Notes: a model not told the origin generated them from the sequence alone. Shown: positions 1 to 62,719, counted from the whole stretch's first letter. The stretch is 62,719 nucleotides of DNA, filler included, from 4 parts of 4 records of this genome joined end to end with filler, not necessarily neighbours in it, one strand, 5' to 3'. A program made the numbers and translations.

Positions 1-1
1 G

Positions 2-385
2 TTTATTGGCTATGCAGGAATGGGAATGATTAGCCCATATTCGCCCGTGGAAGATCTAATGCTATGGATTCCGTTGTATGTAGGGTTCCTGTTCATTTGC
101 TTTACTAAATCAGGACTCAGTTTAAAGAATAGGATCACTCTTGTATTGTCTATTGCAGCTCTGCAATATGCCGTTGCTTTTGTTTTACCAGGAGTTCATG
201 GATATCAAGGATGGCTATTTTACGGCTTTTTGCTAGGTAGAATAATGGGCGTTAGACATCCTGAAGTTTCTGGTTTTCATGAATTGGATACCAAGAGAAA
301 AGCGCTGGGGATACTAGCCATTGTAGTTTTTATTCTATGTTTTTCTCCAGAGCCATTCATATTTGCAGAAGGATCGGACTTCTAA
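2..385 (+). CDS. Site-2 protease (M50) family membrane protein, C-terminal fragment (5' truncated)
   Basis: Frame open from the window start; hydrophobic helices; C-terminal HP...LD..RK.LG......F.LCF.P.P pattern typical of bacterial site-2 proteases. Confidence 0.65.
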   Translation, partial: FIGYAGMGMISPYSPVEDLMLWIPLYVGFLFICFTKSGLSLKNRITLVLSIAALQYAVAFVLPGVHGYQGWLFYGFLLGRIMGVRHPEVSGFHELDTKRKALGILAIVVFILCFSPEPFIFAEGSDF

Positions 386-527
386 CTATAAGGGGATTCT
401 AAGAGAAAAGGATTGGAAAATTGGCACTTCTTCCGACTGAATCTGGATATACGAAGTCGGGCACTTGACGATCCCGTTTATTATCAGGGCTTTTTTCGCC
501 TAGCGTTTAAAAAATTGATTATGGCAT

Positions 528-552
528 AAAAAAGACTCCCCGAAGGGAGTCT
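528..552 (-). terminator. Intrinsic terminator of the rhodanese gene
   Basis: GACTCCC-CGAA-GGGAGTC hairpin followed by a T-tract on the minus strand. Confidence 0.85.
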
Positions 553-570
553 GTCATTAAAAAGAGCTTC

Positions 571-867
571 TTATAAGTTTCTATAAGCTAAGATGCCGCC
601 TGTAGTATTTCGAACTTTAGAAAATCCTTTGGTCTCCAGGAATTTTTTTGCGTTCATGCTTCTGGCGCCAGAACGACAATGAACTACTATTTCAGTGTCT
701 TTATAATCTTCTAGCTCCTCAAGTCTAGTTGGTAAATCGGCCAAGGGGATATTTTTTGCTCCCAAGTTGTCATCTTCATATTCCCATTCTTCACGAACGT
801 CAAGGAATACGAATTTTTCATTATTATCCAATCTGGATTTCAGGTCTTCTACAGTTATATCTTCCAT
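571..867 (-). CDS. Rhodanese-like domain protein
   Basis: LDVRE..EY and HCRSGARS motifs, GGI near the C-terminus. Confidence 0.9.
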   Translation of the reverse strand: MEDITVEDLKSRLDNNEKFVFLDVREEWEYEDDNLGAKNIPLADLPTRLEELEDYKDTEIVVHCRSGARSMNAKKFLETKGFSKVRNTTGGILAYRNL

Positions 868-871
868 ATTA

Positions 872-2707
872 TTATTTAACTAAAATTCTGTATGAATGCA
901 TCCCGGTTTCTGTACTCAAATTGAGAACGTAGACGCCTGGACGCTGTCCAATAAAATTAACAATTTCTCCTTTAGATGAAAGTTGACGCTCAAGAAAAAT
1001 CTCTCTGCCAAAAGAATCAAAGATTCTTGCTTGGCTAAATCTACCTTCTAGGTTAAGTAGTGTTTCTACAGGGTTTGGATATATCAGAATGTGGTCCGCT
1101 GGTATGGAGGCTTCCTCAAAAGGAACATCTATACTTACATGAGGTCTGATCATCAATGAGCCGCGTACCTCCTCATTTTGAGCCCAAGCGCCCACTACAT
1201 TATAAAATAACTTATCTCCAGTATCATTTACCTTATCCAGTCCTACATGGATGAAATCATTCGTGTACTGAGCAAAACCTATGTAGAAGTCTCCATCTAC
1301 TTTAATATTGGTATCGAGAGAGTAGTAAAGAAATTCTTGTCCTGCTTCTTTAACAGCAATCAAATCCTCTCTTGTAAATATAGGATCTGCGTCCAGATCC
1401 TTCCAAACTTTGATGTCTATAGCTTGATTAGCTTGCCTAGGATTAGTGAAATTGATAGAAATTCCTTTGAGGAATACTTCCTTAGGCGTCGTGTATTTGA
1501 CAGCTAATTGGCCAGATCGTTGGTTGATGCCGGCAGCATAATCAGCGGAACCATTATCATAGGCAAAATAGTCTAAGAGTGGAAAGGAAGTCCTTACCGT
1601 ATCGTTCAGCTCATAATTAACACTGGAGAAAAAGGTGGTGTCTCCTGATTTTACTTCGTAAAGTAGCCCATCACCGGATGTAATTGAAGAAATGATTTCT
1701 ATGGTAGTTTCATTCTTCGGAACAGGTATTTCTTCAAATTTTCTGCTTTCAAATACTCTTCTTTCCAGGGCATTTGGAACTGGATTGAAAGGTGTATTGA
1801 GGTTGATAGGAGTGGTGGTCATCGTGGAAGGATCTCTGAGCACGATAGAATATTCCATCGCTCTAAATCGATTTTCCAGATTGTAGAATTCATTTTGGAC
1901 AGAACTCCAAAGAACTTTTTGGTTATCAGCTAGAAGCACAAAAGGGTAGGCGCCATAATCTCCGATTCGAAGGTCATTTATGCGGGTAAGACTTCTGTCT
2001 TTGTAATCAAGAGTAGTGGCTGTTCTGCCGTCATTTAAATAGATGTAGTCAATCAGCCAGCTATCAAATGGACCAGATTGTCTTCCTTGGGAAAAGAAGC
2101 GAAACTGGAAATTAGCGTGTTGCCAAGCTGGTAGAATCTTAATGATTTCTTGAGCGAAAGCGGCTCTGTTTAGAGATACTCCACCTGTTTGGCTCCAAAT
2201 CGTCACCCAACTTCCTTGAGGATTAAGAATTTGTAAAGTCAACTCATCGCTTTCGTCTGGAAGCTCTGCTCTTCCTCCAGCCTGCCAAAAGAAGCTTAAA
2301 TAAAGACTTTCGCTGTTAGATGTATTTAGAGAGCTTAAGTCAAATGGCTTCGAGGTTATATAGTCCGTTTCTCCCTGATCAGTTTGTGTGACAGAATATG
2401 GATTGCCATTTGCAGCTACACCATCAAGCAGCACCATGCCGATTGACGGTGCATTCAAACCAATGGTTTCAGTATAAGAAGCTCCACTTAGAGTCCACTT
2501 AAGGGTGTCTATACCTTGTGAAAAATCATCCCAAAATGGGATGACGTTATTTTGTAAAATTCGTGCGTTTTGTTCTCCTAAACTGTAATTTTTGATTTTT
2601 TGCTGTTGAACCGGACCAAACTCCACCAATTGGCCATGAGCCAAAGTCGATATGAAAAGGGCTACGAATAGCCCAGTCATTCGAAGTATATGGTGTGTTT
2701 GGAGCAT
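872..2707 (-). CDS. Secreted protein with T9SS type A C-terminal sorting domain
   Basis: Signal peptide; C-terminal IYPNPV...GVYVL...RILVK. Confidence 0.85.
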   Translation of the reverse strand: MLQTHHILRMTGLFVALFISTLAHGQLVEFGPVQQQKIKNYSLGEQNARILQNNVIPFWDDFSQGIDTLKWTLSGASYTETIGLNAPSIGMVLLDGVAANGNPYSVTQTDQGETDYITSKPFDLSSLNTSNSESLYLSFFWQAGGRAELPDESDELTLQILNPQGSWVTIWSQTGGVSLNRAAFAQEIIKILPAWQHANFQFRFFSQGRQSGPFDSWLIDYIYLNDGRTATTLDYKDRSLTRINDLRIGDYGAYPFVLLADNQKVLWSSVQNEFYNLENRFRAMEYSIVLRDPSTMTTTPINLNTPFNPVPNALERRVFESRKFEEIPVPKNETTIEIISSITSGDGLLYEVKSGDTTFFSSVNYELNDTVRTSFPLLDYFAYDNGSADYAAGINQRSGQLAVKYTTPKEVFLKGISINFTNPRQANQAIDIKVWKDLDADPIFTREDLIAVKEAGQEFLYYSLDTNIKVDGDFYIGFAQYTNDFIHVGLDKVNDTGDKLFYNVVGAWAQNEEVRGSLMIRPHVSIDVPFEEASIPADHILIYPNPVETLLNLEGRFSQARIFDSFGREIFLERQLSSKGEIVNFIGQRPGVYVLNLSTETGMHSYRILVK

Positions 2708-2712
2708 GTAGC

Positions 2713-3453
2713 TTAAAAATTATTCTTAGCGATCCACAGATCTATTAATTCGCCGGTTTTTACTTGCACTGACGCAGGAGGAGTTTGTCTCAAGACTTTT
2801 CCTGCTCCCACAGAATCAGTATCAAGATAGTATTTATTACCAACTCTTAAGCTTGATCCTAAAATCAAGAATTCAGCATCTACCTCATCCATACCTTTAA
2901 GATCAGGAACAGCAAGAATCTGATTGCCTAATCCGTCACCCACTACCAAGTCAATTCTGGCACCTTTAGGTATTTCAAATCCTTCTCGCACAGTGACACC
3001 GCGGTATTTTTGCTCCAGCACCACATTGATACCGATATCTGGAACGTAAACAATGTCGCCACGCTCAAGTCCCATGTTAGCCAAAATCTCCTGCACATTT
3101 TTCAGAGGAGTGTTGACCAAATTAGGCATTTTAAGCATAGGAGGATTTCTAGCATTTAGAGTTAGGTAAACAGTTTTACCACTTTTTACCTGTGCATTTG
3201 CTTCCGGAATTTGTTTGAGCACAGCAAAAGGCTTCAGATCAGTATTGAAGCCAGAGTCAAGGGAGACTTCGTATTGAAGGCTTGCCCGATCCAAGATGTC
3301 GATGCTTTCATCGAATGTATAACCGGATAAATCAGGTACAGAGACCGATTCCCCATGATTGGTGTACATAGGAAGGTACATTTTCAAAAAAAGGAAACCC
3401 AGTAGAACTGCTATTCCGGAAATTACTAGAAGGTTAATTATGATCTTTTTCAA
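2713..3453 (-). CDS. Membrane-anchored PASTA domain protein
   Basis: N-terminal TM helix; three repeats starting VPDL/MPNL/VPDL, with Q.P...VK.G in the first and third. Confidence 0.85.
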   Translation of the reverse strand: MKKIIINLLVISGIAVLLGFLFLKMYLPMYTNHGESVSVPDLSGYTFDESIDILDRASLQYEVSLDSGFNTDLKPFAVLKQIPEANAQVKSGKTVYLTLNARNPPMLKMPNLVNTPLKNVQEILANMGLERGDIVYVPDIGINVVLEQKYRGVTVREGFEIPKGARIDLVVGDGLGNQILAVPDLKGMDEVDAEFLILGSSLRVGNKYYLDTDSVGAGKVLRQTPPASVQVKTGELIDLWIAKNNF

Positions 3454-3560
3454 AAGAGATGCTGAATGAAGTACCTGAGAAATTTTAATAGTTAAAGATA
3501 AGCGGGAAATTCAATCCTCACAACGTAGGATTCCTCTAAAACTGATGAAATCTACTGGCA

Positions 3561-3595
3561 AAAAATAAGCCGAAGAGGATTTCTTCGGCTTATTT
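3561..3595 (-). terminator. Intrinsic terminator of the M43 protease gene
   Basis: 14-bp inverted repeat AAATAAGCCGAAGA/TCTTCGGCTTATTT with a T-tract on the minus strand. Confidence 0.85.
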
Positions 3596-3599
3596 GTGA

Positions 3600-6500
3600 T
3601 TAATTAATAATCAGCCTTCGAGTTTCCCGTATCGAATTACTCGAAATTTTTATAATAAATACACCCTTAGAAAACAGTTGAGTGCTAAATGAATAAGTCT
3701 GGTTAAGTGTACCTGGATATTCAATTTCCTGAATTAAGGCTCCAGTACTTGAGATCACCTGAATTGTTACATCCTCAAAATCAGGCAAGTTGAACGCAAT
3801 ATTGAATACTTCACGAGCAGGATTTGGGTACAGTACTGACATGCCCACAGCAGGAATTACCGGTTCAGGATTGGCATTTAGGAAAAGCTCGATGTTGTCC
3901 AAGTAAATTGGAGAATCTGAAACACTACCACCTTCAATTACGAAAGCAAGGCGAGCGTTTGTATTTCCGGGTCCAGCAAAATCACTAAGGTTTATAAACT
4001 TACGAACATAGTCACTAGCACTATTTGGATTGGCTTCGCCTACAGTTACTGTAGAAAGCTCTGACCCACTTGCTGCCCAAACTTCCGTGTAATTTGTTCC
4101 ACCGTTTGTACTAGCAAGAATTTTCAAAGTAGTGGAAGTGCCAACTTGTCCGGCAGCTAAATCAAAGAAGATACTGGCTTGTTGGCTTCCTGAAAGATCA
4201 AAGACAGGTGTGCCTAACCAATACGAGTGCCCGGACGCACTGGTAGAAAGCATTGCAACATTATTAGGTCCTTCACCAGATGAAATAGGAGTGATTTTCC
4301 AGGCCTCACTGTCTGATTCAGGATTTATGGTTTTCCAAGGATTTAGCGCACTGCTATTATTGAAGTTTTGTCTCCACGGCACTGGTACAGTGGTTGCATC
4401 TTCAATAATGTACCTAGTTAAGCTATCAGAGTTATTGCCGTTTTGGTCAAAATTTGGTGACGAAATCACAAATTTGAGACTGTTTTTACCAATTGAAGTT
4501 GATTTGCCTGTGGTGAGATTAAAGCTCTCACCTGGCGCAGCATTGGAACCACTTGCCACAAAGGTTTGCTTAGAACCACCATTAGTGGTTTTTGAAAACA
4601 CAAAGCTTGATACAGGAAGATTTCCTGTATTGGTGATAGAAACTATTTCAGATTCATGTGTACCATTAGAGATTGGACTTGGAGCTAGCATATCATCTAT
4701 TTCCAATTTATAAACGAATTCTTTATTAGGTATTATTCTAATATTTCGGATGTAAATATTATTGCCGAATCCATTCTCTGTGATGAAAGCTAAACGAACT
4801 GATCCTTGACTTGAATACTTGCTTAGATTTACTATCTCTGTTCTGAATTGATTATTATTAGATGGGATAAATTCATCTAGAGTTACAGCAGTTGTTTGCA
4901 ACTGTAGACTGTTTTTGTCATAAGGTGCATTAGCGATGTCAAACGTGTTTCCACAATCCTGAGACAAGGCAACGATTAATCTATCAGCAAATCCAGACTG
5001 ATCATAAGGTGCATATGCCAATTCAAATACGAGTTGTGCATCTGGATATTGTGTCAGATTAATAATCGGAGATGTGTAATAGTCAAGCTGTCCTTGCGCT
5101 TCGTATTCGTAGTGTCGGATATAAACCAAATCCTGAGGAGTGCCTGAAATCGTTAGATTTCTTTTCTCCCAAGTCAACAATTGATCTGGGTTAGTAATTG
5201 TCCATGGTGACGGAAAAGTACTCAGATTTGACGTGTAAGGAAGATTTACCGCTTGCTCTAGAATAGGAGTGACAGTTCTGCTATTGTTCGTAGGGACGTT
5301 ATCAGTGGCGTCATTGGCCTGAGTGATTCTGAACTCAATTGTATTGGTGCCTGCCACTAGACTAAATTCTTTGAAATTTAAAACAGCACTTTCTCCTGTG
5401 TTTATGTTGAAGGTAAATCTCTTCGATTCTAAGACCTCTCCATTTCTTCTTAGCTCAACTCGTCCAGAGGTCAATGTGTTTTTGCCTGCATTCAAAACCT
5501 CAATAGAAGGGTTGATCTGAGGGTCACATTCGAAGTTTCTAGGCTCAATTACTTTTGAAATTGCAAGATCATTATCTGCAAGTACAGGTTCCTGAGTGGC
5601 TCTGTTATTAATTAAAGTGACTCTTCTTGGGCTATTTGCCAATACTATGTTAAATCGCTCTACCTGTCCCTTTGTAAACAAGTTCATACATGCATCAGGA
5701 GTATAATCCATGTAATTCTGGATCATATCATTTGAGTTGCAACTAAAGCGAGTAGCGTTTGGGCTACAGGTATTATTGGAATTGTCCTGCTCAGGTGTAT
5801 CTGCTACGAAATCATCCACTCCGCAACCTCCGTCACCCCAGATATGTCTTAAGCCAAAGAAATGCCCTACTTCGTGCGTGGCTGTACGTCCTAAAGATGC
5901 TGATATTGCACTTCCACCAATGCCAAAAAACCTATAATCAATCACTACTCCATCCGTAATAGATGAAGTTGGAGCATTATTAAGTCCAGGTAAATCAGAA
6001 ACAGGAAAAGAAGAGTATCCTATATATGGGCTCACCAAAGGGACTACATACATGTTCATGTACTCATCAGGATTCCACTGAATCAGCTGGCCGATAGTGG
6101 TAGCGTCTGTATTAGGATCATAGGAAGTTTTTGATCCTTTTGTACGTGTGATTCCATCGGTTGGTAATCCTAAAGGATCCTGCTTTGCAATTACAAATTC
6201 AATGTTTGTCTGGCCTGCAAAGGGTAGAAATGCTGTAGGAGTATTAGAAGCATCTGCATTTAACCTTTGAAAATCTTCATTAAGAATTCTAAGCTGTTCT
6301 ACAATTTGGGAAACGGGAACATTGGTGCGCAGTCCAACAGGATCGCCGTTGTGTATCACATGGACTACTACTGGTATTAGGATTGGCTCAGCATTGATTT
6401 TGGCTAGGATTTGAGGCTGACTGGTTTTGTCCTCTATCTTCTCATTGATCCATTTTTCGAAATAAGGTTTTGTGCCAAAATAGCCCAATTCCTTTTCCAT

Positions 6501-6668
6501 TTTTTGTTCCAAGATCTCATGACCACATTTCTCTCGATGTGTATGTGTAGTTGACTGGTCAGTGATATCAAAGGTTTGGAATTGCTGCGCAAAGCCTGTT
6601 GAAAACACAAAAAGCGCTCCCAGTAGGAGCATACTGGCTTTGTCAAAAATCCGGAAACCTTTTTTCAT
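3600..6668 (-). CDS. M43 (pappalysin/ulilysin-like) zinc metalloprotease with T9SS C-terminal domain
   Basis: IPVVVHVI, HEVGHFFGLRH zinc motif, NYMDY Met-turn, prodomain Cys (KCG), C-terminal LYPNPA. Confidence 0.9.
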   Translation of the reverse strand: MKKGFRIFDKASMLLLGALFVFSTGFAQQFQTFDITDQSTTHTHREKCGHEILEQKMEKELGYFGTKPYFEKWINEKIEDKTSQPQILAKINAEPILIPVVVHVIHNGDPVGLRTNVPVSQIVEQLRILNEDFQRLNADASNTPTAFLPFAGQTNIEFVIAKQDPLGLPTDGITRTKGSKTSYDPNTDATTIGQLIQWNPDEYMNMYVVPLVSPYIGYSSFPVSDLPGLNNAPTSSITDGVVIDYRFFGIGGSAISASLGRTATHEVGHFFGLRHIWGDGGCGVDDFVADTPEQDNSNNTCSPNATRFSCNSNDMIQNYMDYTPDACMNLFTKGQVERFNIVLANSPRRVTLINNRATQEPVLADNDLAISKVIEPRNFECDPQINPSIEVLNAGKNTLTSGRVELRRNGEVLESKRFTFNINTGESAVLNFKEFSLVAGTNTIEFRITQANDATDNVPTNNSRTVTPILEQAVNLPYTSNLSTFPSPWTITNPDQLLTWEKRNLTISGTPQDLVYIRHYEYEAQGQLDYYTSPIINLTQYPDAQLVFELAYAPYDQSGFADRLIVALSQDCGNTFDIANAPYDKNSLQLQTTAVTLDEFIPSNNNQFRTEIVNLSKYSSQGSVRLAFITENGFGNNIYIRNIRIIPNKEFVYKLEIDDMLAPSPISNGTHESEIVSITNTGNLPVSSFVFSKTTNGGSKQTFVASGSNAAPGESFNLTTGKSTSIGKNSLKFVISSPNFDQNGNNSDSLTRYIIEDATTVPVPWRQNFNNSSALNPWKTINPESDSEAWKITPISSGEGPNNVAMLSTSASGHSYWLGTPVFDLSGSQQASIFFDLAAGQVGTSTTLKILASTNGGTNYTEVWAASGSELSTVTVGEANPNSASDYVRKFINLSDFAGPGNTNARLAFVIEGGSVSDSPIYLDNIELFLNANPEPVIPAVGMSVLYPNPAREVFNIAFNLPDFEDVTIQVISSTGALIQEIEYPGTLNQTYSFSTQLFSKGVFIIKISSNSIRETRRLIIN

Positions 6669-6678
6669 TAAAATCTAA

Positions 6679-6927
6679 TTAAGCAACAGTTAGGTTTACG
6701 GCTTCTACTCGTACGATTTCTGGAATTGCACGCTTAATAGCTTCCTCTACTCCAGCCTTAAGTGTCATGGTAGACATTGGGCAGGTACCACAGGAACCTA
6801 ATAATTCTAATTTTAGAACCATGTCATCAGTTAGTTCTACTATTCTTACATTGCCTCCATCTGCTTCCAGATAAGGGCGAATTGTATCTAGTGCAAATTC
6901 TATTTGTTCTCTAAGTTCTGGTTGCAT
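6679..6927 (-). CDS. NifU/NfuA-type Fe-S carrier
   Basis: IRPYL..DGG and GSCGTCP motifs. Confidence 0.9.
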   Translation of the reverse strand: MQPELREQIEFALDTIRPYLEADGGNVRIVELTDDMVLKLELLGSCGTCPMSTMTLKAGVEEAIKRAIPEIVRVEAVNLTVA

Positions 6928-6931
6928 AATG

Positions 6932-8026
6932 TTAAGCTTTAATTTCTACTACCTCGGTCTTACCCTTAGAAGCATTTCTTATGGCAATTTGTCTAGCGAT
7001 CTCTTCAGCTAGCTTCATGTAAGATTCTTGTGTGATTCCATCTTTAAGTACTGCAGGGTAGCCTGAATCTCCGCTTTCTCTAATACTTTGTACAATCGGA
7101 ATTTCTCCCAAAAACGGCACATCGTATTTTTCAGCTAATTTTCGTCCCCCTTCTTTACCAAATAGGTAGTACTTATTGTCCGGTAATTCTTCTGGCGTAA
7201 AATAAGCCATATTTTCAATAACACCTAAGATAGGTACGTTAATTTGAGGCTGTCGAAACATCGATAATCCCTTATTAGCATCTGCTAAAGCAACTTTCTG
7301 TGGAGTAGTTACAATCACTGCGCCTGTGACAGGAACTGTCTGCACCATAGTTAGGTGGATATCGGAAGTTCCAGGAGGTAAATCAATCAGTAAGTAATCT
7401 AACTCACCCCAATCCACATCAGAAATAAACTGCTTCAAAGCGGAACTAGCCATAGGGCCTCTCCAAACAACTGCACTGTCCACTGGCGTTAAAAATCCAA
7501 TTGACATCAACTTCACACCATATTGCTCGATAGGGATGATGATATTCTTTTCACCTACCTTTTTTATTGCAGGTTGCTCAGCCTCTACATTGAACATGGT
7601 AGGAATGGATGGGCCTGAAATATCCGCATCGATCAATCCAACTTTTGCTCCAGTTTTAGCTAAAGAAACGGCAAGGTTTACAGCAGTAGTGGATTTACCA
7701 ACTCCGCCTTTACCCGATGCGATTGCAATGATGTTTTTTACTTGAGGCAAAACAGGCGCTGCCTCTCTTACCGTAGTAACTTCGGAAGTCATAAATAAAT
7801 CCCATTCTGGCTCCATACCAAAATCTTCCTCTAAAGCTTCTAAGCAATTATTTTTAATTACTTCTTTTAGGGGACAAGCTGGAGTAGTGAGAACTACATG
7901 GAAGCTGACTTTATTACCGTTGATTTCTATCTTTTGTATCATTCCCAAAGTCACCAAATCCTTCTTTAGATCGGGGTCTTGTACTCGGGAAAGTGTTTTC
8001 AGGATATTATCCTTAGTTAACTGCAT
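6932..8026 (-). CDS. mrp: Mrp/NBP35 (ApbC) Fe-S cluster carrier ATPase
   Basis: TTPACP domain, GKGGVGKST, WRGPM, DLPPGT, ENMA. Confidence 0.93.
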   Translation of the reverse strand: MQLTKDNILKTLSRVQDPDLKKDLVTLGMIQKIEINGNKVSFHVVLTTPACPLKEVIKNNCLEALEEDFGMEPEWDLFMTSEVTTVREAAPVLPQVKNIIAIASGKGGVGKSTTAVNLAVSLAKTGAKVGLIDADISGPSIPTMFNVEAEQPAIKKVGEKNIIIPIEQYGVKLMSIGFLTPVDSAVVWRGPMASSALKQFISDVDWGELDYLLIDLPPGTSDIHLTMVQTVPVTGAVIVTTPQKVALADANKGLSMFRQPQINVPILGVIENMAYFTPEELPDNKYYLFGKEGGRKLAEKYDVPFLGEIPIVQSIRESGDSGYPAVLKDGITQESYMKLAEEIARQIAIRNASKGKTEVVEIKA

Positions 8027-8152
8027 GTGGTGAATGTTGTAATTTTGCGCAATTTAGAGCTTAAAGACTTCTAAATAAAGAATGAATTAAATCTATTGTA
8101 CTTCTGAACTAGATGAAACCGCAGAAAGTTCTCATTTTTTGGATAGAGCGCT

Positions 8153-8160
8153 TAACTTTG
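8153..8160 (+). promoter_or_regulatory. Bacteroidota sigmaA -7 element (TAnnTTTG) for dnaG
   Basis: TAACTTTG 16 nt upstream of the ATG. Confidence 0.6.
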
Positions 8161-8176
8161 CCTCATTCATTTTCCT

Positions 8177-10114
8177 ATGGGCATCAGCAAACTTACTACA
8201 GACAGGGTCAAAGAACGCATGGACATCGAAGAGGTGCTCGGCGATTATTTGCCTATGAAAAAGAAAGGCCAGAATCTCTGGGCCAACTGTCCGTTCCATG
8301 GAGAAAAAACGCCTTCATTTTCGATTTCTCCTGCAAAACAAATCTATAAATGCTTTGGCTGTGGTAAAGCCGGTGATCCTATACAGTTCGTGATGGACAT
8401 AGAAGGTATAGGCTTTCAGGAAGCTATCAAACATATTGCTGGTAGATATGGCATCGAAGTAGAGGAAGACGAAACGAGAACACCAGAGCAGAATGAGGCT
8501 CAAAATGAACGTGAAAGTTTATTGATCGCACTGGGTTTTGCCAGAGACTTTTTTGTCAAGAATCTGCAAACTCCAGAAGGCAAGTCAATTGGGTTAAGTT
8601 ATTTCAAGGAGCGTGGATTTACACCTGCTATTATTGAGAAGTTTGATCTAGGGTACGCACTGGAAGGTTGGGATAATTTACTGCAGGGGGCTAAATCAGC
8701 TGGGTTTAGGGAGGATATTTTGCTGAAAGCAGGATTGATTCTGCAGAAAGAGGGTGATGCCACTCGCGTGTATGATCGCTTTAGAAATCGAGTGATTTTC
8801 CCTATTCACAACATCAGTGGAAAGCCACTTGGGTTTGGTGCGAGAATCCTGACCAAAGACAAGAATCAACCAAAATATATCAACTCTCCGGAGACTCCAG
8901 TATATCACAAAAGCGATGTGCTGTACGGGATGTTTCAGGCGAAGAAAGCGATTCGAGAGAAAGATAATTGTTACCTCGTCGAAGGCTACACTGATGTGGT
9001 CAGTTTACATCTTTCTGGAATAGAAAATGTCGTTGCTTCTTCGGGTACCTCGCTGACGGATGGTCAGATTAAACTCATCAAGAGATTCACTGATCAGGTG
9101 ACAGTGCTTTATGATGGCGATGCTGCAGGTATCAAAGCTTCACTTCGAGGTATTGATCTTTTACTGGAAGGTGGACTGAATGTAAAAGCAGTAGTTTTTC
9201 CTGATGGGGAAGACCCCGATAGTTATTCTCGTAAAGTAGGGTCTCAGGCTTTTCAGGATTACTTGGAAAATAATAGCCGTGATTTCATTGGGTTTAAGAT
9301 TGGTTTGTACAAAGAGGAGTTTGTAAAGAATCCAATCCGAAAAGCTGAAGTGATTCGCGAAGTAGTTCAGAGTATTGGTAAAATCCCGGATCCAATCATT
9401 CGATCCGTTTATGCCAAGGAAGCTTCCGGGCTTTTGGGGATAGAAGAGGATATCATCCATGCAGAGCTGAATAAAACGCTTCTCAAATCTCAGAAGGATC
9501 ATTACAATAATAAGCAGGACGATCTTTTTGCCGAGCAGGCAATGGAAGAGCTGATTCCTGATGAGACTGCTACTTCATTTTCTGAAATTCTCAGAATTCA
9601 AGAACGTGAGATGGTCAGACTTTTAGTTAATTACGGTTGGCAAAAATTGGTTGATGAAGAAATGCATCTCTGTCAATATTTACTTTCGGAGACAGAAGAG
9701 TTAGAGTTTACCACGCCGATTTATAATAAGATACTGTCTCTCTATAGAAGTAATCTGTTGCAGGGAGAAATTCCTACATCTGAATATTTTATAGGGCTAG
9801 GTGATCAAGAAGTACAAAAAGAGGTAATTGATCTAATAACAGTGCGCCATGAAGTATCTCATCACTGGGCTGACACACATCAGATTATTATCAATACAGA
9901 ATCAGATGATCTTACGCTTACAGGCTTTAAATCCATATTACGATTAAAAAGAAAAATGGTGCAAAAGCTGATGGAAGAGGCGAAAGAGAAAATAAAAAAC
10001 GCGGAAGCAGAACACCTAGATGACGATAAAGTGCATGAGTTTCAGGTGATTTACTTCGAACTCAAGAAAGTACAGCTGGAGATCGATAAAGAGCTGGGAA
10101 TAGTCATTGGATAA
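8177..10114 (+). CDS. dnaG: DNA primase
   Basis: CPFHGEKTPSF zinc finger, KYINSPET, EGYTDV, DGDAAG TOPRIM motifs. Confidence 0.97.
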   Translation: MGISKLTTDRVKERMDIEEVLGDYLPMKKKGQNLWANCPFHGEKTPSFSISPAKQIYKCFGCGKAGDPIQFVMDIEGIGFQEAIKHIAGRYGIEVEEDETRTPEQNEAQNERESLLIALGFARDFFVKNLQTPEGKSIGLSYFKERGFTPAIIEKFDLGYALEGWDNLLQGAKSAGFREDILLKAGLILQKEGDATRVYDRFRNRVIFPIHNISGKPLGFGARILTKDKNQPKYINSPETPVYHKSDVLYGMFQAKKAIREKDNCYLVEGYTDVVSLHLSGIENVVASSGTSLTDGQIKLIKRFTDQVTVLYDGDAAGIKASLRGIDLLLEGGLNVKAVVFPDGEDPDSYSRKVGSQAFQDYLENNSRDFIGFKIGLYKEEFVKNPIRKAEVIREVVQSIGKIPDPIIRSVYAKEASGLLGIEEDIIHAELNKTLLKSQKDHYNNKQDDLFAEQAMEELIPDETATSFSEILRIQEREMVRLLVNYGWQKLVDEEMHLCQYLLSETEELEFTTPIYNKILSLYRSNLLQGEIPTSEYFIGLGDQEVQKEVIDLITVRHEVSHHWADTHQIIINTESDDLTLTGFKSILRLKRKMVQKLMEEAKEKIKNAEAEHLDDDKVHEFQVIYFELKKVQLEIDKELGIVIG

Positions 10115-10159
10115 ACCAAACTTTATTTGGCTTCATCCTGTTTAAGATTTGAAAGCGTG

Positions 10160-10167
10160 TAAATTTG
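10160..10167 (+). promoter_or_regulatory. Bacteroidota -7 promoter element for ribBA
   Basis: TAAATTTG; supports the GTG start at 10200 rather than 10149. Confidence 0.55.
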
Positions 10168-10199
10168 CCTTTCTAAAAATTAATTCAAACACAAATTTC

Positions 10200-11411
10200 G
10201 TGGAAAAATATATTCTGGATCCCATAGAAGATGCTATTGAAGCTATCAAAAATGGTGAAGTTATCATCGTAGTTGATGATGAGGATAGAGAAAATGAAGG
10301 TGATTTTGTATGTGCTGCTGAGCCTGTAACACCAGAAATCATCAATTTCATGGCTACTCATGGGCGTGGTTTGATCTGTGCACCTTTAGTAGAAGATCGT
10401 TGTGAGAAACTAGGGCTGGAGTTGATGGTAGGGAATAATACTGCTGCATATGAAACGCCGTTTACAGTTTCTGTGGATTTGATCGGACATGGATGTACTA
10501 CTGGGATTTCTACAGCTGATAGAGCTAAGACTATCAGAGCTCTAGTAGATGACTCTATTGATCCAAGTGAATTGGGTAAGCCTGGACATATTTTTCCTCT
10601 GAAAGCCAAAAGAGGCGGAGTACTGAGAAGAGCAGGACATACCGAAGCTGCAATTGATTTAGCTCGTTTGGCAGGATTTTCTCCTGCTGGAGTTTTAGTA
10701 GAAATCATGAATGAGGACGGGACTATGGCTCGACTTCCTGATTTGGTAGAAGTTGCCAAAAGATTTAATCTTAAGTTGGTGTCTATCAAAGACTTGATTG
10801 CTTATCGATTGAAGCATGAATCTCTGATTCAGCGAGAAATAGGAGTGGAGTTACCTACTGAATTTGGTGATTTTGAGTTGATTGCTTTTCGCCAGACGAA
10901 TACACAAGAATTGCACCTTGCCCTAATTAAAGGTAAATGGGATAAAGACGAACCTATTTTGGTGAGAGTACACTCTTCCTGTATGACGGGTGATATCTTT
11001 GGTTCATGCAGATGTGACTGTGGAGCTCAACTTCATGGCGCCATGCAAATGGTGCAGAAGGAAGGAAAAGGAGTTATTCTTTACATGAATCAAGAAGGCA
11101 GAGGTATCGGCCTTATCAATAAATTGAAAGCCTATAAGCTTCAAGAAGAAGGAATGGACACGGTTCAGGCAAATCTTGCTCTGGGTTTACCTTCTGATAG
11201 CAGAGATTATGGGGTAGGAGCGCAAATCTTAAGAGATTTAGAAGTAAGAAAATTACGTCTCATTTCTAATAACCCACAAAAACGAGTTGGACTGTTAGGA
11301 TACGGTCTTGAAATAGTAGAACAAGTTCCTATTGAGATTGCTCCTAACGTTCATAATGAAAAATATCTCCAAACGAAAAGAGATAAAATGGGGCATAATA
11401 TTTTGAAATAA
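10200..11411 (+). CDS. ribBA: Bifunctional 3,4-dihydroxy-2-butanone-4-phosphate synthase / GTP cyclohydrolase II
   Basis: [40 protein letters not shown]. Confidence 0.97.
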
Positions 11412-11491
11412 CCCGCTGTTCTTACCTTGGTATTTGTTAATAATCTATAATGAGTTTCAACCTGACTCTAAGTTATTGCGTAAATAAAGCC

Positions 11492-12151
11492 ATGATGAAA
11501 ACCATGAAAATAGCACTGTTCTCGCTTAGTTTATTGCTTCTGGGTATGACCACATCTTTTGCGCAGAATCAATTTCCTTCGCAGGTTTGGCATAAGGGAA
11601 ACATATACACCACAGACGGTAAGGTCTATGGTGGCGAGATCAAGTATGATCTAGAAAACAATGTAGTTCAGCTTCAGGATAAAACTATCGATACGTTCTC
11701 AGCGATTAACGTCACTTACTTTGAGCTGTTCGATGAAATTTATGGAGGCGTACGTAAGTTTTTCAGCTTGCCTTATTCCTTAAATAGCGATTACGACACT
11801 CCGATTTTTTTTGAAGTCCTTACCGAAGGCGATAACATCGCCTTGCTTTGTAGGGAATATGTGGCCACCGACTCAAGAGGGATGAATTCCTATGGAATGA
11901 TGGGCGGTTATGGAATGAATCCATTTTACGGCCCACAATCAATGATGGGTCATAAATTAGCTTTCAAGTATTACTTTTTGAAGAATGGAAAGATCGAGCA
12001 ATACAGTTTGAAGAAAAAAGATCTTTTTGAAATGCTGCCAGGGCATGATGATCAGATCTCACTTTTTATGCGGAAAAACCGCCTAGCTTATGATAAGAGA
12101 GGTGATCTCCTTCGTATCACAGCATATTACAACGAATTGAACAAAAACTAA
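11492..12151 (+). CDS. Hypothetical secreted protein
   Basis: Signal peptide; abuts surE; start chosen at the MMKTMK Met cluster. Confidence 0.7.
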   Translation: MMKTMKIALFSLSLLLLGMTTSFAQNQFPSQVWHKGNIYTTDGKVYGGEIKYDLENNVVQLQDKTIDTFSAINVTYFELFDEIYGGVRKFFSLPYSLNSDYDTPIFFEVLTEGDNIALLCREYVATDSRGMNSYGMMGGYGMNPFYGPQSMMGHKLAFKYYFLKNGKIEQYSLKKKDLFEMLPGHDDQISLFMRKNRLAYDKRGDLLRITAYYNELNKN

Positions 12152-12937
12152 ATGTCTAAACCTTTAATTCTCGTCTCAAATGACGATGGCATCACATCCA
12201 AAGGGATACGTGTTCTCGTATCTGTCATGAAAAAACTTGGGGACGTGGTCGTAGTAGCGCCTGACAGTCCTCAATCAGGGATGGGACATGCCATTACTAT
12301 CGGAGAAACACTTCGCCTAGAAGAGGAGGATATATTCGAAGATGTAAAGGCATTTAAGTCAAGTGGTACTCCAGCTGATTGCGTTAAGCTGGCTAAGCAT
12401 TATGTGATGAAGGATAGAAATCCTGATCTGATCGTAAGTGGAATAAATCATGGTTCCAATACATCTATTTCAGTGCTTTATTCCGGAACTATGTCTGCAG
12501 CCATTGAAGGAGCAATGGAAGGTTATCCTTCTATTGGGTTTAGTTTGTGTGATTTTTCTTCAAATGCTGATTTTTCACATGTGGAAGAATGGGTCGAGAA
12601 AATCGCTAGACAAGTACTAGTAAATGGAATGCCAAAGGGTGTTGCTTTAAATGTAAATTTCCCTCCGAAACAAAATGAGGAAATCAAACGAATTAAAATT
12701 TGTCGACAAGCTGAAGCCAAATGGCAGGAAGAGTTTGATGAGCGCTTTGATCCTAATGGGCGAAAGTATCTGTGGCTAGCTGGTAATTTTGTGAATTTTG
12801 ATAAAGGAGAGGATAATGATGAGTGGGCGATAGCAAATAATTATGTTTCTATAGTCCCTTGTCAATATGATTTGACAGCGCACCATGCAATTACCCAATT
12901 GAATAAGGATTGGGATTGGGAGGAGCTCAAAAAGTAG
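12152..12937 (+). CDS. surE: 5'/3'-nucleotidase SurE
   Basis: SNDDG, QSG.GH, GTPADCV, SGIN.G.N, YSGT. Confidence 0.96.
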   Translation: MSKPLILVSNDDGITSKGIRVLVSVMKKLGDVVVVAPDSPQSGMGHAITIGETLRLEEEDIFEDVKAFKSSGTPADCVKLAKHYVMKDRNPDLIVSGINHGSNTSISVLYSGTMSAAIEGAMEGYPSIGFSLCDFSSNADFSHVEEWVEKIARQVLVNGMPKGVALNVNFPPKQNEEIKRIKICRQAEAKWQEEFDERFDPNGRKYLWLAGNFVNFDKGEDNDEWAIANNYVSIVPCQYDLTAHHAITQLNKDWDWEELKK

Positions 12938-13017
12938 ATATCCAGCGGTTCTCTATTTTTTTGAGTGTGATTAAATGCTTTTAGTTATTTTTACCACTCT
13001 TAAATAGAATAAGCCGT

Positions 13018-14967
13018 TTGAATCGTAAATTATCCATATTTCTGATTTTTATACTGAGCGCTCCATTAGGAGTTTTTGCTCAGATTCCAGACATAGATAG
13101 CCTCAAAAACATTTTGCCTACTGCTAAGGGGAAGGTAAGATTGACTATTCTTAATGAATTGTCTACCCATCTTAGAGAAGTGGAGCAGCAAGTGGCATTT
13201 GACTATGCAACAGAGGCGGAAAAACTTGCTCAAAAGCTCAAAGATAAATCCGGTGAGGCTATAGCTAAAGAGAATATTGGATGGATTTACTATCGCAGAG
13301 GTCAATGGAAAAAGACTTTCACCTATTCCAAGGAAGCCTACGAACTTTCTATAGAGTCTAATAATCTAGAAGAAGCTTCTCGGGTGCTAAACAGTATGGG
13401 AGCGTTGTATTATGAGCAACAAAACTATTCAATGGCTATTGCTCAATTCAAGAAGGCCTATGAAATAAGTAGCAAGTCAGACGATTTCTACACGATGATC
13501 AGAAGTCTTAATAATATTGCTTTCAATTTTATTAAGTTAGATGAGCTTGATTCAGCCATGTATTATGCTTCGAAAGCTATAGAAACTAATGACAACGCAG
13601 GCTCTCCTTATTTGCTTTCTTTTTCAAACCGGGTTATTGGAGATGTTTATTTGAAGAATAACCATCTTGATTCTGCAGAGAGAATTTTTGAAAAAGCATA
13701 TGAAAATGCTGAAATCAGAGGGCTTACTTCCTTTAAAGCAAGTCTTTTGCATAGGCTAGGTGAGGCATACCTACTTAATGGAAAACCTGAACAAGCAAAG
13801 AAAGTCCTACTTGAAGGAGTTGAGCTATCCAGTCAGAATAATCTCCTTGATGAACTTTCAAAAAGCCATAAATATTTAGCGGAATATTATAGGCAATCAG
13901 GCAATTTTAAAGAAGCCTTCAAGGAGCAATCGCTATTCATTTCATTAAATGACTCGCTTGAAAATAAATCTACCAAAGATAGAATAGCCTTGATTCAGGG
14001 AATGTTCGAGGACGATTTGAATCAATCCGAACTTGAGCTTCTTACTGCTCAGTATGAAAATCAGACGAGTACTTTGGCCTTTAACCGAAAGATTGTATTT
14101 ATAGTGAGCGCTGGGTCTTTACTGATTTTTGCACTTCTGATATGGCTGTTTTACCTAAATCGGAATATTAGGAAATACAACTCAAGTTTGATTTTGCAAA
14201 AGCAACATATCCGTCTTCAAAACGAAGACTTAGGGACAAAATCAAAACAACTTGAGGGGATTAATCAGACTAAAAACAGACTTTTTTCCATTTTGGGACA
14301 TGACCTGAAAGGTCCTGTAGGACAAGTGAAATCTATCGTAGATCTATTGACAGAAGGGCATTTGACTCAGGAAGAATTTGACGAGCTGATTCAAAATTTA
14401 AAGACAGATGTTGATTCAGTGTACTTCACGCTAAATAACACCCTGAAGTGGTCACTTGCACAGATGGAGGGATTTAAGCTTCAGAAAGTCAACTTCAACC
14501 TCTCCGAACTGGTAAGGTCAAATATCAAACTGATCAAACCGCAGCTTAAAGAGAAATCAATTAAAGTAGATAATTCATGCTTACCTGAAGACCTGGAGAT
14601 TTATGCTGATAGGGATTTGATAGAGGTAGTGATCAGAAATATTTTGAATAATGCGGTGAAATTCTCAAAACCTGGCGATGTGATCCTACTTTCAGCAGAA
14701 ATAGAAAACAATATGATTACCTGGTGTGTGAAAGATCAAGGAGCTGGGATGCTGGAAGAGCAAATAGATGAGTTGCTCTCGGCAGATTATGTCATCACCA
14801 ATTCCAAGTTGGGCACCAAAATGGAAAAGGGTTCCGGTTTAGGGATTCAGATTTGTAAAGAATTTACCCGAATGAACGGGGGAGAGCTTAACATATTAAG
14901 CAAAGATGGAGAAGGAACAAAAGTGTGTGTGAGAATTCCTGCCAGTAAAATATTAGTCAGTAATTGA
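13018..14967 (+). CDS. TPR-repeat sensor histidine kinase
   Basis: Signal peptide, TPR repeats, TM helix, HDLKGP H-box, NNAVKF, DQGAG, GSGLG. Confidence 0.9.
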   Translation: MNRKLSIFLIFILSAPLGVFAQIPDIDSLKNILPTAKGKVRLTILNELSTHLREVEQQVAFDYATEAEKLAQKLKDKSGEAIAKENIGWIYYRRGQWKKTFTYSKEAYELSIESNNLEEASRVLNSMGALYYEQQNYSMAIAQFKKAYEISSKSDDFYTMIRSLNNIAFNFIKLDELDSAMYYASKAIETNDNAGSPYLLSFSNRVIGDVYLKNNHLDSAERIFEKAYENAEIRGLTSFKASLLHRLGEAYLLNGKPEQAKKVLLEGVELSSQNNLLDELSKSHKYLAEYYRQSGNFKEAFKEQSLFISLNDSLENKSTKDRIALIQGMFEDDLNQSELELLTAQYENQTSTLAFNRKIVFIVSAGSLLIFALLIWLFYLNRNIRKYNSSLILQKQHIRLQNEDLGTKSKQLEGINQTKNRLFSILGHDLKGPVGQVKSIVDLLTEGHLTQEEFDELIQNLKTDVDSVYFTLNNTLKWSLAQMEGFKLQKVNFNLSELVRSNIKLIKPQLKEKSIKVDNSCLPEDLEIYADRDLIEVVIRNILNNAVKFSKPGDVILLSAEIENNMITWCVKDQGAGMLEEQIDELLSADYVITNSKLGTKMEKGSGLGIQICKEFTRMNGGELNILSKDGEGTKVCVRIPASKILVSN

Positions 14968-15825
14968 AAGGTGAGCCTTAGCAAGGAATTCCTCTACCGG
15001 TATTTTGGCGCTAATTATTCCAAGTTCTTTCATGATCTCCATGGATTCGCTCAATTGAGTCTTAGAGATCTCCGAATCGGTTGCCCATACGGTCTGTTCA
15101 AACCATACTTTTACATCGATTTCATTCAACTCATAATTTCTGGATATATCTTCAATCGCAACATCGCTGTTTTGAAGTTCCTCTGAAGCTAGGTATACCA
15201 GATCTCTCAATTGAAATATTAATTCACCAAATTCCTCTAAAGCTTTATTTGTAGCAATAATAGCAAAGCATGGCCAAGGGCTCGGGACTTCACCAATTCG
15301 CTTCATTTGTTTGGAATCGACCCAAGGTTTAGTGGTGTATTTTTCCCATAGAAACATCTCTGGTTTTTCGGAAGTCATTACCTCCAAAGCACCAGGGAGA
15401 TTGTTAACTATTTTAAATTCCAATTTTTCAGAATTCCAGCCTTCACGTTTAGCTAGGACATAGCTCATTAACTGTGATCCAGATCCTATTCTGCTGATTA
15501 GAAATGTTGGTTCAATGATTTCATCTAAAGAATTTACAGATGAGTTTCCAGAAATATGAATTCCCCAGGTTAGGGGAGATTTGACATGAAGCCCAATCAT
15601 TTTTGATGGATTTCCAGCTTCAAAATCCTTCAAAAAGCTTTCCGTCAATACAATCGCAATATCTGTTTTGTCTTCCCTCAAATCCTTGTTCATCTGCCCA
15701 GAACCTCTGGATTCATCTGTCCATTGGAGTTTGATTCCCTGTTTTTCAAAAGGTTGAGCTGCTATTACTTTCTTCCAAGGAAAATTAAAATGCTCAGGAA
15801 CTCCGGTGATTCTTAGGGTTTTCAT
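14953..15825 (-). CDS. Substrate-binding-domain protein (NMT1/THI5-like PBP2 fold)
   Basis: GVPEHFN.PW, SR.GSGS..M, F.WE..TTKP, PWPCF motifs; start set at MKTLRI. Confidence 0.7.
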   Translation of the reverse strand: MKTLRITGVPEHFNFPWKKVIAAQPFEKQGIKLQWTDESRGSGQMNKDLREDKTDIAIVLTESFLKDFEAGNPSKMIGLHVKSPLTWGIHISGNSSVNSLDEIIEPTFLISRIGSGSQLMSYVLAKREGWNSEKLEFKIVNNLPGALEVMTSEKPEMFLWEKYTTKPWVDSKQMKRIGEVPSPWPCFAIIATNKALEEFGELIFQLRDLVYLASEELQNSDVAIEDISRNYELNEIDVKVWFEQTVWATDSEISKTQLSESMEIMKELGIISAKIPVEEFLAKAHLSITD

Positions 15826-15903
15826 AAGTGATGTTTTGACTAGTGTCAAAGGTAAGAACTGAAATTTAAAACAGTTTTCCATTCAAAGAAATTACCACCT
15901 CAT

Positions 15904-16920
15904 TTAGTCGTGTGCAGCCTTTTTGTCTGTGATTAAAAGATTACTTAGCCCTGCAAGGATTAATAGGGTTCCTGCCAGTAACATAGTATTAATTACAGCT
16001 TCTCCGAATAGTAATTTGTAGAGGAAATTCACTCCGCCAATCGCGGCTATGATCTGTGGAATAACGATGAACATGTTGAAAATACCCATGTAAATCCCCA
16101 TCTTCTTGGGGTCCACGGAGCTAGAAAGCATGGCATAAGGCATGGAAAGAATGCTAGCCCAAGAAATACCTACTAATGCAAAGCAAATATGAAGCATCCA
16201 TGGGGCAGTGATAAAATAGATCAGTATAAATCCACAACCACCAGCTACCAAACTGACCAGATGAAGTAGTTTTCGATTGATGAGGTATTTGCTAGTGAAT
16301 AGGGCTAGGAGCAAAGCAGCGAACATGGACACCAATCCATAAGTACCTAAATAATTCCCTACGCTATCGGCTGCATTATTATAGGCAGCGGAACTAGGAT
16401 CAGTAGCTCCAAATACATGTTCGGTAATTGCGGGAGTTGCAAAACTCCACATCGTAAAGAAGGCAAACCAGGAGAAAAACTGAACGACTCCGAGCTGTTT
16501 CATTACTGTTGGCATCGTTACAATGCTTTTTAGTACCTCCTTAAAGCCAATGATAATCCCACGGGTTTTAGCTTTTTCTGCTTCAAATTCTTCTAAGTCT
16601 TCCGGCGGATACTCTTCTGTTTTTAGAATTGTATACAAAATGGACGCAAACAGCACAAAAGCTCCGATTGCAAAAGCATATTTCACAGAATCAGGAACAA
16701 CACCTTCAGCAGCAGTATTTGGTACGCCCATTCTAGTCATTAACCACGGGAGATTGGAAGCCACCCAAGTGCCAGTTCCAATGATCAATGTTTGAACTAC
16801 AAAGCCATAAGACCTTTGATTGTCAGGTAGTTTGTCAGCTACTAAAGCACGGAAAGGTTCCATGCTGATATTGATGGAGGCATCTAAAATCCATAGGGCT
16901 CCGGCAGCCATCCATAGCGC
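15904..16920 (-). CDS. MFS sugar transporter (maltose/sucrose-type), 5' truncated
   Basis: LDASIN.SMEPFRA, QFFSW, G.YMGIFN.FIVIPQ. Confidence 0.85.
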   Translation of the reverse strand, partial: ALWMAAGALWILDASINISMEPFRALVADKLPDNQRSYGFVVQTLIIGTGTWVASNLPWLMTRMGVPNTAAEGVVPDSVKYAFAIGAFVLFASILYTILKTEEYPPEDLEEFEAEKAKTRGIIIGFKEVLKSIVTMPTVMKQLGVVQFFSWFAFFTMWSFATPAITEHVFGATDPSSAAYNNAADSVGNYLGTYGLVSMFAALLLALFTSKYLINRKLLHLVSLVAGGCGFILIYFITAPWMLHICFALVGISWASILSMPYAMLSSSVDPKKMGIYMGIFNMFIVIPQIIAAIGGVNFLYKLLFGEAVINTMLLAGTLLILAGLSNLLITDKKAAHD

Positions 16921-17020
16921 NNNNNNNNNNNNNNNNNNNNNNNNNNNNNNNNNNNNNNNNNNNNTTAATTAATTAANNNNNNNNNNNNNNNNNNNNNNNN
17001 NNNNNNNNNNNNNNNNNNNN
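16921..17020. other. Artificial contig linker
   Basis: N44-TTAATTAATTAA-N44 (stops in all six frames). Confidence 0.97.
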
Positions 17021-17119
17021 CATTTCTGCTTCGGCAAGCTCAATTTCTTTCCTTCCCCAATCGGCAAGAGAGATATCTTTCACTTTATAAGGAACATACG
17101 GAATTGTCTTTGTGCTCAT
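17021..17119 (-). CDS. ahcY: Adenosylhomocysteinase, N-terminal fragment
   Basis: Hand translation [33 protein letters not shown]. Confidence 0.9.
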
Positions 17120-17193
17120 ACTTTATATAAATTTACTTTTGTAGCTTCGCTTTTGTAGTGCGACAAAGATACAAATTCACTTAACTTTAGTTC

Positions 17194-17835
17194 ATGCCTC
17201 TTTACAAAACAATAACAGTTTCTCCGACCACTAAGGTCTATATCTGGAAAGTGACCGAGCCAGAAGGTGAACTTTCTAAGGATGTGGAGCTTACAGAGCA
17301 TTGCCAAAGCAGGATGGACGGCATGAAATCGATGGCGCACCGACGGGCTTTTTTGAGCATTCGCCACCTCATGGCCGAGGCAGGTTATGTGGATCATGAC
17401 CTGTATTATGATGATTTTGGAAAGCCCCATCTAAAAGATGGCAAGTTTATATCAATTACCCATTCGCACAACTTTACAGGCATCATCATCAGCGAGACGG
17501 ATGAAGTGGGTATAGATATTGAGATGCAACGTGATAAAATATTGAAGATAGCTCACAAATTCACACCTATCCAAGAGTATAAAACGTTGGCCAATTCCGA
17601 AGCACTCATACGAAAATTGACCATAGTTTGGGGGGCAAAGGAATCGCTCTATAAAATTTATGCACAACAGGGACTCAGTTTTTTACGTCATATCAATGTC
17701 ATCGATTTTTCTTTTGAGGATACTCGAACCGTTGCCGAAATACTGTACAATGGCAAAAGGACCCATTACGAAATCGAGTTTTTGGAGTTTGAAGGGTTTA
17801 CGTGCGTTTATGCCCTTAAAATGATGGGAGGATAA
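17194..17835 (+). CDS. 4'-phosphopantetheinyl transferase superfamily protein
   Basis: GKP, SITHS, VGIDIE, W..KES.YK. Confidence 0.88.
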   Translation: MPLYKTITVSPTTKVYIWKVTEPEGELSKDVELTEHCQSRMDGMKSMAHRRAFLSIRHLMAEAGYVDHDLYYDDFGKPHLKDGKFISITHSHNFTGIIISETDEVGIDIEMQRDKILKIAHKFTPIQEYKTLANSEALIRKLTIVWGAKESLYKIYAQQGLSFLRHINVIDFSFEDTRTVAEILYNGKRTHYEIEFLEFEGFTCVYALKMMGG

Positions 17836-17875
17836 CAATTCCTTTTTGTAGTTTTACCCTGAAATTATTTGCTCC

Positions 17876-18136
17876 ATGAGAATATCCGTTGAACTTACGC
17901 TATCTCCGCTCCAGGATGATTTTGAGACCCCCGTCATTGCTTTTATCAAAAAGTTGCGCGACTCTGGGCTTACTGTTTTGGAGAATCCACTGAGTACACA
18001 GGTTTTTGGGGGTTATAATGAAGTAATGGAATTGCTCAATTCAGAAATAAAGGAAAGTTTTGAGAATTTGGACCACGTGGTGCTGACCATGAAAATGGTA
18101 AAATCCGACCGAAGCGAGTATGAACCCCATTTTTGA
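17876..18136 (+). CDS. Thiamine-binding protein / YkoF-like small protein
   Basis: SVEL...PL, I..L..SGL....PLST.V.G pattern. Confidence 0.7.
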   Translation: MRISVELTLSPLQDDFETPVIAFIKKLRDSGLTVLENPLSTQVFGGYNEVMELLNSEIKESFENLDHVVLTMKMVKSDRSEYEPHF

Positions 18137-18755
18137 TTTTTTTATTGGTCCCTATGAAGACCGTGAGTTCTCCCTCATTATTCTGGAAGCGACCGCTTTT
18201 TTCTTTGGAATTGCTAGTGTAGTCTATGCTAAAAAGGAAGATATTTTGGTGTATCCTACGGGTCTCGTCGCTACGGTGATTACTACCTATATCTTTTTGG
18301 TGGATAATCTTTTAGGAGATATGATGATGAATTTCTACTATTCCATTATGAGCATTTATGGATGGTGGAACTGGGCAAGACGAAGGGATGATAGAAAGCC
18401 AGTAGTGCATATTACAAGGACCAATAAGAAGGAGAAATGGGTCGGTGTTGGCTTTTTTCTCCTCACCATGTTGGTCACGTATGGAGTTTACAAAGCTTTT
18501 GGAGCGGATATAGGGCCTACAAACTACGTGGATATTTTTACATCAGGCATTTTTTTCACGGCAATGTGGTATATGGCCAACAAAAAGCTGGAAAACTGGA
18601 CCCTTTGGATATTGGGTGATTTAATTACCGTACCTTTGTACGCCTATAGGGGATGGGGTATGTTCTCTTTACAGTACCTCATTTTTACTGTTCTAGCTGT
18701 ACAGGGATATCTAGCATGGAAGAAAAACTTGGCCAAGAGCCCACAAACCTCATAA
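18120..18755 (+). CDS. pnuC: PnuC-family vitamin/riboside transporter
   Basis: Multi-TM; YGWWNW and K.LENW..WI..D motifs. Confidence 0.9.
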   Translation: MNPIFDFFIGPYEDREFSLIILEATAFFFGIASVVYAKKEDILVYPTGLVATVITTYIFLVDNLLGDMMMNFYYSIMSIYGWWNWARRRDDRKPVVHITRTNKKEKWVGVGFFLLTMLVTYGVYKAFGADIGPTNYVDIFTSGIFFTAMWYMANKKLENWTLWILGDLITVPLYAYRGWGMFSLQYLIFTVLAVQGYLAWKKNLAKSPQTS

Positions 18756-19297
18756 AAGTGGTCCTTTTTGGACCTGAATCCACAGGGAAGACCACCTTGT
18801 CCAAACAACTGGCGGAATACTACAAAACCGAATGGGTGCCCGAATATGCCCGTGAATACCTACAAGACAAATGGGACAGAGAACAAAAAACCTGCGAACC
18901 ACACGATTTGCTGCCTATTGCTTACGGACAAATGCGCCTAGAGAATCAATTGGCGAGAAAAGCAAATAAAATACTTATATGTGATACCGACCTTTTGGAG
19001 ACAAAGGTGTATTCCGAAGCGTATTACAATAGTACCTGTGACCCACTTTTGGAAGAATACGCCCTAAAAAACAGTTACGACCTCTACTTCCTGACCTATA
19101 TCGACACGCCTTGGGTAGCTGATGATCTTAGGGACAAACCGGATGAGAGAGAACGAATGTTTATGCATTTTAAGGAAGCTTTGGAGAATAATAACAGGAA
19201 ATTCGTTAATTTAAGGGGAGATAAAGCGTCAAGGCTTTCCACAGCAGTAGAACATATAGATAAACTTCTCCAAAAACATGATAGAATTAAGTCCTAA
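18716..19297 (+). CDS. NadR-type P-loop kinase domain (stand-alone)
   Basis: GPESTGKTT, EYAREY, CDT, W..D.LRD; no N-terminal NMNAT domain. Confidence 0.85.
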   Translation: MEEKLGQEPTNLIKVVLFGPESTGKTTLSKQLAEYYKTEWVPEYAREYLQDKWDREQKTCEPHDLLPIAYGQMRLENQLARKANKILICDTDLLETKVYSEAYYNSTCDPLLEEYALKNSYDLYFLTYIDTPWVADDLRDKPDERERMFMHFKEALENNNRKFVNLRGDKASRLSTAVEHIDKLLQKHDRIKS

Positions 19298-20816
19298 AGA
19301 CTTGGAACAACTGGACTCCAAAGGAATTTCCAAAGAAAAAGTAAATAATCAAATACAAACATTTAAAGAAGGCATCCCATTTGTGCAACTATCGCAAGCA
19401 GCGGTAGTGGGCAATGGAATACTTCGGTTCTCGGAAAAGGAGCAGTTGGATCTGCTTCAATATTTTGAGGATAATAGAAAGGAACTTGAACTATTAAAGT
19501 TTGTTCCAGCCTCCGGAGCGGCATCCCGTATGTTCAAGGCCATGTTCAATTTTTTGGACAGCTATGACCCATCAAAAGAAGAGCTATCCGAATACATAGA
19601 ACGAACAGGAGACCAGGATGCTAAAAAATTTACCGAGAATCTTTCCGACTTTCCCTTTTATGATTTGATCATGTCCAGAATCAAGGGCAAAGCCTCCAAC
19701 AAAGATGAGGAAGCCTATCTTTTTGTAAAGGAAATGTTGATGGAGAGCGGTCTTAATTATGGCTTTTATCCCAAAGGCCTTTTGCCTTTCCATAAATATG
19801 GTACGGAAACGGCAACCCCCTTCGAGGAGCATTTGAAAGAAGCCGCCCTCTATGCCAAGACCAAAGGCACCGCCAGTCTTCATTTTACCGTATCGGAACA
19901 GCATGATGAGATGTTTGCGAAAGAGGAAGCGACCGTGGGGCCAAAAATCTCCAAAAAAACAGATACTTCTTTCAATATTACCTATTCCAACCAAAAACCA
20001 TCCACGGATACCGTTGCAGTGGATATGGACAATAAGCCCTTCAAAAATAGTGATGGTTCCATCTTATTCCGTCCGGGAGGACATGGTGCCCTCATTGAGA
20101 ACCTGAACGACCAGGATGCAGATATTATCTTCATCAAGAATATAGATAATGTGGTCATCGATAAAAACTTGGAGACCGTATCAAACAGTAAAAAAATGTT
20201 GGCGGGTGTCCTTAAAAAAGTGCAGGACAAAGCGTTCGCCTATGCCAGGCTTTTGGACAAAGATGAAGTTTCCATTGAAAAAGCCGACGAGATCAAAGCG
20301 TTTTTGGAGAAAGACCTTAATGTACGTATGCCTAAGAATTATGATGATTTTGGAGTAGAGGAGCAAAAAACGATGTTGAAGGACAGAATCAACCGTCCCA
20401 TACGTATATGTGGCATGGTGAAAAATGAAGGTGAGCCCGGTGGCGGTCCGTTTTGGATAAAAGATGCACAAGGCAACATATCCCTTCAGATAATAGAGTC
20501 CGCCCAAATAGATATGGAGGATAAAGCCCAAGCGGCAATACTACAAAACTCTACACACTTTAACCCGGTAGATTTGGTATGCGGGGTACGTGACTACAAA
20601 GGCCAAAAGTTTGACCTCTTGGATTTTGTGGACACCAAACAAGGTTTTATTACCGGTAAAACCAAAGAGGGAAAGGAACTGAAGGCACTGGAACTTCCGG
20701 GATTATGGAACGGGGCTATGGCTTTCTGGAACACCATTTTTGTTGAGGTACCATTGGTGACCTTTAATCCGGTTAAAACGGTTAATGATCTTTTAAAACC
20801 AACCCACCAGGCATAA
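19278..20816 (+). CDS. DUF4301 family protein (UDP-sugar pyrophosphorylase-like motifs)
   Basis: KFVPASGAASRMFK, RPGGHGAL, FIKNIDN, GEPGGGP, FNPVKTVNDLL. Confidence 0.85.
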   Translation: MIELSPKDLEQLDSKGISKEKVNNQIQTFKEGIPFVQLSQAAVVGNGILRFSEKEQLDLLQYFEDNRKELELLKFVPASGAASRMFKAMFNFLDSYDPSKEELSEYIERTGDQDAKKFTENLSDFPFYDLIMSRIKGKASNKDEEAYLFVKEMLMESGLNYGFYPKGLLPFHKYGTETATPFEEHLKEAALYAKTKGTASLHFTVSEQHDEMFAKEEATVGPKISKKTDTSFNITYSNQKPSTDTVAVDMDNKPFKNSDGSILFRPGGHGALIENLNDQDADIIFIKNIDNVVIDKNLETVSNSKKMLAGVLKKVQDKAFAYARLLDKDEVSIEKADEIKAFLEKDLNVRMPKNYDDFGVEEQKTMLKDRINRPIRICGMVKNEGEPGGGPFWIKDAQGNISLQIIESAQIDMEDKAQAAILQNSTHFNPVDLVCGVRDYKGQKFDLLDFVDTKQGFITGKTKEGKELKALELPGLWNGAMAFWNTIFVEVPLVTFNPVKTVNDLLKPTHQA

Positions 20817-20838
20817 CTATTTAAAAAACAATTGACTA

Positions 20839-20870
20839 AGCCCGTTGCTGAAAAAGTAGCGGGTTTTTTT
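20839..20870 (+). terminator. Intrinsic terminator
   Basis: AGCCCGTTGCT/AGTAGCGGGTT hairpin plus T-tract. Confidence 0.8.
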
Positions 20871-21002
20871 GTGTTCAAATGTGACTTGGTTTTAAAAAAT
20901 GTGTCTAAAAAAACATAACCGGAATCATTTCCGGTGACATGATTAAATTTTTTGATAATCCTTGCGGGGTTGTCTTAACTAGGTTGGTTGATTTGGTAAG
21001 AT

Positions 21003-21030
21003 AGCCGTGCTTTATGTACGGCTTTCTTTT
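21003..21030 (+). terminator. Terminator-like hairpin with no ORF directly upstream
   Basis: AGCCGTGC-TTTAT-GTACGGCT followed by TTCTTTT. Confidence 0.6.
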
Positions 21031-21064
21031 CAATAATGTTCAAAAAAGATAGACAACGGCATAT

Positions 21065-21190
21065 ATGTTTTACAAAATAATATTGTTTTTAAACGTGGTA
21101 TCGTTGGGCTTGGCTCTCTATATATTGATATCCTACCTAAGGAACAGAAACAAGCATAAACATATCAAAAACCAGGATGATGCTATATAA
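21065..21190 (+). CDS. Putative 41-aa single-TM small protein
   Basis: MFYKIILFLNVVSLGLALYILISYLRNRNKHKHIKNQDDAI; below the ORF-track cutoff. Confidence 0.5.
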   Translation: MFYKIILFLNVVSLGLALYILISYLRNRNKHKHIKNQDDAI

Positions 21191-21267
21191 ACACTAGCCA
21201 TGTATTATCCATTTCTGCCAATCTGTACCATGGTCTTTTTTCCTTGTGACCATTTATTGGCAAATAC

Positions 21268-21295
21268 GAAAGGCTGCCCAGGCGGCCTTTCTTGT
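21268..21295 (+). terminator. Hairpin, probable terminator after the small ORF
   Basis: GAAAGGCTGCC/GGCGGCCTTTC stem. Confidence 0.55.
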
Positions 21296-21340
21296 ATAAT
21301 TTTTACACACTTTGTTTACGGTATTACACAGTTTTACACA
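21293..21340. promoter_or_regulatory. Candidate enhancer (bEBP binding) sites
   Basis: TGTA-N7-TACA palindrome and three TTACACA copies (21303, 21324, 21334). Confidence 0.45.
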
Positions 21341-21415
21341 ACTATTAAAATTGGCATCAAAATATAAAATGCTAAAAATCAATAAATTAACTTGAATTTT
21401 AAAAATTTTCTGGTG

Positions 21416-21432
21416 TTGGCACTAAGTTTTCA
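21416..21432 (+). promoter_or_regulatory. Candidate sigma54 -24/-12 promoter
   Basis: TTGGCAC-TAAGT-TTTCA: perfect -24, imperfect -12; next to a sigma54 activator gene. Confidence 0.55.
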
Positions 21433-21468
21433 GTTAGATAAGCAAGTTTAACAATAAAATTAAATACC

Positions 21469-21771
21469 ATGAAAAATTTAGCTTTAGCAACAGTACTATC
21501 ATTTGTAGGAATCACAGCATTTGCAAATGTTGAAACTCCAGAACTAGAAAATAACAGTGCAATCGAGATTGTAGTAGGAGATTTTGAAGAAATCAGCGTG
21601 TCTGACCTTCCTTCTGCTGTATCTAGCGCAGTAGAGTCCAACTACCCTACCGCTAAAATCGATAAAGCATACAAAAACGATAAGGACCAATATAAATTGG
21701 AACTTACCCTTGAAGACGGTACATCAGGAACTGTATATGCCGATGCTGAGGGGAACTGGATTGACATGTAA
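21469..21771 (+). CDS. Small secreted acidic protein (PepSY/BLIP-like repeat)
   Basis: Signal peptide; LP.AV......YP.A.I.KA...Y....G.W pattern. Confidence 0.8.
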   Translation: MKNLALATVLSFVGITAFANVETPELENNSAIEIVVGDFEEISVSDLPSAVSSAVESNYPTAKIDKAYKNDKDQYKLELTLEDGTSGTVYADAEGNWIDM

Positions 21772-21809
21772 TTAGATATATCACCCCACAATAGTTAGTT
21801 TGGTTGATG

Positions 21810-21840
21810 AAGGGCTGCAGTAATATGCAGCCCTTTTTTT
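21810..21840 (+). terminator. Intrinsic terminator
   Basis: AAGGGCTGCA/TGCAGCCCTT plus T-tract. Confidence 0.88.
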
Positions 21841-21906
21841 GTGATAATTTTATAAGAAAGCAATCATCTTTAAAAAGATATGGGACGTATATTAGGTAAC
21901 TGAATT

Positions 21907-23253
21907 ATGCCCAAAATCCTGATCATTGAAGACGATACTGCCTTCTGTCAAATGCTTCAAAAGTTTTTGACCAAGAACGGCTTTGATGTATCCATAGGTT
22001 TCTCCATAAAAGAAGCAGAGGAACATCTCGCATCATCTACTTTCGATTTAATATTGTCCGATGTAAGATTGCCCAAAGGAAACGGGGTTACTTTGCTCGC
22101 ACAGGTCAAACGCGATTCTCCAAAAACACAGGTCATTCTAATGACAGGCTATGCAGAGGTGAAAACCGCGGTAAACGCCATCAAAGAAGGTGCTTTCGAC
22201 TATATTTCCAAACCTTTTACACCGGAGGCAATACTTGGAGTGATAAAGGAAGCATTGAAAACAGAGGTCACTGAGACACAAATAGCTGTCAAATCCTCTA
22301 AAAAGGAACCAATAGAGGAAAAGAAGCCCGTTGGCTTTTTAAAAGGACAGGGAGAAAAATCCAAAAAACTTCAACAATATGTAGAGTTGGTCGCCCCCAC
22401 AAATATGTCTGTTTTGCTTACCGGGGAAAGCGGTACAGGAAAAGAGGTGACAGCAAACTCTATTCACTTGGCAAGTAAGAGGAGCAATAAACCTTTTGTG
22501 GCCGTGGATTGTGGGGCCATACCAAAAGAAATAGCCACAAGTGAGTTTTTTGGTCATGTTAAAGGTAGTTTTACAGGAGCTATAGATGATAAAAAAGGTC
22601 ATTTTGAAGCTGCAAATGGAGGTACGCTCTTTTTGGACGAGGTAGGGAATCTTTCATACGAACACCAAGTACAATTGCTCAGGGCCATTCAAGAACGTAA
22701 GATAAAACGTGTGGGGAGCACCCAAGAAATCCAAGTGGATATTCGAATCATAGCCGCCACAAACGAAAACCTTCTTGAAGCAGTCGAAGAAGGCGATTTT
22801 AGGGAAGATTTGTACCACCGACTCAATGAATTTTCCATAGAAGTACCATCGTTAAGGGACAGGCGGGAAGATATTCTCCTGTTTGCCGATTATTTTTTGG
22901 CCAAGGCCAATACCGAATTGGACAAAAATGTGCTTGAATTTTCCGAGGAAACCAAAAATATTCTACAGAAGTACGATTGGCCCGGGAATTTAAGAGAAAT
23001 GAAAAATGTGATCAAAAGGGCAGTTCTTTTCTCCCCAACGGAAACCATGTTTCCCAATGCATTGGCAGACGAGGTGGTCGATGGTGCCAATAAAGAGCAT
23101 GAAGTCAATTTCTCTAAATCCGATTTTGAAAAAGAAAGGATTTTGAGTGCATTAAAGCAAACCAACTTTAACAAGAGCAAGGCAGCAAAACTCTTGCAGG
23201 TTACCCGAAAGACACTTTACAACAAAATCAATCAATATCAATTGGATGTTTAG
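21907..23253 (+). CDS. Sigma54-dependent response regulator (NtrC family: REC-AAA-Fis HTH)
   Basis: REC domain, GESGTGKE, GSFTGA, LFLDE, WPGNLRE, C-terminal HTH. Confidence 0.95.
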   Translation: MPKILIIEDDTAFCQMLQKFLTKNGFDVSIGFSIKEAEEHLASSTFDLILSDVRLPKGNGVTLLAQVKRDSPKTQVILMTGYAEVKTAVNAIKEGAFDYISKPFTPEAILGVIKEALKTEVTETQIAVKSSKKEPIEEKKPVGFLKGQGEKSKKLQQYVELVAPTNMSVLLTGESGTGKEVTANSIHLASKRSNKPFVAVDCGAIPKEIATSEFFGHVKGSFTGAIDDKKGHFEAANGGTLFLDEVGNLSYEHQVQLLRAIQERKIKRVGSTQEIQVDIRIIAATNENLLEAVEEGDFREDLYHRLNEFSIEVPSLRDRREDILLFADYFLAKANTELDKNVLEFSEETKNILQKYDWPGNLREMKNVIKRAVLFSPTETMFPNALADEVVDGANKEHEVNFSKSDFEKERILSALKQTNFNKSKAAKLLQVTRKTLYNKINQYQLDV

Positions 23254-25666
23254 CCAGATATGCTTGGATTTCAACATCAAGATTGTTCAGGACTGTTTGA
23301 AGTTCTGTTAAAATTTCAAATACCTTTTCTCCTGTTGCATCACCGGAAAGATGTTCCAAAACCTCTAATAATTGGATGGCATCATGTACTTCCAATTGCC
23401 TGAACATGGGTAGCATTTTGTGGGATATGGCCTTAATATCGGTATAATCCTGATTGCCGATAGCGGAAAACATAAGCTCCATATTTTTGAGGGAATTATC
23501 CAAAAAGACCTGCAAAACTTCTTTGACCGACTCAAAACTATCCAGAAATGCGGAAATATTTCGAATAGTAAACAAGGAAGAAGCTGTGTCCTTGATTTCA
23601 CTTTTGGAACTCATATTATTGACGAACGACAAAGCTTTTAATAGGTCTGTTGCAGAGAAAGGTTTTTGCAGAACATCGGCAAAACCTGCTTCCAAATATT
23701 CGGATTTATTTCCAATCTGTTGACCGGTCATGGCTATCACAGGCTTTGAATAACCTGTATTATTGACTTTTTCCAACACGGAATAACCATCGATAGAAGG
23801 CATTTGAATATCCGTGATAACCGCATCGAACTGATGGATTTCGGAAATGTGAAAATCATCAAAATTTGTAAAAGTTGCGGTTTTTACCTGGTTGAGTTTG
23901 CAGACTTCTGATATAAGGCTCAACATATTTTCGTCATCATCGATTACCAAAATGGATAATTCATCAGGCTTTACAATTGGAGTTTCGGAATTGTCCTCTT
24001 TGATTTCGATATTGGAAAACTCAACTGGAATCTCAACTGTAAAAGTACTCCCCTTGTTTACTTCGCTGTTCAAGCTTAAAGTACCATCCAATAATTCGGT
24101 AAGTTTTTTGGAAATGGTCAGGCCAAGGCCATACCCAATTTGTTTTTTTTCTGTGGATTCCCCTGCTTGGATAAACTCTTGGAAAATGGCTTCTTGTTTT
24201 TCGGCAGGTATTCCAATTCCTGTATCCTCAACCTCGATTTTCGCCCATTTAGATTTATTTTTTTCAACTACCGTGGCGGAGACCTTTACATTCCCTTCAT
24301 CGGTAAATTTAAAGGCGTTGCCAATCAGGTTGGATAATATTTGTCGTATTCTAAATGGATCGTTTATAATGGGTGTTTTTAAATCTTCGGCGATTTCCAA
24401 TTGCAAGGACACTCCTTTTTTGGATTGCATCTCCTTAAAATCTGTTGCCGTGTCCTCTATTAACTGTGACAGCAAAAAAGGAACTTTGTCCAATTTAATT
24501 TTTCCGGCCTCTAATTTTGAAAAGTCCAAAAGGTCGTTCACCAGTTTTTCTACATAATCGGAAGAAGATTGAATCTTTTTTAAGTAATTCGACTGTTCAG
24601 AATTTAATCCGCTTTGCCCTATCAAATCGGAATAACCACTAATGGTATTTAAAGGGGTACGCAGGTCGTGGCTTACGGTTGATATGAGCTGCTCCCTACT
24701 TTTTAAAAGCGATTCCGAATATTTTTTAGCCCTTTCGAGACGTTCCCGATATTCTTGGACTTTCCAATAATCTTTGGAAATCATAAAAGTGAATACAATT
24801 ACGATAATCAACCCTAAGATTACCGCTCCACCGGCCAAACGTGTGCTTTTTTTTAGTGCTTCTTCCTGCTGAAGAGCATCTAGATATGTGTTCTGGGCCA
24901 TTTCTCGTTCAAAATCCGATAAAATCCCCCTCATTTTTTGGGAAAGTTCAAGGTCTGTGCGATAAATTTCGAGCTCCTTTTGAAGCACTGTCCTCTCGGC
25001 GGAGGCAGTTTCGGCGATGGCTTTGTTTATGATGGATTTGGAAACCTCTAAAATGGAATCGATATTGTTGGCGTCCGCACCCCCATCTGAGTTCGGGATA
25101 TTCTTATTAAGAATGGCCACAGATTTTCGTATGGACTCTTTTGCTTCTGGGGACAATTTGTCAAAATTAGGAGCAAAGGTTTCCGGAGTAATTCTTCCCA
25201 TTCCCACTTCCATATCATGAAAAGCCTTTAATACTGAATCCAATGAAGTATTGTTTTCGTTCCGTACCTTAAGTTTTCGCAATTCAGCATTGTTGAACAC
25301 CTTTTGGCTCAGTAATTCTTGAACACTGTCCAATTCAGAACTTAGGGAACTGTAATCTGATCTTACCAACGGTTTTAAAGAATCGATGAAGGCCGTAATA
25401 GAATCCACTTTTTGCGCATAGGATTTTAGATCCTCTGGTTTTTTGGTCTGGAGGGCCAATTTGGATAAGTTTTCGGCATCGTAGAGTTGTGTGAGTAATC
25501 TATTGGTCTTCAAGAGCTTTTCATTACTGTCGTCCTGGTTTTTGGATGAGGCATAGCTTTTGAATTCATTATAGATGAAAAATGCAGCGAGGGATGCAAG
25601 AATACCCAGCGTAACATAGCTCATTACAATTTTTAGGGTAAACCTTTTTTTTGATTTTGGGTGCAT
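23228..25666 (-). CDS. Hybrid sensor histidine kinase (HisKA-HATPase-REC-HPt-like)
   Basis: 2 TM helices, SHDLRTPL, NL.GNA.KFT, DTGIG, GLGL, DIQMP, SHKM. Confidence 0.93.
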   Translation of the reverse strand: MHPKSKKRFTLKIVMSYVTLGILASLAAFFIYNEFKSYASSKNQDDSNEKLLKTNRLLTQLYDAENLSKLALQTKKPEDLKSYAQKVDSITAFIDSLKPLVRSDYSSLSSELDSVQELLSQKVFNNAELRKLKVRNENNTSLDSVLKAFHDMEVGMGRITPETFAPNFDKLSPEAKESIRKSVAILNKNIPNSDGGADANNIDSILEVSKSIINKAIAETASAERTVLQKELEIYRTDLELSQKMRGILSDFEREMAQNTYLDALQQEEALKKSTRLAGGAVILGLIIVIVFTFMISKDYWKVQEYRERLERAKKYSESLLKSREQLISTVSHDLRTPLNTISGYSDLIGQSGLNSEQSNYLKKIQSSSDYVEKLVNDLLDFSKLEAGKIKLDKVPFLLSQLIEDTATDFKEMQSKKGVSLQLEIAEDLKTPIINDPFRIRQILSNLIGNAFKFTDEGNVKVSATVVEKNKSKWAKIEVEDTGIGIPAEKQEAIFQEFIQAGESTEKKQIGYGLGLTISKKLTELLDGTLSLNSEVNKGSTFTVEIPVEFSNIEIKEDNSETPIVKPDELSILVIDDDENMLSLISEVCKLNQVKTATFTNFDDFHISEIHQFDAVITDIQMPSIDGYSVLEKVNNTGYSKPVIAMTGQQIGNKSEYLEAGFADVLQKPFSATDLLKALSFVNNMSSKSEIKDTASSLFTIRNISAFLDSFESVKEVLQVFLDNSLKNMELMFSAIGNQDYTDIKAISHKMLPMFRQLEVHDAIQLLEVLEHLSGDATGEKVFEILTELQTVLNNLDVEIQAYLAKHPIDID

Positions 25667-25756
25667 ACTCTTATATACGCTTGCACTTGGGGTGCATGGT
25701 TGTTAGTAAAAGTTAAATTTTTAAGATGTTTTTTATGAAAATCAATACGGGCATCT

Positions 25757-25764
25757 TACATTTG
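25757..25764 (+). promoter_or_regulatory. Bacteroidota -7 promoter element for the TPP-riboswitch transcript
   Basis: TACATTTG immediately before the aptamer. Confidence 0.65.
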
Positions 25765-25766
25765 CG

Positions 25767-25846
25767 GCATCTCAAAGGGGTGCTTTTAACAAAAGGCTGA
25801 GATTATACCCAATGAACCTGGGCGGGTAATGCTGCCAAGGGAATGC
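25767..25846 (+). ncRNA. TPP riboswitch aptamer
   Basis: GGGGTGC...GCTGAGATTATACCC...GAACCTG...GGTAATGC...AGGGA; upstream of a TonB receptor. Confidence 0.93.
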
Positions 25847-25942
25847 GCTGGCCGCATCTTGGAATTTCTATGTTTCTTTTAGAAACAAAAATCAATTTTT
25901 AACAAAGAATAATGACCCCTTTTATTCGTAACATTTTTACGA

Positions 25943-28192
25943 ATGAAACTCTATTCAATTATTCAAAAAAGAGCCTTTGCTGACTCGTTGCGACCGTCGA
26001 AAAAAACTAAAGGACATCGCACCAAAATGCTATTTGCAAGTACGGCCCTGTTTGGCCTGGCACTTTCCGTAAGTGCGCAAGAAGAACCTATTGACAGCCT
26101 TGAGGGAACAAAAGTCGTTCTGGATGAAGTTCTAGTACAATCCATAAGGATTACCAAGGATTTCCCCATTACATTTTCCGATTTGGACAAGGTGGAACTG
26201 GCCCCCCGAAACCTCGGTCAGGACATCCCCATTCTCATGAACTTTATGCCGGCCGTGGTGACCACATCCGATGCCGGGGCGGGTATCGGTTACACCAGTA
26301 TGAGGGTTCGTGGTAGCGATGCTACAAGAATCAACCTAACTATAAACGGTATTCCATACAACGATGCGGAATCACATGGTAGTTTTTGGGTGAATATGCC
26401 TGATTTTGCTTCTTCAACACAAAGTTTGCAGTTGCAGAGAGGGGTTGGAACATCTACCAATGGTTCCGGTGCCTTTGGGGCAAGTTTGAATGTGCTTACC
26501 GATGCCTTTTCAGAGGAGGCCTATGCCAAGATCTCATCTTCGGTGGGAAGTTTCAGTACCCTGCGCAGCAACGTTAAGTTTAGCACGGGATTGATGAACG
26601 ACCATTTTGAATTTTCTGGACGTTTATCACGGGTAAATTCAGATGGTTACGTGGACCGGGCATCTTCCGAATTGGATGGTTATTTTCTACAAGGAACCTA
26701 TAAAGATGACAATACCTTGGTAAAAGCGTTGCTTTTTGGAGGACACGAAATTACCTATCAGGCATGGAATGGAATAACCGTAGATCAGCTGGAAGATAAC
26801 CGTACCTACAACTCGGCCGGGGAATATACCGATGATAACGGAAATACTCAATACTATGAAAATGAGGTCGACAATTATAAGCAAGACCATTTTCAATTGC
26901 ACTGGTACGAGACCTGGAACTCCGCATGGAACACGCATTTGGCCGTTCACTATACAAGAGGCCGGGGCTTTTTTGAGCAATATAGGGAAGAAGACGATTT
27001 TGTTACCTATGGTCTGGAACCTTTCACAGTAAATGGAGAATTGGTTGAAACTACCGATTTGATTCGCCGACGTTGGTTGGACAATGATTTTTACGGAACC
27101 GTGTTTTCTGCTACCTACAACAGCGAAAACCTTGAACTTATTATGGGCGGAGGTTATAATGAATACAAAGGAGATCACTTTGGCGAAATCATATGGGCAG
27201 AATATGCACGCAATAGTGAAATTCGTGATAGGTATTATGACGATAATTCCACCAAAACGGATTTAAACTTCTACACAAAGGCCAATTATCAGCTTACGGA
27301 CCAGTGGTCCTTGTTCGGAGATGTGCAATATCGTGGTGTTGGTTATCAGGCCAATGGCGAAGATACAGGCCTAGTGGACGATACGTTCAATTTTTTCAAT
27401 CCAAAGGCAGGTGTCACTTTCGATTTGAACCGGAACAATAACTTCTATTTTTCGTATGCGCGAGCCAACAGGGAACCCAACCGCAACGATTACGAAAACG
27501 GAAGCCCAAAACCTGAAAAACTCAACGATTTTGAGCTGGGCTGGAGATACGTTTCTCCAAGTTTTCAGTTGAACACCAACGTATACTACATGCGCTATAA
27601 AGATCAGTTGGTTTTAACGGGAGGTTTGAGCGATGTAGGGGCCCCGTTAAGGTCCAACGTTGGTGACAGTTATCGTTTAGGATTGGAAATCGATGCCAAT
27701 GTTAACCTGTCCAGTACATTTAAATGGAGACCGAACATTGCTTTGAGCGATAACAGGAACCTTGATTATTTCTTTGAGCGGGATGGAGAGCTTCAAGATT
27801 TGGGAAATACAAATATTGCCTTCTCCCCAAAATTGATTGCGGGCAACATTATCACCTACCAACCCAACAACAACTTTCAAGTTTCGTTGCTTTCAAAATT
27901 TGTGGGCAAACAATACATGGGCAATATTGATTCTGAAACCTCTGTTTTGGATAGCTATACCCAAACGGATTTCAATATTCAGTACACCATCAACATGAAC
28001 TCTTTTATAAAGAGTATTGAACTTTCCGGTTTGGTGAACAATATTTTTGATGCCGATATTGTCTCCAACGGATATTTCTACACGTTTGATGATGACTATT
28101 CCAATCCTGGAACCATTACCACAATTGAAGGTGCCGGTTACTACCCACAAGCAGGAATCAATTTTCTTGTAGGAGCGACCATCAACTTTTAA
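25943..28192 (+). CDS. TonB-dependent receptor, probably thiamine uptake
   Basis: LDEV TonB-box-like segment, plug (RVRG, NGIP.ND, QRG), beta-barrel with terminal Phe; TPP riboswitch upstream. Confidence 0.9.
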   Translation: MKLYSIIQKRAFADSLRPSKKTKGHRTKMLFASTALFGLALSVSAQEEPIDSLEGTKVVLDEVLVQSIRITKDFPITFSDLDKVELAPRNLGQDIPILMNFMPAVVTTSDAGAGIGYTSMRVRGSDATRINLTINGIPYNDAESHGSFWVNMPDFASSTQSLQLQRGVGTSTNGSGAFGASLNVLTDAFSEEAYAKISSSVGSFSTLRSNVKFSTGLMNDHFEFSGRLSRVNSDGYVDRASSELDGYFLQGTYKDDNTLVKALLFGGHEITYQAWNGITVDQLEDNRTYNSAGEYTDDNGNTQYYENEVDNYKQDHFQLHWYETWNSAWNTHLAVHYTRGRGFFEQYREEDDFVTYGLEPFTVNGELVETTDLIRRRWLDNDFYGTVFSATYNSENLELIMGGGYNEYKGDHFGEIIWAEYARNSEIRDRYYDDNSTKTDLNFYTKANYQLTDQWSLFGDVQYRGVGYQANGEDTGLVDDTFNFFNPKAGVTFDLNRNNNFYFSYARANREPNRNDYENGSPKPEKLNDFELGWRYVSPSFQLNTNVYYMRYKDQLVLTGGLSDVGAPLRSNVGDSYRLGLEIDANVNLSSTFKWRPNIALSDNRNLDYFFERDGELQDLGNTNIAFSPKLIAGNIITYQPNNNFQVSLLSKFVGKQYMGNIDSETSVLDSYTQTDFNIQYTINMNSFIKSIELSGLVNNIFDADIVSNGYFYTFDDDYSNPGTITTIEGAGYYPQAGINFLVGATINF

Positions 28193-28230
28193 GATGTAAA
28201 AAAGAACGGGATTCTGTAAATTTATCCATA

Positions 28231-29232
28231 ATGACAGAATCCCGTTTTAATTTTTCAGAAGAAAAGCCTCTACGCTGGGGCGTTATTGGTTGTGGTGCCG
28301 TAACCGAAATAAAAAGCGTGCCAGCCTATAAGATTACATCCGGTTTTGAGGTTGCAATGGTAATGCGGCGCAATCCGGAAAAGGCAGAGGATTATGCGAA
28401 AAGACACCGGATTCCTCATTGGACGACCGATGCTGATGAGGTAATCGACAATCCAAATATTGATGCAGTTTATATTGCTACACCTCCCGATACCCATAAA
28501 TTTTACGCTTTAAAAGTAGCTGCAGCCGGGAAACCTTGTTGTATCGAAAAACCCATGGCCCCTACTTATAATGACAGTTTGGCCATTTATGAAGCGTTTC
28601 GGAATAGGGATGTTCCTCTTTTTATAGCCTATTATCGCCGTTCACTGCCCAGATTTCTAAAAATAAAACAATGGTTGGATGATGGTCTGATCGGTGAAGT
28701 CCGCCATATCCATTGGCAAAAGACCAAACCGCCCAGTGATGTGGATTTAAGCAAGGCATATAATTGGCGTACAGATGCCGCTATCGCCAGAGGAGGGTAT
28801 TTTGATGATTTGGCCAGCCATGGCCTGGATCTGTTCAACTTTCTGTTGGGTGATATTGTGGAAGCGAATGGTACAACGACCAATCAACTAGGGCTATATG
28901 CTGCTTTTGATGCAGTAGCGGCCCATTGGATGCATGATGGAGGGATAACAGGTACGGGCAGTTGGAACTTTGGCACCCATGACCGAACGGACAAGGTTGA
29001 AATATTAGGTTCCGAAGGCAGTATTCGCTTTGCCGTTCTGGATGAGGCTCCCATTCAACTGAACAATGCATCAGGAAGTCAAACATTAGAAATTGTACAC
29101 CCCCAACACATTCAAGAATTTCATGTGGAGAATATTAAACGCCACCTTCTTGGCAAGTCAGTACATCCATCAACGGGAAAAACGGGACTACACACCAGTT
29201 GGGTAATGGAGAAAATTCTGGGAACACTTTAA
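28231..29232 (+). CDS. Gfo/Idh/MocA oxidoreductase
   Basis: GVIGCG, YIATPP..H, EKPM. Confidence 0.9.
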   Translation: MTESRFNFSEEKPLRWGVIGCGAVTEIKSVPAYKITSGFEVAMVMRRNPEKAEDYAKRHRIPHWTTDADEVIDNPNIDAVYIATPPDTHKFYALKVAAAGKPCCIEKPMAPTYNDSLAIYEAFRNRDVPLFIAYYRRSLPRFLKIKQWLDDGLIGEVRHIHWQKTKPPSDVDLSKAYNWRTDAAIARGGYFDDLASHGLDLFNFLLGDIVEANGTTTNQLGLYAAFDAVAAHWMHDGGITGTGSWNFGTHDRTDKVEILGSEGSIRFAVLDEAPIQLNNASGSQTLEIVHPQHIQEFHVENIKRHLLGKSVHPSTGKTGLHTSWVMEKILGTL

Positions 29233-29236
29233 GGTG

Positions 29237-30223
29237 CTACCAAAGTTGATGCACGTGTTTTTTGATGTACTTTTCGTAGATGTCGTTGACGGCAACTTTC
29301 TCTTTTTTAGTTAACGGAGGTAGTTCAGCAGCATTGATATTGCTGTTCAGGTGTTCAACCTTGGATGCTCCGGGAATAATGCAACTGACCTCAGGAAAAT
29401 CCAATATCCAACGAAGTGCAATGGGAGCCAGGTTTTCTCTATCAGGAAATATCGTTTTAAGTTCATTTACGGCTTCCAGCCCAACATTAAAAGGAACGCC
29501 GCTAAAGGTTTCGCCCTTATCAAAAGCTGCACCATCTCTGTTAAAGTTCCTGTGGTCTTCTTCATCAAAAGTGGAGTCCTGAGAAAACTTTCCTGTAAGC
29601 AACCCGCTGGCCAAAGGCACGCGGACAATTATACCGATGTCTTTTTTCCTTGCCTGTTCAAAGAACAGTTCCAACGGGCGTTGCCTGAACATATTGAATA
29701 TGATTTGGACCGTTTTGACGTTGGGATATTCAATGGCCTTTAAGCCCTCCTCTATTTTTTCTATACTAACACCAAGGTTTTTTATTTTGCCCTCATCCTT
29801 TAATCGGTCGAACAATTCAAAAATTTCGGGACGGTAGTACACTTCCGTCGGAGGGCAGTGCAATTGAATCAGATCCAAGCATTCCATCCCTGTGTTTTTT
29901 AAGCTGTCCTCCACATATTTTCTAAGCACCTCCGGGGTATAGCCTTCATTAACGTGCGGATTGATTTGTCTTCCACATTTTGTGGCCACAAAAACTTCTT
30001 CGGACCTTGATCTTACTACTCGGCCAACGGCAGCCTCACTTGCCCCGGCTTCATAGACATCAGCGGTGTCTATAAAGTTTACACCGTCATCTATTGCTTC
30101 ATTAATAATTTGTTCAGCTAAAGCATCATTGAATCCAGAGCCCCATTTTCCACCTACCTGCCAAGTACCCAAGGAGATTTCAGAGACTTCTATTCCTGTT
30201 TTTCCTAGTTTTCTATACTTCAT
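29237..30223 (-). CDS. Aldo/keto reductase
   Basis: LGTW, IDTADVY, ATKCG, DLIQLH, PLASGLL. Confidence 0.92.
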   Translation of the reverse strand: MKYRKLGKTGIEVSEISLGTWQVGGKWGSGFNDALAEQIINEAIDDGVNFIDTADVYEAGASEAAVGRVVRSRSEEVFVATKCGRQINPHVNEGYTPEVLRKYVEDSLKNTGMECLDLIQLHCPPTEVYYRPEIFELFDRLKDEGKIKNLGVSIEKIEEGLKAIEYPNVKTVQIIFNMFRQRPLELFFEQARKKDIGIIVRVPLASGLLTGKFSQDSTFDEEDHRNFNRDGAAFDKGETFSGVPFNVGLEAVNELKTIFPDRENLAPIALRWILDFPEVSCIIPGASKVEHLNSNINAAELPPLTKKEKVAVNDIYEKYIKKHVHQLW

Positions 30224-30232
30224 TCTTCAGGA

Positions 30233-30667
30233 TTAATTAGATATGATGACCACGTTTCCACTTTGGGTAGCCCTATAGAATAAGAGGTCATGGTATCGGT
30301 TTCCATCATCGGGCCGGTCCAATAGTTGTCCTGTAAACAAACTATAGGTATAACCTTCGCAGCTACATACAGCGTTCTGCCCGTCGATTGTCATAGTGGA
30401 ACATTCATTGGGGACATGGTTGGGACAACTGGCTTCCCAGGCCATAAAACTGGACCCTGTATTGATAACGAAGGCGCCTCGGGTTCCCACTCCATTGTTG
30501 CCCACGTAAACAGGATTTCCAATGTTTTGTAAATTATTGTATAAGGGCAGGTTAAGGTTCAACTCAAAACGGAATCGTACCTCCTGTAAATAAGGATTTC
30601 TATTGGAGGTATCGGAGCTACAGGATAATACCAGTGCCAATAATACTATGGCCCAGAGGTGCTTCAT
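30233..30667 (-). CDS. Lipoprotein with Rieske-like domain
   Basis: Lipobox VLSC; CPNH...C...CSC..Y...TG. Confidence 0.7.
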   Translation of the reverse strand: MKHLWAIVLLALVLSCSSDTSNRNPYLQEVRFRFELNLNLPLYNNLQNIGNPVYVGNNGVGTRGAFVINTGSSFMAWEASCPNHVPNECSTMTIDGQNAVCSCEGYTYSLFTGQLLDRPDDGNRYHDLLFYRATQSGNVVIISN

Positions 30668-30716
30668 GTTCGATAGTTTCAGTATGTTACGGCAACAAAG
30701 TTGAACAAAAATTCTC

Positions 30717-30779
30717 TATATTTGCGTTAAATCCTCGCAAAAACCATGCAGGTCATGGGCATCGTTGAGGATTTTTTGT
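30717..30779 (+). promoter_or_regulatory. greA promoter (-7 TATATTTG) followed by a terminator-like leader hairpin
   Basis: AAATCCTC (30729-36) / GAGGATTT (30767-74) plus T-tract, inner CCATG/CATGG stem. Confidence 0.5.
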
Positions 30780-30853
30780 ATTTGTAGAGGAAGAGTACAT
30801 TGGGGAAATTTTTTGATTTTCTTCAATGGCTCTTTGCATTAAAAATTAACGAT

Positions 30854-31330
30854 ATGAGCAAAGTATCATACTATACACCCGAAGGATTAAAGAAATTGAG
30901 GGACGAGTTGAATCAACTTAAGGATGTGGAACGTCCAAAAGCGTCACAGGCCATTGCTGAAGCAAGAGACAAGGGAGATCTTTCAGAAAATGCGGAATAT
31001 GATGCGGCCAAAGAGGCTCAAGGGCTTTTGGAAATGAAGATTTCCAAAATGGAAGAAACCTTGGCCAATGCCCGTTTAATCGATGAATCACAACTGGACA
31101 CCTCCAAGATATTAGTACTTTCTACCGTGAAGCTTAAAAACCTGGCCAATGGGATGGAAATGAAGTATACCTTGGTGGCGGAGAGCGAAGCCAATCTTAA
31201 AACAGGTAAGATTTCCGTGACATCTCCGATCGGTAAAGGGTTATTGGGCAAAAAAGTAGGTGATGTTGCCGAGATCAAGGTTCCCAATGGAACACTCAAA
31301 TTTGAGATTTTAGAGATCACTCGAGAGTAA
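30854..31330 (+). CDS. greA: Transcription elongation factor GreA
   Basis: GDLSENAEY..AKE, IS..SPIG..L.GK. Confidence 0.96.
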   Translation: MSKVSYYTPEGLKKLRDELNQLKDVERPKASQAIAEARDKGDLSENAEYDAAKEAQGLLEMKISKMEETLANARLIDESQLDTSKILVLSTVKLKNLANGMEMKYTLVAESEANLKTGKISVTSPIGKGLLGKKVGDVAEIKVPNGTLKFEILEITRE

Positions 31331-31352
31331 CAGCAACTAAATTGGTATATTT

Positions 31353-31379
31353 AATCCCGTCATAGCACGGGATTTTTTT
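31353..31379 (+). terminator. Intrinsic terminator after greA
   Basis: AATCCCGT/ACGGGATT plus T-tract. Confidence 0.75.
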
Positions 31380-31397
31380 ATTTTAAACTGAATTAAA

Positions 31398-31787
31398 ATG
31401 GCCAGTATTTTTACCAAGATCATCAACGGGGATATACCTTCTTACAAAATAGCAGAGGACGAATATCACTTTGCTTTTTTGGATATCAATCCTAATTCCA
31501 AAGGACACACGCTATGCGTCCCAAAAAAGGAAGTGGACAAGATTTTGGATCTTGATGAGGAATCTTATATGAAACTCATGGCCTTCTCAAGAAAAGTTGG
31601 TCTTGCCATACAAAAAGCAGTGCCCTGTAAAAGAGTGGGTATGACGGTTATTGGTCTTGAGGTGCCCCACGTGCATGTGCATTTGATTCCGTTGCAAAGT
31701 ATGGCCAATGCTACGTTTCAAAATAAGGAGAGTCTTACCTCAGATGAGTTTGAAACGGTAGCGGAACAAATCAGGTCCAACCTTTAG
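31398..31787 (+). CDS. HIT family protein
   Basis: IF.KII.G.IP, DI.P...GH, HVHVH triad. Confidence 0.93.
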   Translation: MASIFTKIINGDIPSYKIAEDEYHFAFLDINPNSKGHTLCVPKKEVDKILDLDEESYMKLMAFSRKVGLAIQKAVPCKRVGMTVIGLEVPHVHVHLIPLQSMANATFQNKESLTSDEFETVAEQIRSNL

Positions 31788-32128
31788 CTCTCTATCATAA
31801 AATAGACGCCGGCCGCTACAAGGCAGAGCATTAGGACCAAAACCACAAAAAATAGCATGGTGAAGCGCACTGCGGGCCTGTCCGGCTTTACCAATTTGTT
31901 GTAGTAATCAAATACCCTTTCAATATCGGGTGTCCAATCCACGGGATATATGGTAGAGTTGCATTTTTTGCACTTGATCTCATTGGTCACCACACCGGTA
32001 GTTCTGTGGTATAGTGCATTAAACGAGTGTTTTTGGTAAAACGTAATCTTAAGTTCCTGATTAAAACATTTGGGGCAATTGTTGGTGATATCAGCTTCTT
32101 GTATTACGAGTTGCTTTTCTTTTGCCAT
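31784..32128 (-). CDS. Hypothetical zinc-ribbon protein with C-terminal TM helix
   Basis: CPKC...CKKC; hydrophobic C-terminus. Confidence 0.7.
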   Translation of the reverse strand: MAKEKQLVIQEADITNNCPKCFNQELKITFYQKHSFNALYHRTTGVVTNEIKCKKCNSTIYPVDWTPDIERVFDYYNKLVKPDRPAVRFTMLFFVVLVLMLCLVAAGVYFMIES

Positions 32129-32137
32129 AATTCAAAT

Positions 32138-33283
32138 TTAGAGTGCTCGTAGGGTAATTTGCATGATAGTTCCTTCTTTACTAGACGAAAATACTTTAAT
32201 TTTTCCTTTATGGTACTCTTCAACAATTCTTTTTACCAATGAAAGTCCTAAGCCCCAGCCCCTTTGCTTGGAAGTTACACCAGGATTGAAAATATTCTGA
32301 AAATCACTTTTGGGGATTCCATGGCCGGTATCCGATACCAAAATATTGATGTTCTGTCCTTTTTTCTCTATTTGGATGGCAATATTGCCCTTGCCCTTCA
32401 TGGCATCGATGCCATTCTTTACCAGGTTTTCTATACTCCAGTTGTACAAAGGGGGGTTCATAAGTACATGGGCTTCGTCTATATTGGAGCTGAAGGAAAA
32501 ATGTACCAGTTTGGAACTACGTTGCTTCAAGTAATCGAATGCCTTTTTGGTTTCATTTACAATATCATGGTCCTTCAATTCTGGAATAGAACCAATTTTG
32601 GAAAATCGTTCTGTAATGGTTTCCAACCTATCGATGTCCTTTGCTATTTCTTGGGTCACCTCAGGATTGATATCTTCAGATTTAAGGAGTTCGTTCCAAC
32701 CCAAAAGAGATGTGAGCGGGGTTCCTATTTGATGTGCCGTTTCTTTGGCCATGCCAGCCCAGAGCTTGTTCTGTTCCGATGCTTTGTTGGTTCGGAAGAA
32801 AAAGAATATTACTGCCCCGAACAAAAAAATGATCAACAAAAGGGCAAGTGGATAATATTTTAGTTTGTTGAGTACCTCCGAATTGCCATAATACAGAGTT
32901 TCGAGCAGTTCGTCTTCCTGAATGATTTGAATGGGTTGGTTCTCATTTTTGAACTGCTCTATCTTTTGATGGATATATGCACTGTCGGCAATTTTGTCCT
33001 CGGGAATATTATGGGTTTTATAGGAGCCTTCCTCGTTAACCAAAATCATTGGAGTAGAGGTGTTGTTGCCCAGAACTTTGAGGGTAAGGTTACCCAGTTC
33101 CTGATCTACCGATGATTGAACAAGTTCCAACTGCGCTGTTGCCCAAATTTCCATTTTTAGGCGTTCCTCCTCCTTAAACTTTCGGAAAAAGCTATTGGTG
33201 TTCCATAGAATAAGACTCACAATGATGAATGCCGATACCAGCAGTATAATATTGGAGGTTTTCCGTTTGGTACTAAAATCCAT
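32138..33283 (-). CDS. Sensor histidine kinase
   Basis: 2 TM helices, AHQIGTPL, ENL.KN..DA, DTGHG, GWGLGL. Confidence 0.92.
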   Translation of the reverse strand: MDFSTKRKTSNIILLVSAFIIVSLILWNTNSFFRKFKEEERLKMEIWATAQLELVQSSVDQELGNLTLKVLGNNTSTPMILVNEEGSYKTHNIPEDKIADSAYIHQKIEQFKNENQPIQIIQEDELLETLYYGNSEVLNKLKYYPLALLLIIFLFGAVIFFFFRTNKASEQNKLWAGMAKETAHQIGTPLTSLLGWNELLKSEDINPEVTQEIAKDIDRLETITERFSKIGSIPELKDHDIVNETKKAFDYLKQRSSKLVHFSFSSNIDEAHVLMNPPLYNWSIENLVKNGIDAMKGKGNIAIQIEKKGQNINILVSDTGHGIPKSDFQNIFNPGVTSKQRGWGLGLSLVKRIVEEYHKGKIKVFSSSKEGTIMQITLRAL

Positions 33284-33405
33284 TGGTGGTCAAATTCTTT
33301 TTAAAGATAGGTAATTGGAAAACATGTTGATAGTTAGTTTAAATAACGGATGTCATTAGGATTCATTTTATGTACTTTTGAATTTTCAACAAAAATTAAC
33401 ATTGC

Positions 33406-33783
33406 ATGGAAGTTCAGGGAAGAATCAAAATGATAGATGAGACCAAAACCTATGGCAACAACGGTTTCAGAAAAAGAGAGGTGGTCGTGACCACTGAAGA
33501 ACAATATCCGCAGCACATATTGGTAGAGTTTGTTCAGGACAAATGTGATTTGCTCAACAACTATTCCGTAGGGCAAATGGTGAAGATAAGCATCAACCTG
33601 AGAGGAAGGGAATGGGTAAACCCTCAAGGAGAGACCAAATATTTCAACTCCATACAAGGATGGCGAATAGAGAACCTTCAGTCTGAGCCTGCAGGTGACA
33701 ATATGCCTCCGGTTCCACCTATGGAAGCCTTTGAGCCTGCTGATGACTATAATGATGAAGACCACGACGATCTTCCATTTTAA
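33406..33783 (+). CDS. DUF3127 domain protein (SSB-like OB fold)
   Basis: F.KRE.V....QYPQ, GREW, acidic tail DDLPF; TACTTTTG -7 element at 33373. Confidence 0.88.
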   Translation: MEVQGRIKMIDETKTYGNNGFRKREVVVTTEEQYPQHILVEFVQDKCDLLNNYSVGQMVKISINLRGREWVNPQGETKYFNSIQGWRIENLQSEPAGDNMPPVPPMEAFEPADDYNDEDHDDLPF

Positions 33784-33811
33784 TAGAAAGATTTACTATT
33801 TATAAAATTTG

Positions 33812-33840
33812 AAAATCCGGACGTTATGTTCGGATTTTTT
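33812..33840 (+). terminator. Intrinsic terminator
   Basis: AAAATCCGGAC/GTTCGGATTTT plus T-tract. Confidence 0.75.
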
Positions 33841-33873
33841 AGTTTTTGGGCTGATTTGTATTTTTAGAAAAAA

Positions 33874-34548
33874 TTGCCCTTGGAAAACACTCCCTTATAT
33901 TTTTTGAACAAGAGATTGGAGTTTCCTCCCGTTGATAATGCCAGTGAAGATGGTTTGCTCGCAGTAGGTGGAGACCTTTCACCGGAGCGATTGCTGCTGG
34001 CCTATAAAAATGGTATTTTTCCATGGTTCAATGATGACTCACTGATTTTATGGTGGACGCCCGACCCAAGGATGGTGCTGTTTCCACATAAAGTAAAAGT
34101 GTCCAAGAGCATGCGAAAAGTAATCCGGGATGGGTCATTCGTGCTAACTCAAAACACCTGCTTTGAACAGGTGATCGACTACTGTGCCCAAATTCGTCGT
34201 AAAGGCCAAGATGGCACATGGATTACGCCCGAAATGAAAACCGCTTACATGAAGTTGTTCGAAAAGGGGCATGCAAAATCCTATGAGGTCTGGGAAAACG
34301 AAGATTTGGTAGGAGGACTCTACGGAATTGACCTAGGGCATGTGTTCTGCGGGGAGAGCATGTTCAGCTTACGGGCCAATGCCTCAAAGTTTGCATTTAT
34401 ACAAATGGCCAAAGAATTGGGTGAGAAAGGGTATCGGGTTATAGATTGTCAAGTGCACACCGATCATTTGGAAAGTTTGGGTGCCGAACTGATTCCCAGA
34501 AAGGAATTTGTTGCGCTGCTACAAGGAGATTTGGGCACTAGTGAGTAA
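33874..34548 (+). CDS. aat: Leucyl/phenylalanyl-tRNA-protein transferase
   Basis: GLLA.GGDL, GIFPW, WW.PDPR, GGLYG, GESMFS, DCQ. Confidence 0.95.
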   Translation: MPLENTPLYFLNKRLEFPPVDNASEDGLLAVGGDLSPERLLLAYKNGIFPWFNDDSLILWWTPDPRMVLFPHKVKVSKSMRKVIRDGSFVLTQNTCFEQVIDYCAQIRRKGQDGTWITPEMKTAYMKLFEKGHAKSYEVWENEDLVGGLYGIDLGHVFCGESMFSLRANASKFAFIQMAKELGEKGYRVIDCQVHTDHLESLGAELIPRKEFVALLQGDLGTSE

Positions 34549-35205
34549 AAAGAGAATATGTTCTGGGACACTGGCGGTGTAATCCTCGATGCGATATTCC
34601 ACTCCTATTTGCAATTTCATGCCACTGTGCAACTCCCAGCCCACTTGCCCGACCAAGCGTATATCGTATTCAGGTGAATTTTGTTTCGCCACGCTCAACA
34701 AATTTTCAAAGCTTCCTACAAAATAAGGTTCACCGGGATTTAATTTCTCTCCCATTAATGGAAAATCCAGGGCAAAGCGGTATCTAAATCTATGGGTGGT
34801 CAGGGAATTGGTGATTCGCTGCTGGGCTCGGAACCTATGTCCAAAACGTATGGCGAACGGCTTGTGCGTTACATTGTATTGTTGCGTGAATCTAAGTTCG
34901 TTCTCCCTGCTATTGTAAAACCTGTACATTACACCAAGAGCAATACTTTGGTTATCCTTGATCTCAAGTTTTGAAAAGTGGGTAAAATCCAATTGCTTCA
35001 CCCTAAATGTAACATCTTCGTTCTCGTAAACGTAGTTCCTGTTGGCGATGGCAAAATTATGGGAATAAGCACCCGCTACCTGATAATTTACAGCAAATTG
35101 TGGCTGCCAGTAACTTGTTAGGTTTTCTTGACCCCTTACGGATACCGAAGTTATCAACAGTAATAACGAAACAAATAAAATCCGTTTAATAAAGTACGTG
35201 ATCAT
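34519..35205 (-). CDS. DUF2490-like outer-membrane beta-barrel protein
   Basis: Signal peptide; E.R..QQ, HRFR..QR, RFRYR. Confidence 0.75.
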   Translation of the reverse strand: MITYFIKRILFVSLLLLITSVSVRGQENLTSYWQPQFAVNYQVAGAYSHNFAIANRNYVYENEDVTFRVKQLDFTHFSKLEIKDNQSIALGVMYRFYNSRENELRFTQQYNVTHKPFAIRFGHRFRAQQRITNSLTTHRFRYRFALDFPLMGEKLNPGEPYFVGSFENLLSVAKQNSPEYDIRLVGQVGWELHSGMKLQIGVEYRIEDYTASVPEHILFLLTSAQISL

Positions 35206-35767
35206 AACTAGGGGGAAAGGATTTTCGCAATCGTATCAACTGCCCTTCATAATCGAACAGCGCCTCGTATTCTTGAAAACCACCACTTTCTTTGGCAGAA
35301 AAGACCAATTCGTAGTTTACATCGGGCAGGATCAAGTTCTGAAATGCGTTGTGCAATGTCTTTTCAACCGACTTTTCTTCACGTAAGGGGTATTGTTGTT
35401 GAATTTTTTTTACTCTGTGTTTGTAGTGGTTTTTATCCAGGTAAGATTGAATGGCGCCCCATGTATCGTTCGGAATGTCCCTTACCTTTATTTTAAACTC
35501 TACATCTTCCAATGTCCCTTGTTCATCGAACTCAACGCTATAGCGCAATCGCCCTTTTTTAAACTTTGCTTCGTAGCTTTTTTTGGTGCTATCTATTTCT
35601 TGGTAAAAACGCACTCGTTTGGCATCTTTCAGGTAATCTTCAATTAACAGATAAGCGCTGTTCGGGAAGTCAGCCTTGTCTATTCTGGATTCCTGTTCGT
35701 ACTTGTTTTGCGCAGATGTGATTTGCACAATACCAACGATTACAAATAGGAGGTATTTAAACTTCAT
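35186..35767 (-). CDS. Hypothetical secreted protein (PepSY-like repeats)
   Basis: Signal peptide; YE.KF..., FD..G.L repeats. Confidence 0.7.
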   Translation of the reverse strand: MKFKYLLFVIVGIVQITSAQNKYEQESRIDKADFPNSAYLLIEDYLKDAKRVRFYQEIDSTKKSYEAKFKKGRLRYSVEFDEQGTLEDVEFKIKVRDIPNDTWGAIQSYLDKNHYKHRVKKIQQQYPLREEKSVEKTLHNAFQNLILPDVNYELVFSAKESGGFQEYEALFDYEGQLIRLRKSFPPSYDHVLY

Positions 35768-36320
35768 GGTATCTAAAACAGTTTACTTCGTGGTCGTTGA
35801 CCATGCCCGTGGCCTGCATGTGGGCGTAAATCACCGTACTTCCCACAAACTTAAAGCCTCGCTTTTTTAAATCCTTGCTGATAGTATCGGATAATTCGGT
35901 GGTTGCCGGAGCATTTTTATAGTTTTTCAACTTGTTTTTAATGGGCTTTTGGTCTACAAATCCCCAAATGTATTTACTAAAACTACCAAATTCTTTTTGG
36001 ACTTCCATAAAAGCAATGGCGTTGGTGACCGTGGCATTGACTTTTAGTTTGTTTCTGACGATTCCTGGGTCTTGTAAGAGGGCATCAATCTTGGCTTGAT
36101 TATATTTTGCAATCTTTTTGTAGTCAAAATGGTCAAAAGCCTGTCTAAAATTTTCACGTTTTCTTAATATGGTAATCCAACTCAGACCTGCCTGAAAGGT
36201 CTCCAAGATCAAAAATTCGAAAAGGGTCTCATCATTTTTGACAGGAACGCCCCATTCCTCGTCATGATAGGCTTCATAAAGGGTGTCACCCACGCACCAG
36301 CCACATCTATGTTTGTCCAT
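35757..36320 (-). CDS. tag: DNA-3-methyladenine glycosylase I
   Basis: RC.W, YHDEEWG, LE.FQAGLSW, GFKFVG, NDH...C. Confidence 0.95.
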   Translation of the reverse strand: MDKHRCGWCVGDTLYEAYHDEEWGVPVKNDETLFEFLILETFQAGLSWITILRKRENFRQAFDHFDYKKIAKYNQAKIDALLQDPGIVRNKLKVNATVTNAIAFMEVQKEFGSFSKYIWGFVDQKPIKNKLKNYKNAPATTELSDTISKDLKKRGFKFVGSTVIYAHMQATGMVNDHEVNCFRYHEV

Positions 36321-36389
36321 AACAATCAATTTTAAGTAAAAGTAAGGCAAAATAAGAAATCGTTAAGTACAAGTTAAAGTGATGGATGT

Positions 36390-36412
36390 TAATAGTAATG
36401 CTATTATTTTTG
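36390..36412 (+). promoter_or_regulatory. Candidate TetR operator overlapping the -7 promoter element
   Basis: TAATAG-N5-CTATTA palindrome overlapping TATTTTTG. Confidence 0.55.
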
Positions 36413-36440
36413 CGAGACTTTGTTTTAAAAATGGGATAGC

Positions 36441-37130
36441 ATGGACATTTTACTACAATCTGTGAAACTGGAAATCGATGAGAAACTCTATGTTAAAGAC
36501 CCTGAATCGTCAGATTTGGGGAAGAAAATCGTAGAGCAGAGTATATTGTTGATTGATGAAATTGGTTTTGAATCTTTTACGTTTAAGAAATTGGGTGTTA
36601 GAATACACTCAAACGAAAGTTCGATTTACCGATATTTTGAGAACAAGCACAAGTTATTGCTTTATCTGGCTTCTTGGTATTGGGGATGGGTAGAGTACAA
36701 GATGGTTTTTTCTACCAATGCAATTTCCGACCCAGTGGAAAAATTGGCGGCTTCCATTGAAGTATTGACACAGACCGTAGAGGAGGACTCCTCCTTTTCG
36801 CACATTAACGAAGTAGTGCTCAACAAGATAATCATTAACGAGTATTCAAAGTCTTATCTTGTGAAAGAAATGAGCAATGATGGGGCGGAAGGGAGCTTTA
36901 TTATATGCAAAAGGTTAGTGGGTCGTCTCAGCAATATGATTTCTGATGTGGACGGTGATTATGAATTTCCGACCAGTCTGGCCAGTAATGTGCTTGAAGG
37001 TTCGCTACACCAGAATTTTCTAAAATCACACTTTCCATCCCTCACAAACTGTAGTGAAGAGGTAACCCCTACCGCATTTTTCACGGATCTGATATTCCGC
37101 ACACTAAATCAAAAAGTACATGGCCAATAA
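36441..37130 (+). CDS. TetR/AcrR family regulator
   Basis: GFE.FTFKKL....S.E.SIYRYF.NK HTH. Confidence 0.88.
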   Translation: MDILLQSVKLEIDEKLYVKDPESSDLGKKIVEQSILLIDEIGFESFTFKKLGVRIHSNESSIYRYFENKHKLLLYLASWYWGWVEYKMVFSTNAISDPVEKLAASIEVLTQTVEEDSSFSHINEVVLNKIIINEYSKSYLVKEMSNDGAEGSFIICKRLVGRLSNMISDVDGDYEFPTSLASNVLEGSLHQNFLKSHFPSLTNCSEEVTPTAFFTDLIFRTLNQKVHGQ

Positions 37131-38790
37131 AAAAATACTCTCTGCCTGGCAGCGGCTAACCGGTTTGCTTTCCTTGGACAAAAAGGATATTCTTCAAATT
37201 TTTTACTACGCCATTTTTGCGGGACTGGTCAATCTTTCCCTGCCTTTGGGAATACAGGCCATTATCAACCTTATACAAGGGGCAAGGGTGAGTACCTCTT
37301 GGATAGTGTTGGTTGTACTTGTTACCATGGGGGTGGCCTTTGTTGGTGTTTTGCAGTTGATGCAGATCCGTATCATAGAGAACTTGCAGCAAAAGATTTT
37401 CACCAGATCATCGTTTGAGTTCGCCTACCGCTTTCCAAAAATCAAGATGAGTGAGCTTAGGTATTATTATCCTCCGGAGCTTGCCAATCGTTTTTTTGAT
37501 ACTCTTACTGTACAAAAATCCTTATCCAAAATATTGATAGATTTCCCGGCAGCTCTGCTACAGATAGTTTTTGGACTATTGTTGCTGTCGTTTTACCACC
37601 CTTTCTTTATTATCTATGGATTGTTGTTACTGGTCCTCATTTATATTGTGTTTAAATTTACTGCACAAAGGGGTTTGGACACCAGTTTGGAAGAATCCAA
37701 GATCAAATACAAAGTAGCCCATTGGGTTCAAGAAATCGCCCGTTCCATTATCAGCTTCAAACTTTCTGGTAAGACCTCCCATGCCCTTGAAAAGAACGAC
37801 ACGTTGGTAGATGACTATTTGGATGCGAGGGAAAGTCACTTTAGAGTGTTGGTATTGCAATTTATCCAGATGATAGGGTTCAAGGTTTTGGTTACCGCAG
37901 GGTTGCTTTTGATCGGGGGCCTCTTGGTGCTGGAACAGCAGATGAACATTGGTCAGTTTGTGGCGGCGGAAATCATTATTCTGTTGGTTATCAGTTCTGT
38001 GGAAAAATTGATTTTGGGTCTCGAGACATTTTATGACCTATTGACTTCTTTGGAAAAAATGGGGCAGGTCGTGGATAAGGAATTGGAACCACAAGAAGGG
38101 GAAACCCCGTTCAAAGAAAATGAGGGATTAACGGTGGAGCTGGAAGATATTGTGTACAAGGTGCCCGGATTGGATAAGAAAATAATAGACCACTTATCGC
38201 TCACTATAAAACCAGACACAAAATTGTTGATACAAGGAAAGAGTGGGTCGGGAAGGTCAACGTTATTAAGAATGATCGCCGGTATTCTAGAGCCGGATGA
38301 AGGCAAGATATATGTGAACAATGTAGCACTTAAAGGAATTAAATTGAGCCAGTATAGATCATATCTTGGTCATTCGTTGACGGAAGAATACCCCTTTGAA
38401 GGAACCTTATTGGACAATATTACCTTTGGTAACAAGGACATCTCTATGGAAGATGTGTATTGGGCCTTGGAAAAAGTAAGCCTATCAGAATTTGTGAAAG
38501 AGCAGCCGCAGGGGTTAAAAACCATTCTGTATCCTGAAGGAAAAAAATTCCCCGATTTTATCTCCAGAAAAATTGTTCTGGCACGAAGCATAGTGACCCG
38601 CCCCAAATTAATGGTGCTTAAAGATCCACTGGAGCAATATGATGAGGAAGGAACAGAGAAAATGATGGATTTCTTAACCGACCCTGCCAACGGATGGGCT
38701 TTGGTCGTTGTGAGCGAAAATCCCAAATGGGCAAAACGATGTAATCAGGTAATCCGAATGGAAAAAGGTAGATTGATCAACGTAAATTAA
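37120..38790 (+). CDS. Type I secretion-like ABC transporter (TM domain plus degenerate NBD)
   Basis: ABC membrane domain (GQFVAAEI); NBD with GKSGSGRST. Confidence 0.88.
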   Translation: MANKKILSAWQRLTGLLSLDKKDILQIFYYAIFAGLVNLSLPLGIQAIINLIQGARVSTSWIVLVVLVTMGVAFVGVLQLMQIRIIENLQQKIFTRSSFEFAYRFPKIKMSELRYYYPPELANRFFDTLTVQKSLSKILIDFPAALLQIVFGLLLLSFYHPFFIIYGLLLLVLIYIVFKFTAQRGLDTSLEESKIKYKVAHWVQEIARSIISFKLSGKTSHALEKNDTLVDDYLDARESHFRVLVLQFIQMIGFKVLVTAGLLLIGGLLVLEQQMNIGQFVAAEIIILLVISSVEKLILGLETFYDLLTSLEKMGQVVDKELEPQEGETPFKENEGLTVELEDIVYKVPGLDKKIIDHLSLTIKPDTKLLIQGKSGSGRSTLLRMIAGILEPDEGKIYVNNVALKGIKLSQYRSYLGHSLTEEYPFEGTLLDNITFGNKDISMEDVYWALEKVSLSEFVKEQPQGLKTILYPEGKKFPDFISRKIVLARSIVTRPKLMVLKDPLEQYDEEGTEKMMDFLTDPANGWALVVVSENPKWAKRCNQVIRMEKGRLINVN

Positions 38791-38795
38791 AGTTC

Positions 38796-40151
38796 ATGCT
38801 GAATATTTCTTCAAATAATAAACTGAACGAAAAGGTGGATCTTACCGGCTACGAGGCAGGTAAAAAAGTGTTCCATAAGAGGCATTACAAACAGTTTAAC
38901 CGCTTCTTGGCATCCTTTTCCATTATTGTTGTTTTTATGATGTTTCTGCCGTGGACCCAGAATATATCCGGTAGGGGGTATTTAACTACGCTAACTCCGG
39001 ACCAAAGGCCACAAACAATCCAGTCCCCAATACCCGGACGGATTGAAAAATGGTTTGTAAGAGAAGGTCAATATGTGGAAAAGGGAGATACTATTTTGCA
39101 TATTTCCGAGGTGAAGAGCGAATACTTTGACCCAGATTTGGTGGAGCGCACAGGCAAACAGATTATGGCAAAGAACATGTCCGTGACTTCTTATCAAGAA
39201 AAGGGGAAAGCCTTAAATCAGCAGATAAGAGCATTGAACCAAGAGCTCGGTTTAAAACTGGAACAAGCTAGGAACAAGTTGATGCAGTCAAAACTAAAGG
39301 TAAAGAGCGATAGTATAGACCTAGAAGCGGCCAAGACCAACATTTCGATTGCCCAAAGACAGTATGACCGAGTTGAAAAACTGCAGGATGAGGGGTTAAA
39401 GGCCGTTACCGATTTAGAAGAAAAGCGATTAAAATTGCAAGAGACACAGGCAAAGCTCATCAGCCAAGAAAATAAATTGTTGGCCAGTAAAAATGATGTG
39501 ATCAATGCCCAAGTGGAAATCAATCGGGTGCGGGCAGAGTACACCGATAAAATTTCGAAGGCACAGAGTGATCTATATACGGCACAATCCAATCAATTCG
39601 ATTCCGAAGCACAGGTCACCAAACTGGAGAACCAGTACACCAATTACGAAATGAGGAATGATATGATGTACATAAGAGCTCCTCAAAATGGATATATCAC
39701 TAAGGCCATCCAATCTGGAATAGGAGAGACTTTTAAAGAAGGAGCACAATTGGTCGGGATAATGCCCTCGGATTATGATATTGCCGTGGAAACTTTTGTG
39801 GACCCGATAGATCTTCCATTGATCCATGTGGACGAAAAGGTACGTATCCAATTTGATGGCTGGCCAGCCATTGTTTTTAGTGGATGGCCCAATGTTTCCT
39901 ATGGAACCTTTGGGGGGAAAGTGGTCGCTATTGAGAACTTTATCAGTCCCAATGGAAAATATCGTATACTGCTGGCCCCGGACGAGGAAGAAGCTCCCTG
40001 GCCCAAGGATATTCGGGTAGGCTCAGGAGCAAGTACCATGGCCCTGTTGGAAGATGTTCCCATTTGGTACGAACTATGGAGGCAGTTGAATGGCTTCCCA
40101 CCAAACTATTATCAACCTCAAAACACAAGTGCAGATGCCGCAAAGAAATAG
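38796..40151 (+). CDS. HlyD family membrane fusion protein
   Basis: TM helix, SP..GRI..W.V.EG..V.KGD, long coiled coil, IRAP..G. Confidence 0.92.
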   Translation: MLNISSNNKLNEKVDLTGYEAGKKVFHKRHYKQFNRFLASFSIIVVFMMFLPWTQNISGRGYLTTLTPDQRPQTIQSPIPGRIEKWFVREGQYVEKGDTILHISEVKSEYFDPDLVERTGKQIMAKNMSVTSYQEKGKALNQQIRALNQELGLKLEQARNKLMQSKLKVKSDSIDLEAAKTNISIAQRQYDRVEKLQDEGLKAVTDLEEKRLKLQETQAKLISQENKLLASKNDVINAQVEINRVRAEYTDKISKAQSDLYTAQSNQFDSEAQVTKLENQYTNYEMRNDMMYIRAPQNGYITKAIQSGIGETFKEGAQLVGIMPSDYDIAVETFVDPIDLPLIHVDEKVRIQFDGWPAIVFSGWPNVSYGTFGGKVVAIENFISPNGKYRILLAPDEEEAPWPKDIRVGSGASTMALLEDVPIWYELWRQLNGFPPNYYQPQNTSADAAKK

Positions 40152-40611
40152 AAGATTACTTTTATTTTGTACCCTCTTTTTCTTTACTGTAGGTTCTTTT
40201 TACGCTCAGCAAGATTCTTTGGTACTGGGATTTAAAGAGTATTTGGGCTATGTAAAAAAATATCATCCTGTAGCCAAGCAGGCCCAATTGAACATAGCCA
40301 TAGGGCAGGCCAATCTTATGAAGGCCAGAGGAGGGTTTGATCCCAAGGTCGAAGTAGATTACAATACCAAGGAGTTCAAGGATACCGAATACTGGGACCG
40401 CTTAAATGCCACCTTCAAGATACCTACCTGGTTTGGGATAGAGCTTAAAGGGAATTTTCAGCAGAATGAAGGATACTACCTTAATCCTGATGAAACCTTG
40501 CCCGATGATGGTCTGTACAGTGCCGGGGTATCCATGTCCGTTTTACAGGGGTTTTGGATAAACGAGCGTATGGCCACCCTAAGAAAGGCAAAGCTTTTTA
40601 GGGAGCAGACC
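40135..40611 (+). CDS. TolC family outer-membrane protein, 3' truncated
   Basis: Signal peptide, V...HP, ARG.FDP; follows hlyD. Confidence 0.82.
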
Positions 40612-40711
40612 NNNNNNNNNNNNNNNNNNNNNNNNNNNNNNNNNNNNNNNNNNNNTTAATTAATTAANNNNNNNNNNNNNNNNNNNNNNNNNNNNNNNNN
40701 NNNNNNNNNNN
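40612..40711. other. Artificial contig linker
   Basis: N44-TTAATTAATTAA-N44. Confidence 0.97.
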
Positions 40712-40867
40712 TTTGAAGTTGTTGCTGCAGCTCATTCGACGGGCCGCTTCACGAGCCGCTTGAACCGCGGGAAGAAGCAACCCAACTAGGACGCCAATGA
40801 TGGCGATGACAACCAGCAGTTCCACCAAAGTAAAACCGTGCTGGTTCGCGCGAGATGTATTGCGCAT
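40712..40867 (-). CDS. DUF1559 prepilin-type N-terminal cleavage protein (planctomycete), 3' truncated
   Basis: [40 protein letters not shown]. Confidence 0.93.
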
Positions 40868-41497
40868 GAGAACTCCATGAGATTGAAGAGAAGAAAAGAA
40901 ACCGTCTCAGGGTAGGGGTGAATGAGCCAAGTACACCGCGGGATTGCGGCCTGCGGAAATGAATTTGCGACATTCACCGCGGTGGGCCTGTGATGGTTCG
41001 AGCAAGGTCGTTTTCTCACGCTGCCCAACTGGCGAGGCATTGCGGAGAAACGCAGGTAGCCAAATTGAGTTCGTTGCCGACGACCCTGAGAGTACATCAT
41101 AGACGGGTAAGTTTGTGGTCCGGCACTCTTAGCGGCCGTTAGAGGTCTGTGGAGTTCCGTTATGCAAAATGAATAGGAAGATTGAACGATTGGAAATTCG
41201 CTGCAATGCGATCGCTTGGAGTCCGCGTGTCTCGGCGTATTGGGGGCTGTCGCTGGTATGGAATTGCGACACGCGGTGGAGGGGGCGGTGACGAAAAAAA
41301 ACATGTTGTTTTCTAGAGCCGTCCGGAGATCCGATGGTGACGTGTCTGCCCGTTAGGCTGTCCGTTTCGCTGCTGTCGGGCCGTTTGGTGAGGTTTGGGG
41401 GGATCTGAGAATCAGAGTTCTTTCGTGTTTTCACGCCGCAGTTGCGGTCAGGACTAGAGATTTGGTATCGCGAGAGGCTCCCTTTTGAGGTGCCCAA

Positions 41498-44095
41498 GTG
41501 GCTGATCCTGACGAATCCAAGAACGACAACCCCGCACCGGCGAGCAAGCGGTCCAAGACCACTGTGCTTTCGCTCGCGTTCGTGACGATGTTCACGATGG
41601 TGGGATTTGCATACATGTTTTCGATCGTGGCGGGCGGTCGAGAGATCGATGCGGTGCAAGCCATGAATTTGGCGTCCGCCCAATACGTGGCGGGCAACAT
41701 CGTGGTCGCTGGCGACCTCGCTGAGAGATCGGGGTTGGACCAGCTGAACGAAGACCACATGGAGCTGTACCCGATGCAGCAGTTCTTGATCGGTGCTGGC
41801 ACACACGCGAGGGCGAACCAAGCCGTCGCACCTCGGGATCGACATGAGCAAATGGAAAAGGCGTTGCCTTATCTGCAACGAGCTCACGACCTTGGCTTTC
41901 CGGAAGGCCGCGATTCGGAGGGGCATCGAATGTTGGGTGCGACCTTGCATGCGATGGGACGGCACGCACAGGCAGCGAAGCATTTGAAGCAGGCTGTTGA
42001 GATCGACTTGACGTTGCGAGCTGAGTTGTTGCCATTGCTGGCTCGATCACTCGCGTCTTCGATCACCGCTAAGCCGGACGAAGCGCTTCGAACGATTGTG
42101 GCCCATTTGGAAGAGTCGAGTTTGGACGCACGACGCCGAAGCGAAGCGGAGATCCTGCGAATTGAGTTGTTGAATCAGTTGAAGCGGTATGACGATTCGC
42201 TCCCCGTGATCGCTCGGGTCGAGGAAGACATCTCTAGCGAAGTAACATCTCAAATGCCATGGGCATTGCAACTTCGTGACCAGTTGAGTTTGCAGCGCGG
42301 GTTGGCACGAGTTGGTCGCGTGATTGAAGCGTTGCCACCGTCGATTTCGGCACAGTTGATTGCCGGCGTTCCCATCGTCGCCGGTCGTGAGCTGCCACCA
42401 GAAACGAAAGCCGAGCTGAATGACGTCATCAAGGTGCTGGACCAATTGCAACGCGAAGCGGATCCCAAGGTTGCGGGCAGTGCTCGTTTGTTGGTCGCTC
42501 AATCGTATTTGCTGCTTAACGATCCCGATCTTGCGTTGGCCCGCCTGACTCAAGCGAGGCAGCAGCGACCGTTTGATGATCGTGGTTTGGAAGGCGGTAT
42601 ATCAGAAATCGAGTTGCTGGCCAGTCGAGGCATGGGCGAAGACGTGGCCCAAACATCTCGTTACTTGGTGCGAGAGATTGGCCAAAGTCAGTTTTTGGAT
42701 TTCCCCGAAATCGTTCGAGAGAACGTCAAGCAAAGAATCATTGACGCCATCGCGATGCTGCGTGGTGCTGGCCAATTTGCGCCCGCGGTCGAAACCGCCA
42801 CGGTCACGTCCCCGGTGTTGGGTGTGGCGAGTTCACACAGCCAAGCCGGGATCGCTTACCGAGATTGGGGCGAGGCAACGTTGGCGGCTGGGTTGGGCCC
42901 AGGAGGCGAGTTGTCCAGAGATGCGTCGGTCTTGGCGCGGGAGCAGTTCCGCGGTGCGGGAGACGCGTTTGCGGCGGCTGCGAAGGAACAATTTGACACT
43001 GAGGAATACGTGCCGACGCTTTGGCTGGCGATCGAGTCGTATCAGAAGGGCCGGCACTTTTCGCGCAGTGCGATTTTGTTGGAAGATTACCTTCGATACG
43101 AAGAACGCGGTCGAATTCCGCGAGCTTTGGTGGCGCACGGGCGAGCTTTGCTTGCAGACGGAAATGCGAAAGGGGCGATCGATTCGTTGCAGACATGCAT
43201 CATCGAATACGACCGCGATCCGATGCGTTATGACGCTCGGCTGTTGGCTGCTCAAGCGGCGGCGGATCTGGGCGATCGCGAGCGAGCTCGCGAATGGTTG
43301 GAAGACAATCTCAGTGATGGTCAGTTGACTCCGCAAAGTCCGGCTTGGCGAGACTCGTTGCTGACGTTGGGCGAGATGTTGTTCGCGGAAAGTTTGTCAC
43401 AGACATTGAAGTCACGCGAGTTGAAGTGGAACGAGCGTGTGGAAGCATTGCGTTCGACTCGTCCGACATTGCAACTGGCGATGCGACGATTGGATGAAGC
43501 GGTGAAGCGGTACTGGCCCATGCCCCGAACACAAACCGCCGCGTACTCATTGGCCCGTGGGCATTTGTTGACGGCGGAATTGCCGGAGGTCGAGCTGGAG
43601 TCAACGGAGCTCCAGGACACGGCTCGTCGTGGGTTGAGCCAGAAAGCGAACGCGGGTCGGCAGGCGGCGTTGGATCAATTCGCGATGCTGTCCAGTTTTT
43701 TGCAGAACCAACAACGCGACAGCGACTTGAGTGACAAGCAGCGGGCACTGCTTCGTAATTCGTTGATTGGTCAAGCAGACACGCTTCGTGACATGGGGCG
43801 GTTCGCAGAAGCCGCGGACGCTTATCGTGACATGGCATTGCGTTACATGAACGAGCCAGCCTCCTTGGAAGCTTTTTTGGGGCAGTCGCAGATGATGCGA
43901 AAGATCGGTCGCGTTCGCGAAGCGGATCTGTTGATCCGCCAGGCAAACGTGGTGCTCGGAAGAATCGGAGCCCAGTGGGATGACGAATTCGACATGGTCA
44001 CGCGGTATGATCGCGCTGGGTGGGAACGCTATTTGGCCTGGATGGTCGAAAGGCTCGACCAAGGGGCACAGCTGACCAATCAAACGGCACCGTGA
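41498..44095 (+). CDS. Large membrane-anchored TPR-repeat protein
   Basis: N-terminal TM helix, helical TPR-like repeats throughout, GAGG RBS before the GTG. Confidence 0.82.
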   Translation: MADPDESKNDNPAPASKRSKTTVLSLAFVTMFTMVGFAYMFSIVAGGREIDAVQAMNLASAQYVAGNIVVAGDLAERSGLDQLNEDHMELYPMQQFLIGAGTHARANQAVAPRDRHEQMEKALPYLQRAHDLGFPEGRDSEGHRMLGATLHAMGRHAQAAKHLKQAVEIDLTLRAELLPLLARSLASSITAKPDEALRTIVAHLEESSLDARRRSEAEILRIELLNQLKRYDDSLPVIARVEEDISSEVTSQMPWALQLRDQLSLQRGLARVGRVIEALPPSISAQLIAGVPIVAGRELPPETKAELNDVIKVLDQLQREADPKVAGSARLLVAQSYLLLNDPDLALARLTQARQQRPFDDRGLEGGISEIELLASRGMGEDVAQTSRYLVREIGQSQFLDFPEIVRENVKQRIIDAIAMLRGAGQFAPAVETATVTSPVLGVASSHSQAGIAYRDWGEATLAAGLGPGGELSRDASVLAREQFRGAGDAFAAAAKEQFDTEEYVPTLWLAIESYQKGRHFSRSAILLEDYLRYEERGRIPRALVAHGRALLADGNAKGAIDSLQTCIIEYDRDPMRYDARLLAAQAAADLGDRERAREWLEDNLSDGQLTPQSPAWRDSLLTLGEMLFAESLSQTLKSRELKWNERVEALRSTRPTLQLAMRRLDEAVKRYWPMPRTQTAAYSLARGHLLTAELPEVELESTELQDTARRGLSQKANAGRQAALDQFAMLSSFLQNQQRDSDLSDKQRALLRNSLIGQADTLRDMGRFAEAADAYRDMALRYMNEPASLEAFLGQSQMMRKIGRVREADLLIRQANVVLGRIGAQWDDEFDMVTRYDRAGWERYLAWMVERLDQGAQLTNQTAP

Positions 44096-44228
44096 CGAAG
44101 CGTCACGATTGTGTGATGGAAGGTTGCGTTGACGTGCGATGGTCGCCGGGTGGATACTGCGGGTCGCTCAAGCGTGTATGCCGGTGGTCCGTTCTGATTG
44201 GGACCGTGACGCGAGCATCGATTCATCA

Positions 44229-44669
44229 ATGGATGGGAACGAGAACATGGAAGCGATCATCGATCGTCGATTCGAATTGTTGCAGTTGCTGTTGGAGTTA
44301 ACCGTTCAACAGGAGGCCGCGATTTCGGACGGGCACATGAACGAGCTGATGCGAGTGCTGAGTCAGAAGCAGCGTGCTGTGGAGCAATTGGTGCAGGCGT
44401 CGGAGCAGCTCAAGACCGAGCGGGCCCGATTGGGCGAGGCGCATCGTGTGTCGGAGGAACATCGGCAACGAAACGCGAAGTGCGATGAAATGCACCGCGA
44501 ATTGATGGCTCGTGAGCAGGCGAGCGAAGAGATGCTGACCAGCAGTCGCGATGAAGTAGCGGCTCAGTTGCAGCAGAACGATGGTTCGCGACGAGCCGCT
44601 CAAGGTTACGGTCAGCAGGCGAATCGTGGCGAGTCGTCTGGCGGTAGCAAATTGGATTTGTCGCAGTAG
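44229..44669 (+). CDS. FlgN-like flagellar export chaperone
   Basis: L..L...Q...I.......L......KQ coiled coil; C-terminal Y.......LD; start uncertain (44229 or 44247). Confidence 0.55.
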   Translation: MDGNENMEAIIDRRFELLQLLLELTVQQEAAISDGHMNELMRVLSQKQRAVEQLVQASEQLKTERARLGEAHRVSEEHRQRNAKCDEMHRELMAREQASEEMLTSSRDEVAAQLQQNDGSRRAAQGYGQQANRGESSGGSKLDLSQ

Positions 44670-44792
44670 CGAAACGCCGATCTGTATTGGGCAGAGGCGA
44701 GTTGCGATTGACTGGTTTGAGCGATGCTGGGTGAGAGTCTTGTTTACTGGGCCACTTTTTTACTGGGCCATTCGCGTTTGCGTCAGCGCATT

Positions 44793-44824
44793 AAAAAACC
44801 GCCATCAAGGGTCTCAATGGCGGT
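44793..44824 (-). terminator. Intrinsic terminator of the cold-shock gene
   Basis: ACCGCCAT/ATGGCGGT plus T-tract on the minus strand. Confidence 0.78.
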
Positions 44825-44852
44825 GTCAATTTTATCTTCGAGATCAAGCCGT

Positions 44853-45050
44853 TCAGGCAGGAGTCACGTTTTCGGCACAAGGTCCTTTGGGACCGCGACC
44901 TTCAGTGTAAGTGACTTTTTGACCTTCTTGCAGTTCGTCGTAACTCGCGCCTTCGACATTCGTGCAGTGGAAGAACAAGTCTTTCGGCCCTCCAGTGTCG
45001 ATGAAACCGAAGCCTTTGTCGGTGAGCCGTTTGATTGTACCTTCTGCCAT
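44853..45050 (-). CDS. Cold-shock protein
   Basis: KGFGFI RNP1, DLFFH RNP2, KGPCAENV. Confidence 0.95.
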   Translation of the reverse strand: MAEGTIKRLTDKGFGFIDTGGPKDLFFHCTNVEGASYDELQEGQKVTYTEGRGPKGPCAENVTPA

Positions 45051-45242
45051 TCTTCTAATTCCTTCGTGTAAACCGTGATGTTTCCCGCGCCGAGTGCGTG
45101 AGCTATACCACCACGAGGGGGACTATAACAGATTCCCGTTGGTTGTGGTGGGGTTCTAGTCTTCAGTTTTCACAGAAAAATTGAAAAGAGCTATTTTTAG
45201 CGGGGTTTATGGCCATTCTGGCGGCGGGGTAGGCCGAATCCG

Positions 45243-45770
45243 CTAGCGAATGTGAATCTTCTGCGACTGGATAGTGATCAGATTCACGCCTTCGTCGTAG
45301 CTGACCGTTCCTGAAACGGTGACCACGTCCCCTTTGGAGAGACCGGCCAACTTGTCCGCTCGGGTTGCTCGAACGGTTCCAGATTCGTCGACCAATTTCA
45401 CAACGGCTTTCGGCGCGTTGGCGAGTCGGCGTTTGCAGAACGGGCAGTTGTCCGCGTGATCAGGATCGCCGCCCGTGTGATCTTCGTCGGGCAGTTCGCT
45501 GAGCATGAACGTGGCTGAGTTCGGTTCAAAGGCTTCGAATTCACCCGCGTCGACTTTGCCGACTAAAGTGATTTCGTTGGGAGCTTCCGCTTCCTCGTCC
45601 GTGAACTGCTCTTTGACTTCGGTCAGCGACAACGGGTCGGACGGAGCTTCATTGAGGATCACCGTCGGATCGGTGTCCGTTGATGCGGTTTCGTTCGTGC
45701 CGGGTTCGCAGCCGACCGCGAATGCGAAGCAAGCGGTGCCGAGTGCGAGGCATTTCAGGCGAGAGATCAT
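45243..45770 (-). CDS. Hypothetical lipoprotein with H..DH..NCPFC motif
   Basis: Lipobox AVGC; OB-fold-like C-terminus. Confidence 0.75.
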   Translation of the reverse strand: MISRLKCLALGTACFAFAVGCEPGTNETASTDTDPTVILNEAPSDPLSLTEVKEQFTDEEAEAPNEITLVGKVDAGEFEAFEPNSATFMLSELPDEDHTGGDPDHADNCPFCKRRLANAPKAVVKLVDESGTVRATRADKLAGLSKGDVVTVSGTVSYDEGVNLITIQSQKIHIR

Positions 45771-46366
45771 TTCAGGCCTCCGAGCACTTTGATTGCGTCT
45801 TCGATGTCGCCGCTTACTTCGCTGAAGTCGGCACCTTCGTCACCGTGCAGTTTGGCATCGACCGAGCCGAATGCATCGAAAAGAGTGTCAATCGCGGCGA
45901 GTGCTTGTTTCTTTTTCTCGTCGCCCAGATCGCTCTCTTTTGCCAGCGTTTCGGTTTGTTCGAGCAGCGTTCCGATTTCGTGCAATTCGTTGTGGATCGA
46001 ATCAACGTCGTCATCAGCAAAGCCGCCTGCGATGGTCGACTGCATGCTGGTCAGTTTCTTGATCGCGTCGGCAAGCGTTTTGGGCGCGTTGGCTTTTTCG
46101 AGATGCACCAATGCGTCGGTGCTCAGTCCAGCGGCGGCCGCGTCAATGGTCTCGTTGCCGTGAGCGGCGTGGTCATGGCCTCCGTGATCATGACCCTCAT
46201 GATCGTGCCCGTCATGGTCGTGACCCTCGTGGCCGTCATGATCGTGATCGTCGTGGCTGTCGCTGGTTTCCGTGGTGGCAGCGTCGTCTGGAGCGCTGGA
46301 GGGCTGGCAGCCTGTGAAGGCGATCAGTGTCAAGGACAACAGTGTGAGAAGCGAGATTTTGGACAT
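45767..46366 (-). CDS. His-rich lipoprotein
   Basis: Lipobox FTGC; HDDHDHDGHEGHDHDGHDHEGHDHGGHDH; helical C-domain with H..LH and LHG. Confidence 0.8.
   Translation of the reverse strand: MSKISLLTLLSLTLIAFTGCQPSSAPDDAATTETSDSHDDHDHDGHEGHDHDGHDHEGHDHGGHDHAAHGNETIDAAAAGLSTDALVHLEKANAPKTLADAIKKLTSMQSTIAGGFADDDVDSIHNELHEIGTLLEQTETLAKESDLGDEKKKQALAAIDTLFDAFGSVDAKLHGDEGADFSEVSGDIEDAIKVLGGLK
46159..46256 (-). repeat. Degenerate ~15-bp coding repeat (GHDHx)
   Basis: Repeated His/Asp/Gly codons within the lipoprotein gene. Confidence 0.7.
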
Positions 46367-46799
46367 GGTGCCGCTTTCCGAAGTGGGGCAAATGAGGTGG
46401 CCGGAGCCGTTGGATGCGTCAACGAAGGGAAGTGCCTTCGAAGAAGTTTGCGTCGCGAATGGCTTGAGAGTGCGATTGCTACGCATCTTGGCATCGTAGC
46501 GTTCGGCCTGATTATGGGATCCAAAATTCGCGATGGAAAGTTTGGTCGCGGCGAATGGAAGAGGTGATGACCAAAGCCGCCTAGTTTGCCGTGTTTGCCT
46601 GGGCGTCCATTTGTCAGTGCAGAAATGCGGCTTGGCAGCGTTTGCTCGCCAAAAACGTTGGAATTGCAGGGCTGCACCCGGTTTGGGACGGGTTTCAAAA
46701 GCGGGCTCGATCCAAGCCGGACTGATTCCCTATACTTCCTGGCTCACTCAATTCGCGAGGACGCCTCGCCTTCGCTCCATTCATATCGCACGCACGCTG

Positions 46800-48419
46800 A
46801 TGAGCATGACCGCCGCCGACCCGACCGCATCGGTCGCCTCCCCTTCGTCCGCCCAGCCCGCTATTCGTGTTTACAACACGTTGAGCAAAACCAAAGAGCC
46901 GTTTTTGCCACTGCGTGCTCCTCGGGTTGGAATGTATTTGTGCGGGCCGACGGTTTATGCCGAGTCGCACATTGGACACATGGTTGGCCCGGTCATCTTC
47001 GACACCATCAAACGCTATCTGACGTACAGCGGGTACGAAGTGACTTGGGTGGTGAACATCACCGACGTTGACGACAAGCTGATCGGCAAATCGAAAGAAC
47101 GCGGCATTCCGATGAGCCAGATCGCGGTTGAGATGACCGCGGACTATCTGGCTAACTTGCGTGAGTTGGGTGTCAATCAGATTGACCACCTGCCGCGTGC
47201 GACGGACCACATGCCGCAGATCATCGCGTTCATCGGGTCGCTGGAATCAAAGGGCTTTGCTTATGCGATCGATGGCGATGTGTTCTTCGATGTGACGAAG
47301 GATCCAGGATACGGCCAATTGTCGAATCGTTCGGTGGAAGATCAACAAGGCGAAGGCGGCGGTGCGGCAGCCAAGAAACGCAACCCCGGCGACTTTGCAC
47401 TCTGGAAATCAGCCCGTCCCGGCGAACCTTTTTGGGACAGCCCATGGGGCGAAGGGCGGCCCGGTTGGCACATCGAGTGTTCCGCGATGAGTCACGAGAT
47501 TCTGGGTGAGACATTTGATATTCACGGTGGTGGATTGGATTTGATGTTCCCCCACCATGAAAACGAACGAGCGCAGAGCACGTGCTGCCACGGCGCACCG
47601 ATGGTGAAGTACTGGATGCACAACGGTCTGATGCGAGCCGGAGAAAAAGGCAAGGTCGGCGGCAAGAGCGATCGCGAAAATGCGGCGGCGGAAGCGGCCA
47701 GCGTGGAAGAGCAAGCGTCGGGCAAGATCAGTCGCAGCAAGGGTGCGGGTGGATTGGCGGATCTGATTCGCAGCCAAACCGGAGAACGCATTCGGTTCTT
47801 CCTGTTGCGGACGCAGTACCGAAGCACGATTGTTTACAACGAAGAAACCTTGGCTGAAGCGGGCACGTCGTTGGAAGCGTTCTATCGTTACTTCGACCGT
47901 TTTGCTGAGATCACCGGCGATTCGTTCTACGATTTGTCCGCGGCGACTCGGCGTGCAGATGGTGGATTTGATCCGGCCGGCGACGCGTTGCTGACCGAGA
48001 TCCACGCGATTCGAGAAAAGTTCCTGGCCGCGATGGATGACGATTTCAACACCGGTGCCGCGATCAGCGTGTTGTTTGATGCGTTGCGGACGCTCAATCG
48101 ACACATCGATTCGAATCAGCTCGCCGCCGGTGCCGATGCAAAATCGCCCGCCGTGGAATCGCTGGTCAAAGCGACATCGGTCATCGCGGAGTTGTCTCGC
48201 GTGCTCGGGTTGTTTGCAAAGCCACCGGCCACATCCGGTGGTGATGAAGCGGATGCGGAGTTGCTTGATTCCGTTGTGCATTTGTTGATCAACCTTCGCA
48301 AGGAAGCTCGCGAGCGAAAGGATTACGCCACCGGCGATGCGATCCGAGATCGATTGGCTGATTTGGGTGTCGCGTTGCTCGATAAGAAGGAAGGCACCTC
48401 TTGGGAACGCAAGTCGTAA
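46800..48419 (+). CDS. cysS: Cysteinyl-tRNA synthetase
   Basis: [43 protein letters not shown]. Confidence 0.97.
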
Positions 48420-48937
48420 CGGCTCGTCCTGGATCGGCTTCTTGCATTTTGGGAATCGACCCGGGGCTCAACACCACTGGTTACGCGGTGATCTCGCGAG
48501 AGGGACCGCGTTTGTGTCTGCGTGAAGCGGGTGTGATTAAATCACGTCGTTCCGACACGCTTCCCGAACGTTTGCGTGAAATCCATGTTGGGTTGTCAGA
48601 GGTTTTCGCGGCGCATGCCGTGGACCTGATGGCGTTGGAGCAATTGTTTTCGCACTACGATCGGCCTCGCACGGCGATTCTGATGGGGCACGCTCGTGGC
48701 GTGATTTGTTTGGCTGCCGCTTCGGCTGGTGTTCCGGTCGAACATTACGAGCCAACTCGCGTCAAAAAGGTGATGACCGGAAACGGTCGTGCACCGAAAA
48801 GTCAGATTCAGTTGGCGGTGAAGATGCAATTGAATCTGCAGTCGGTTCCCGAACCCGCCGACGTCGCCGACGCGATGGCAATTTCTTTGTGCGGGCACTA
48901 CCTGGCCAACAACCCGATCGACCAAGCGTTGGCGTGA
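48401..48937 (+). CDS. ruvC: Holliday junction resolvase RuvC
   Basis: ILGIDPG...TGY, E..F, G.GRA.K.Q, D.ADA. Confidence 0.95.
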
Positions 48938-48990
48938 CTTGTGGTCCGATCAGGGCGGGGTGACGAGAAGGTGCTAGACTTCTGCTGTGT

Positions 48991-50562
48991 GTGTTTTCTT
49001 CCAGCGGAAGTGTGGCTGATTCCTTGAGTGATCCGACAATTCGTGTGCCGTCGTCGCAGTCGGGTTTTTCCGGTCAAGTGGCGAGTCAGCTTGGGCGCAC
49101 TCGCTATGGGTTGCTGTTGTTTGGAGTCGCCAGTCAATGCGTCACCATCGCGATCACTTGGCCGCTTTGGCAGGTGCGTCAGATGCCACCGCATTTGCCG
49201 ACCTTTGATCTGCCGCAAATCTCGTTTGGCTGGATGTTGATTGCTTCGCTGGTCTGGGTGGTCATTCGTCCTCGATCGGGAATGGCGGTGCACTGGGTTG
49301 TGTTGATCGTCGCGGCGATTTTTGACCAATTCCGCCTTCAGCCACAGTTCTTTTCGATTGCGTTGTTGATGACGGCGTGCGTTTGGGAGGCTGGCCACCG
49401 AATCGCTCGTTGGTTCTTGGTGTCGACTTGGGTTTGGGCGGGGATTCACAAGCTGTTGTCGCCGGACTGGTTCGGTTATGCGTCGCATTGGTTGGTTGAA
49501 CGCAGCGGTCTGGACGCCGATGCAACCTACATGTCGTTTGCCTTGGTCGTCGCGTTGGTTGAGCTTGCGGTGGGCGTGCTCGCGATCTTTCGGCCTCGAT
49601 GGGCGGCGCCCGCATGCGCGGCGATGCACGTCGGAATCGCGCTAACGATCTCGCCGCTTTTGGTGAATTGGAACGAAAGCGTGCTTCCGTGGAACTTGTC
49701 GGTCGCGGTGATTGGGTCTTGGGTGTTGTTGACCACGAAGACGTGGTATCCAACCTTCGGCTGGGAGAGGCTGGTTTGTGCCGCCGGTTTGATCGCGCCG
49801 ATTGGTTTCTATGGTGGATTGTTGGACCACGGTTTTTCGGGCGTGCTTTATTCCGCTTCGATCCCGCAGGGTTTGATAACCACAAAAACTAGCACGCTGC
49901 CGATCGAAGGCTGGGGGGAATTGCACGTTCCTTTTCCGAAGGAGCGCCGAACGATTCGGATCTACTTCGAGCAGGTTGCGAAGCCGGGCGACAAGTTGCA
50001 TCTCGCGGACCCGCGGCCTTGGTTGAGTGACGCTTTTTATGTGTTGGACTCGCGGCACCGAGCCAAAGAGATCGATCGAGATACGTTCTTTGATGGTTTG
50101 CCGCCCGGAAGTTTTGAGTTGCTAGAAGTTGGCGAGTCAGCTGGTGGTCAGGAGCAAGAGCCACTCGCGGTCAGCGGCGTTGGGGTGGACAGTCGCCGGT
50201 CGCTCTTTGAATTGCAAAAGGCGGAGGTGCGGATGGTCCGTCGCGAAAAAGGGCAGCCCATTTTCGCGGTCGAATTCACGCCTGAAAACTTCGATCCATC
50301 GCTGCTGGATCACGTGGCTCGGTTGCCAAATTTGATGCAAATTCAGCTCGCCGGGACCGGGGTCAAGGACAGTGATCTGTCGAGGTTGTCACAGTTGCGT
50401 TTGCTCACCGGCATTGGGCTCGATCGGACCGCAATCACCGACGAAGGCATCGCTCATTTGGAAAGCCTGCCTTTCTTGCAGCACATTGAGTGCGAAGGAA
50501 CCAAGGTCACTGCAGAGGCGATTGCCCGGGTGATCAAGAATCCTTACGTCGGCTTTGAGTGA
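48991..50562 (+). CDS. Multi-pass membrane protein (HTTM-like) with C-terminal LRR-like region
   Basis: DQFRLQP, WAGIHKL..DW; C-terminal L..L.L.GT.V.D..L..L repeats. Confidence 0.65.
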   Translation: MFSSSGSVADSLSDPTIRVPSSQSGFSGQVASQLGRTRYGLLLFGVASQCVTIAITWPLWQVRQMPPHLPTFDLPQISFGWMLIASLVWVVIRPRSGMAVHWVVLIVAAIFDQFRLQPQFFSIALLMTACVWEAGHRIARWFLVSTWVWAGIHKLLSPDWFGYASHWLVERSGLDADATYMSFALVVALVELAVGVLAIFRPRWAAPACAAMHVGIALTISPLLVNWNESVLPWNLSVAVIGSWVLLTTKTWYPTFGWERLVCAAGLIAPIGFYGGLLDHGFSGVLYSASIPQGLITTKTSTLPIEGWGELHVPFPKERRTIRIYFEQVAKPGDKLHLADPRPWLSDAFYVLDSRHRAKEIDRDTFFDGLPPGSFELLEVGESAGGQEQEPLAVSGVGVDSRRSLFELQKAEVRMVRREKGQPIFAVEFTPENFDPSLLDHVARLPNLMQIQLAGTGVKDSDLSRLSQLRLLTGIGLDRTAITDEGIAHLESLPFLQHIECEGTKVTAEAIARVIKNPYVGFE

Positions 50563-50711
50563 TCGTAAGTGCTTGGGGAAAAGGCGGCGTTGTGGGCCGC
50601 GTCTTGCAGGCTGAGTCGGTACTGCGAAACGTTGCGCTGGGAAGTGCGCCGGAGGGCTGAGTTCCGGTTATGTTCGAGGGAACATGAATTTGATCCACGG
50701 CGAGAGATGGT

Positions 50712-52067
50712 ATGTGCACGATGAATTGGTTGGTTGGCTCGTTTGCGTTTCTTGCAATGGCATTAGGGGTGGCCGGTAGCGGTGTCGGCGACGATTTCAC
50801 GCGATTTCGAGGTGCGGATGCGACCGGAGTCGCGGAGGATCATCCGGGGTTGCCGGCGACGTGGGACAAAGAAACCAATGTTGCTTGGGTGGTCGATGTC
50901 CCGGGGCAAGGTTGGGGTAGTCCGATCGTGATTGGTGACCGGGTGTTTGTGTCTTCGGTTGTCGCGGACGAGGCCAACACGCCGCCGCAGGGAGGTTTGT
51001 ATTTGGGTGAGGGCGTTCGTGATCCAGCGAAGGGTGTGCATCACTGGATGGTCTATTGCTTCGACTTGGGCAGTGGCAAAGAGCTTTGGAAGCACGAGGC
51101 TCACACCGGCCGGCCGGTTGTCCCGCGGCATCCCAAGAGTTCGTATGCCGCGGAGACTCCTGCGACCGATGGCGAGCGGCTGTTTGTCTTGTTTGGCGAC
51201 CTGGGGCTGTATTGTTACGGGCTGGATGGCGAGTTGCTGTGGTCGCGGATGATTGATCCAAAGAAAACGAACATGGATTACGGCGCGGCGGCATCCCCGG
51301 TTGTTCATGCGGGCCAGGTGTTCGTTGTTTATGACAACAAGGAAGAGTCTTGGATTGCCTCATTCGATACGCGAACGGGTGATCAGCTTTGGCGGACGCC
51401 ACGTGACGAGGTGATGTCCTGGGCGACCCCGTTCGTCTGGGAGAACGAGCTTCGGACCGAGATCGTTGTGCCCGGCCAGCGAGTCAATCGGAGTTATTCG
51501 CTTGATGGGAAGGAGCTGTGGAGTTTTGACGGTGACATGTCCATCTTGGTCATTCCGTCGCCCTTTGCCGCCCATGGGTTGTGTTACTTATCGTCGGGCT
51601 ATGTTGGTGACGCACACCGGCCGACCTTTGCGATTCGCCCAGGTGCATCAGGGAGGATCGATACCGAAGACGGGTTCGCGAACAGCGAATTCATCGAGTG
51701 GTATCAGCCGCGGGCTTCACCGTACAACACGACGCAGATTGTCTACGGCGATTATCTGTACACGGTGTATGACCAAGGCTTCATGACTTGCCACAATGCG
51801 AAGACTGGCGAAGAGGTCTACGGAAAGAAGCGGTTCTCACCGAAAGGTTCGTTTACAGCTTCGCCGTGGGCCTACGACGGCAAGGTGTTCTGCCTGAGCG
51901 AGCAGGGGCTGACCTATGTTGTTCAGGCTGGACCCGAGTTTGAGATCCTGCAAACCAACCCGCTAGATGAACTTTGCATCGCGACGCCGAGCGTTGTTGA
52001 AGGCAAGCTTCTGATCCGAACGCTGACGAAGGTTTACTGCATCAGCGAACACGATGTGCACGATTGA
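50712..52067 (+). CDS. PQQ-like beta-propeller protein (planctomycete type)
   Basis: FRG, G.G.GSP, repeated G...W and ASP motifs. Confidence 0.88.
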   Translation: MCTMNWLVGSFAFLAMALGVAGSGVGDDFTRFRGADATGVAEDHPGLPATWDKETNVAWVVDVPGQGWGSPIVIGDRVFVSSVVADEANTPPQGGLYLGEGVRDPAKGVHHWMVYCFDLGSGKELWKHEAHTGRPVVPRHPKSSYAAETPATDGERLFVLFGDLGLYCYGLDGELLWSRMIDPKKTNMDYGAAASPVVHAGQVFVVYDNKEESWIASFDTRTGDQLWRTPRDEVMSWATPFVWENELRTEIVVPGQRVNRSYSLDGKELWSFDGDMSILVIPSPFAAHGLCYLSSGYVGDAHRPTFAIRPGASGRIDTEDGFANSEFIEWYQPRASPYNTTQIVYGDYLYTVYDQGFMTCHNAKTGEEVYGKKRFSPKGSFTASPWAYDGKVFCLSEQGLTYVVQAGPEFEILQTNPLDELCIATPSVVEGKLLIRTLTKVYCISEHDVHD

Positions 52068-52136
52068 AAGGGCGAGCAAGCTGGAAGGCGGCCCTTGGTG
52101 TTGTTCACGCTCGCTAAGTTTTGGCGGGCGGTGATG

Positions 52137-52162
52137 GGCTCACGCGGTTGAATGCGTGAGCC
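52137..52162. terminator. Hairpin between convergent genes
   Basis: GGCTCACGC/GCGTGAGCC. Confidence 0.5.
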
Positions 52163-52188
52163 AGAGACCGTTCAGCAAATCGTCGATG

Positions 52189-53265
52189 TCAGCGAATCAT
52201 CGATGAGCTGGGGTAAGCCTGCGAGGCACCGGTGCTGCCGGGGGTGTAGCCGGCTGGTTTGACCGTGTTGGATGAGCTGGCCCCGGTTGCGGTTTGGTAG
52301 CTCGGCGACTCGGTCACGGTCGAGGCTGCTTTGGCGGCTGCATCAGCAGTTGCTTTGGTCGCCGTGCTTGCGGCGGAAGCCACTTTCTCAGATGCATCCG
52401 AAATCGTGTTGCTCAGGTCGTCAGGCAGTCCGATGGCCGAAATGGCAGGCGAAGTGCTTGCTTGGCTGGAAGCACTTGGGCCAGCGGTCAGGTCGCTTGG
52501 CAGCGAGAACGCGGACCCCGGTGTCGATTTGCTCGACGGTTGTTGAGCGACGATTGCGTCGAGGTCAGCTCCGGGCAACGTGAATCCGTTGCTTTTGCTG
52601 GCCGATGTCTTGGAGCTGGATGCGATTGCATCCGCACCCGCTGGTGGCGAAGTCGACGGCACCGTGATCGGAGGCATCGCGGTTGGACGAGGCGTTGTGC
52701 TTTGAGCCGAAGCTTGAGTGGAAGCGGTCGGCGTGGTAGCGGATGGTTGGGTTCCCATCGCGTATCCGTTCGCTGACGCGGCAGCGTAGCTGGCCGGTTG
52801 CGACGGTGTTTGGTTGCCGGGCAAAGCATACGAGGCTGGCGGCAGCGATCCGTTGGATTGCGACGCGACCGAACCGTATGGGTTGCCGACGGGCGATGTC
52901 GGTGTGCTCGGGACGCCGGGTGTGCTTTCGACGGTTGGCATGCCAGCGGTGCTGGACGCGTACATGTTGGGCGAAGTTCCGCCTGGCATTCCGTTTGGCG
53001 TGGTCGCGGGTGCTGTTCCACCGGCGATCGATGCGATCGCGTTTGGGGTGGCTTTGGAGGACGGTGGTTGCGGGTAGGTTTGCGTGGGGCCGGTGCCAGC
53101 AAGCGTTTCAGCGGAGGGTTCACCTCGCATGCTGAACATGTTCAAGCTGGGGCGTCCGCTGCGGCAACCGGTGGAAACGATGCTCGCCGTCACGCAAAAA
53201 CCGATGGCGGCGTGGGCGATTAGAGTTCGCGCGGCTTTTCGAGTTTGAGCTGATCGAGTTGTCAT
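52189..53265 (-). CDS. Low-complexity S/T/P/A-rich lipoprotein
   Basis: Signal with STGC lipobox; disordered composition; GGAAGGA RBS-like sequence upstream of the ATG. Confidence 0.72.
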   Translation of the reverse strand: MTTRSAQTRKAARTLIAHAAIGFCVTASIVSTGCRSGRPSLNMFSMRGEPSAETLAGTGPTQTYPQPPSSKATPNAIASIAGGTAPATTPNGMPGGTSPNMYASSTAGMPTVESTPGVPSTPTSPVGNPYGSVASQSNGSLPPASYALPGNQTPSQPASYAAASANGYAMGTQPSATTPTASTQASAQSTTPRPTAMPPITVPSTSPPAGADAIASSSKTSASKSNGFTLPGADLDAIVAQQPSSKSTPGSAFSLPSDLTAGPSASSQASTSPAISAIGLPDDLSNTISDASEKVASAASTATKATADAAAKAASTVTESPSYQTATGASSSNTVKPAGYTPGSTGASQAYPSSSMIR

Positions 53266-53529
53266 CGTCGCGTCCTTCCGTCGGAGGCGGAATGGTGTTG
53301 TCGAAATGGTTCCAGCTGTTGGATCGACTGATTCAATCGTCCAGTGAAGCCAAATCGGCAAATTCAATCCAATTGATACAGGCGGTCGAATGTCTGGTGA
53401 CCGTCATACAGGCAGCCCATGCGACGAACGCACGGGGCGAAACCACAGGGCGACTCGTTAACTAGGAACTCAGCGGGGGTGGTGTCAAGAGATCCGTGAA
53501 GTCGAAATGAGTTGGATTGAACGCGAAGA

Positions 53530-54009
53530 TCACAAATACATGGCTTGGAAGCCGTCGCCTTCTTCGATTTGTCGTTGGATTTTTTCCAAGCGTTTCTCGG
53601 TCTGAGTCAGATCACCGGCCTGGATGTAACGGTCGAACTCCACCGCGATGGAATGCTTAACCGATTCGGCCAAAAACTCGACGGCGGGTTCGTTGAGCCA
53701 ATCGCAGGTTTCTTCGCCGAGAGTGACTGTCAGGTCGACCGCCTTCGTCTTCAGATCTTTTTCGCCGGTCATCACGACGCCTTCGACATGAAACTCAACC
53801 CGTCCACGATCGGGATCGTTGGTCAGGTGAAAAACGCAACGGGCACGATGCAGGTAGTACGTGTTGTAGGTGCCGTGTTTGGCGAGTGCTGCTTTGACTC
53901 GCAGGACAAAGGCCTCGTAATTCGGTGAAGCATCGAGCGGTACATCCAACCGCGTGATGGTTCGAAGCGGCAAGCAATCAAATTCGAATTCGACCCAACG
54001 ACCCAACAT
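53530..54009 (-). CDS. Hypothetical protein
   Basis: GGAG RBS; globular-looking composition. Confidence 0.72.
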   Translation of the reverse strand: MLGRWVEFEFDCLPLRTITRLDVPLDASPNYEAFVLRVKAALAKHGTYNTYYLHRARCVFHLTNDPDRGRVEFHVEGVVMTGEKDLKTKAVDLTVTLGEETCDWLNEPAVEFLAESVKHSIAVEFDRYIQAGDLTQTEKRLEKIQRQIEEGDGFQAMYL

Positions 54010-54288
54010 TCCACTCTCCTGGTGCACTGCGTGACAAGTTTCACAACCCCAACTTTTCATCGCGCAGCTGGGGTTTGTTAAATGCCTTTGTGACGCATTT
54101 TACCGTGTATTGCGACCCCAACGGACTGCTTCAGTGGCAAGTGGGATCCTCGGGAACGTTGTGAACGAGCGGCGGTTGCGATTTGCGCGATGGAATTTTC
54201 TTGACCGAGTCTTAGCCGACGCCTCAAAGTGATCTCAGGTGAAGACCTTTTCGATCGACCTTGCCCCTTTTCAGATGAGGACCTCGTC

Positions 54289-54810
54289 ATGACAAAAACA
54301 ATTGGAACTGCCACGCTTCCCACACCGAGCCCCGGAACCATGCCACACGTCACGGCTCGGGAGATGATGGTTCGGAATCTCATCACATTGTCGCCGACGA
54401 TGGACGCGTTGGAGGCTCTCGATGTGTTGCTGCGACAACGTATCTCGGGTGCACCCGTGGTGGATGGAGACGGTCACTTTGTCGGAGTCTTTTCAGAGAA
54501 GTCGTGCATGAAGTTTGTCGTCGGCATGGCTTACGAAAATCTTCCCAGCATTCCGGTCGGCGACCTGACGGACAAGAATCCACCGACGATCAGTGAAGAG
54601 ACTGATTTGCTGACGATTGCGCAGACGTTTCTTGATGCTGCTTGTCGTCGATTGCCGGTCTTGGACAGCGAAGGACGATTGAGAGGGCAGATCTCAAGGC
54701 GAGACGTGATGCGTGCGGTTCGAAGTCACATGGAAACGCCGGTGAAGTCCAACACGCCAACCGGGTTGTATCTCAGTGCGATTTTCTCGTCCGATGACCG
54801 GCGTGTCTGA
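54289..54810 (+). CDS. CBS domain pair protein
   Basis: ISGAPVVD..G..VG..SE, RRLPVLD..G.L.G.ISR.D. Confidence 0.88.
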   Translation: MTKTIGTATLPTPSPGTMPHVTAREMMVRNLITLSPTMDALEALDVLLRQRISGAPVVDGDGHFVGVFSEKSCMKFVVGMAYENLPSIPVGDLTDKNPPTISEETDLLTIAQTFLDAACRRLPVLDSEGRLRGQISRRDVMRAVRSHMETPVKSNTPTGLYLSAIFSSDDRRV

Positions 54811-55137
54811 CGCGGTCGATCACGTTTTGCCGCAGTCGTGATTCGCCACCGAGAGTGGTGCCGTGGTGCGAATGCTGGACGGCTGTGAGTGAGACGGGCG
54901 TGTTCCGGACGAATGTGGTCGGGCAGAAGTGCCGGGCGGATGTGGTTGTGAAAGAGTGGAGAAGTGGTTGTGAAAGAATGGATTGGAGAGTCGACTGGGA
55001 GTTGGATTCATTGGATGCAGGGGAATTGCCCGGGGAACAGTGTTCGGCGATAATGCCGCCGCGTCGCCCCGAGGGCGTCGATTCCTGTGTTGTGATCCGT
55101 TTGATGGATCCGATTCCCCATTTTCCTGGAGACCTCC

Positions 55138-56142
55138 ATGCCACGTCCCGTTACGATTTTCACTGGTCAATGGGCGGATTTGCCGATCGAAGAGATGGCA
55201 GCCATGACCGCCGATTTCGGATACGATGGGATCGAATTGGCTTGCTGGGGCGATCACTTTGAAGTCGACAAAGCACTCGCCGAAGACGACTACTGCGAGA
55301 AGAAGCATGCTCTTCTCGCCAAGCACAATCTGCAGTGCCACGCCATTAGCGCTCACTTGGTCGGGCAAGCCGTCTTGGACAACATCGATGAGCGACACAA
55401 GTCCATCCTGCCTGATTACGTCTGGGGCGATGGCAAACCAGAAGGCGTCAACGATCGTGCGATCGAGGAACTGAAGAATACCGCTCGTGCCGCGCAAAAG
55501 TTTGGTGTCGATGTGGTCAACGGCTTCACCGGCAGCAGCATTTGGCACTTGTTGTATTCGTTCCCACCGGTTCCGCCAAAGATGATCGATGCTGGATTCG
55601 AATTGTTGGCAGAACGCTTCAATCCAATTCTGGATGTGTTCGGCGAATGCGGCGTGCGTTTCGCGTTGGAAGTTCACCCCACTGAAATCGCGTTTGACAT
55701 CTACACCGCTCAACGTGCTTTGGAAGCGTTGGACAATCGTCCCGAGTTTGGTTTCAACTTTGACCCCAGCCACTTGATCTGGCAGGGCATCGATCCGGTT
55801 CAGTTCATTCGCATGTTCCCCGATCGCATTTATCACGTGCACATCAAAGACGCGATTGTGACGTTGGACGGACGAACAGGCATCAACGCCAGCCACTTGA
55901 ACTTTGGCGATTCGCGACGCGGTTGGGATTTCCGTAGCCCCGGTCGTGGTGGCGTGAACTTCGAAGAGATCATCCGCGCACTCAACGAGATCGACTACCA
56001 AGGACCTTTGTCCATCGAGTGGGAAGACAGTGGAATGGAACGAACCTTCGGTGCCCGCGAGGCTTGTGAGTTCACCAAGAAATTGGACTTCTCGCCGAGT
56101 AATCGTGCGTTCGACGCCGCCTTCGACGAAGAGAACGATTGA
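55138..56142 (+). CDS. Sugar phosphate isomerase/epimerase (TIM barrel, xylose isomerase-like)
   Basis: [30 protein letters not shown]. Confidence 0.9.
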
Positions 56143-56147
56143 GTCGC

Positions 56148-56351
56148 ATGATTGACATTACAGTCAACGGCCGTCCCACACAGATCGATCGGCCGATGCC
56201 GATCGACGAACTGCTGGTGACGGTCGAGGTCCCAAAGAATTACTTGGCCGTTGAAGTCAACGAAGATGTCGTGCCGCGAGAGGAATACGGCGCCACAATC
56301 GTTTCCGAGGGTGACCGTGTCGAAGTGGTGACGTTGGTCGGAGGCGGTTGA
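56148..56351 (+). CDS. thiS: Sulfur carrier protein ThiS
   Basis: ITVNG, AVEVN, GD.VEVV..VGGG C-terminus. Confidence 0.93.
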   Translation: MIDITVNGRPTQIDRPMPIDELLVTVEVPKNYLAVEVNEDVVPREEYGATIVSEGDRVEVVTLVGGG

Positions 56352-56547
56352 ATCCGTCAGCTCGCCGGTCGACGATCCAGGGCTGATCGACCACTTGAAT
56401 TTGTCTGGCGGATTGAGGGGCGGATGGGTGATTGGGGATTGTTGTTGCGAGCAATCGGTTGTCTGATCAGGGCGGTTTCACTAGACCCGATACGCGTCAA
56501 TTGATTCGCTGTCACGCTTCTTTGCCTTTTCGCACCATCTGCCTTCT

Positions 56548-57411
56548 ATGACCACCGACGCTCTCTCCGATTCACCGTTGAAGATTGGATCGCACACGCT
56601 GACCAGCCGTCTGTTGGTCGGCACGGGGCGTTACGACACGATGGAGCAGATGCGTGATTCGTTGGACGCATCGGGCACCGAGTGTGTGACTGTCGCAGTT
56701 CGTCGCGAACGTCTGTACGAACGGACGGGCCAGAACATTCTGGATTTCATTGATTCCGATCGTTACATCCTGCTGCCGAACACGGCGGGGTGTTACACCG
56801 CGGCAGATGCCGTGCGTGCGGCAAAATTGGGACGAGAGATCCTGCGGACGCTTGGCAACCCTGGTTCAGACTGGGTGAAACTGGAAGTGCTCGGTGATTC
56901 CAAGACGTTGCTGCCCGATCCGGTGGAAACAGTGGCGGCGTGCGAGCAGTTGGCGGCGGATGGTTTTTCAGTGTTGTGCTACACCAGCGATTGTCCGGTC
57001 ACGGCTCAGCGTCTGAAGAAGGTTGGTGCGGCGGCGGTCATGCCAGCGGGCAGTCCGATCGGTAGCGGCGCGGGAATTTTGAATCCCGCCAATTTGCAGA
57101 TCATTTTGGAATATCTGAAAGAAGACGACGAAGACTATCCCGTCATCATCGATGCGGGAGTTGGAACGGCCAGCGATGTGTCCGTGGCGATGGAATTGGG
57201 AGCCGACGGCGTGTTGTTGAACACCGCGATCGCTCACGCTCGTGAACCCGTTCGGATGGCACATGCGATGAGGATGGCAGTCGATGCCGGACGGCACGCT
57301 GCATTGGCCGGACGCATCCCGAAACGTTTGTATGGAACCGCGAGTAGTCCTCAGGAAGGCGTGATCAGCACGCGACCGTACGGCTCGCAAGCCGATGAAA
57401 TTGGATCTTGA
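56548..57411 (+). CDS. thiG: Thiazole synthase
   Basis: LPNTAGC, KLEV, MP.GSPIGSG, DAGVG. Confidence 0.96.
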
Positions 57412-57413
57412 TC

Positions 57414-57629
57414 ATGTCGATGGAAGATCGAATCACCGAACTGGAAATCGCACTCGTTCACACGCAGCGTGTTTGTGAGCAGCTCAATGAAATTGTGACC
57501 GAATTGTCGCTCGAGGCTCAGCGTCGCGATCGCGAGATGAAGCGAATGGTTGATCAATTGAAAGAGCTCAAGGGCAAGGTCAGCGAACGGGGTGGCGAAT
57601 TGGAAGACGAAAAGCCGCCGCACTATTGA
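57414..57629 (+). CDS. slyX: SlyX family protein
   Basis: RI.ELE, C-terminal EKPPHY. Confidence 0.9.
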   Translation: MSMEDRITELEIALVHTQRVCEQLNEIVTELSLEAQRRDREMKRMVDQLKELKGKVSERGGELEDEKPPHY

Positions 57630-57770
57630 GTTCGCCGAAAAGTGAATTGAATCGTCGCTGAGGAAGTTTGTTCCGATTAGGCAGAGTTTTCGGTTCAGGC
57701 GGGCTGTTGTGATTGCCGATGGCAGAGATGACCGTGTCTCGTTTTCTCCCATCGCTTTTGTCTGCCACAC

Positions 57771-57995
57771 ATGTCATCCGATTCAAACCAGCGTCCACCC
57801 GCCAACGAACTGACCGCCGAAGAATTGATTCTGCAGATGGAGGTCGAGGAGGTCCAGGAATTGTTGGGAGACATGGGATTCGACCCACGCCCCGAATTTG
57901 CTCGTGGGATTCAGCAATTGGTCGCTTCGCTGGGATCGCTCGATGCAGCCATCGTCGCATTGCAGGACGATTTGGTGCAGCGACGGGCTGCCTGA
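57771..57995 (+). CDS. Small hypothetical protein
   Basis: 74-aa acidic helical ORF; possible sigma28-like promoter upstream. Confidence 0.6.
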   Translation: MSSDSNQRPPANELTAEELILQMEVEEVQELLGDMGFDPRPEFARGIQQLVASLGSLDAAIVALQDDLVQRRAA

Positions 57996-58125
57996 ATCGG
58001 GCCGCATCAAGACGCCCGATCAAGCATGGGGCGACTGTGGGAATTTGGCGAAGCGGTTAAACTTGGCAGTTCGCATCGGTTCAATGAACTGACGCTTCAG
58101 TTTCCCCTGCCAGTTGAAATCGCTC

Positions 58126-58722
58126 ATGCCCGTCAGTGTTCTTCCGACCGACCGACGCTATCGACAAGGTGGTTGGCTGTTCCTCGGAACGCTGCTGGTG
58201 TTCTTTTTCAGCAGTTTGCTGCTGTACGGTATCTATGCGAGCAGTCGACTTGGTGACGTTCAGTCATCCGTTCCGTTGCCAAATTCATTTCTGACTAGCA
58301 CCGTGTTGCTGCTTTGTATCAGTGGCTTGGTTCACTGGTCGACGCGTTCGGTTCGGCGATCAAAGCGTGTTCTGACGGCTTCGCTGCTCGCCTTCAGTGC
58401 GATCGCTGCGGTCGCGTTCATGGCGATTCAATATGTTGCGATGCTGGGGTTGCTCGGTGGTCCCGCCATGCAAGGCGGAACCGGCAAAGGCGTTGCGGGC
58501 ATGGTGGTTGTCCTGGCCTTCTTGCATGCACTTCATGTGGCCGGCGGAGTGATCGCGTTGGGCATCGTGTCGGTGCGATCCATGCTCGGCAAATACGATC
58601 ACGAGCGACATTGGCCAGTCGACTTCGCTGCCCAGTACTGGCATTTTTTGGACCTGGTTTGGCTGTGCATGCTGGCCACGTTCGTGGCCACCACCGGCGG
58701 TTTCTCAGGCATCACGCTGTAG
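58126..58722 (+). CDS. Heme-copper oxidase subunit III family protein
   Basis: TM helices, LHALHV..G, YWHFLD.VW. Confidence 0.88.
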   Translation: MPVSVLPTDRRYRQGGWLFLGTLLVFFFSSLLLYGIYASSRLGDVQSSVPLPNSFLTSTVLLLCISGLVHWSTRSVRRSKRVLTASLLAFSAIAAVAFMAIQYVAMLGLLGGPAMQGGTGKGVAGMVVVLAFLHALHVAGGVIALGIVSVRSMLGKYDHERHWPVDFAAQYWHFLDLVWLCMLATFVATTGGFSGITL

Positions 58723-58960
58723 GCCGCGTGAATGGATGGCAATGGTAAGAAGCGCATCTAGCGTCCCTGCTCATTCATTGTCGTGGCGAAAGTCAGTTCG
58801 GTGGTACTCGCAACACGAGCAACCACGTAACCGACAAAGGCCCTCTGTCGGCAAAACAAATCCGCATGTGGCAGACATGCGTTTGTTCATGTCGTCGTGT
58901 CCGCATTGGAGTTCAATCGCTTGCAGCGATTGGTGCGCTCAGGCCGACTGAGGGCCTCAG

Positions 58961-59060
58961 NNNNNNNNNNNNNNNNNNNNNNNNNNNNNNNNNNNNNNNN
59001 NNNNTTAATTAATTAANNNNNNNNNNNNNNNNNNNNNNNNNNNNNNNNNNNNNNNNNNNN
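58961..59060. other. Artificial contig linker
   Basis: N44-TTAATTAATTAA-N44. Confidence 0.97.
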
Positions 59061-59158
59061 GGCAGGATCAGTTTCTGCTTGATGAAATCCCACATGATGC
59101 GGGTCATCTCGTCCCCGTCCATTTCCACGATCGGGTTGTCGACCTTGATCTTTGTCAT
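59061..59158 (-). CDS. icd: NADP-dependent isocitrate dehydrogenase, N-terminal fragment
   Basis: [32 protein letters not shown]. Confidence 0.92.
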
Positions 59159-59372
59159 GATGCGCCCCTTCGGCTTTGGGTGACTCGTCCTTGTCATAGC
59201 GGTTTTCTGCGGGCGCGAGAATGCGGTATGCCAAAGTATACAAAAGTATCCATGGCTAGACCTGACTCTGCGGCTCTCAAACGGTATTTGGCACTAAAAT
59301 TTGAGCATTAATTCTTGAGTAAGGGGCGCGACGCTACCTCTGGGGCAGGGGACAAACCCGGAGTGTCGTTTC

Positions 59373-60920
59373 ATGAGTAGACCAACGACTTTGCTGGATC
59401 GGTTTGACGGACGCCTTCTTGCCACCGGCATCAGCGTGCTTTTCGTTCCGTTCGCCTTTGGCGTCGTCTGGTTGTCGGGGCAAAGCTTGACCCCGCCGTT
59501 GTTGTTCGGGCTGCCTGTGTTGGCCGGCGCTGCGGTGCTGGCGGGGCGCTTGCACGGGGCGGCAGGCGATGCCTTTATCGCGTCCATCCTGATCGGGCAG
59601 GCGTGCCTGTTGACCGTGCAGTTTGCTGACCATCCGTGGCAAACCGATACCTATGTCATCTTTTTTGCTCTGTTGGCGATCATCTCAACCCTGCGGCGGG
59701 TGCGTGTGCTGATCTGGGCCTGTGCGATGACATCGGTCTTCCTGTTCGCGGCGGCGTTCTACTGGCCGACGCCGGGTCTGCCGATGACAGAAGGCGGCGC
59801 GGCACTGTTGCACGGCGGGTTGCACATGGTGCTTGTGGTGCTCGAAGGTGGGGTATTGGCAGTCGCGATATTGCAACGGCGCAAAGCGCACGAACAGATC
59901 GAACAGGCCGCAGTTCGGCTAGAGACAGAGCGCCGCATGGCCGCAGATGCTCAGGCAGAGGCGGAAGCAGCACATCGCGTGTCGCAAGAGGTCATTCATG
60001 AGGTACGCATTGCGCTGTCACGGCTGAGCGGGCGGGACATGACCTGTGCGATTGCCCGTGCCTTTCCTCCGACTTACGAGATCATGCGCGAGGATTTCAA
60101 CACCACTGTCGAAACCCTGCGCGACGCCTTTTTGAACGCCAATGATCTTGCCGGGACCTTCACCGCAGAGGCGCTGGTGTTGGCACAAGAGATGATCGAC
60201 ATGTCCGGCCAGTCCGATCAACAGGCAAAGCGTCTGGCTGAAATGACAGGCTCGGCCGCCAGCCTTCTCGACAGGTTGGCCAAGACCGTGGATCAGGCCG
60301 GTCAGGCCGCCGCCGCAGCCGAACAGGCGCGCACCAGCGCAGAGCGGATTGATGCCGTGACCACCCAGGCGGTGACCGCCATGCGCGGGATTGAGGACAG
60401 CTCACGCCAGATTTCCCGGATCGTCGATCTGATTGACGATGTGGCGTTCCAGACCAATCTGCTGGCGCTGAATGCCGGGGTTGAGGCGGCGCGCGCCGGG
60501 CAGTCGGGCAAGGGATTCGCCGTTGTCGCCACTGAGGTCCGGCACCTGGCGCAAAGCACGTCAGAGGCGGCAGCAGGGATTCGCAAGCTGATCACACACA
60601 GCTCGCAGCAGGTCAAAACCGGCGCGGAGCTGGTGGATGCGGTTGGCCACAGCGTGGCGGAGATCCAGGAAAAAGTGACACAAACGAGCGAGGTCACACA
60701 CGCGATTTCGACCCGGAACACCGATTTGGTGGAGGCGCTACAGGGTTTGAACGCGGCTATTTGTGACGCGGATCGCCAGTTTGGTGTGACCGTTGAAACG
60801 GGGCGTCACCTGGCGGCCCGGTCGCGGAAAATGACCCTCGCCTCCAAGAAACTGTCCTGCGATATTCAGGCCTTCACCTTTACCGAGGACGATCTGCGGC
60901 GCGGCATGTCCGAGGCATGA
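59373..60920 (+). CDS. Methyl-accepting chemotaxis protein with multi-TM N-terminus
   Basis: [32 protein letters not shown]. Confidence 0.93.
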
Positions 60921-60938
60921 GGCCGCGAAACGGGCGGT

Positions 60939-62195
60939 TCAGTGACCGTCGGTTTCGGCCCGGCGCATGCCCGCCATCATCGCGAGTCCGGCAATGGCAA
61001 AAACCAAAACACCCAGCGTCAACGGAATAGCCGTTCCATCGAACAACAATCCGACAGGGACCGCCAAGATCACCGCCGCCACGGTCGCGATGAAACCGAT
61101 GATTGAGGCGGCCATACCCGCGATATGCCCCATAGGCTCCATCGCGATGGCGTTCAGGTTGCCGATGGTCAGGCCAACCTGAAAAAACGCGACGAACTGC
61201 CAGAAAAAGAACATGGCAAACAGGGCATCGCCTGCCAGTCCCGCCAGAATGGCCAACAACATGACCGCGCTGACAACGACCTGAACGGTCAGCATCACCG
61301 ACACCAAGCGCCGCATTCCCATCCGTACCACCAGCATGGCATTGACCACGCTGCCAGAGGCAGACAGCAGCGCGGTAATCCCGAACCAGATCGGAAAACT
61401 GTCGGCGCGGTCGAACATGGTTTCATAGATCGGCTGAATGCTGGAAATTGTGGCGAACAACATTGCGAACACAAGGCTCTGTACCGCGATGGACAAGCGC
61501 ACCACCCGGTTGGCCAGCATCTCGCGCGTGGCCGACAGCAGGGCGGACGTGCTGAACGGACGACGGGCGGCACGCGGCAGTGTTTCTGGCAGGCGTACAA
61601 ACAACCAGAGACTGACCACAGTTGCGAAGACCACAAAGGCCCAAAAGATCGCTGACCAACCAGCCAGCGCTATCAAAACCGCGCCGATGCTGGGGGCCAG
61701 AGCAGGGACCAGCGTGAAAACGATCATGACAAAGGACATGATCTGCGCCATCTGCCGCCCGACAAACATATCCCGGATGATCGCCATTACGACGACTCTT
61801 GGCCCCGCCGCGCCCAACCCCTGCACCAGTCGCGCGGCCAACAGCAGGCCCAGACTGTCGGCCTGCGCCGCCAGTCCGGCGGACACGATGTACAACCCAC
61901 AGCCCGCCAGCACCACGGGTTTGCGTCCGAACGTGTCGGACAGCGGTCCGGTGAACAGCGTGCCCATCCCCATGCCCAACACAAAGATCGTGACCACAAG
62001 TTGCACTTGGTTCGGGGACTCGGGGCTCAATTCTGCGGCCATGGTGGGCAGCGCCGGCAACATGGCGTCGATCGAAAAAGCGATGGTTGCGACCAGCATC
62101 GCCATCAGCGCGATGAGTTCCACGCGACCCGGCATTGCAGCGGGTTCTGACGCGTCGGTCCGGGATGGTTTGGCGGCGTCGTGGGAAGAGTGCAT
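60939..62195 (-). CDS. Bcr/CflA family multidrug MFS transporter
   Basis: FSIDAMLPA, GPLSD.FGRKP, R..QG, IRD.F.G, P..AP..G, LPETL. Confidence 0.9.
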   Translation of the reverse strand: MHSSHDAAKPSRTDASEPAAMPGRVELIALMAMLVATIAFSIDAMLPALPTMAAELSPESPNQVQLVVTIFVLGMGMGTLFTGPLSDTFGRKPVVLAGCGLYIVSAGLAAQADSLGLLLAARLVQGLGAAGPRVVVMAIIRDMFVGRQMAQIMSFVMIVFTLVPALAPSIGAVLIALAGWSAIFWAFVVFATVVSLWLFVRLPETLPRAARRPFSTSALLSATREMLANRVVRLSIAVQSLVFAMLFATISSIQPIYETMFDRADSFPIWFGITALLSASGSVVNAMLVVRMGMRRLVSVMLTVQVVVSAVMLLAILAGLAGDALFAMFFFWQFVAFFQVGLTIGNLNAIAMEPMGHIAGMAASIIGFIATVAAVILAVPVGLLFDGTAIPLTLGVLVFAIAGLAMMAGMRRAETDGH

Positions 62196-62252
62196 GGGGG
62201 ACCTCGGGTGCTGGTCCGCGGCCCTTAACACGCCCCCCGCGAGAGGAACAGA

Positions 62253-62612
62253 TCAACCGGCGGTGTCGGGCGGGTCATCTTTGTTTGCGGGATTGTGAGG
62301 ATCTTTGTCTTGCCCAAGACGAGCCACCAACCATTCGGTGTGCTCTTCGCGCTTGCGCATGGCAAACAGGCCGAATTGTTGGATCGCCACCGCAAAAATG
62401 CCTAGACCCAGCAAAATGAAAACGGTGGTCCCGATTTTGCCCGCCGCCGTCGCCGGCACCAGTTCGCCGTAGCCCACGGTCGACAGGGTCACCACGGAAA
62501 AGAAATAGGAATCCAGCCAGCTCCAGCCTTCGACAAAGTGAAAGAACACGGTGCCCAATGCAACGATCAGCGCCATCGTTAGAAACAGGGTCAGAAGGCG
62601 CAGTCTGCTCAT
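62253..62612 (-). CDS. Two-TM potassium channel (KcsA/Ion_trans_2 type)
   Basis: EGWS.LDS.FFS..TLSTVGYGE pore and selectivity filter. Confidence 0.9.
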   Translation of the reverse strand: MSRLRLLTLFLTMALIVALGTVFFHFVEGWSWLDSYFFSVVTLSTVGYGELVPATAAGKIGTTVFILLGLGIFAVAIQQFGLFAMRKREEHTEWLVARLGQDKDPHNPANKDDPPDTAG

Positions 62613-62719
62613 GCGGCGGGATTGGCCCCCGCGCGCAGTTCGTCAATCACGCGGCGCCACAGTTCGGGCGGTTGCGCGCCGGGAACAGCATGGCGTCCCG
62701 CGATGATGAAGGTGGGGAC
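62609..62719 (-). CDS. DsbA/FrnE family oxidoreductase, C-terminal fragment
   Basis: Hand translation VPTFIIAGRHAVPGAQPPELWRRVIDEL. Confidence 0.8.
   Translation of the reverse strand, partial: VPTFIIAGRHAVPGAQPPELWRRVIDELRAGANPAA

Follow-up and report, generated by a model that had tools for sequence, protein, structure and literature searches.

A flavobacterial operon linking a Pnu transporter and a NadR-type kinase to DUF4301, a predicted UGPase/UAP-fold nucleotidyltransferase, with a possible role in vitamin B1-type salvage

The four genes of an operon in a marine flavobacterium encode, in order, a small protein of the MTH1187/YkoF type, a transporter of the Pnu family, a NadR-type kinase that lacks the NMN adenylyltransferase (NMNAT) domain and a DUF4301 protein. 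Our preferred but tentative reading is that these genes may take up and trap a vitamin B1-type compound, with an extra nucleotidyltransferase coupled to the trap. The operon itself is real, and the evidence partly supports reading it as a form of kinase-plus-nucleotidyltransferase salvage that has yet to be characterised. No function is assigned to the large DUF4301 family (2971 clusters at 50% identity with E values of ≤1e-3), which a single paper mentioned in a full-text literature search; its ties here, by operon overlap and recurrent fusion, to a vitamin-type transporter and a putative trapping kinase leave a small number of candidate substrates that can be tried directly. The region occupies positions 17,876 to 20,816 on one strand of the window, that is, of the whole stretch of DNA analysed (62,719 nt, filler included), in which four parts of four records are joined end to end and are not necessarily neighbours. 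The features were as follows.

17876..18136, plus strand: small ligand-binding-type protein of the MTH1187/YkoF type (Pfam Thiamine_BP, DUF77), 86 aa, first in the operon (PF01910 and fold)
18120..18755, plus strand: Pnu-family facilitator (PnuC/PnuT type), 211 aa, with WTLWILGD as its WxxWxxxD motif (PF04973)
18716..19297 (ORF opens at 18653), plus strand: P-loop kinase of the NadR-RNK type lacking an NMNAT domain, 193 aa when counted from the conserved MEEKL start, with Walker A motif GPESTGKT (PF13521)
19278..20816, plus strand: DUF4301, 512 aa, predicted nucleotidyltransferase of the UGPase/UAP fold (PF14134; AF2/Foldseek)
20838..20866, plus strand: hairpin resembling an intrinsic terminator and closing the operon, 12-bp stem with 5 G-C pairs, then a T run
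25766..25859, plus strand: TPP-riboswitch-like element whose P3 stem is shortened; it precedes a TonB receptor gene and lies downstream of the operon at a distance of 4.95 kb (RF00059)
25943..28192, plus strand: outer-membrane receptor of the TonB-dependent type, encoded after the riboswitch-like element and resembling OMthi in position (PF00593 and PF07715)

The four plus-strand ORFs (17876-18136, 18120-18755, 18653-19297 and 19278-20816) overlap one another. Direct reading of the sequence placed the ATG codons of the second, third and fourth genes at 18120, 18716 and 19278, which lie 17, 40 and 20 nt within the preceding genes; the kinase start at 18716 is conserved between loci. A single strong terminator-like hairpin follows the string, so that the description in the earlier note of four overlapping genes ending in one terminator proved accurate. 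The same gene order was found again in other genomes of the window's family, which places it beyond chance. A search of the whole window at the Rfam gathering threshold gave no match, and a search around the operon gave only chance-level sRNA matches, with no riboswitch ahead of the operon. Metatranscriptome contigs (X16 and X17) contained parts of each of the four genes, and two of these contigs bridged the 18120 and 18716 junctions; these are weak evidence of transcription and, as contigs, cannot prove a single transcript. One 9.5-kb contig from an RNA library (X14) spanned the whole stretch and may be DNA.

The DUF4301 protein matched PF14134 over its full length (positions 2 to 507 of 507; 747.2 bits against a cut-off of 27). 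A match to the UDPGP family (PF01704) was confined to residues 270 to 299 and, at 17.4 bits (E value of 0.0019), did not reach the gathering score of 22 bits. UDPGP was the sole recurring Pfam family among DUF4301 relatives, being matched at an E value of ≤0.01 by 17 of 93 (best, 1.4e-6). Sequence searches of the PDB with the single protein or with a 93-sequence profile detected no match at an E value of ≤10, and the ESM Atlas yielded no usable match. The earlier note had predicted a UDPGP fold and had called for structural modelling. An AF2 model (pLDDT 96.7) was compared with the PDB by Foldseek, and there were 90 matches at an E value of ≤1e-3, every one listed being a UGPase or UAP (best, 6.5e-11). 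These results bear out the prediction that DUF4301 folds like the eukaryote-type UGPase/UAP enzymes.

All six motifs quoted in that note were confirmed in the translation, where they read PASGAASRMF, RPGGHG, FIKNIDN, KNEGEPGGG, HFNP and FNPVKTVNDLL, and their columns varied little or not at all across 93 diverse members of the family. The invariant look-alike residues were S79, G80, R84, M85, G268, H269, G270, N288, N291 and K500. The alignment to the UDPGP model covers only the 270-299 stretch; the placement of the motifs at the GGxGTxM, PxGHG, NxDN and PVK lysine positions of UDPGP is otherwise presumptive. DUF4301 also keeps a UGPase-like SNQ motif, in which Q239 is invariant and which in UGPase presumably contacts uracil. 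A total of 94 columns reached at least 95% conservation in the lineages with a linked kinase as well as in those without one, and only 2 columns were group specific. Linkage to a kinase thus makes no difference to the active-site columns.

The kinase matched PF13521 (AAA_28; 6e-45), and both its Walker A motif and a DTD motif were conserved, indicating an RNK-type P-loop kinase domain. Its PDB matches were the aligned RNK domains 9x6f, 8x7f and 1lw7. As had been claimed, the N-terminal NMN adenylyltransferase (CTP_transf_like) domain was absent in searches with NadR models, which matched the kinase part only (positions 233 to 409 of 411 in NF005988 and 164 to 320 of 325 in TIGR01526) with scores far below their cut-offs. 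Among the 120 longer kinase relatives listed, 118 were fused to DUF4301; the fusion proteins carry the names of many genera of Flavobacteriaceae (Flagellimonas, Croceitalea, Maribacter, Robiginitalea, Arenibacter and others), and a continuous kinase-DUF4301 frame of 733 to 800 aa was present in 8 of 20 family loci. Among 120 listed proteins with Hymenobacter names, 88 carried a different fusion partner of the kinase, an aldose-1-epimerase, and this domain matched 3dcd, annotated as a "galactose mutarotase related enzyme", with an E value of 2e-57. The kinase tree tracked taxonomy, with long NadR branches, and did not discriminate between the candidate substrates. A second AAA_28 paralogue of the family genomes was unrelated to the window kinase by tblastn and was dropped.

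The UGPase and UAP structures, the recurring UDPGP matches and the epimerase fusion would all suit a sugar salvage resembling the Isselbacher pathway, in which a sugar would enter through the Pnu protein, whose fold is SWEET-like, and be phosphorylated by the P-loop kinase before DUF4301 forms the UDP-sugar, the fused mutarotase of Hymenobacter supplying the kinase with the correct anomer. We consider this unlikely. NadR-type kinases act on the 5'-OH of a riboside, and we know of no precedent for an anomeric sugar kinase of this fold and of no Pnu transporter for a sugar. One genome with the epimerase fusion (G156) has no DUF4301. The constancy of DUF4301 without a kinase would be expected if an endogenous sugar-1-phosphate were its usual substrate. 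In addition, 80 of 80 genomes had no GalU above the cut-off and no true PF01704 gene (weak PF01704 matches in G216 and G030 fell inside the DUF4301 genes themselves), and thus the role of UDP-sugar pyrophosphorylase may be vacant. However, DUF4301 is absent from 251 of 301 genomes, and GalU was also missing from the 30 DUF4301-negative genomes searched, so the vacancy argument does not discriminate. Sugar salvage also leaves unexplained the YkoF-type gene and the recurring TPP riboswitch and receptor described below. If DUF4301 does use a sugar-1-phosphate, the operon would represent a new salvage route and would bear on the origin of UDP-sugars in a phylum in which no GalU was found.

The linkage of DUF4301 to pnu and the kinase, for which the earlier note had asked, held within the window's family and not beyond it. 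Pnu adjoined DUF4301 in 20 of 20 family loci and the kinase lay between them in 17; in 30 genomes outside the family that carry DUF4301, neither Pnu nor a kinase was nearby in any of the 20 loci examined, and clustering of the neighbours at these loci detected no conserved partner. A phosphopantetheinyl transferase gene was likewise syntenic in 19 of the 20 family loci, so conserved adjacency within one family proves little. Since DUF4301 stands alone outside the family with its active site unchanged, its substrate must also arise inside cells. The further claim, that DUF4301 acts with or on the kinase product, fits the linkage and fusions; it is limited by the confinement of the linkage to one family and by the constancy of DUF4301 where no kinase exists.

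These distributions bear on the possibility that DUF4301 serves a separate housekeeping function, such as that of a UDP-sugar pyrophosphorylase with an endogenous substrate, and is merely cotranscribed or fused with no sequential catalysis, the operon being a plain Pnu-kinase vitamin trap with a passenger. The unlinked loci and the scarcity of group-specific columns agree with this, as do three family genomes that keep YkoF/Pnu-kinase without DUF4301 and three family loci that have Pnu-DUF4301 without the kinase. An accidental-looking fusion of the kinase to a neighbouring ArfB-like gene (P0360) indicates that fusions do arise in a tightly packed gene string. The retention of the kinase-DUF4301 fusion under so many genus names argues against a passenger, as does the 20-nt overlap of the separate genes. 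Furthermore, to our knowledge the known kinase-nucleotidyltransferase fusions (NadR, RibF, FKP and HldE) all catalyse consecutive steps. Overall, we regard a passenger role as unlikely.

The window Pnu protein matched PF04973 at 7e-51 (173 bits) and the structure 4QTN at 3e-5, with WTLWILGD aligned to WALWIVVN of 4QTN. The motif WxxW(x)3D/N is described in PMC5749112 as the substrate-site motif of Pnu transporters, with the D version found in PnuT; the binding-site motif of the window protein has D, as PnuT does. The TIGR01528 model, named for the NR transporter PnuC, scored the window protein at 90.2 bits and a Pnu directly behind a TPP-like riboswitch at 96.1 bits. HMM names thus fail to separate NR from thiamine Pnu transporters. 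In a Pnu tree, the window protein fell in a starred clade (98) with that riboswitch-controlled Pnu, and all three NadR-linked PnuC proteins fell outside; this tree and the phyletic patterns were drawn from related genomes and represent few independent events. In the nearest genome, another Pnu lies immediately after a TPP-like riboswitch of its own, so the Pnu of the operon may carry something else.

The lead reading of the earlier note was NAD salvage, with import of nicotinamide riboside by PnuC, phosphorylation to NMN and conversion to NAD by DUF4301 as a non-orthologous NMN adenylyltransferase. The best solved relatives of the kinase are NadR RNK domains, the architecture mirrors the NMNAT-RNK fusion of NadR, some kinase-DUF4301 fusions are named "nicotinamide riboside kinase" by JGI, one Pnu-kinase locus (L080) adjoins an NAD-dependent DNA ligase gene, and NMN, being endogenous, would explain DUF4301 without a kinase. 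However, true NadR (PF01467 CTP_transf_like plus AAA_28) with PnuC occurs elsewhere in the phylum, and its Pnu and kinase fall outside the window's clades. PncC (CinA) was present in 80 of 80 genomes without any anticorrelation, and a route for NMN recycling is therefore already there. The conserved SNQ motif of DUF4301 may also argue against NMN, and the context is one of TPP, not NAD, riboswitches. With ties to TPP riboswitches and TonB receptors in five families, thiamine pyrophosphokinase (TPK) and ThiK missing, ThiL present and PncC universal, this became the least favoured of the options in the earlier note, and we judge it improbable; thiamine phosphate and sugar-1-phosphate, the alternative substrates named there, both remain candidates.

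The context of the operon points to thiamine. The riboswitch-like element in the window matched RF00059 with 45.9 bits (E value of 1.2e-6), below the gathering score of 54.3, with CUGAGA and the P4/P5 arm kept in the alignment. A TPP(-like) riboswitch and a TonB receptor were found downstream of DUF4301 on the same strand in 18 of 20 family genomes, the distance being 58 to 1114 nt in 14 genomes and roughly 5 kb in the other 4. Relatives of the window receptor (26 to 55% identity) lie behind TPP(-like) riboswitches beside the kinase in loci L071, L072, L088 and L095 to L101. The Pnu-kinase core, or the kinase alone, was located just upstream of such a riboswitch-receptor pair in five coded families; in four coded families besides the window's own, 8 loci had the pair immediately behind the kinase. 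The riboswitches after the kinase scored above the gathering score in G216 (62.8), G156 (61.4), G144 (58.6) and G136 (57.5) and under it in G072 (51.5), G200 (40.4), G180 (39.8) and G208 (36.5); a family genome without DUF4301 (G192) had a riboswitch-like element of 37.3 bits in this position. In G144, G072 and G208, the kinase stood beside the riboswitch and receptor with no Pnu there by tblastn, the Pfam Pnu matches of G144 being far from this kinase. The pnu-kinase genes were always upstream of the riboswitch and hence are not under its control.

The gaps in the thiamine pathway agree with this context. ThiL was detected in 34 of 34 genomes and TPK in 11 of 34, all of one genus; searches for PF04263, the TPK family, detected none in the nearest genome (G001) and gave 11 of 11 family genomes within genus g2 and 0 of 12 outside it. 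The three family loci that lack the kinase are all from the TPK-bearing genus. E. coli-type ThiK was above the cut-off in 0 of 5 genomes. The kinase beside the riboswitch-receptor pairs is a good candidate for the thiamine kinase that flavobacteria and relatives without both TPK and ThiK would need. A search of literature titles and abstracts found no description of a NadR-type thiamine kinase or of a flavobacterial PnuT system.

The first gene product scored 23.6 bits against PF01910 (Thiamine_BP), slightly below the cut-off of 24.9, and 11 of 11 orthologues matched at an E value of ≤0.01 (best, 3.7e-8). Its AF2 model (pLDDT 85.6) has a ferredoxin-like beta-alpha-beta-beta-alpha-beta layout, and the top Foldseek matches were 2ibo, 1vk8 (TM0486), MJ1052, MTH1187 and YkoF (1s7h/1sbr), with 2eky and 1lxn among the structures matched. 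The model and sequence show a resemblance to the MTH1187/YkoF family and predict a ligand-binding protein; a gene of this type was found in 9 of 20 family loci.

By context, Pnu and the kinase appear to be tied to vitamin B1 and not to an NAD precursor. In the thiamine reading that we prefer, the compound would cross the outer membrane through the TonB receptor behind the downstream riboswitch-like element and diffuse through the inner membrane by way of the Pnu facilitator, and it would probably be bound in the cytoplasm by the YkoF/MTH1187-type protein. Phosphorylation by the kinase, most likely of thiamine to thiamine monophosphate, would prevent it from leaving, and ThiL would then turn thiamine monophosphate into the cofactor. 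DUF4301 would transfer the NMP part of an NTP onto a phosphate ester, X-P (NTP + X-P -> NDP-X + PPi). As its gene overlaps the kinase gene here and is fused to it in many relatives, X-P would most simply be the kinase product or a close derivative.

Several observations weigh against this reading. The riboswitch-like element in the window is below the Rfam gathering score and 4.95 kb off, riboswitch control of the pnu-kinase genes is lacking, and the second, riboswitch-led Pnu of the nearest genome leaves room for another cargo. Both kinase fusion partners are of sugar type and fit a sugar better than thiamine. In 8 of its 11 genomes, the TPK-bearing genus still has the kinase fused to DUF4301, and DUF4301 lacks Pnu and the kinase at all 20 loci outside the family. 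We know of no physiological need for a nucleotide-thiamine conjugate. We think it improbable that DUF4301 is a thiamine-phosphate nucleotidyltransferase, combining the ThMP of the kinase, or ThDP, with an NTP into a nucleoside-diphospho- or -triphospho-thiamine of the AThDP/AThTP type. PMC8615392 describes the AThDP/AThTP-forming enzymes as never purified to identity and AThDP synthesis as not shown in vitro. If DUF4301 does act on a thiamine phosphate, it would provide a gene family for nucleotide-thiamine conjugates and open their enzymology, and the NadR-type kinase would represent a further, new class among the thiamine kinases. For marine bacteria, traffic in vitamin B1 is a limiting ecological factor.

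Four known systems offer comparisons. Thiamine uptake in Bacteroides involves OMthi (BT2390), pnuT (BT2396) and tnr3 (BT2397) with TPP riboswitches, according to PMC5613172. As in that system, the present neighbourhood holds a TonB receptor preceded by a TPP(-like) riboswitch, together with a Pnu facilitator of the inner membrane and a putative trapping kinase in the cytoplasm. The putative trapping enzyme of the present operon is a NadR-RNK-type P-loop kinase, however, and not a thiamine pyrophosphokinase such as tnr3; the pnu-kinase genes lie upstream of the riboswitch, outside its control, and the YkoF-type gene and DUF4301 are added.

Nicotinamide riboside salvage by NadR and PnuC is described for H. 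influenzae, E. coli and L. lactis in PMC7221760 (PDB 1lw7, 6gye). It likewise pairs a Pnu transporter with an RNK-type kinase that is physically coupled to a nucleotidyltransferase, whereas here there is no NMNAT (CTP_transf_like) domain, the coupled transferase is of the UDPGP fold and C-terminal to the kinase, and the context is that of a TPP riboswitch.

RibF, FKP of Bacteroides and HldE are bifunctional kinase/nucleotidyltransferase salvage enzymes; they also phosphorylate and then nucleotidylate in one polypeptide or operon, but both domains here are of different folds. DUF4301 itself shares the three-part fold of the eukaryote-type UDP-sugar pyrophosphorylases (UGPase 3r3i, 2icx and 5nzj; UAP1 6tn3 and 1vm8), with Foldseek E values of 1e-9 to 6.5e-11 and TM scores of 0.42 to 0.51, and has a local HMM match to UDPGP over the GHG...NxDN stretch. 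It differs from the UDPGP enzymes in an identity of only 10 to 14%, a Pfam score below the cut-off and an NTP loop that reads ASGAASRM instead of GGxGTxM.

The operon consists of four overlapping genes followed by a terminator-like hairpin, as follows:

17876-18136, +, YkoF-type small protein gene (86-aa ORF)
18120-18755, +, Pnu gene (211-aa ORF)
18653-19297, +, kinase ORF, with its conserved start at the ATG at 18716 (MEEKL..., kept across loci)
19278-20816, +, DUF4301 gene (512-aa ORF)
20838-20866, +, terminator-like hairpin 3' of DUF4301 (12-bp stem and T run)

The junction overlaps are 17, 40 and 20 nt, in gene order, with the kinase and DUF4301 genes lying one reading frame apart over the last of these. 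Analysis of the ORFs, the junctions and the Pfam/NCBIfam matches indicated that the earlier note had described the four genes and their motifs correctly. The operon is preceded by a phosphopantetheinyl transferase gene, which ends 40 nt before it. A weak match to the Rfam 'JA04' sRNA at 20957-21040 (+), with 33 bits where the gathering score is 81, contains another hairpin, whose tail is rich in T (21003-21023); this hairpin is probably no more than a further terminator-like structure. A short distance 5' of the operon region (14953-16911, -), a gene for a cytoplasmic-looking, Ca3427-like protein of the periplasmic-binding-protein fold (PF22384, with a weak SsuA-family match) adjoins an MFS gene that is short (335 aa) and GPH/sucrose-symporter-like.

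Over about 300 bases around 40.7 kb (40660-40790), where one record ends (40,611) and the next starts (40,712), the G+C content shifts from ~0.40 to ~0.57, and the high-GC part extends to 62719. An ORF for an outer-membrane efflux protein (OEP), just 189 aa long, stops at this jump. Genes for CysS, a chemotaxis receptor, and TPR and BamB-like proteins lie in the high-GC part, and a 4-kb sample of it (43000-47000) had no match in the nearest genome; it looks like either a block of foreign DNA or the result of chimeric assembly.

The small protein reached 23.6 bits with Thiamine_BP (Pfam; cut-off 24.9), PF01910 was matched by all 11 of its orthologues, and its model (pLDDT 85.6) resembled SP2199, TM0486, MJ1052, MTH1187 and YkoF, including the thiamin complex 1sbr. 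The Pnu protein matched NMN_transporter (Pfam, 7e-51) and, when aligned to PnuC 4QTN, had WTLWILGD where 4QTN has WALWIVVN. WxxW(x)3D/N is the ligand motif of Pnu proteins, and in PnuT, which transports thiamine, binding depends on its Asp, according to PMC5749112. The kinase matched AAA_28 (6e-45) and could be aligned with the RNK domains of NadR proteins of known structure; NadR models in the Pfam/NCBIfam search were matched over the kinase part only.

DUF4301 matched its own Pfam family at 747 bits, and the UDPGP match was subthreshold (17.4 bits, residues 270-299). The residue-by-residue equivalence of its motifs to those of UGPase/UAP outside residues 270-299 is presumed here. An alignment was made with 93 diverse relatives (41 to 52% identity), 17 of which matched Pfam UDPGP at E<=0.01, and no other family recurred. 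Sequence searches of the PDB with DUF4301 yielded no match. A Foldseek search of the PDB with an AF2 model (pLDDT 96.7, pTM 0.94) detected 90 matches at E<=1e-3, and those listed were all UGPases or UDP-GlcNAc pyrophosphorylases; the best was human UGPase (3r3i, 6.5e-11), and AfUAP1 (6tn3) had a TM of 0.51. The UDPGP fold previously proposed for DUF4301 was borne out by this model and search, and a predicted UGPase/UAP-type fold stands. In the full-text literature searched, a single paper mentions DUF4301.

PF14134 was present in 50 of 301 genomes sampled from the phylum; in f1, the coded family of the window, 20 of 23 genomes had it. Linkage of DUF4301 to the transporter and kinase genes held inside f1, where Pnu adjoined DUF4301 in all 20 extended loci and the kinase lay between them in 17, and broke down elsewhere, as neither gene was detected within 6 kb in 20 DUF4301 loci of other families; no neighbor was conserved among the latter loci. 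The YkoF-type gene was found in 9 of the 20 f1 loci and the phosphopantetheinyl transferase gene in 19, and this synteny of the transferase gene makes synteny alone a weak proof. The f1 genomes without DUF4301 had the order YkoF-Pnu-kinase-riboswitch-receptor (G192) or variant orders (G056 and G224). One continuous kinase-DUF4301 frame of 733 to 800 aa was present in 8 of the 20 f1 genomes, and both domains occurred together in 24 of the best 120 DUF4301 relatives and, among the matches listed, in 118 of 120 longer kinase relatives, which bear numerous Flavobacteriaceae genus names. Beside these fusions, it appears unlikely that DUF4301 is a co-transcribed or fused passenger with a housekeeping substrate of its own. 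However, 94 columns with at least 95% conservation were common to the kinase-linked and unlinked DUF4301 lineages and only 2 were group specific, which argues that the substrate must also arise in cells without such a kinase.

No riboswitch was found ahead of the operon in the window. Farther along, the following features were detected:

25766-25859, TPP-like element (45.9 bits against a gathering score of 54.3, E of 1e-6, short P3)
25943-28192, TonB receptor gene behind this element

A GFO/IDH/MocA sugar-dehydrogenase-like gene comes after the receptor gene (stretch 25766-29232), and between the operon and the element, at 21469-25666, lie genes for a PepSY-like protein, a sigma-54 response regulator and a histidine kinase. 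In 18 of 20 f1 genomes, the TPP-like element was on the same strand 3' of DUF4301, at a distance of 58 to 1114 nt in 14 and ~5 kb in 4, including the nearest genome. The DUF4301-riboswitch spacer of ~470 nt contained an ORF of 133 to 135 aa with a GGQ motif (ArfB/RF-1-domain-like) in 13 of 14 f1 loci (L032, L033, L036, L038 and L040-L048); this ORF is absent from the equivalent place in the window, and one database protein (P0360) has RF-1 fused to the kinase. Outside f1, eight loci of four other coded families (genomes G200, G216 and G136 of f11; G144, G072 and G208 of f6; G180 of f4; G156 of f13) had the kinase immediately 5' of a TPP(-like) riboswitch with an orthologous receptor, and the riboswitch exceeded the gathering score in four of the eight. 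No Pnu was detected by tblastn beside the kinase in G144, G072 and G208, the Pfam Pnu matches of G144 being elsewhere on the contig. The pnu-kinase genes were never behind such a riboswitch. A second Pnu paralogue of the nearest genome (L103, 5730-6485, -), 30% identical to that of the window, comes immediately after a TPP-like riboswitch of its own (46.1 bits) and is followed by an acyl-CoA-dehydrogenase-like ORF.

The 'NR transporter PnuC' equivalog scored 96.1 bits for this riboswitch-controlled Pnu and 90.2 for that of the window, so that the name carries no weight. Both proteins fell in one starred clade of the Pnu tree, with NadR-linked Pnu proteins outside it; true NadR (CTP_transf_like plus AAA_28) beside PnuC is present in the phylum. 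PncC was universal among the 80 genomes searched, leaving no vacant step for an NMNAT. The earlier proposal that PnuC imports NR, the kinase forms NMN and DUF4301 is a nonorthologous NMN adenylyltransferase was not upheld in the face of the tree, the PncC distribution and the TPP riboswitch/receptor context, and this route to NAD is very unlikely. The only NAD-flavored context among the loci examined was in one f3 genome (L080, 5319-9242, +), where a Pnu-kinase pair precedes Sua5/YciO and NAD-dependent DNA ligase genes. ThiL was present in 34 of 34 genomes and thiamine pyrophosphokinase (TPK) in 11 of 34, all of one genus, to which all three f1 loci that had lost the kinase belong; E. coli-type ThiK exceeded the cut-off in none of five genomes. 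The pnu-kinase core is probably concerned with vitamin B1 and not with NAD.

A sugar salvage route is kept alive by two independent fusions of the kinase to sugar-anomer enzymes, DUF4301 and an aldose-1-epimerase. The kinase of G156 carries a fused aldose-1-epimerase domain (L088, 5063-6508, -) and lies between pnu and the TPP riboswitch/receptor pair, and a kinase-epimerase fusion was found in 88 of 120 proteins listed under Hymenobacter names (P0367-P0460); the nearest structures to the epimerase domain include ones labeled 'galactose mutarotase related'. Neither GalU over the NCBIfam cut-off nor a genuine PF01704 gene was detected in 80 Bacteroidota genomes, with or without DUF4301, and their absence from both groups does not discriminate between readings. 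Overall, sugar salvage is rather improbable.

Our tentative preference is for a vitamin B1 route in which Pnu, as a facilitator, and the NadR-type kinase would trap a thiamine-type compound, ThiL would complete the cofactor and DUF4301 might attach an NMP to the phosphate ester so formed or to one related to it. That DUF4301 makes nucleotide-thiamine conjugates is highly doubtful; PMC8615392 describes the enzymes making such conjugates as unidentified.

A literature search found nothing on a NadR-type thiamine kinase. The closest known system is OMthi-pnuT-tnr3 of Bacteroides (PMC5613172), from which the operon differs in having another kinase class in place of TPK and two further genes. In architecture the operon is closest to NadR/PnuC, from which it differs in its context and in the lack of an NMNAT domain, and it is a variation on the theme of salvage by a kinase plus a nucleotidyltransferase.
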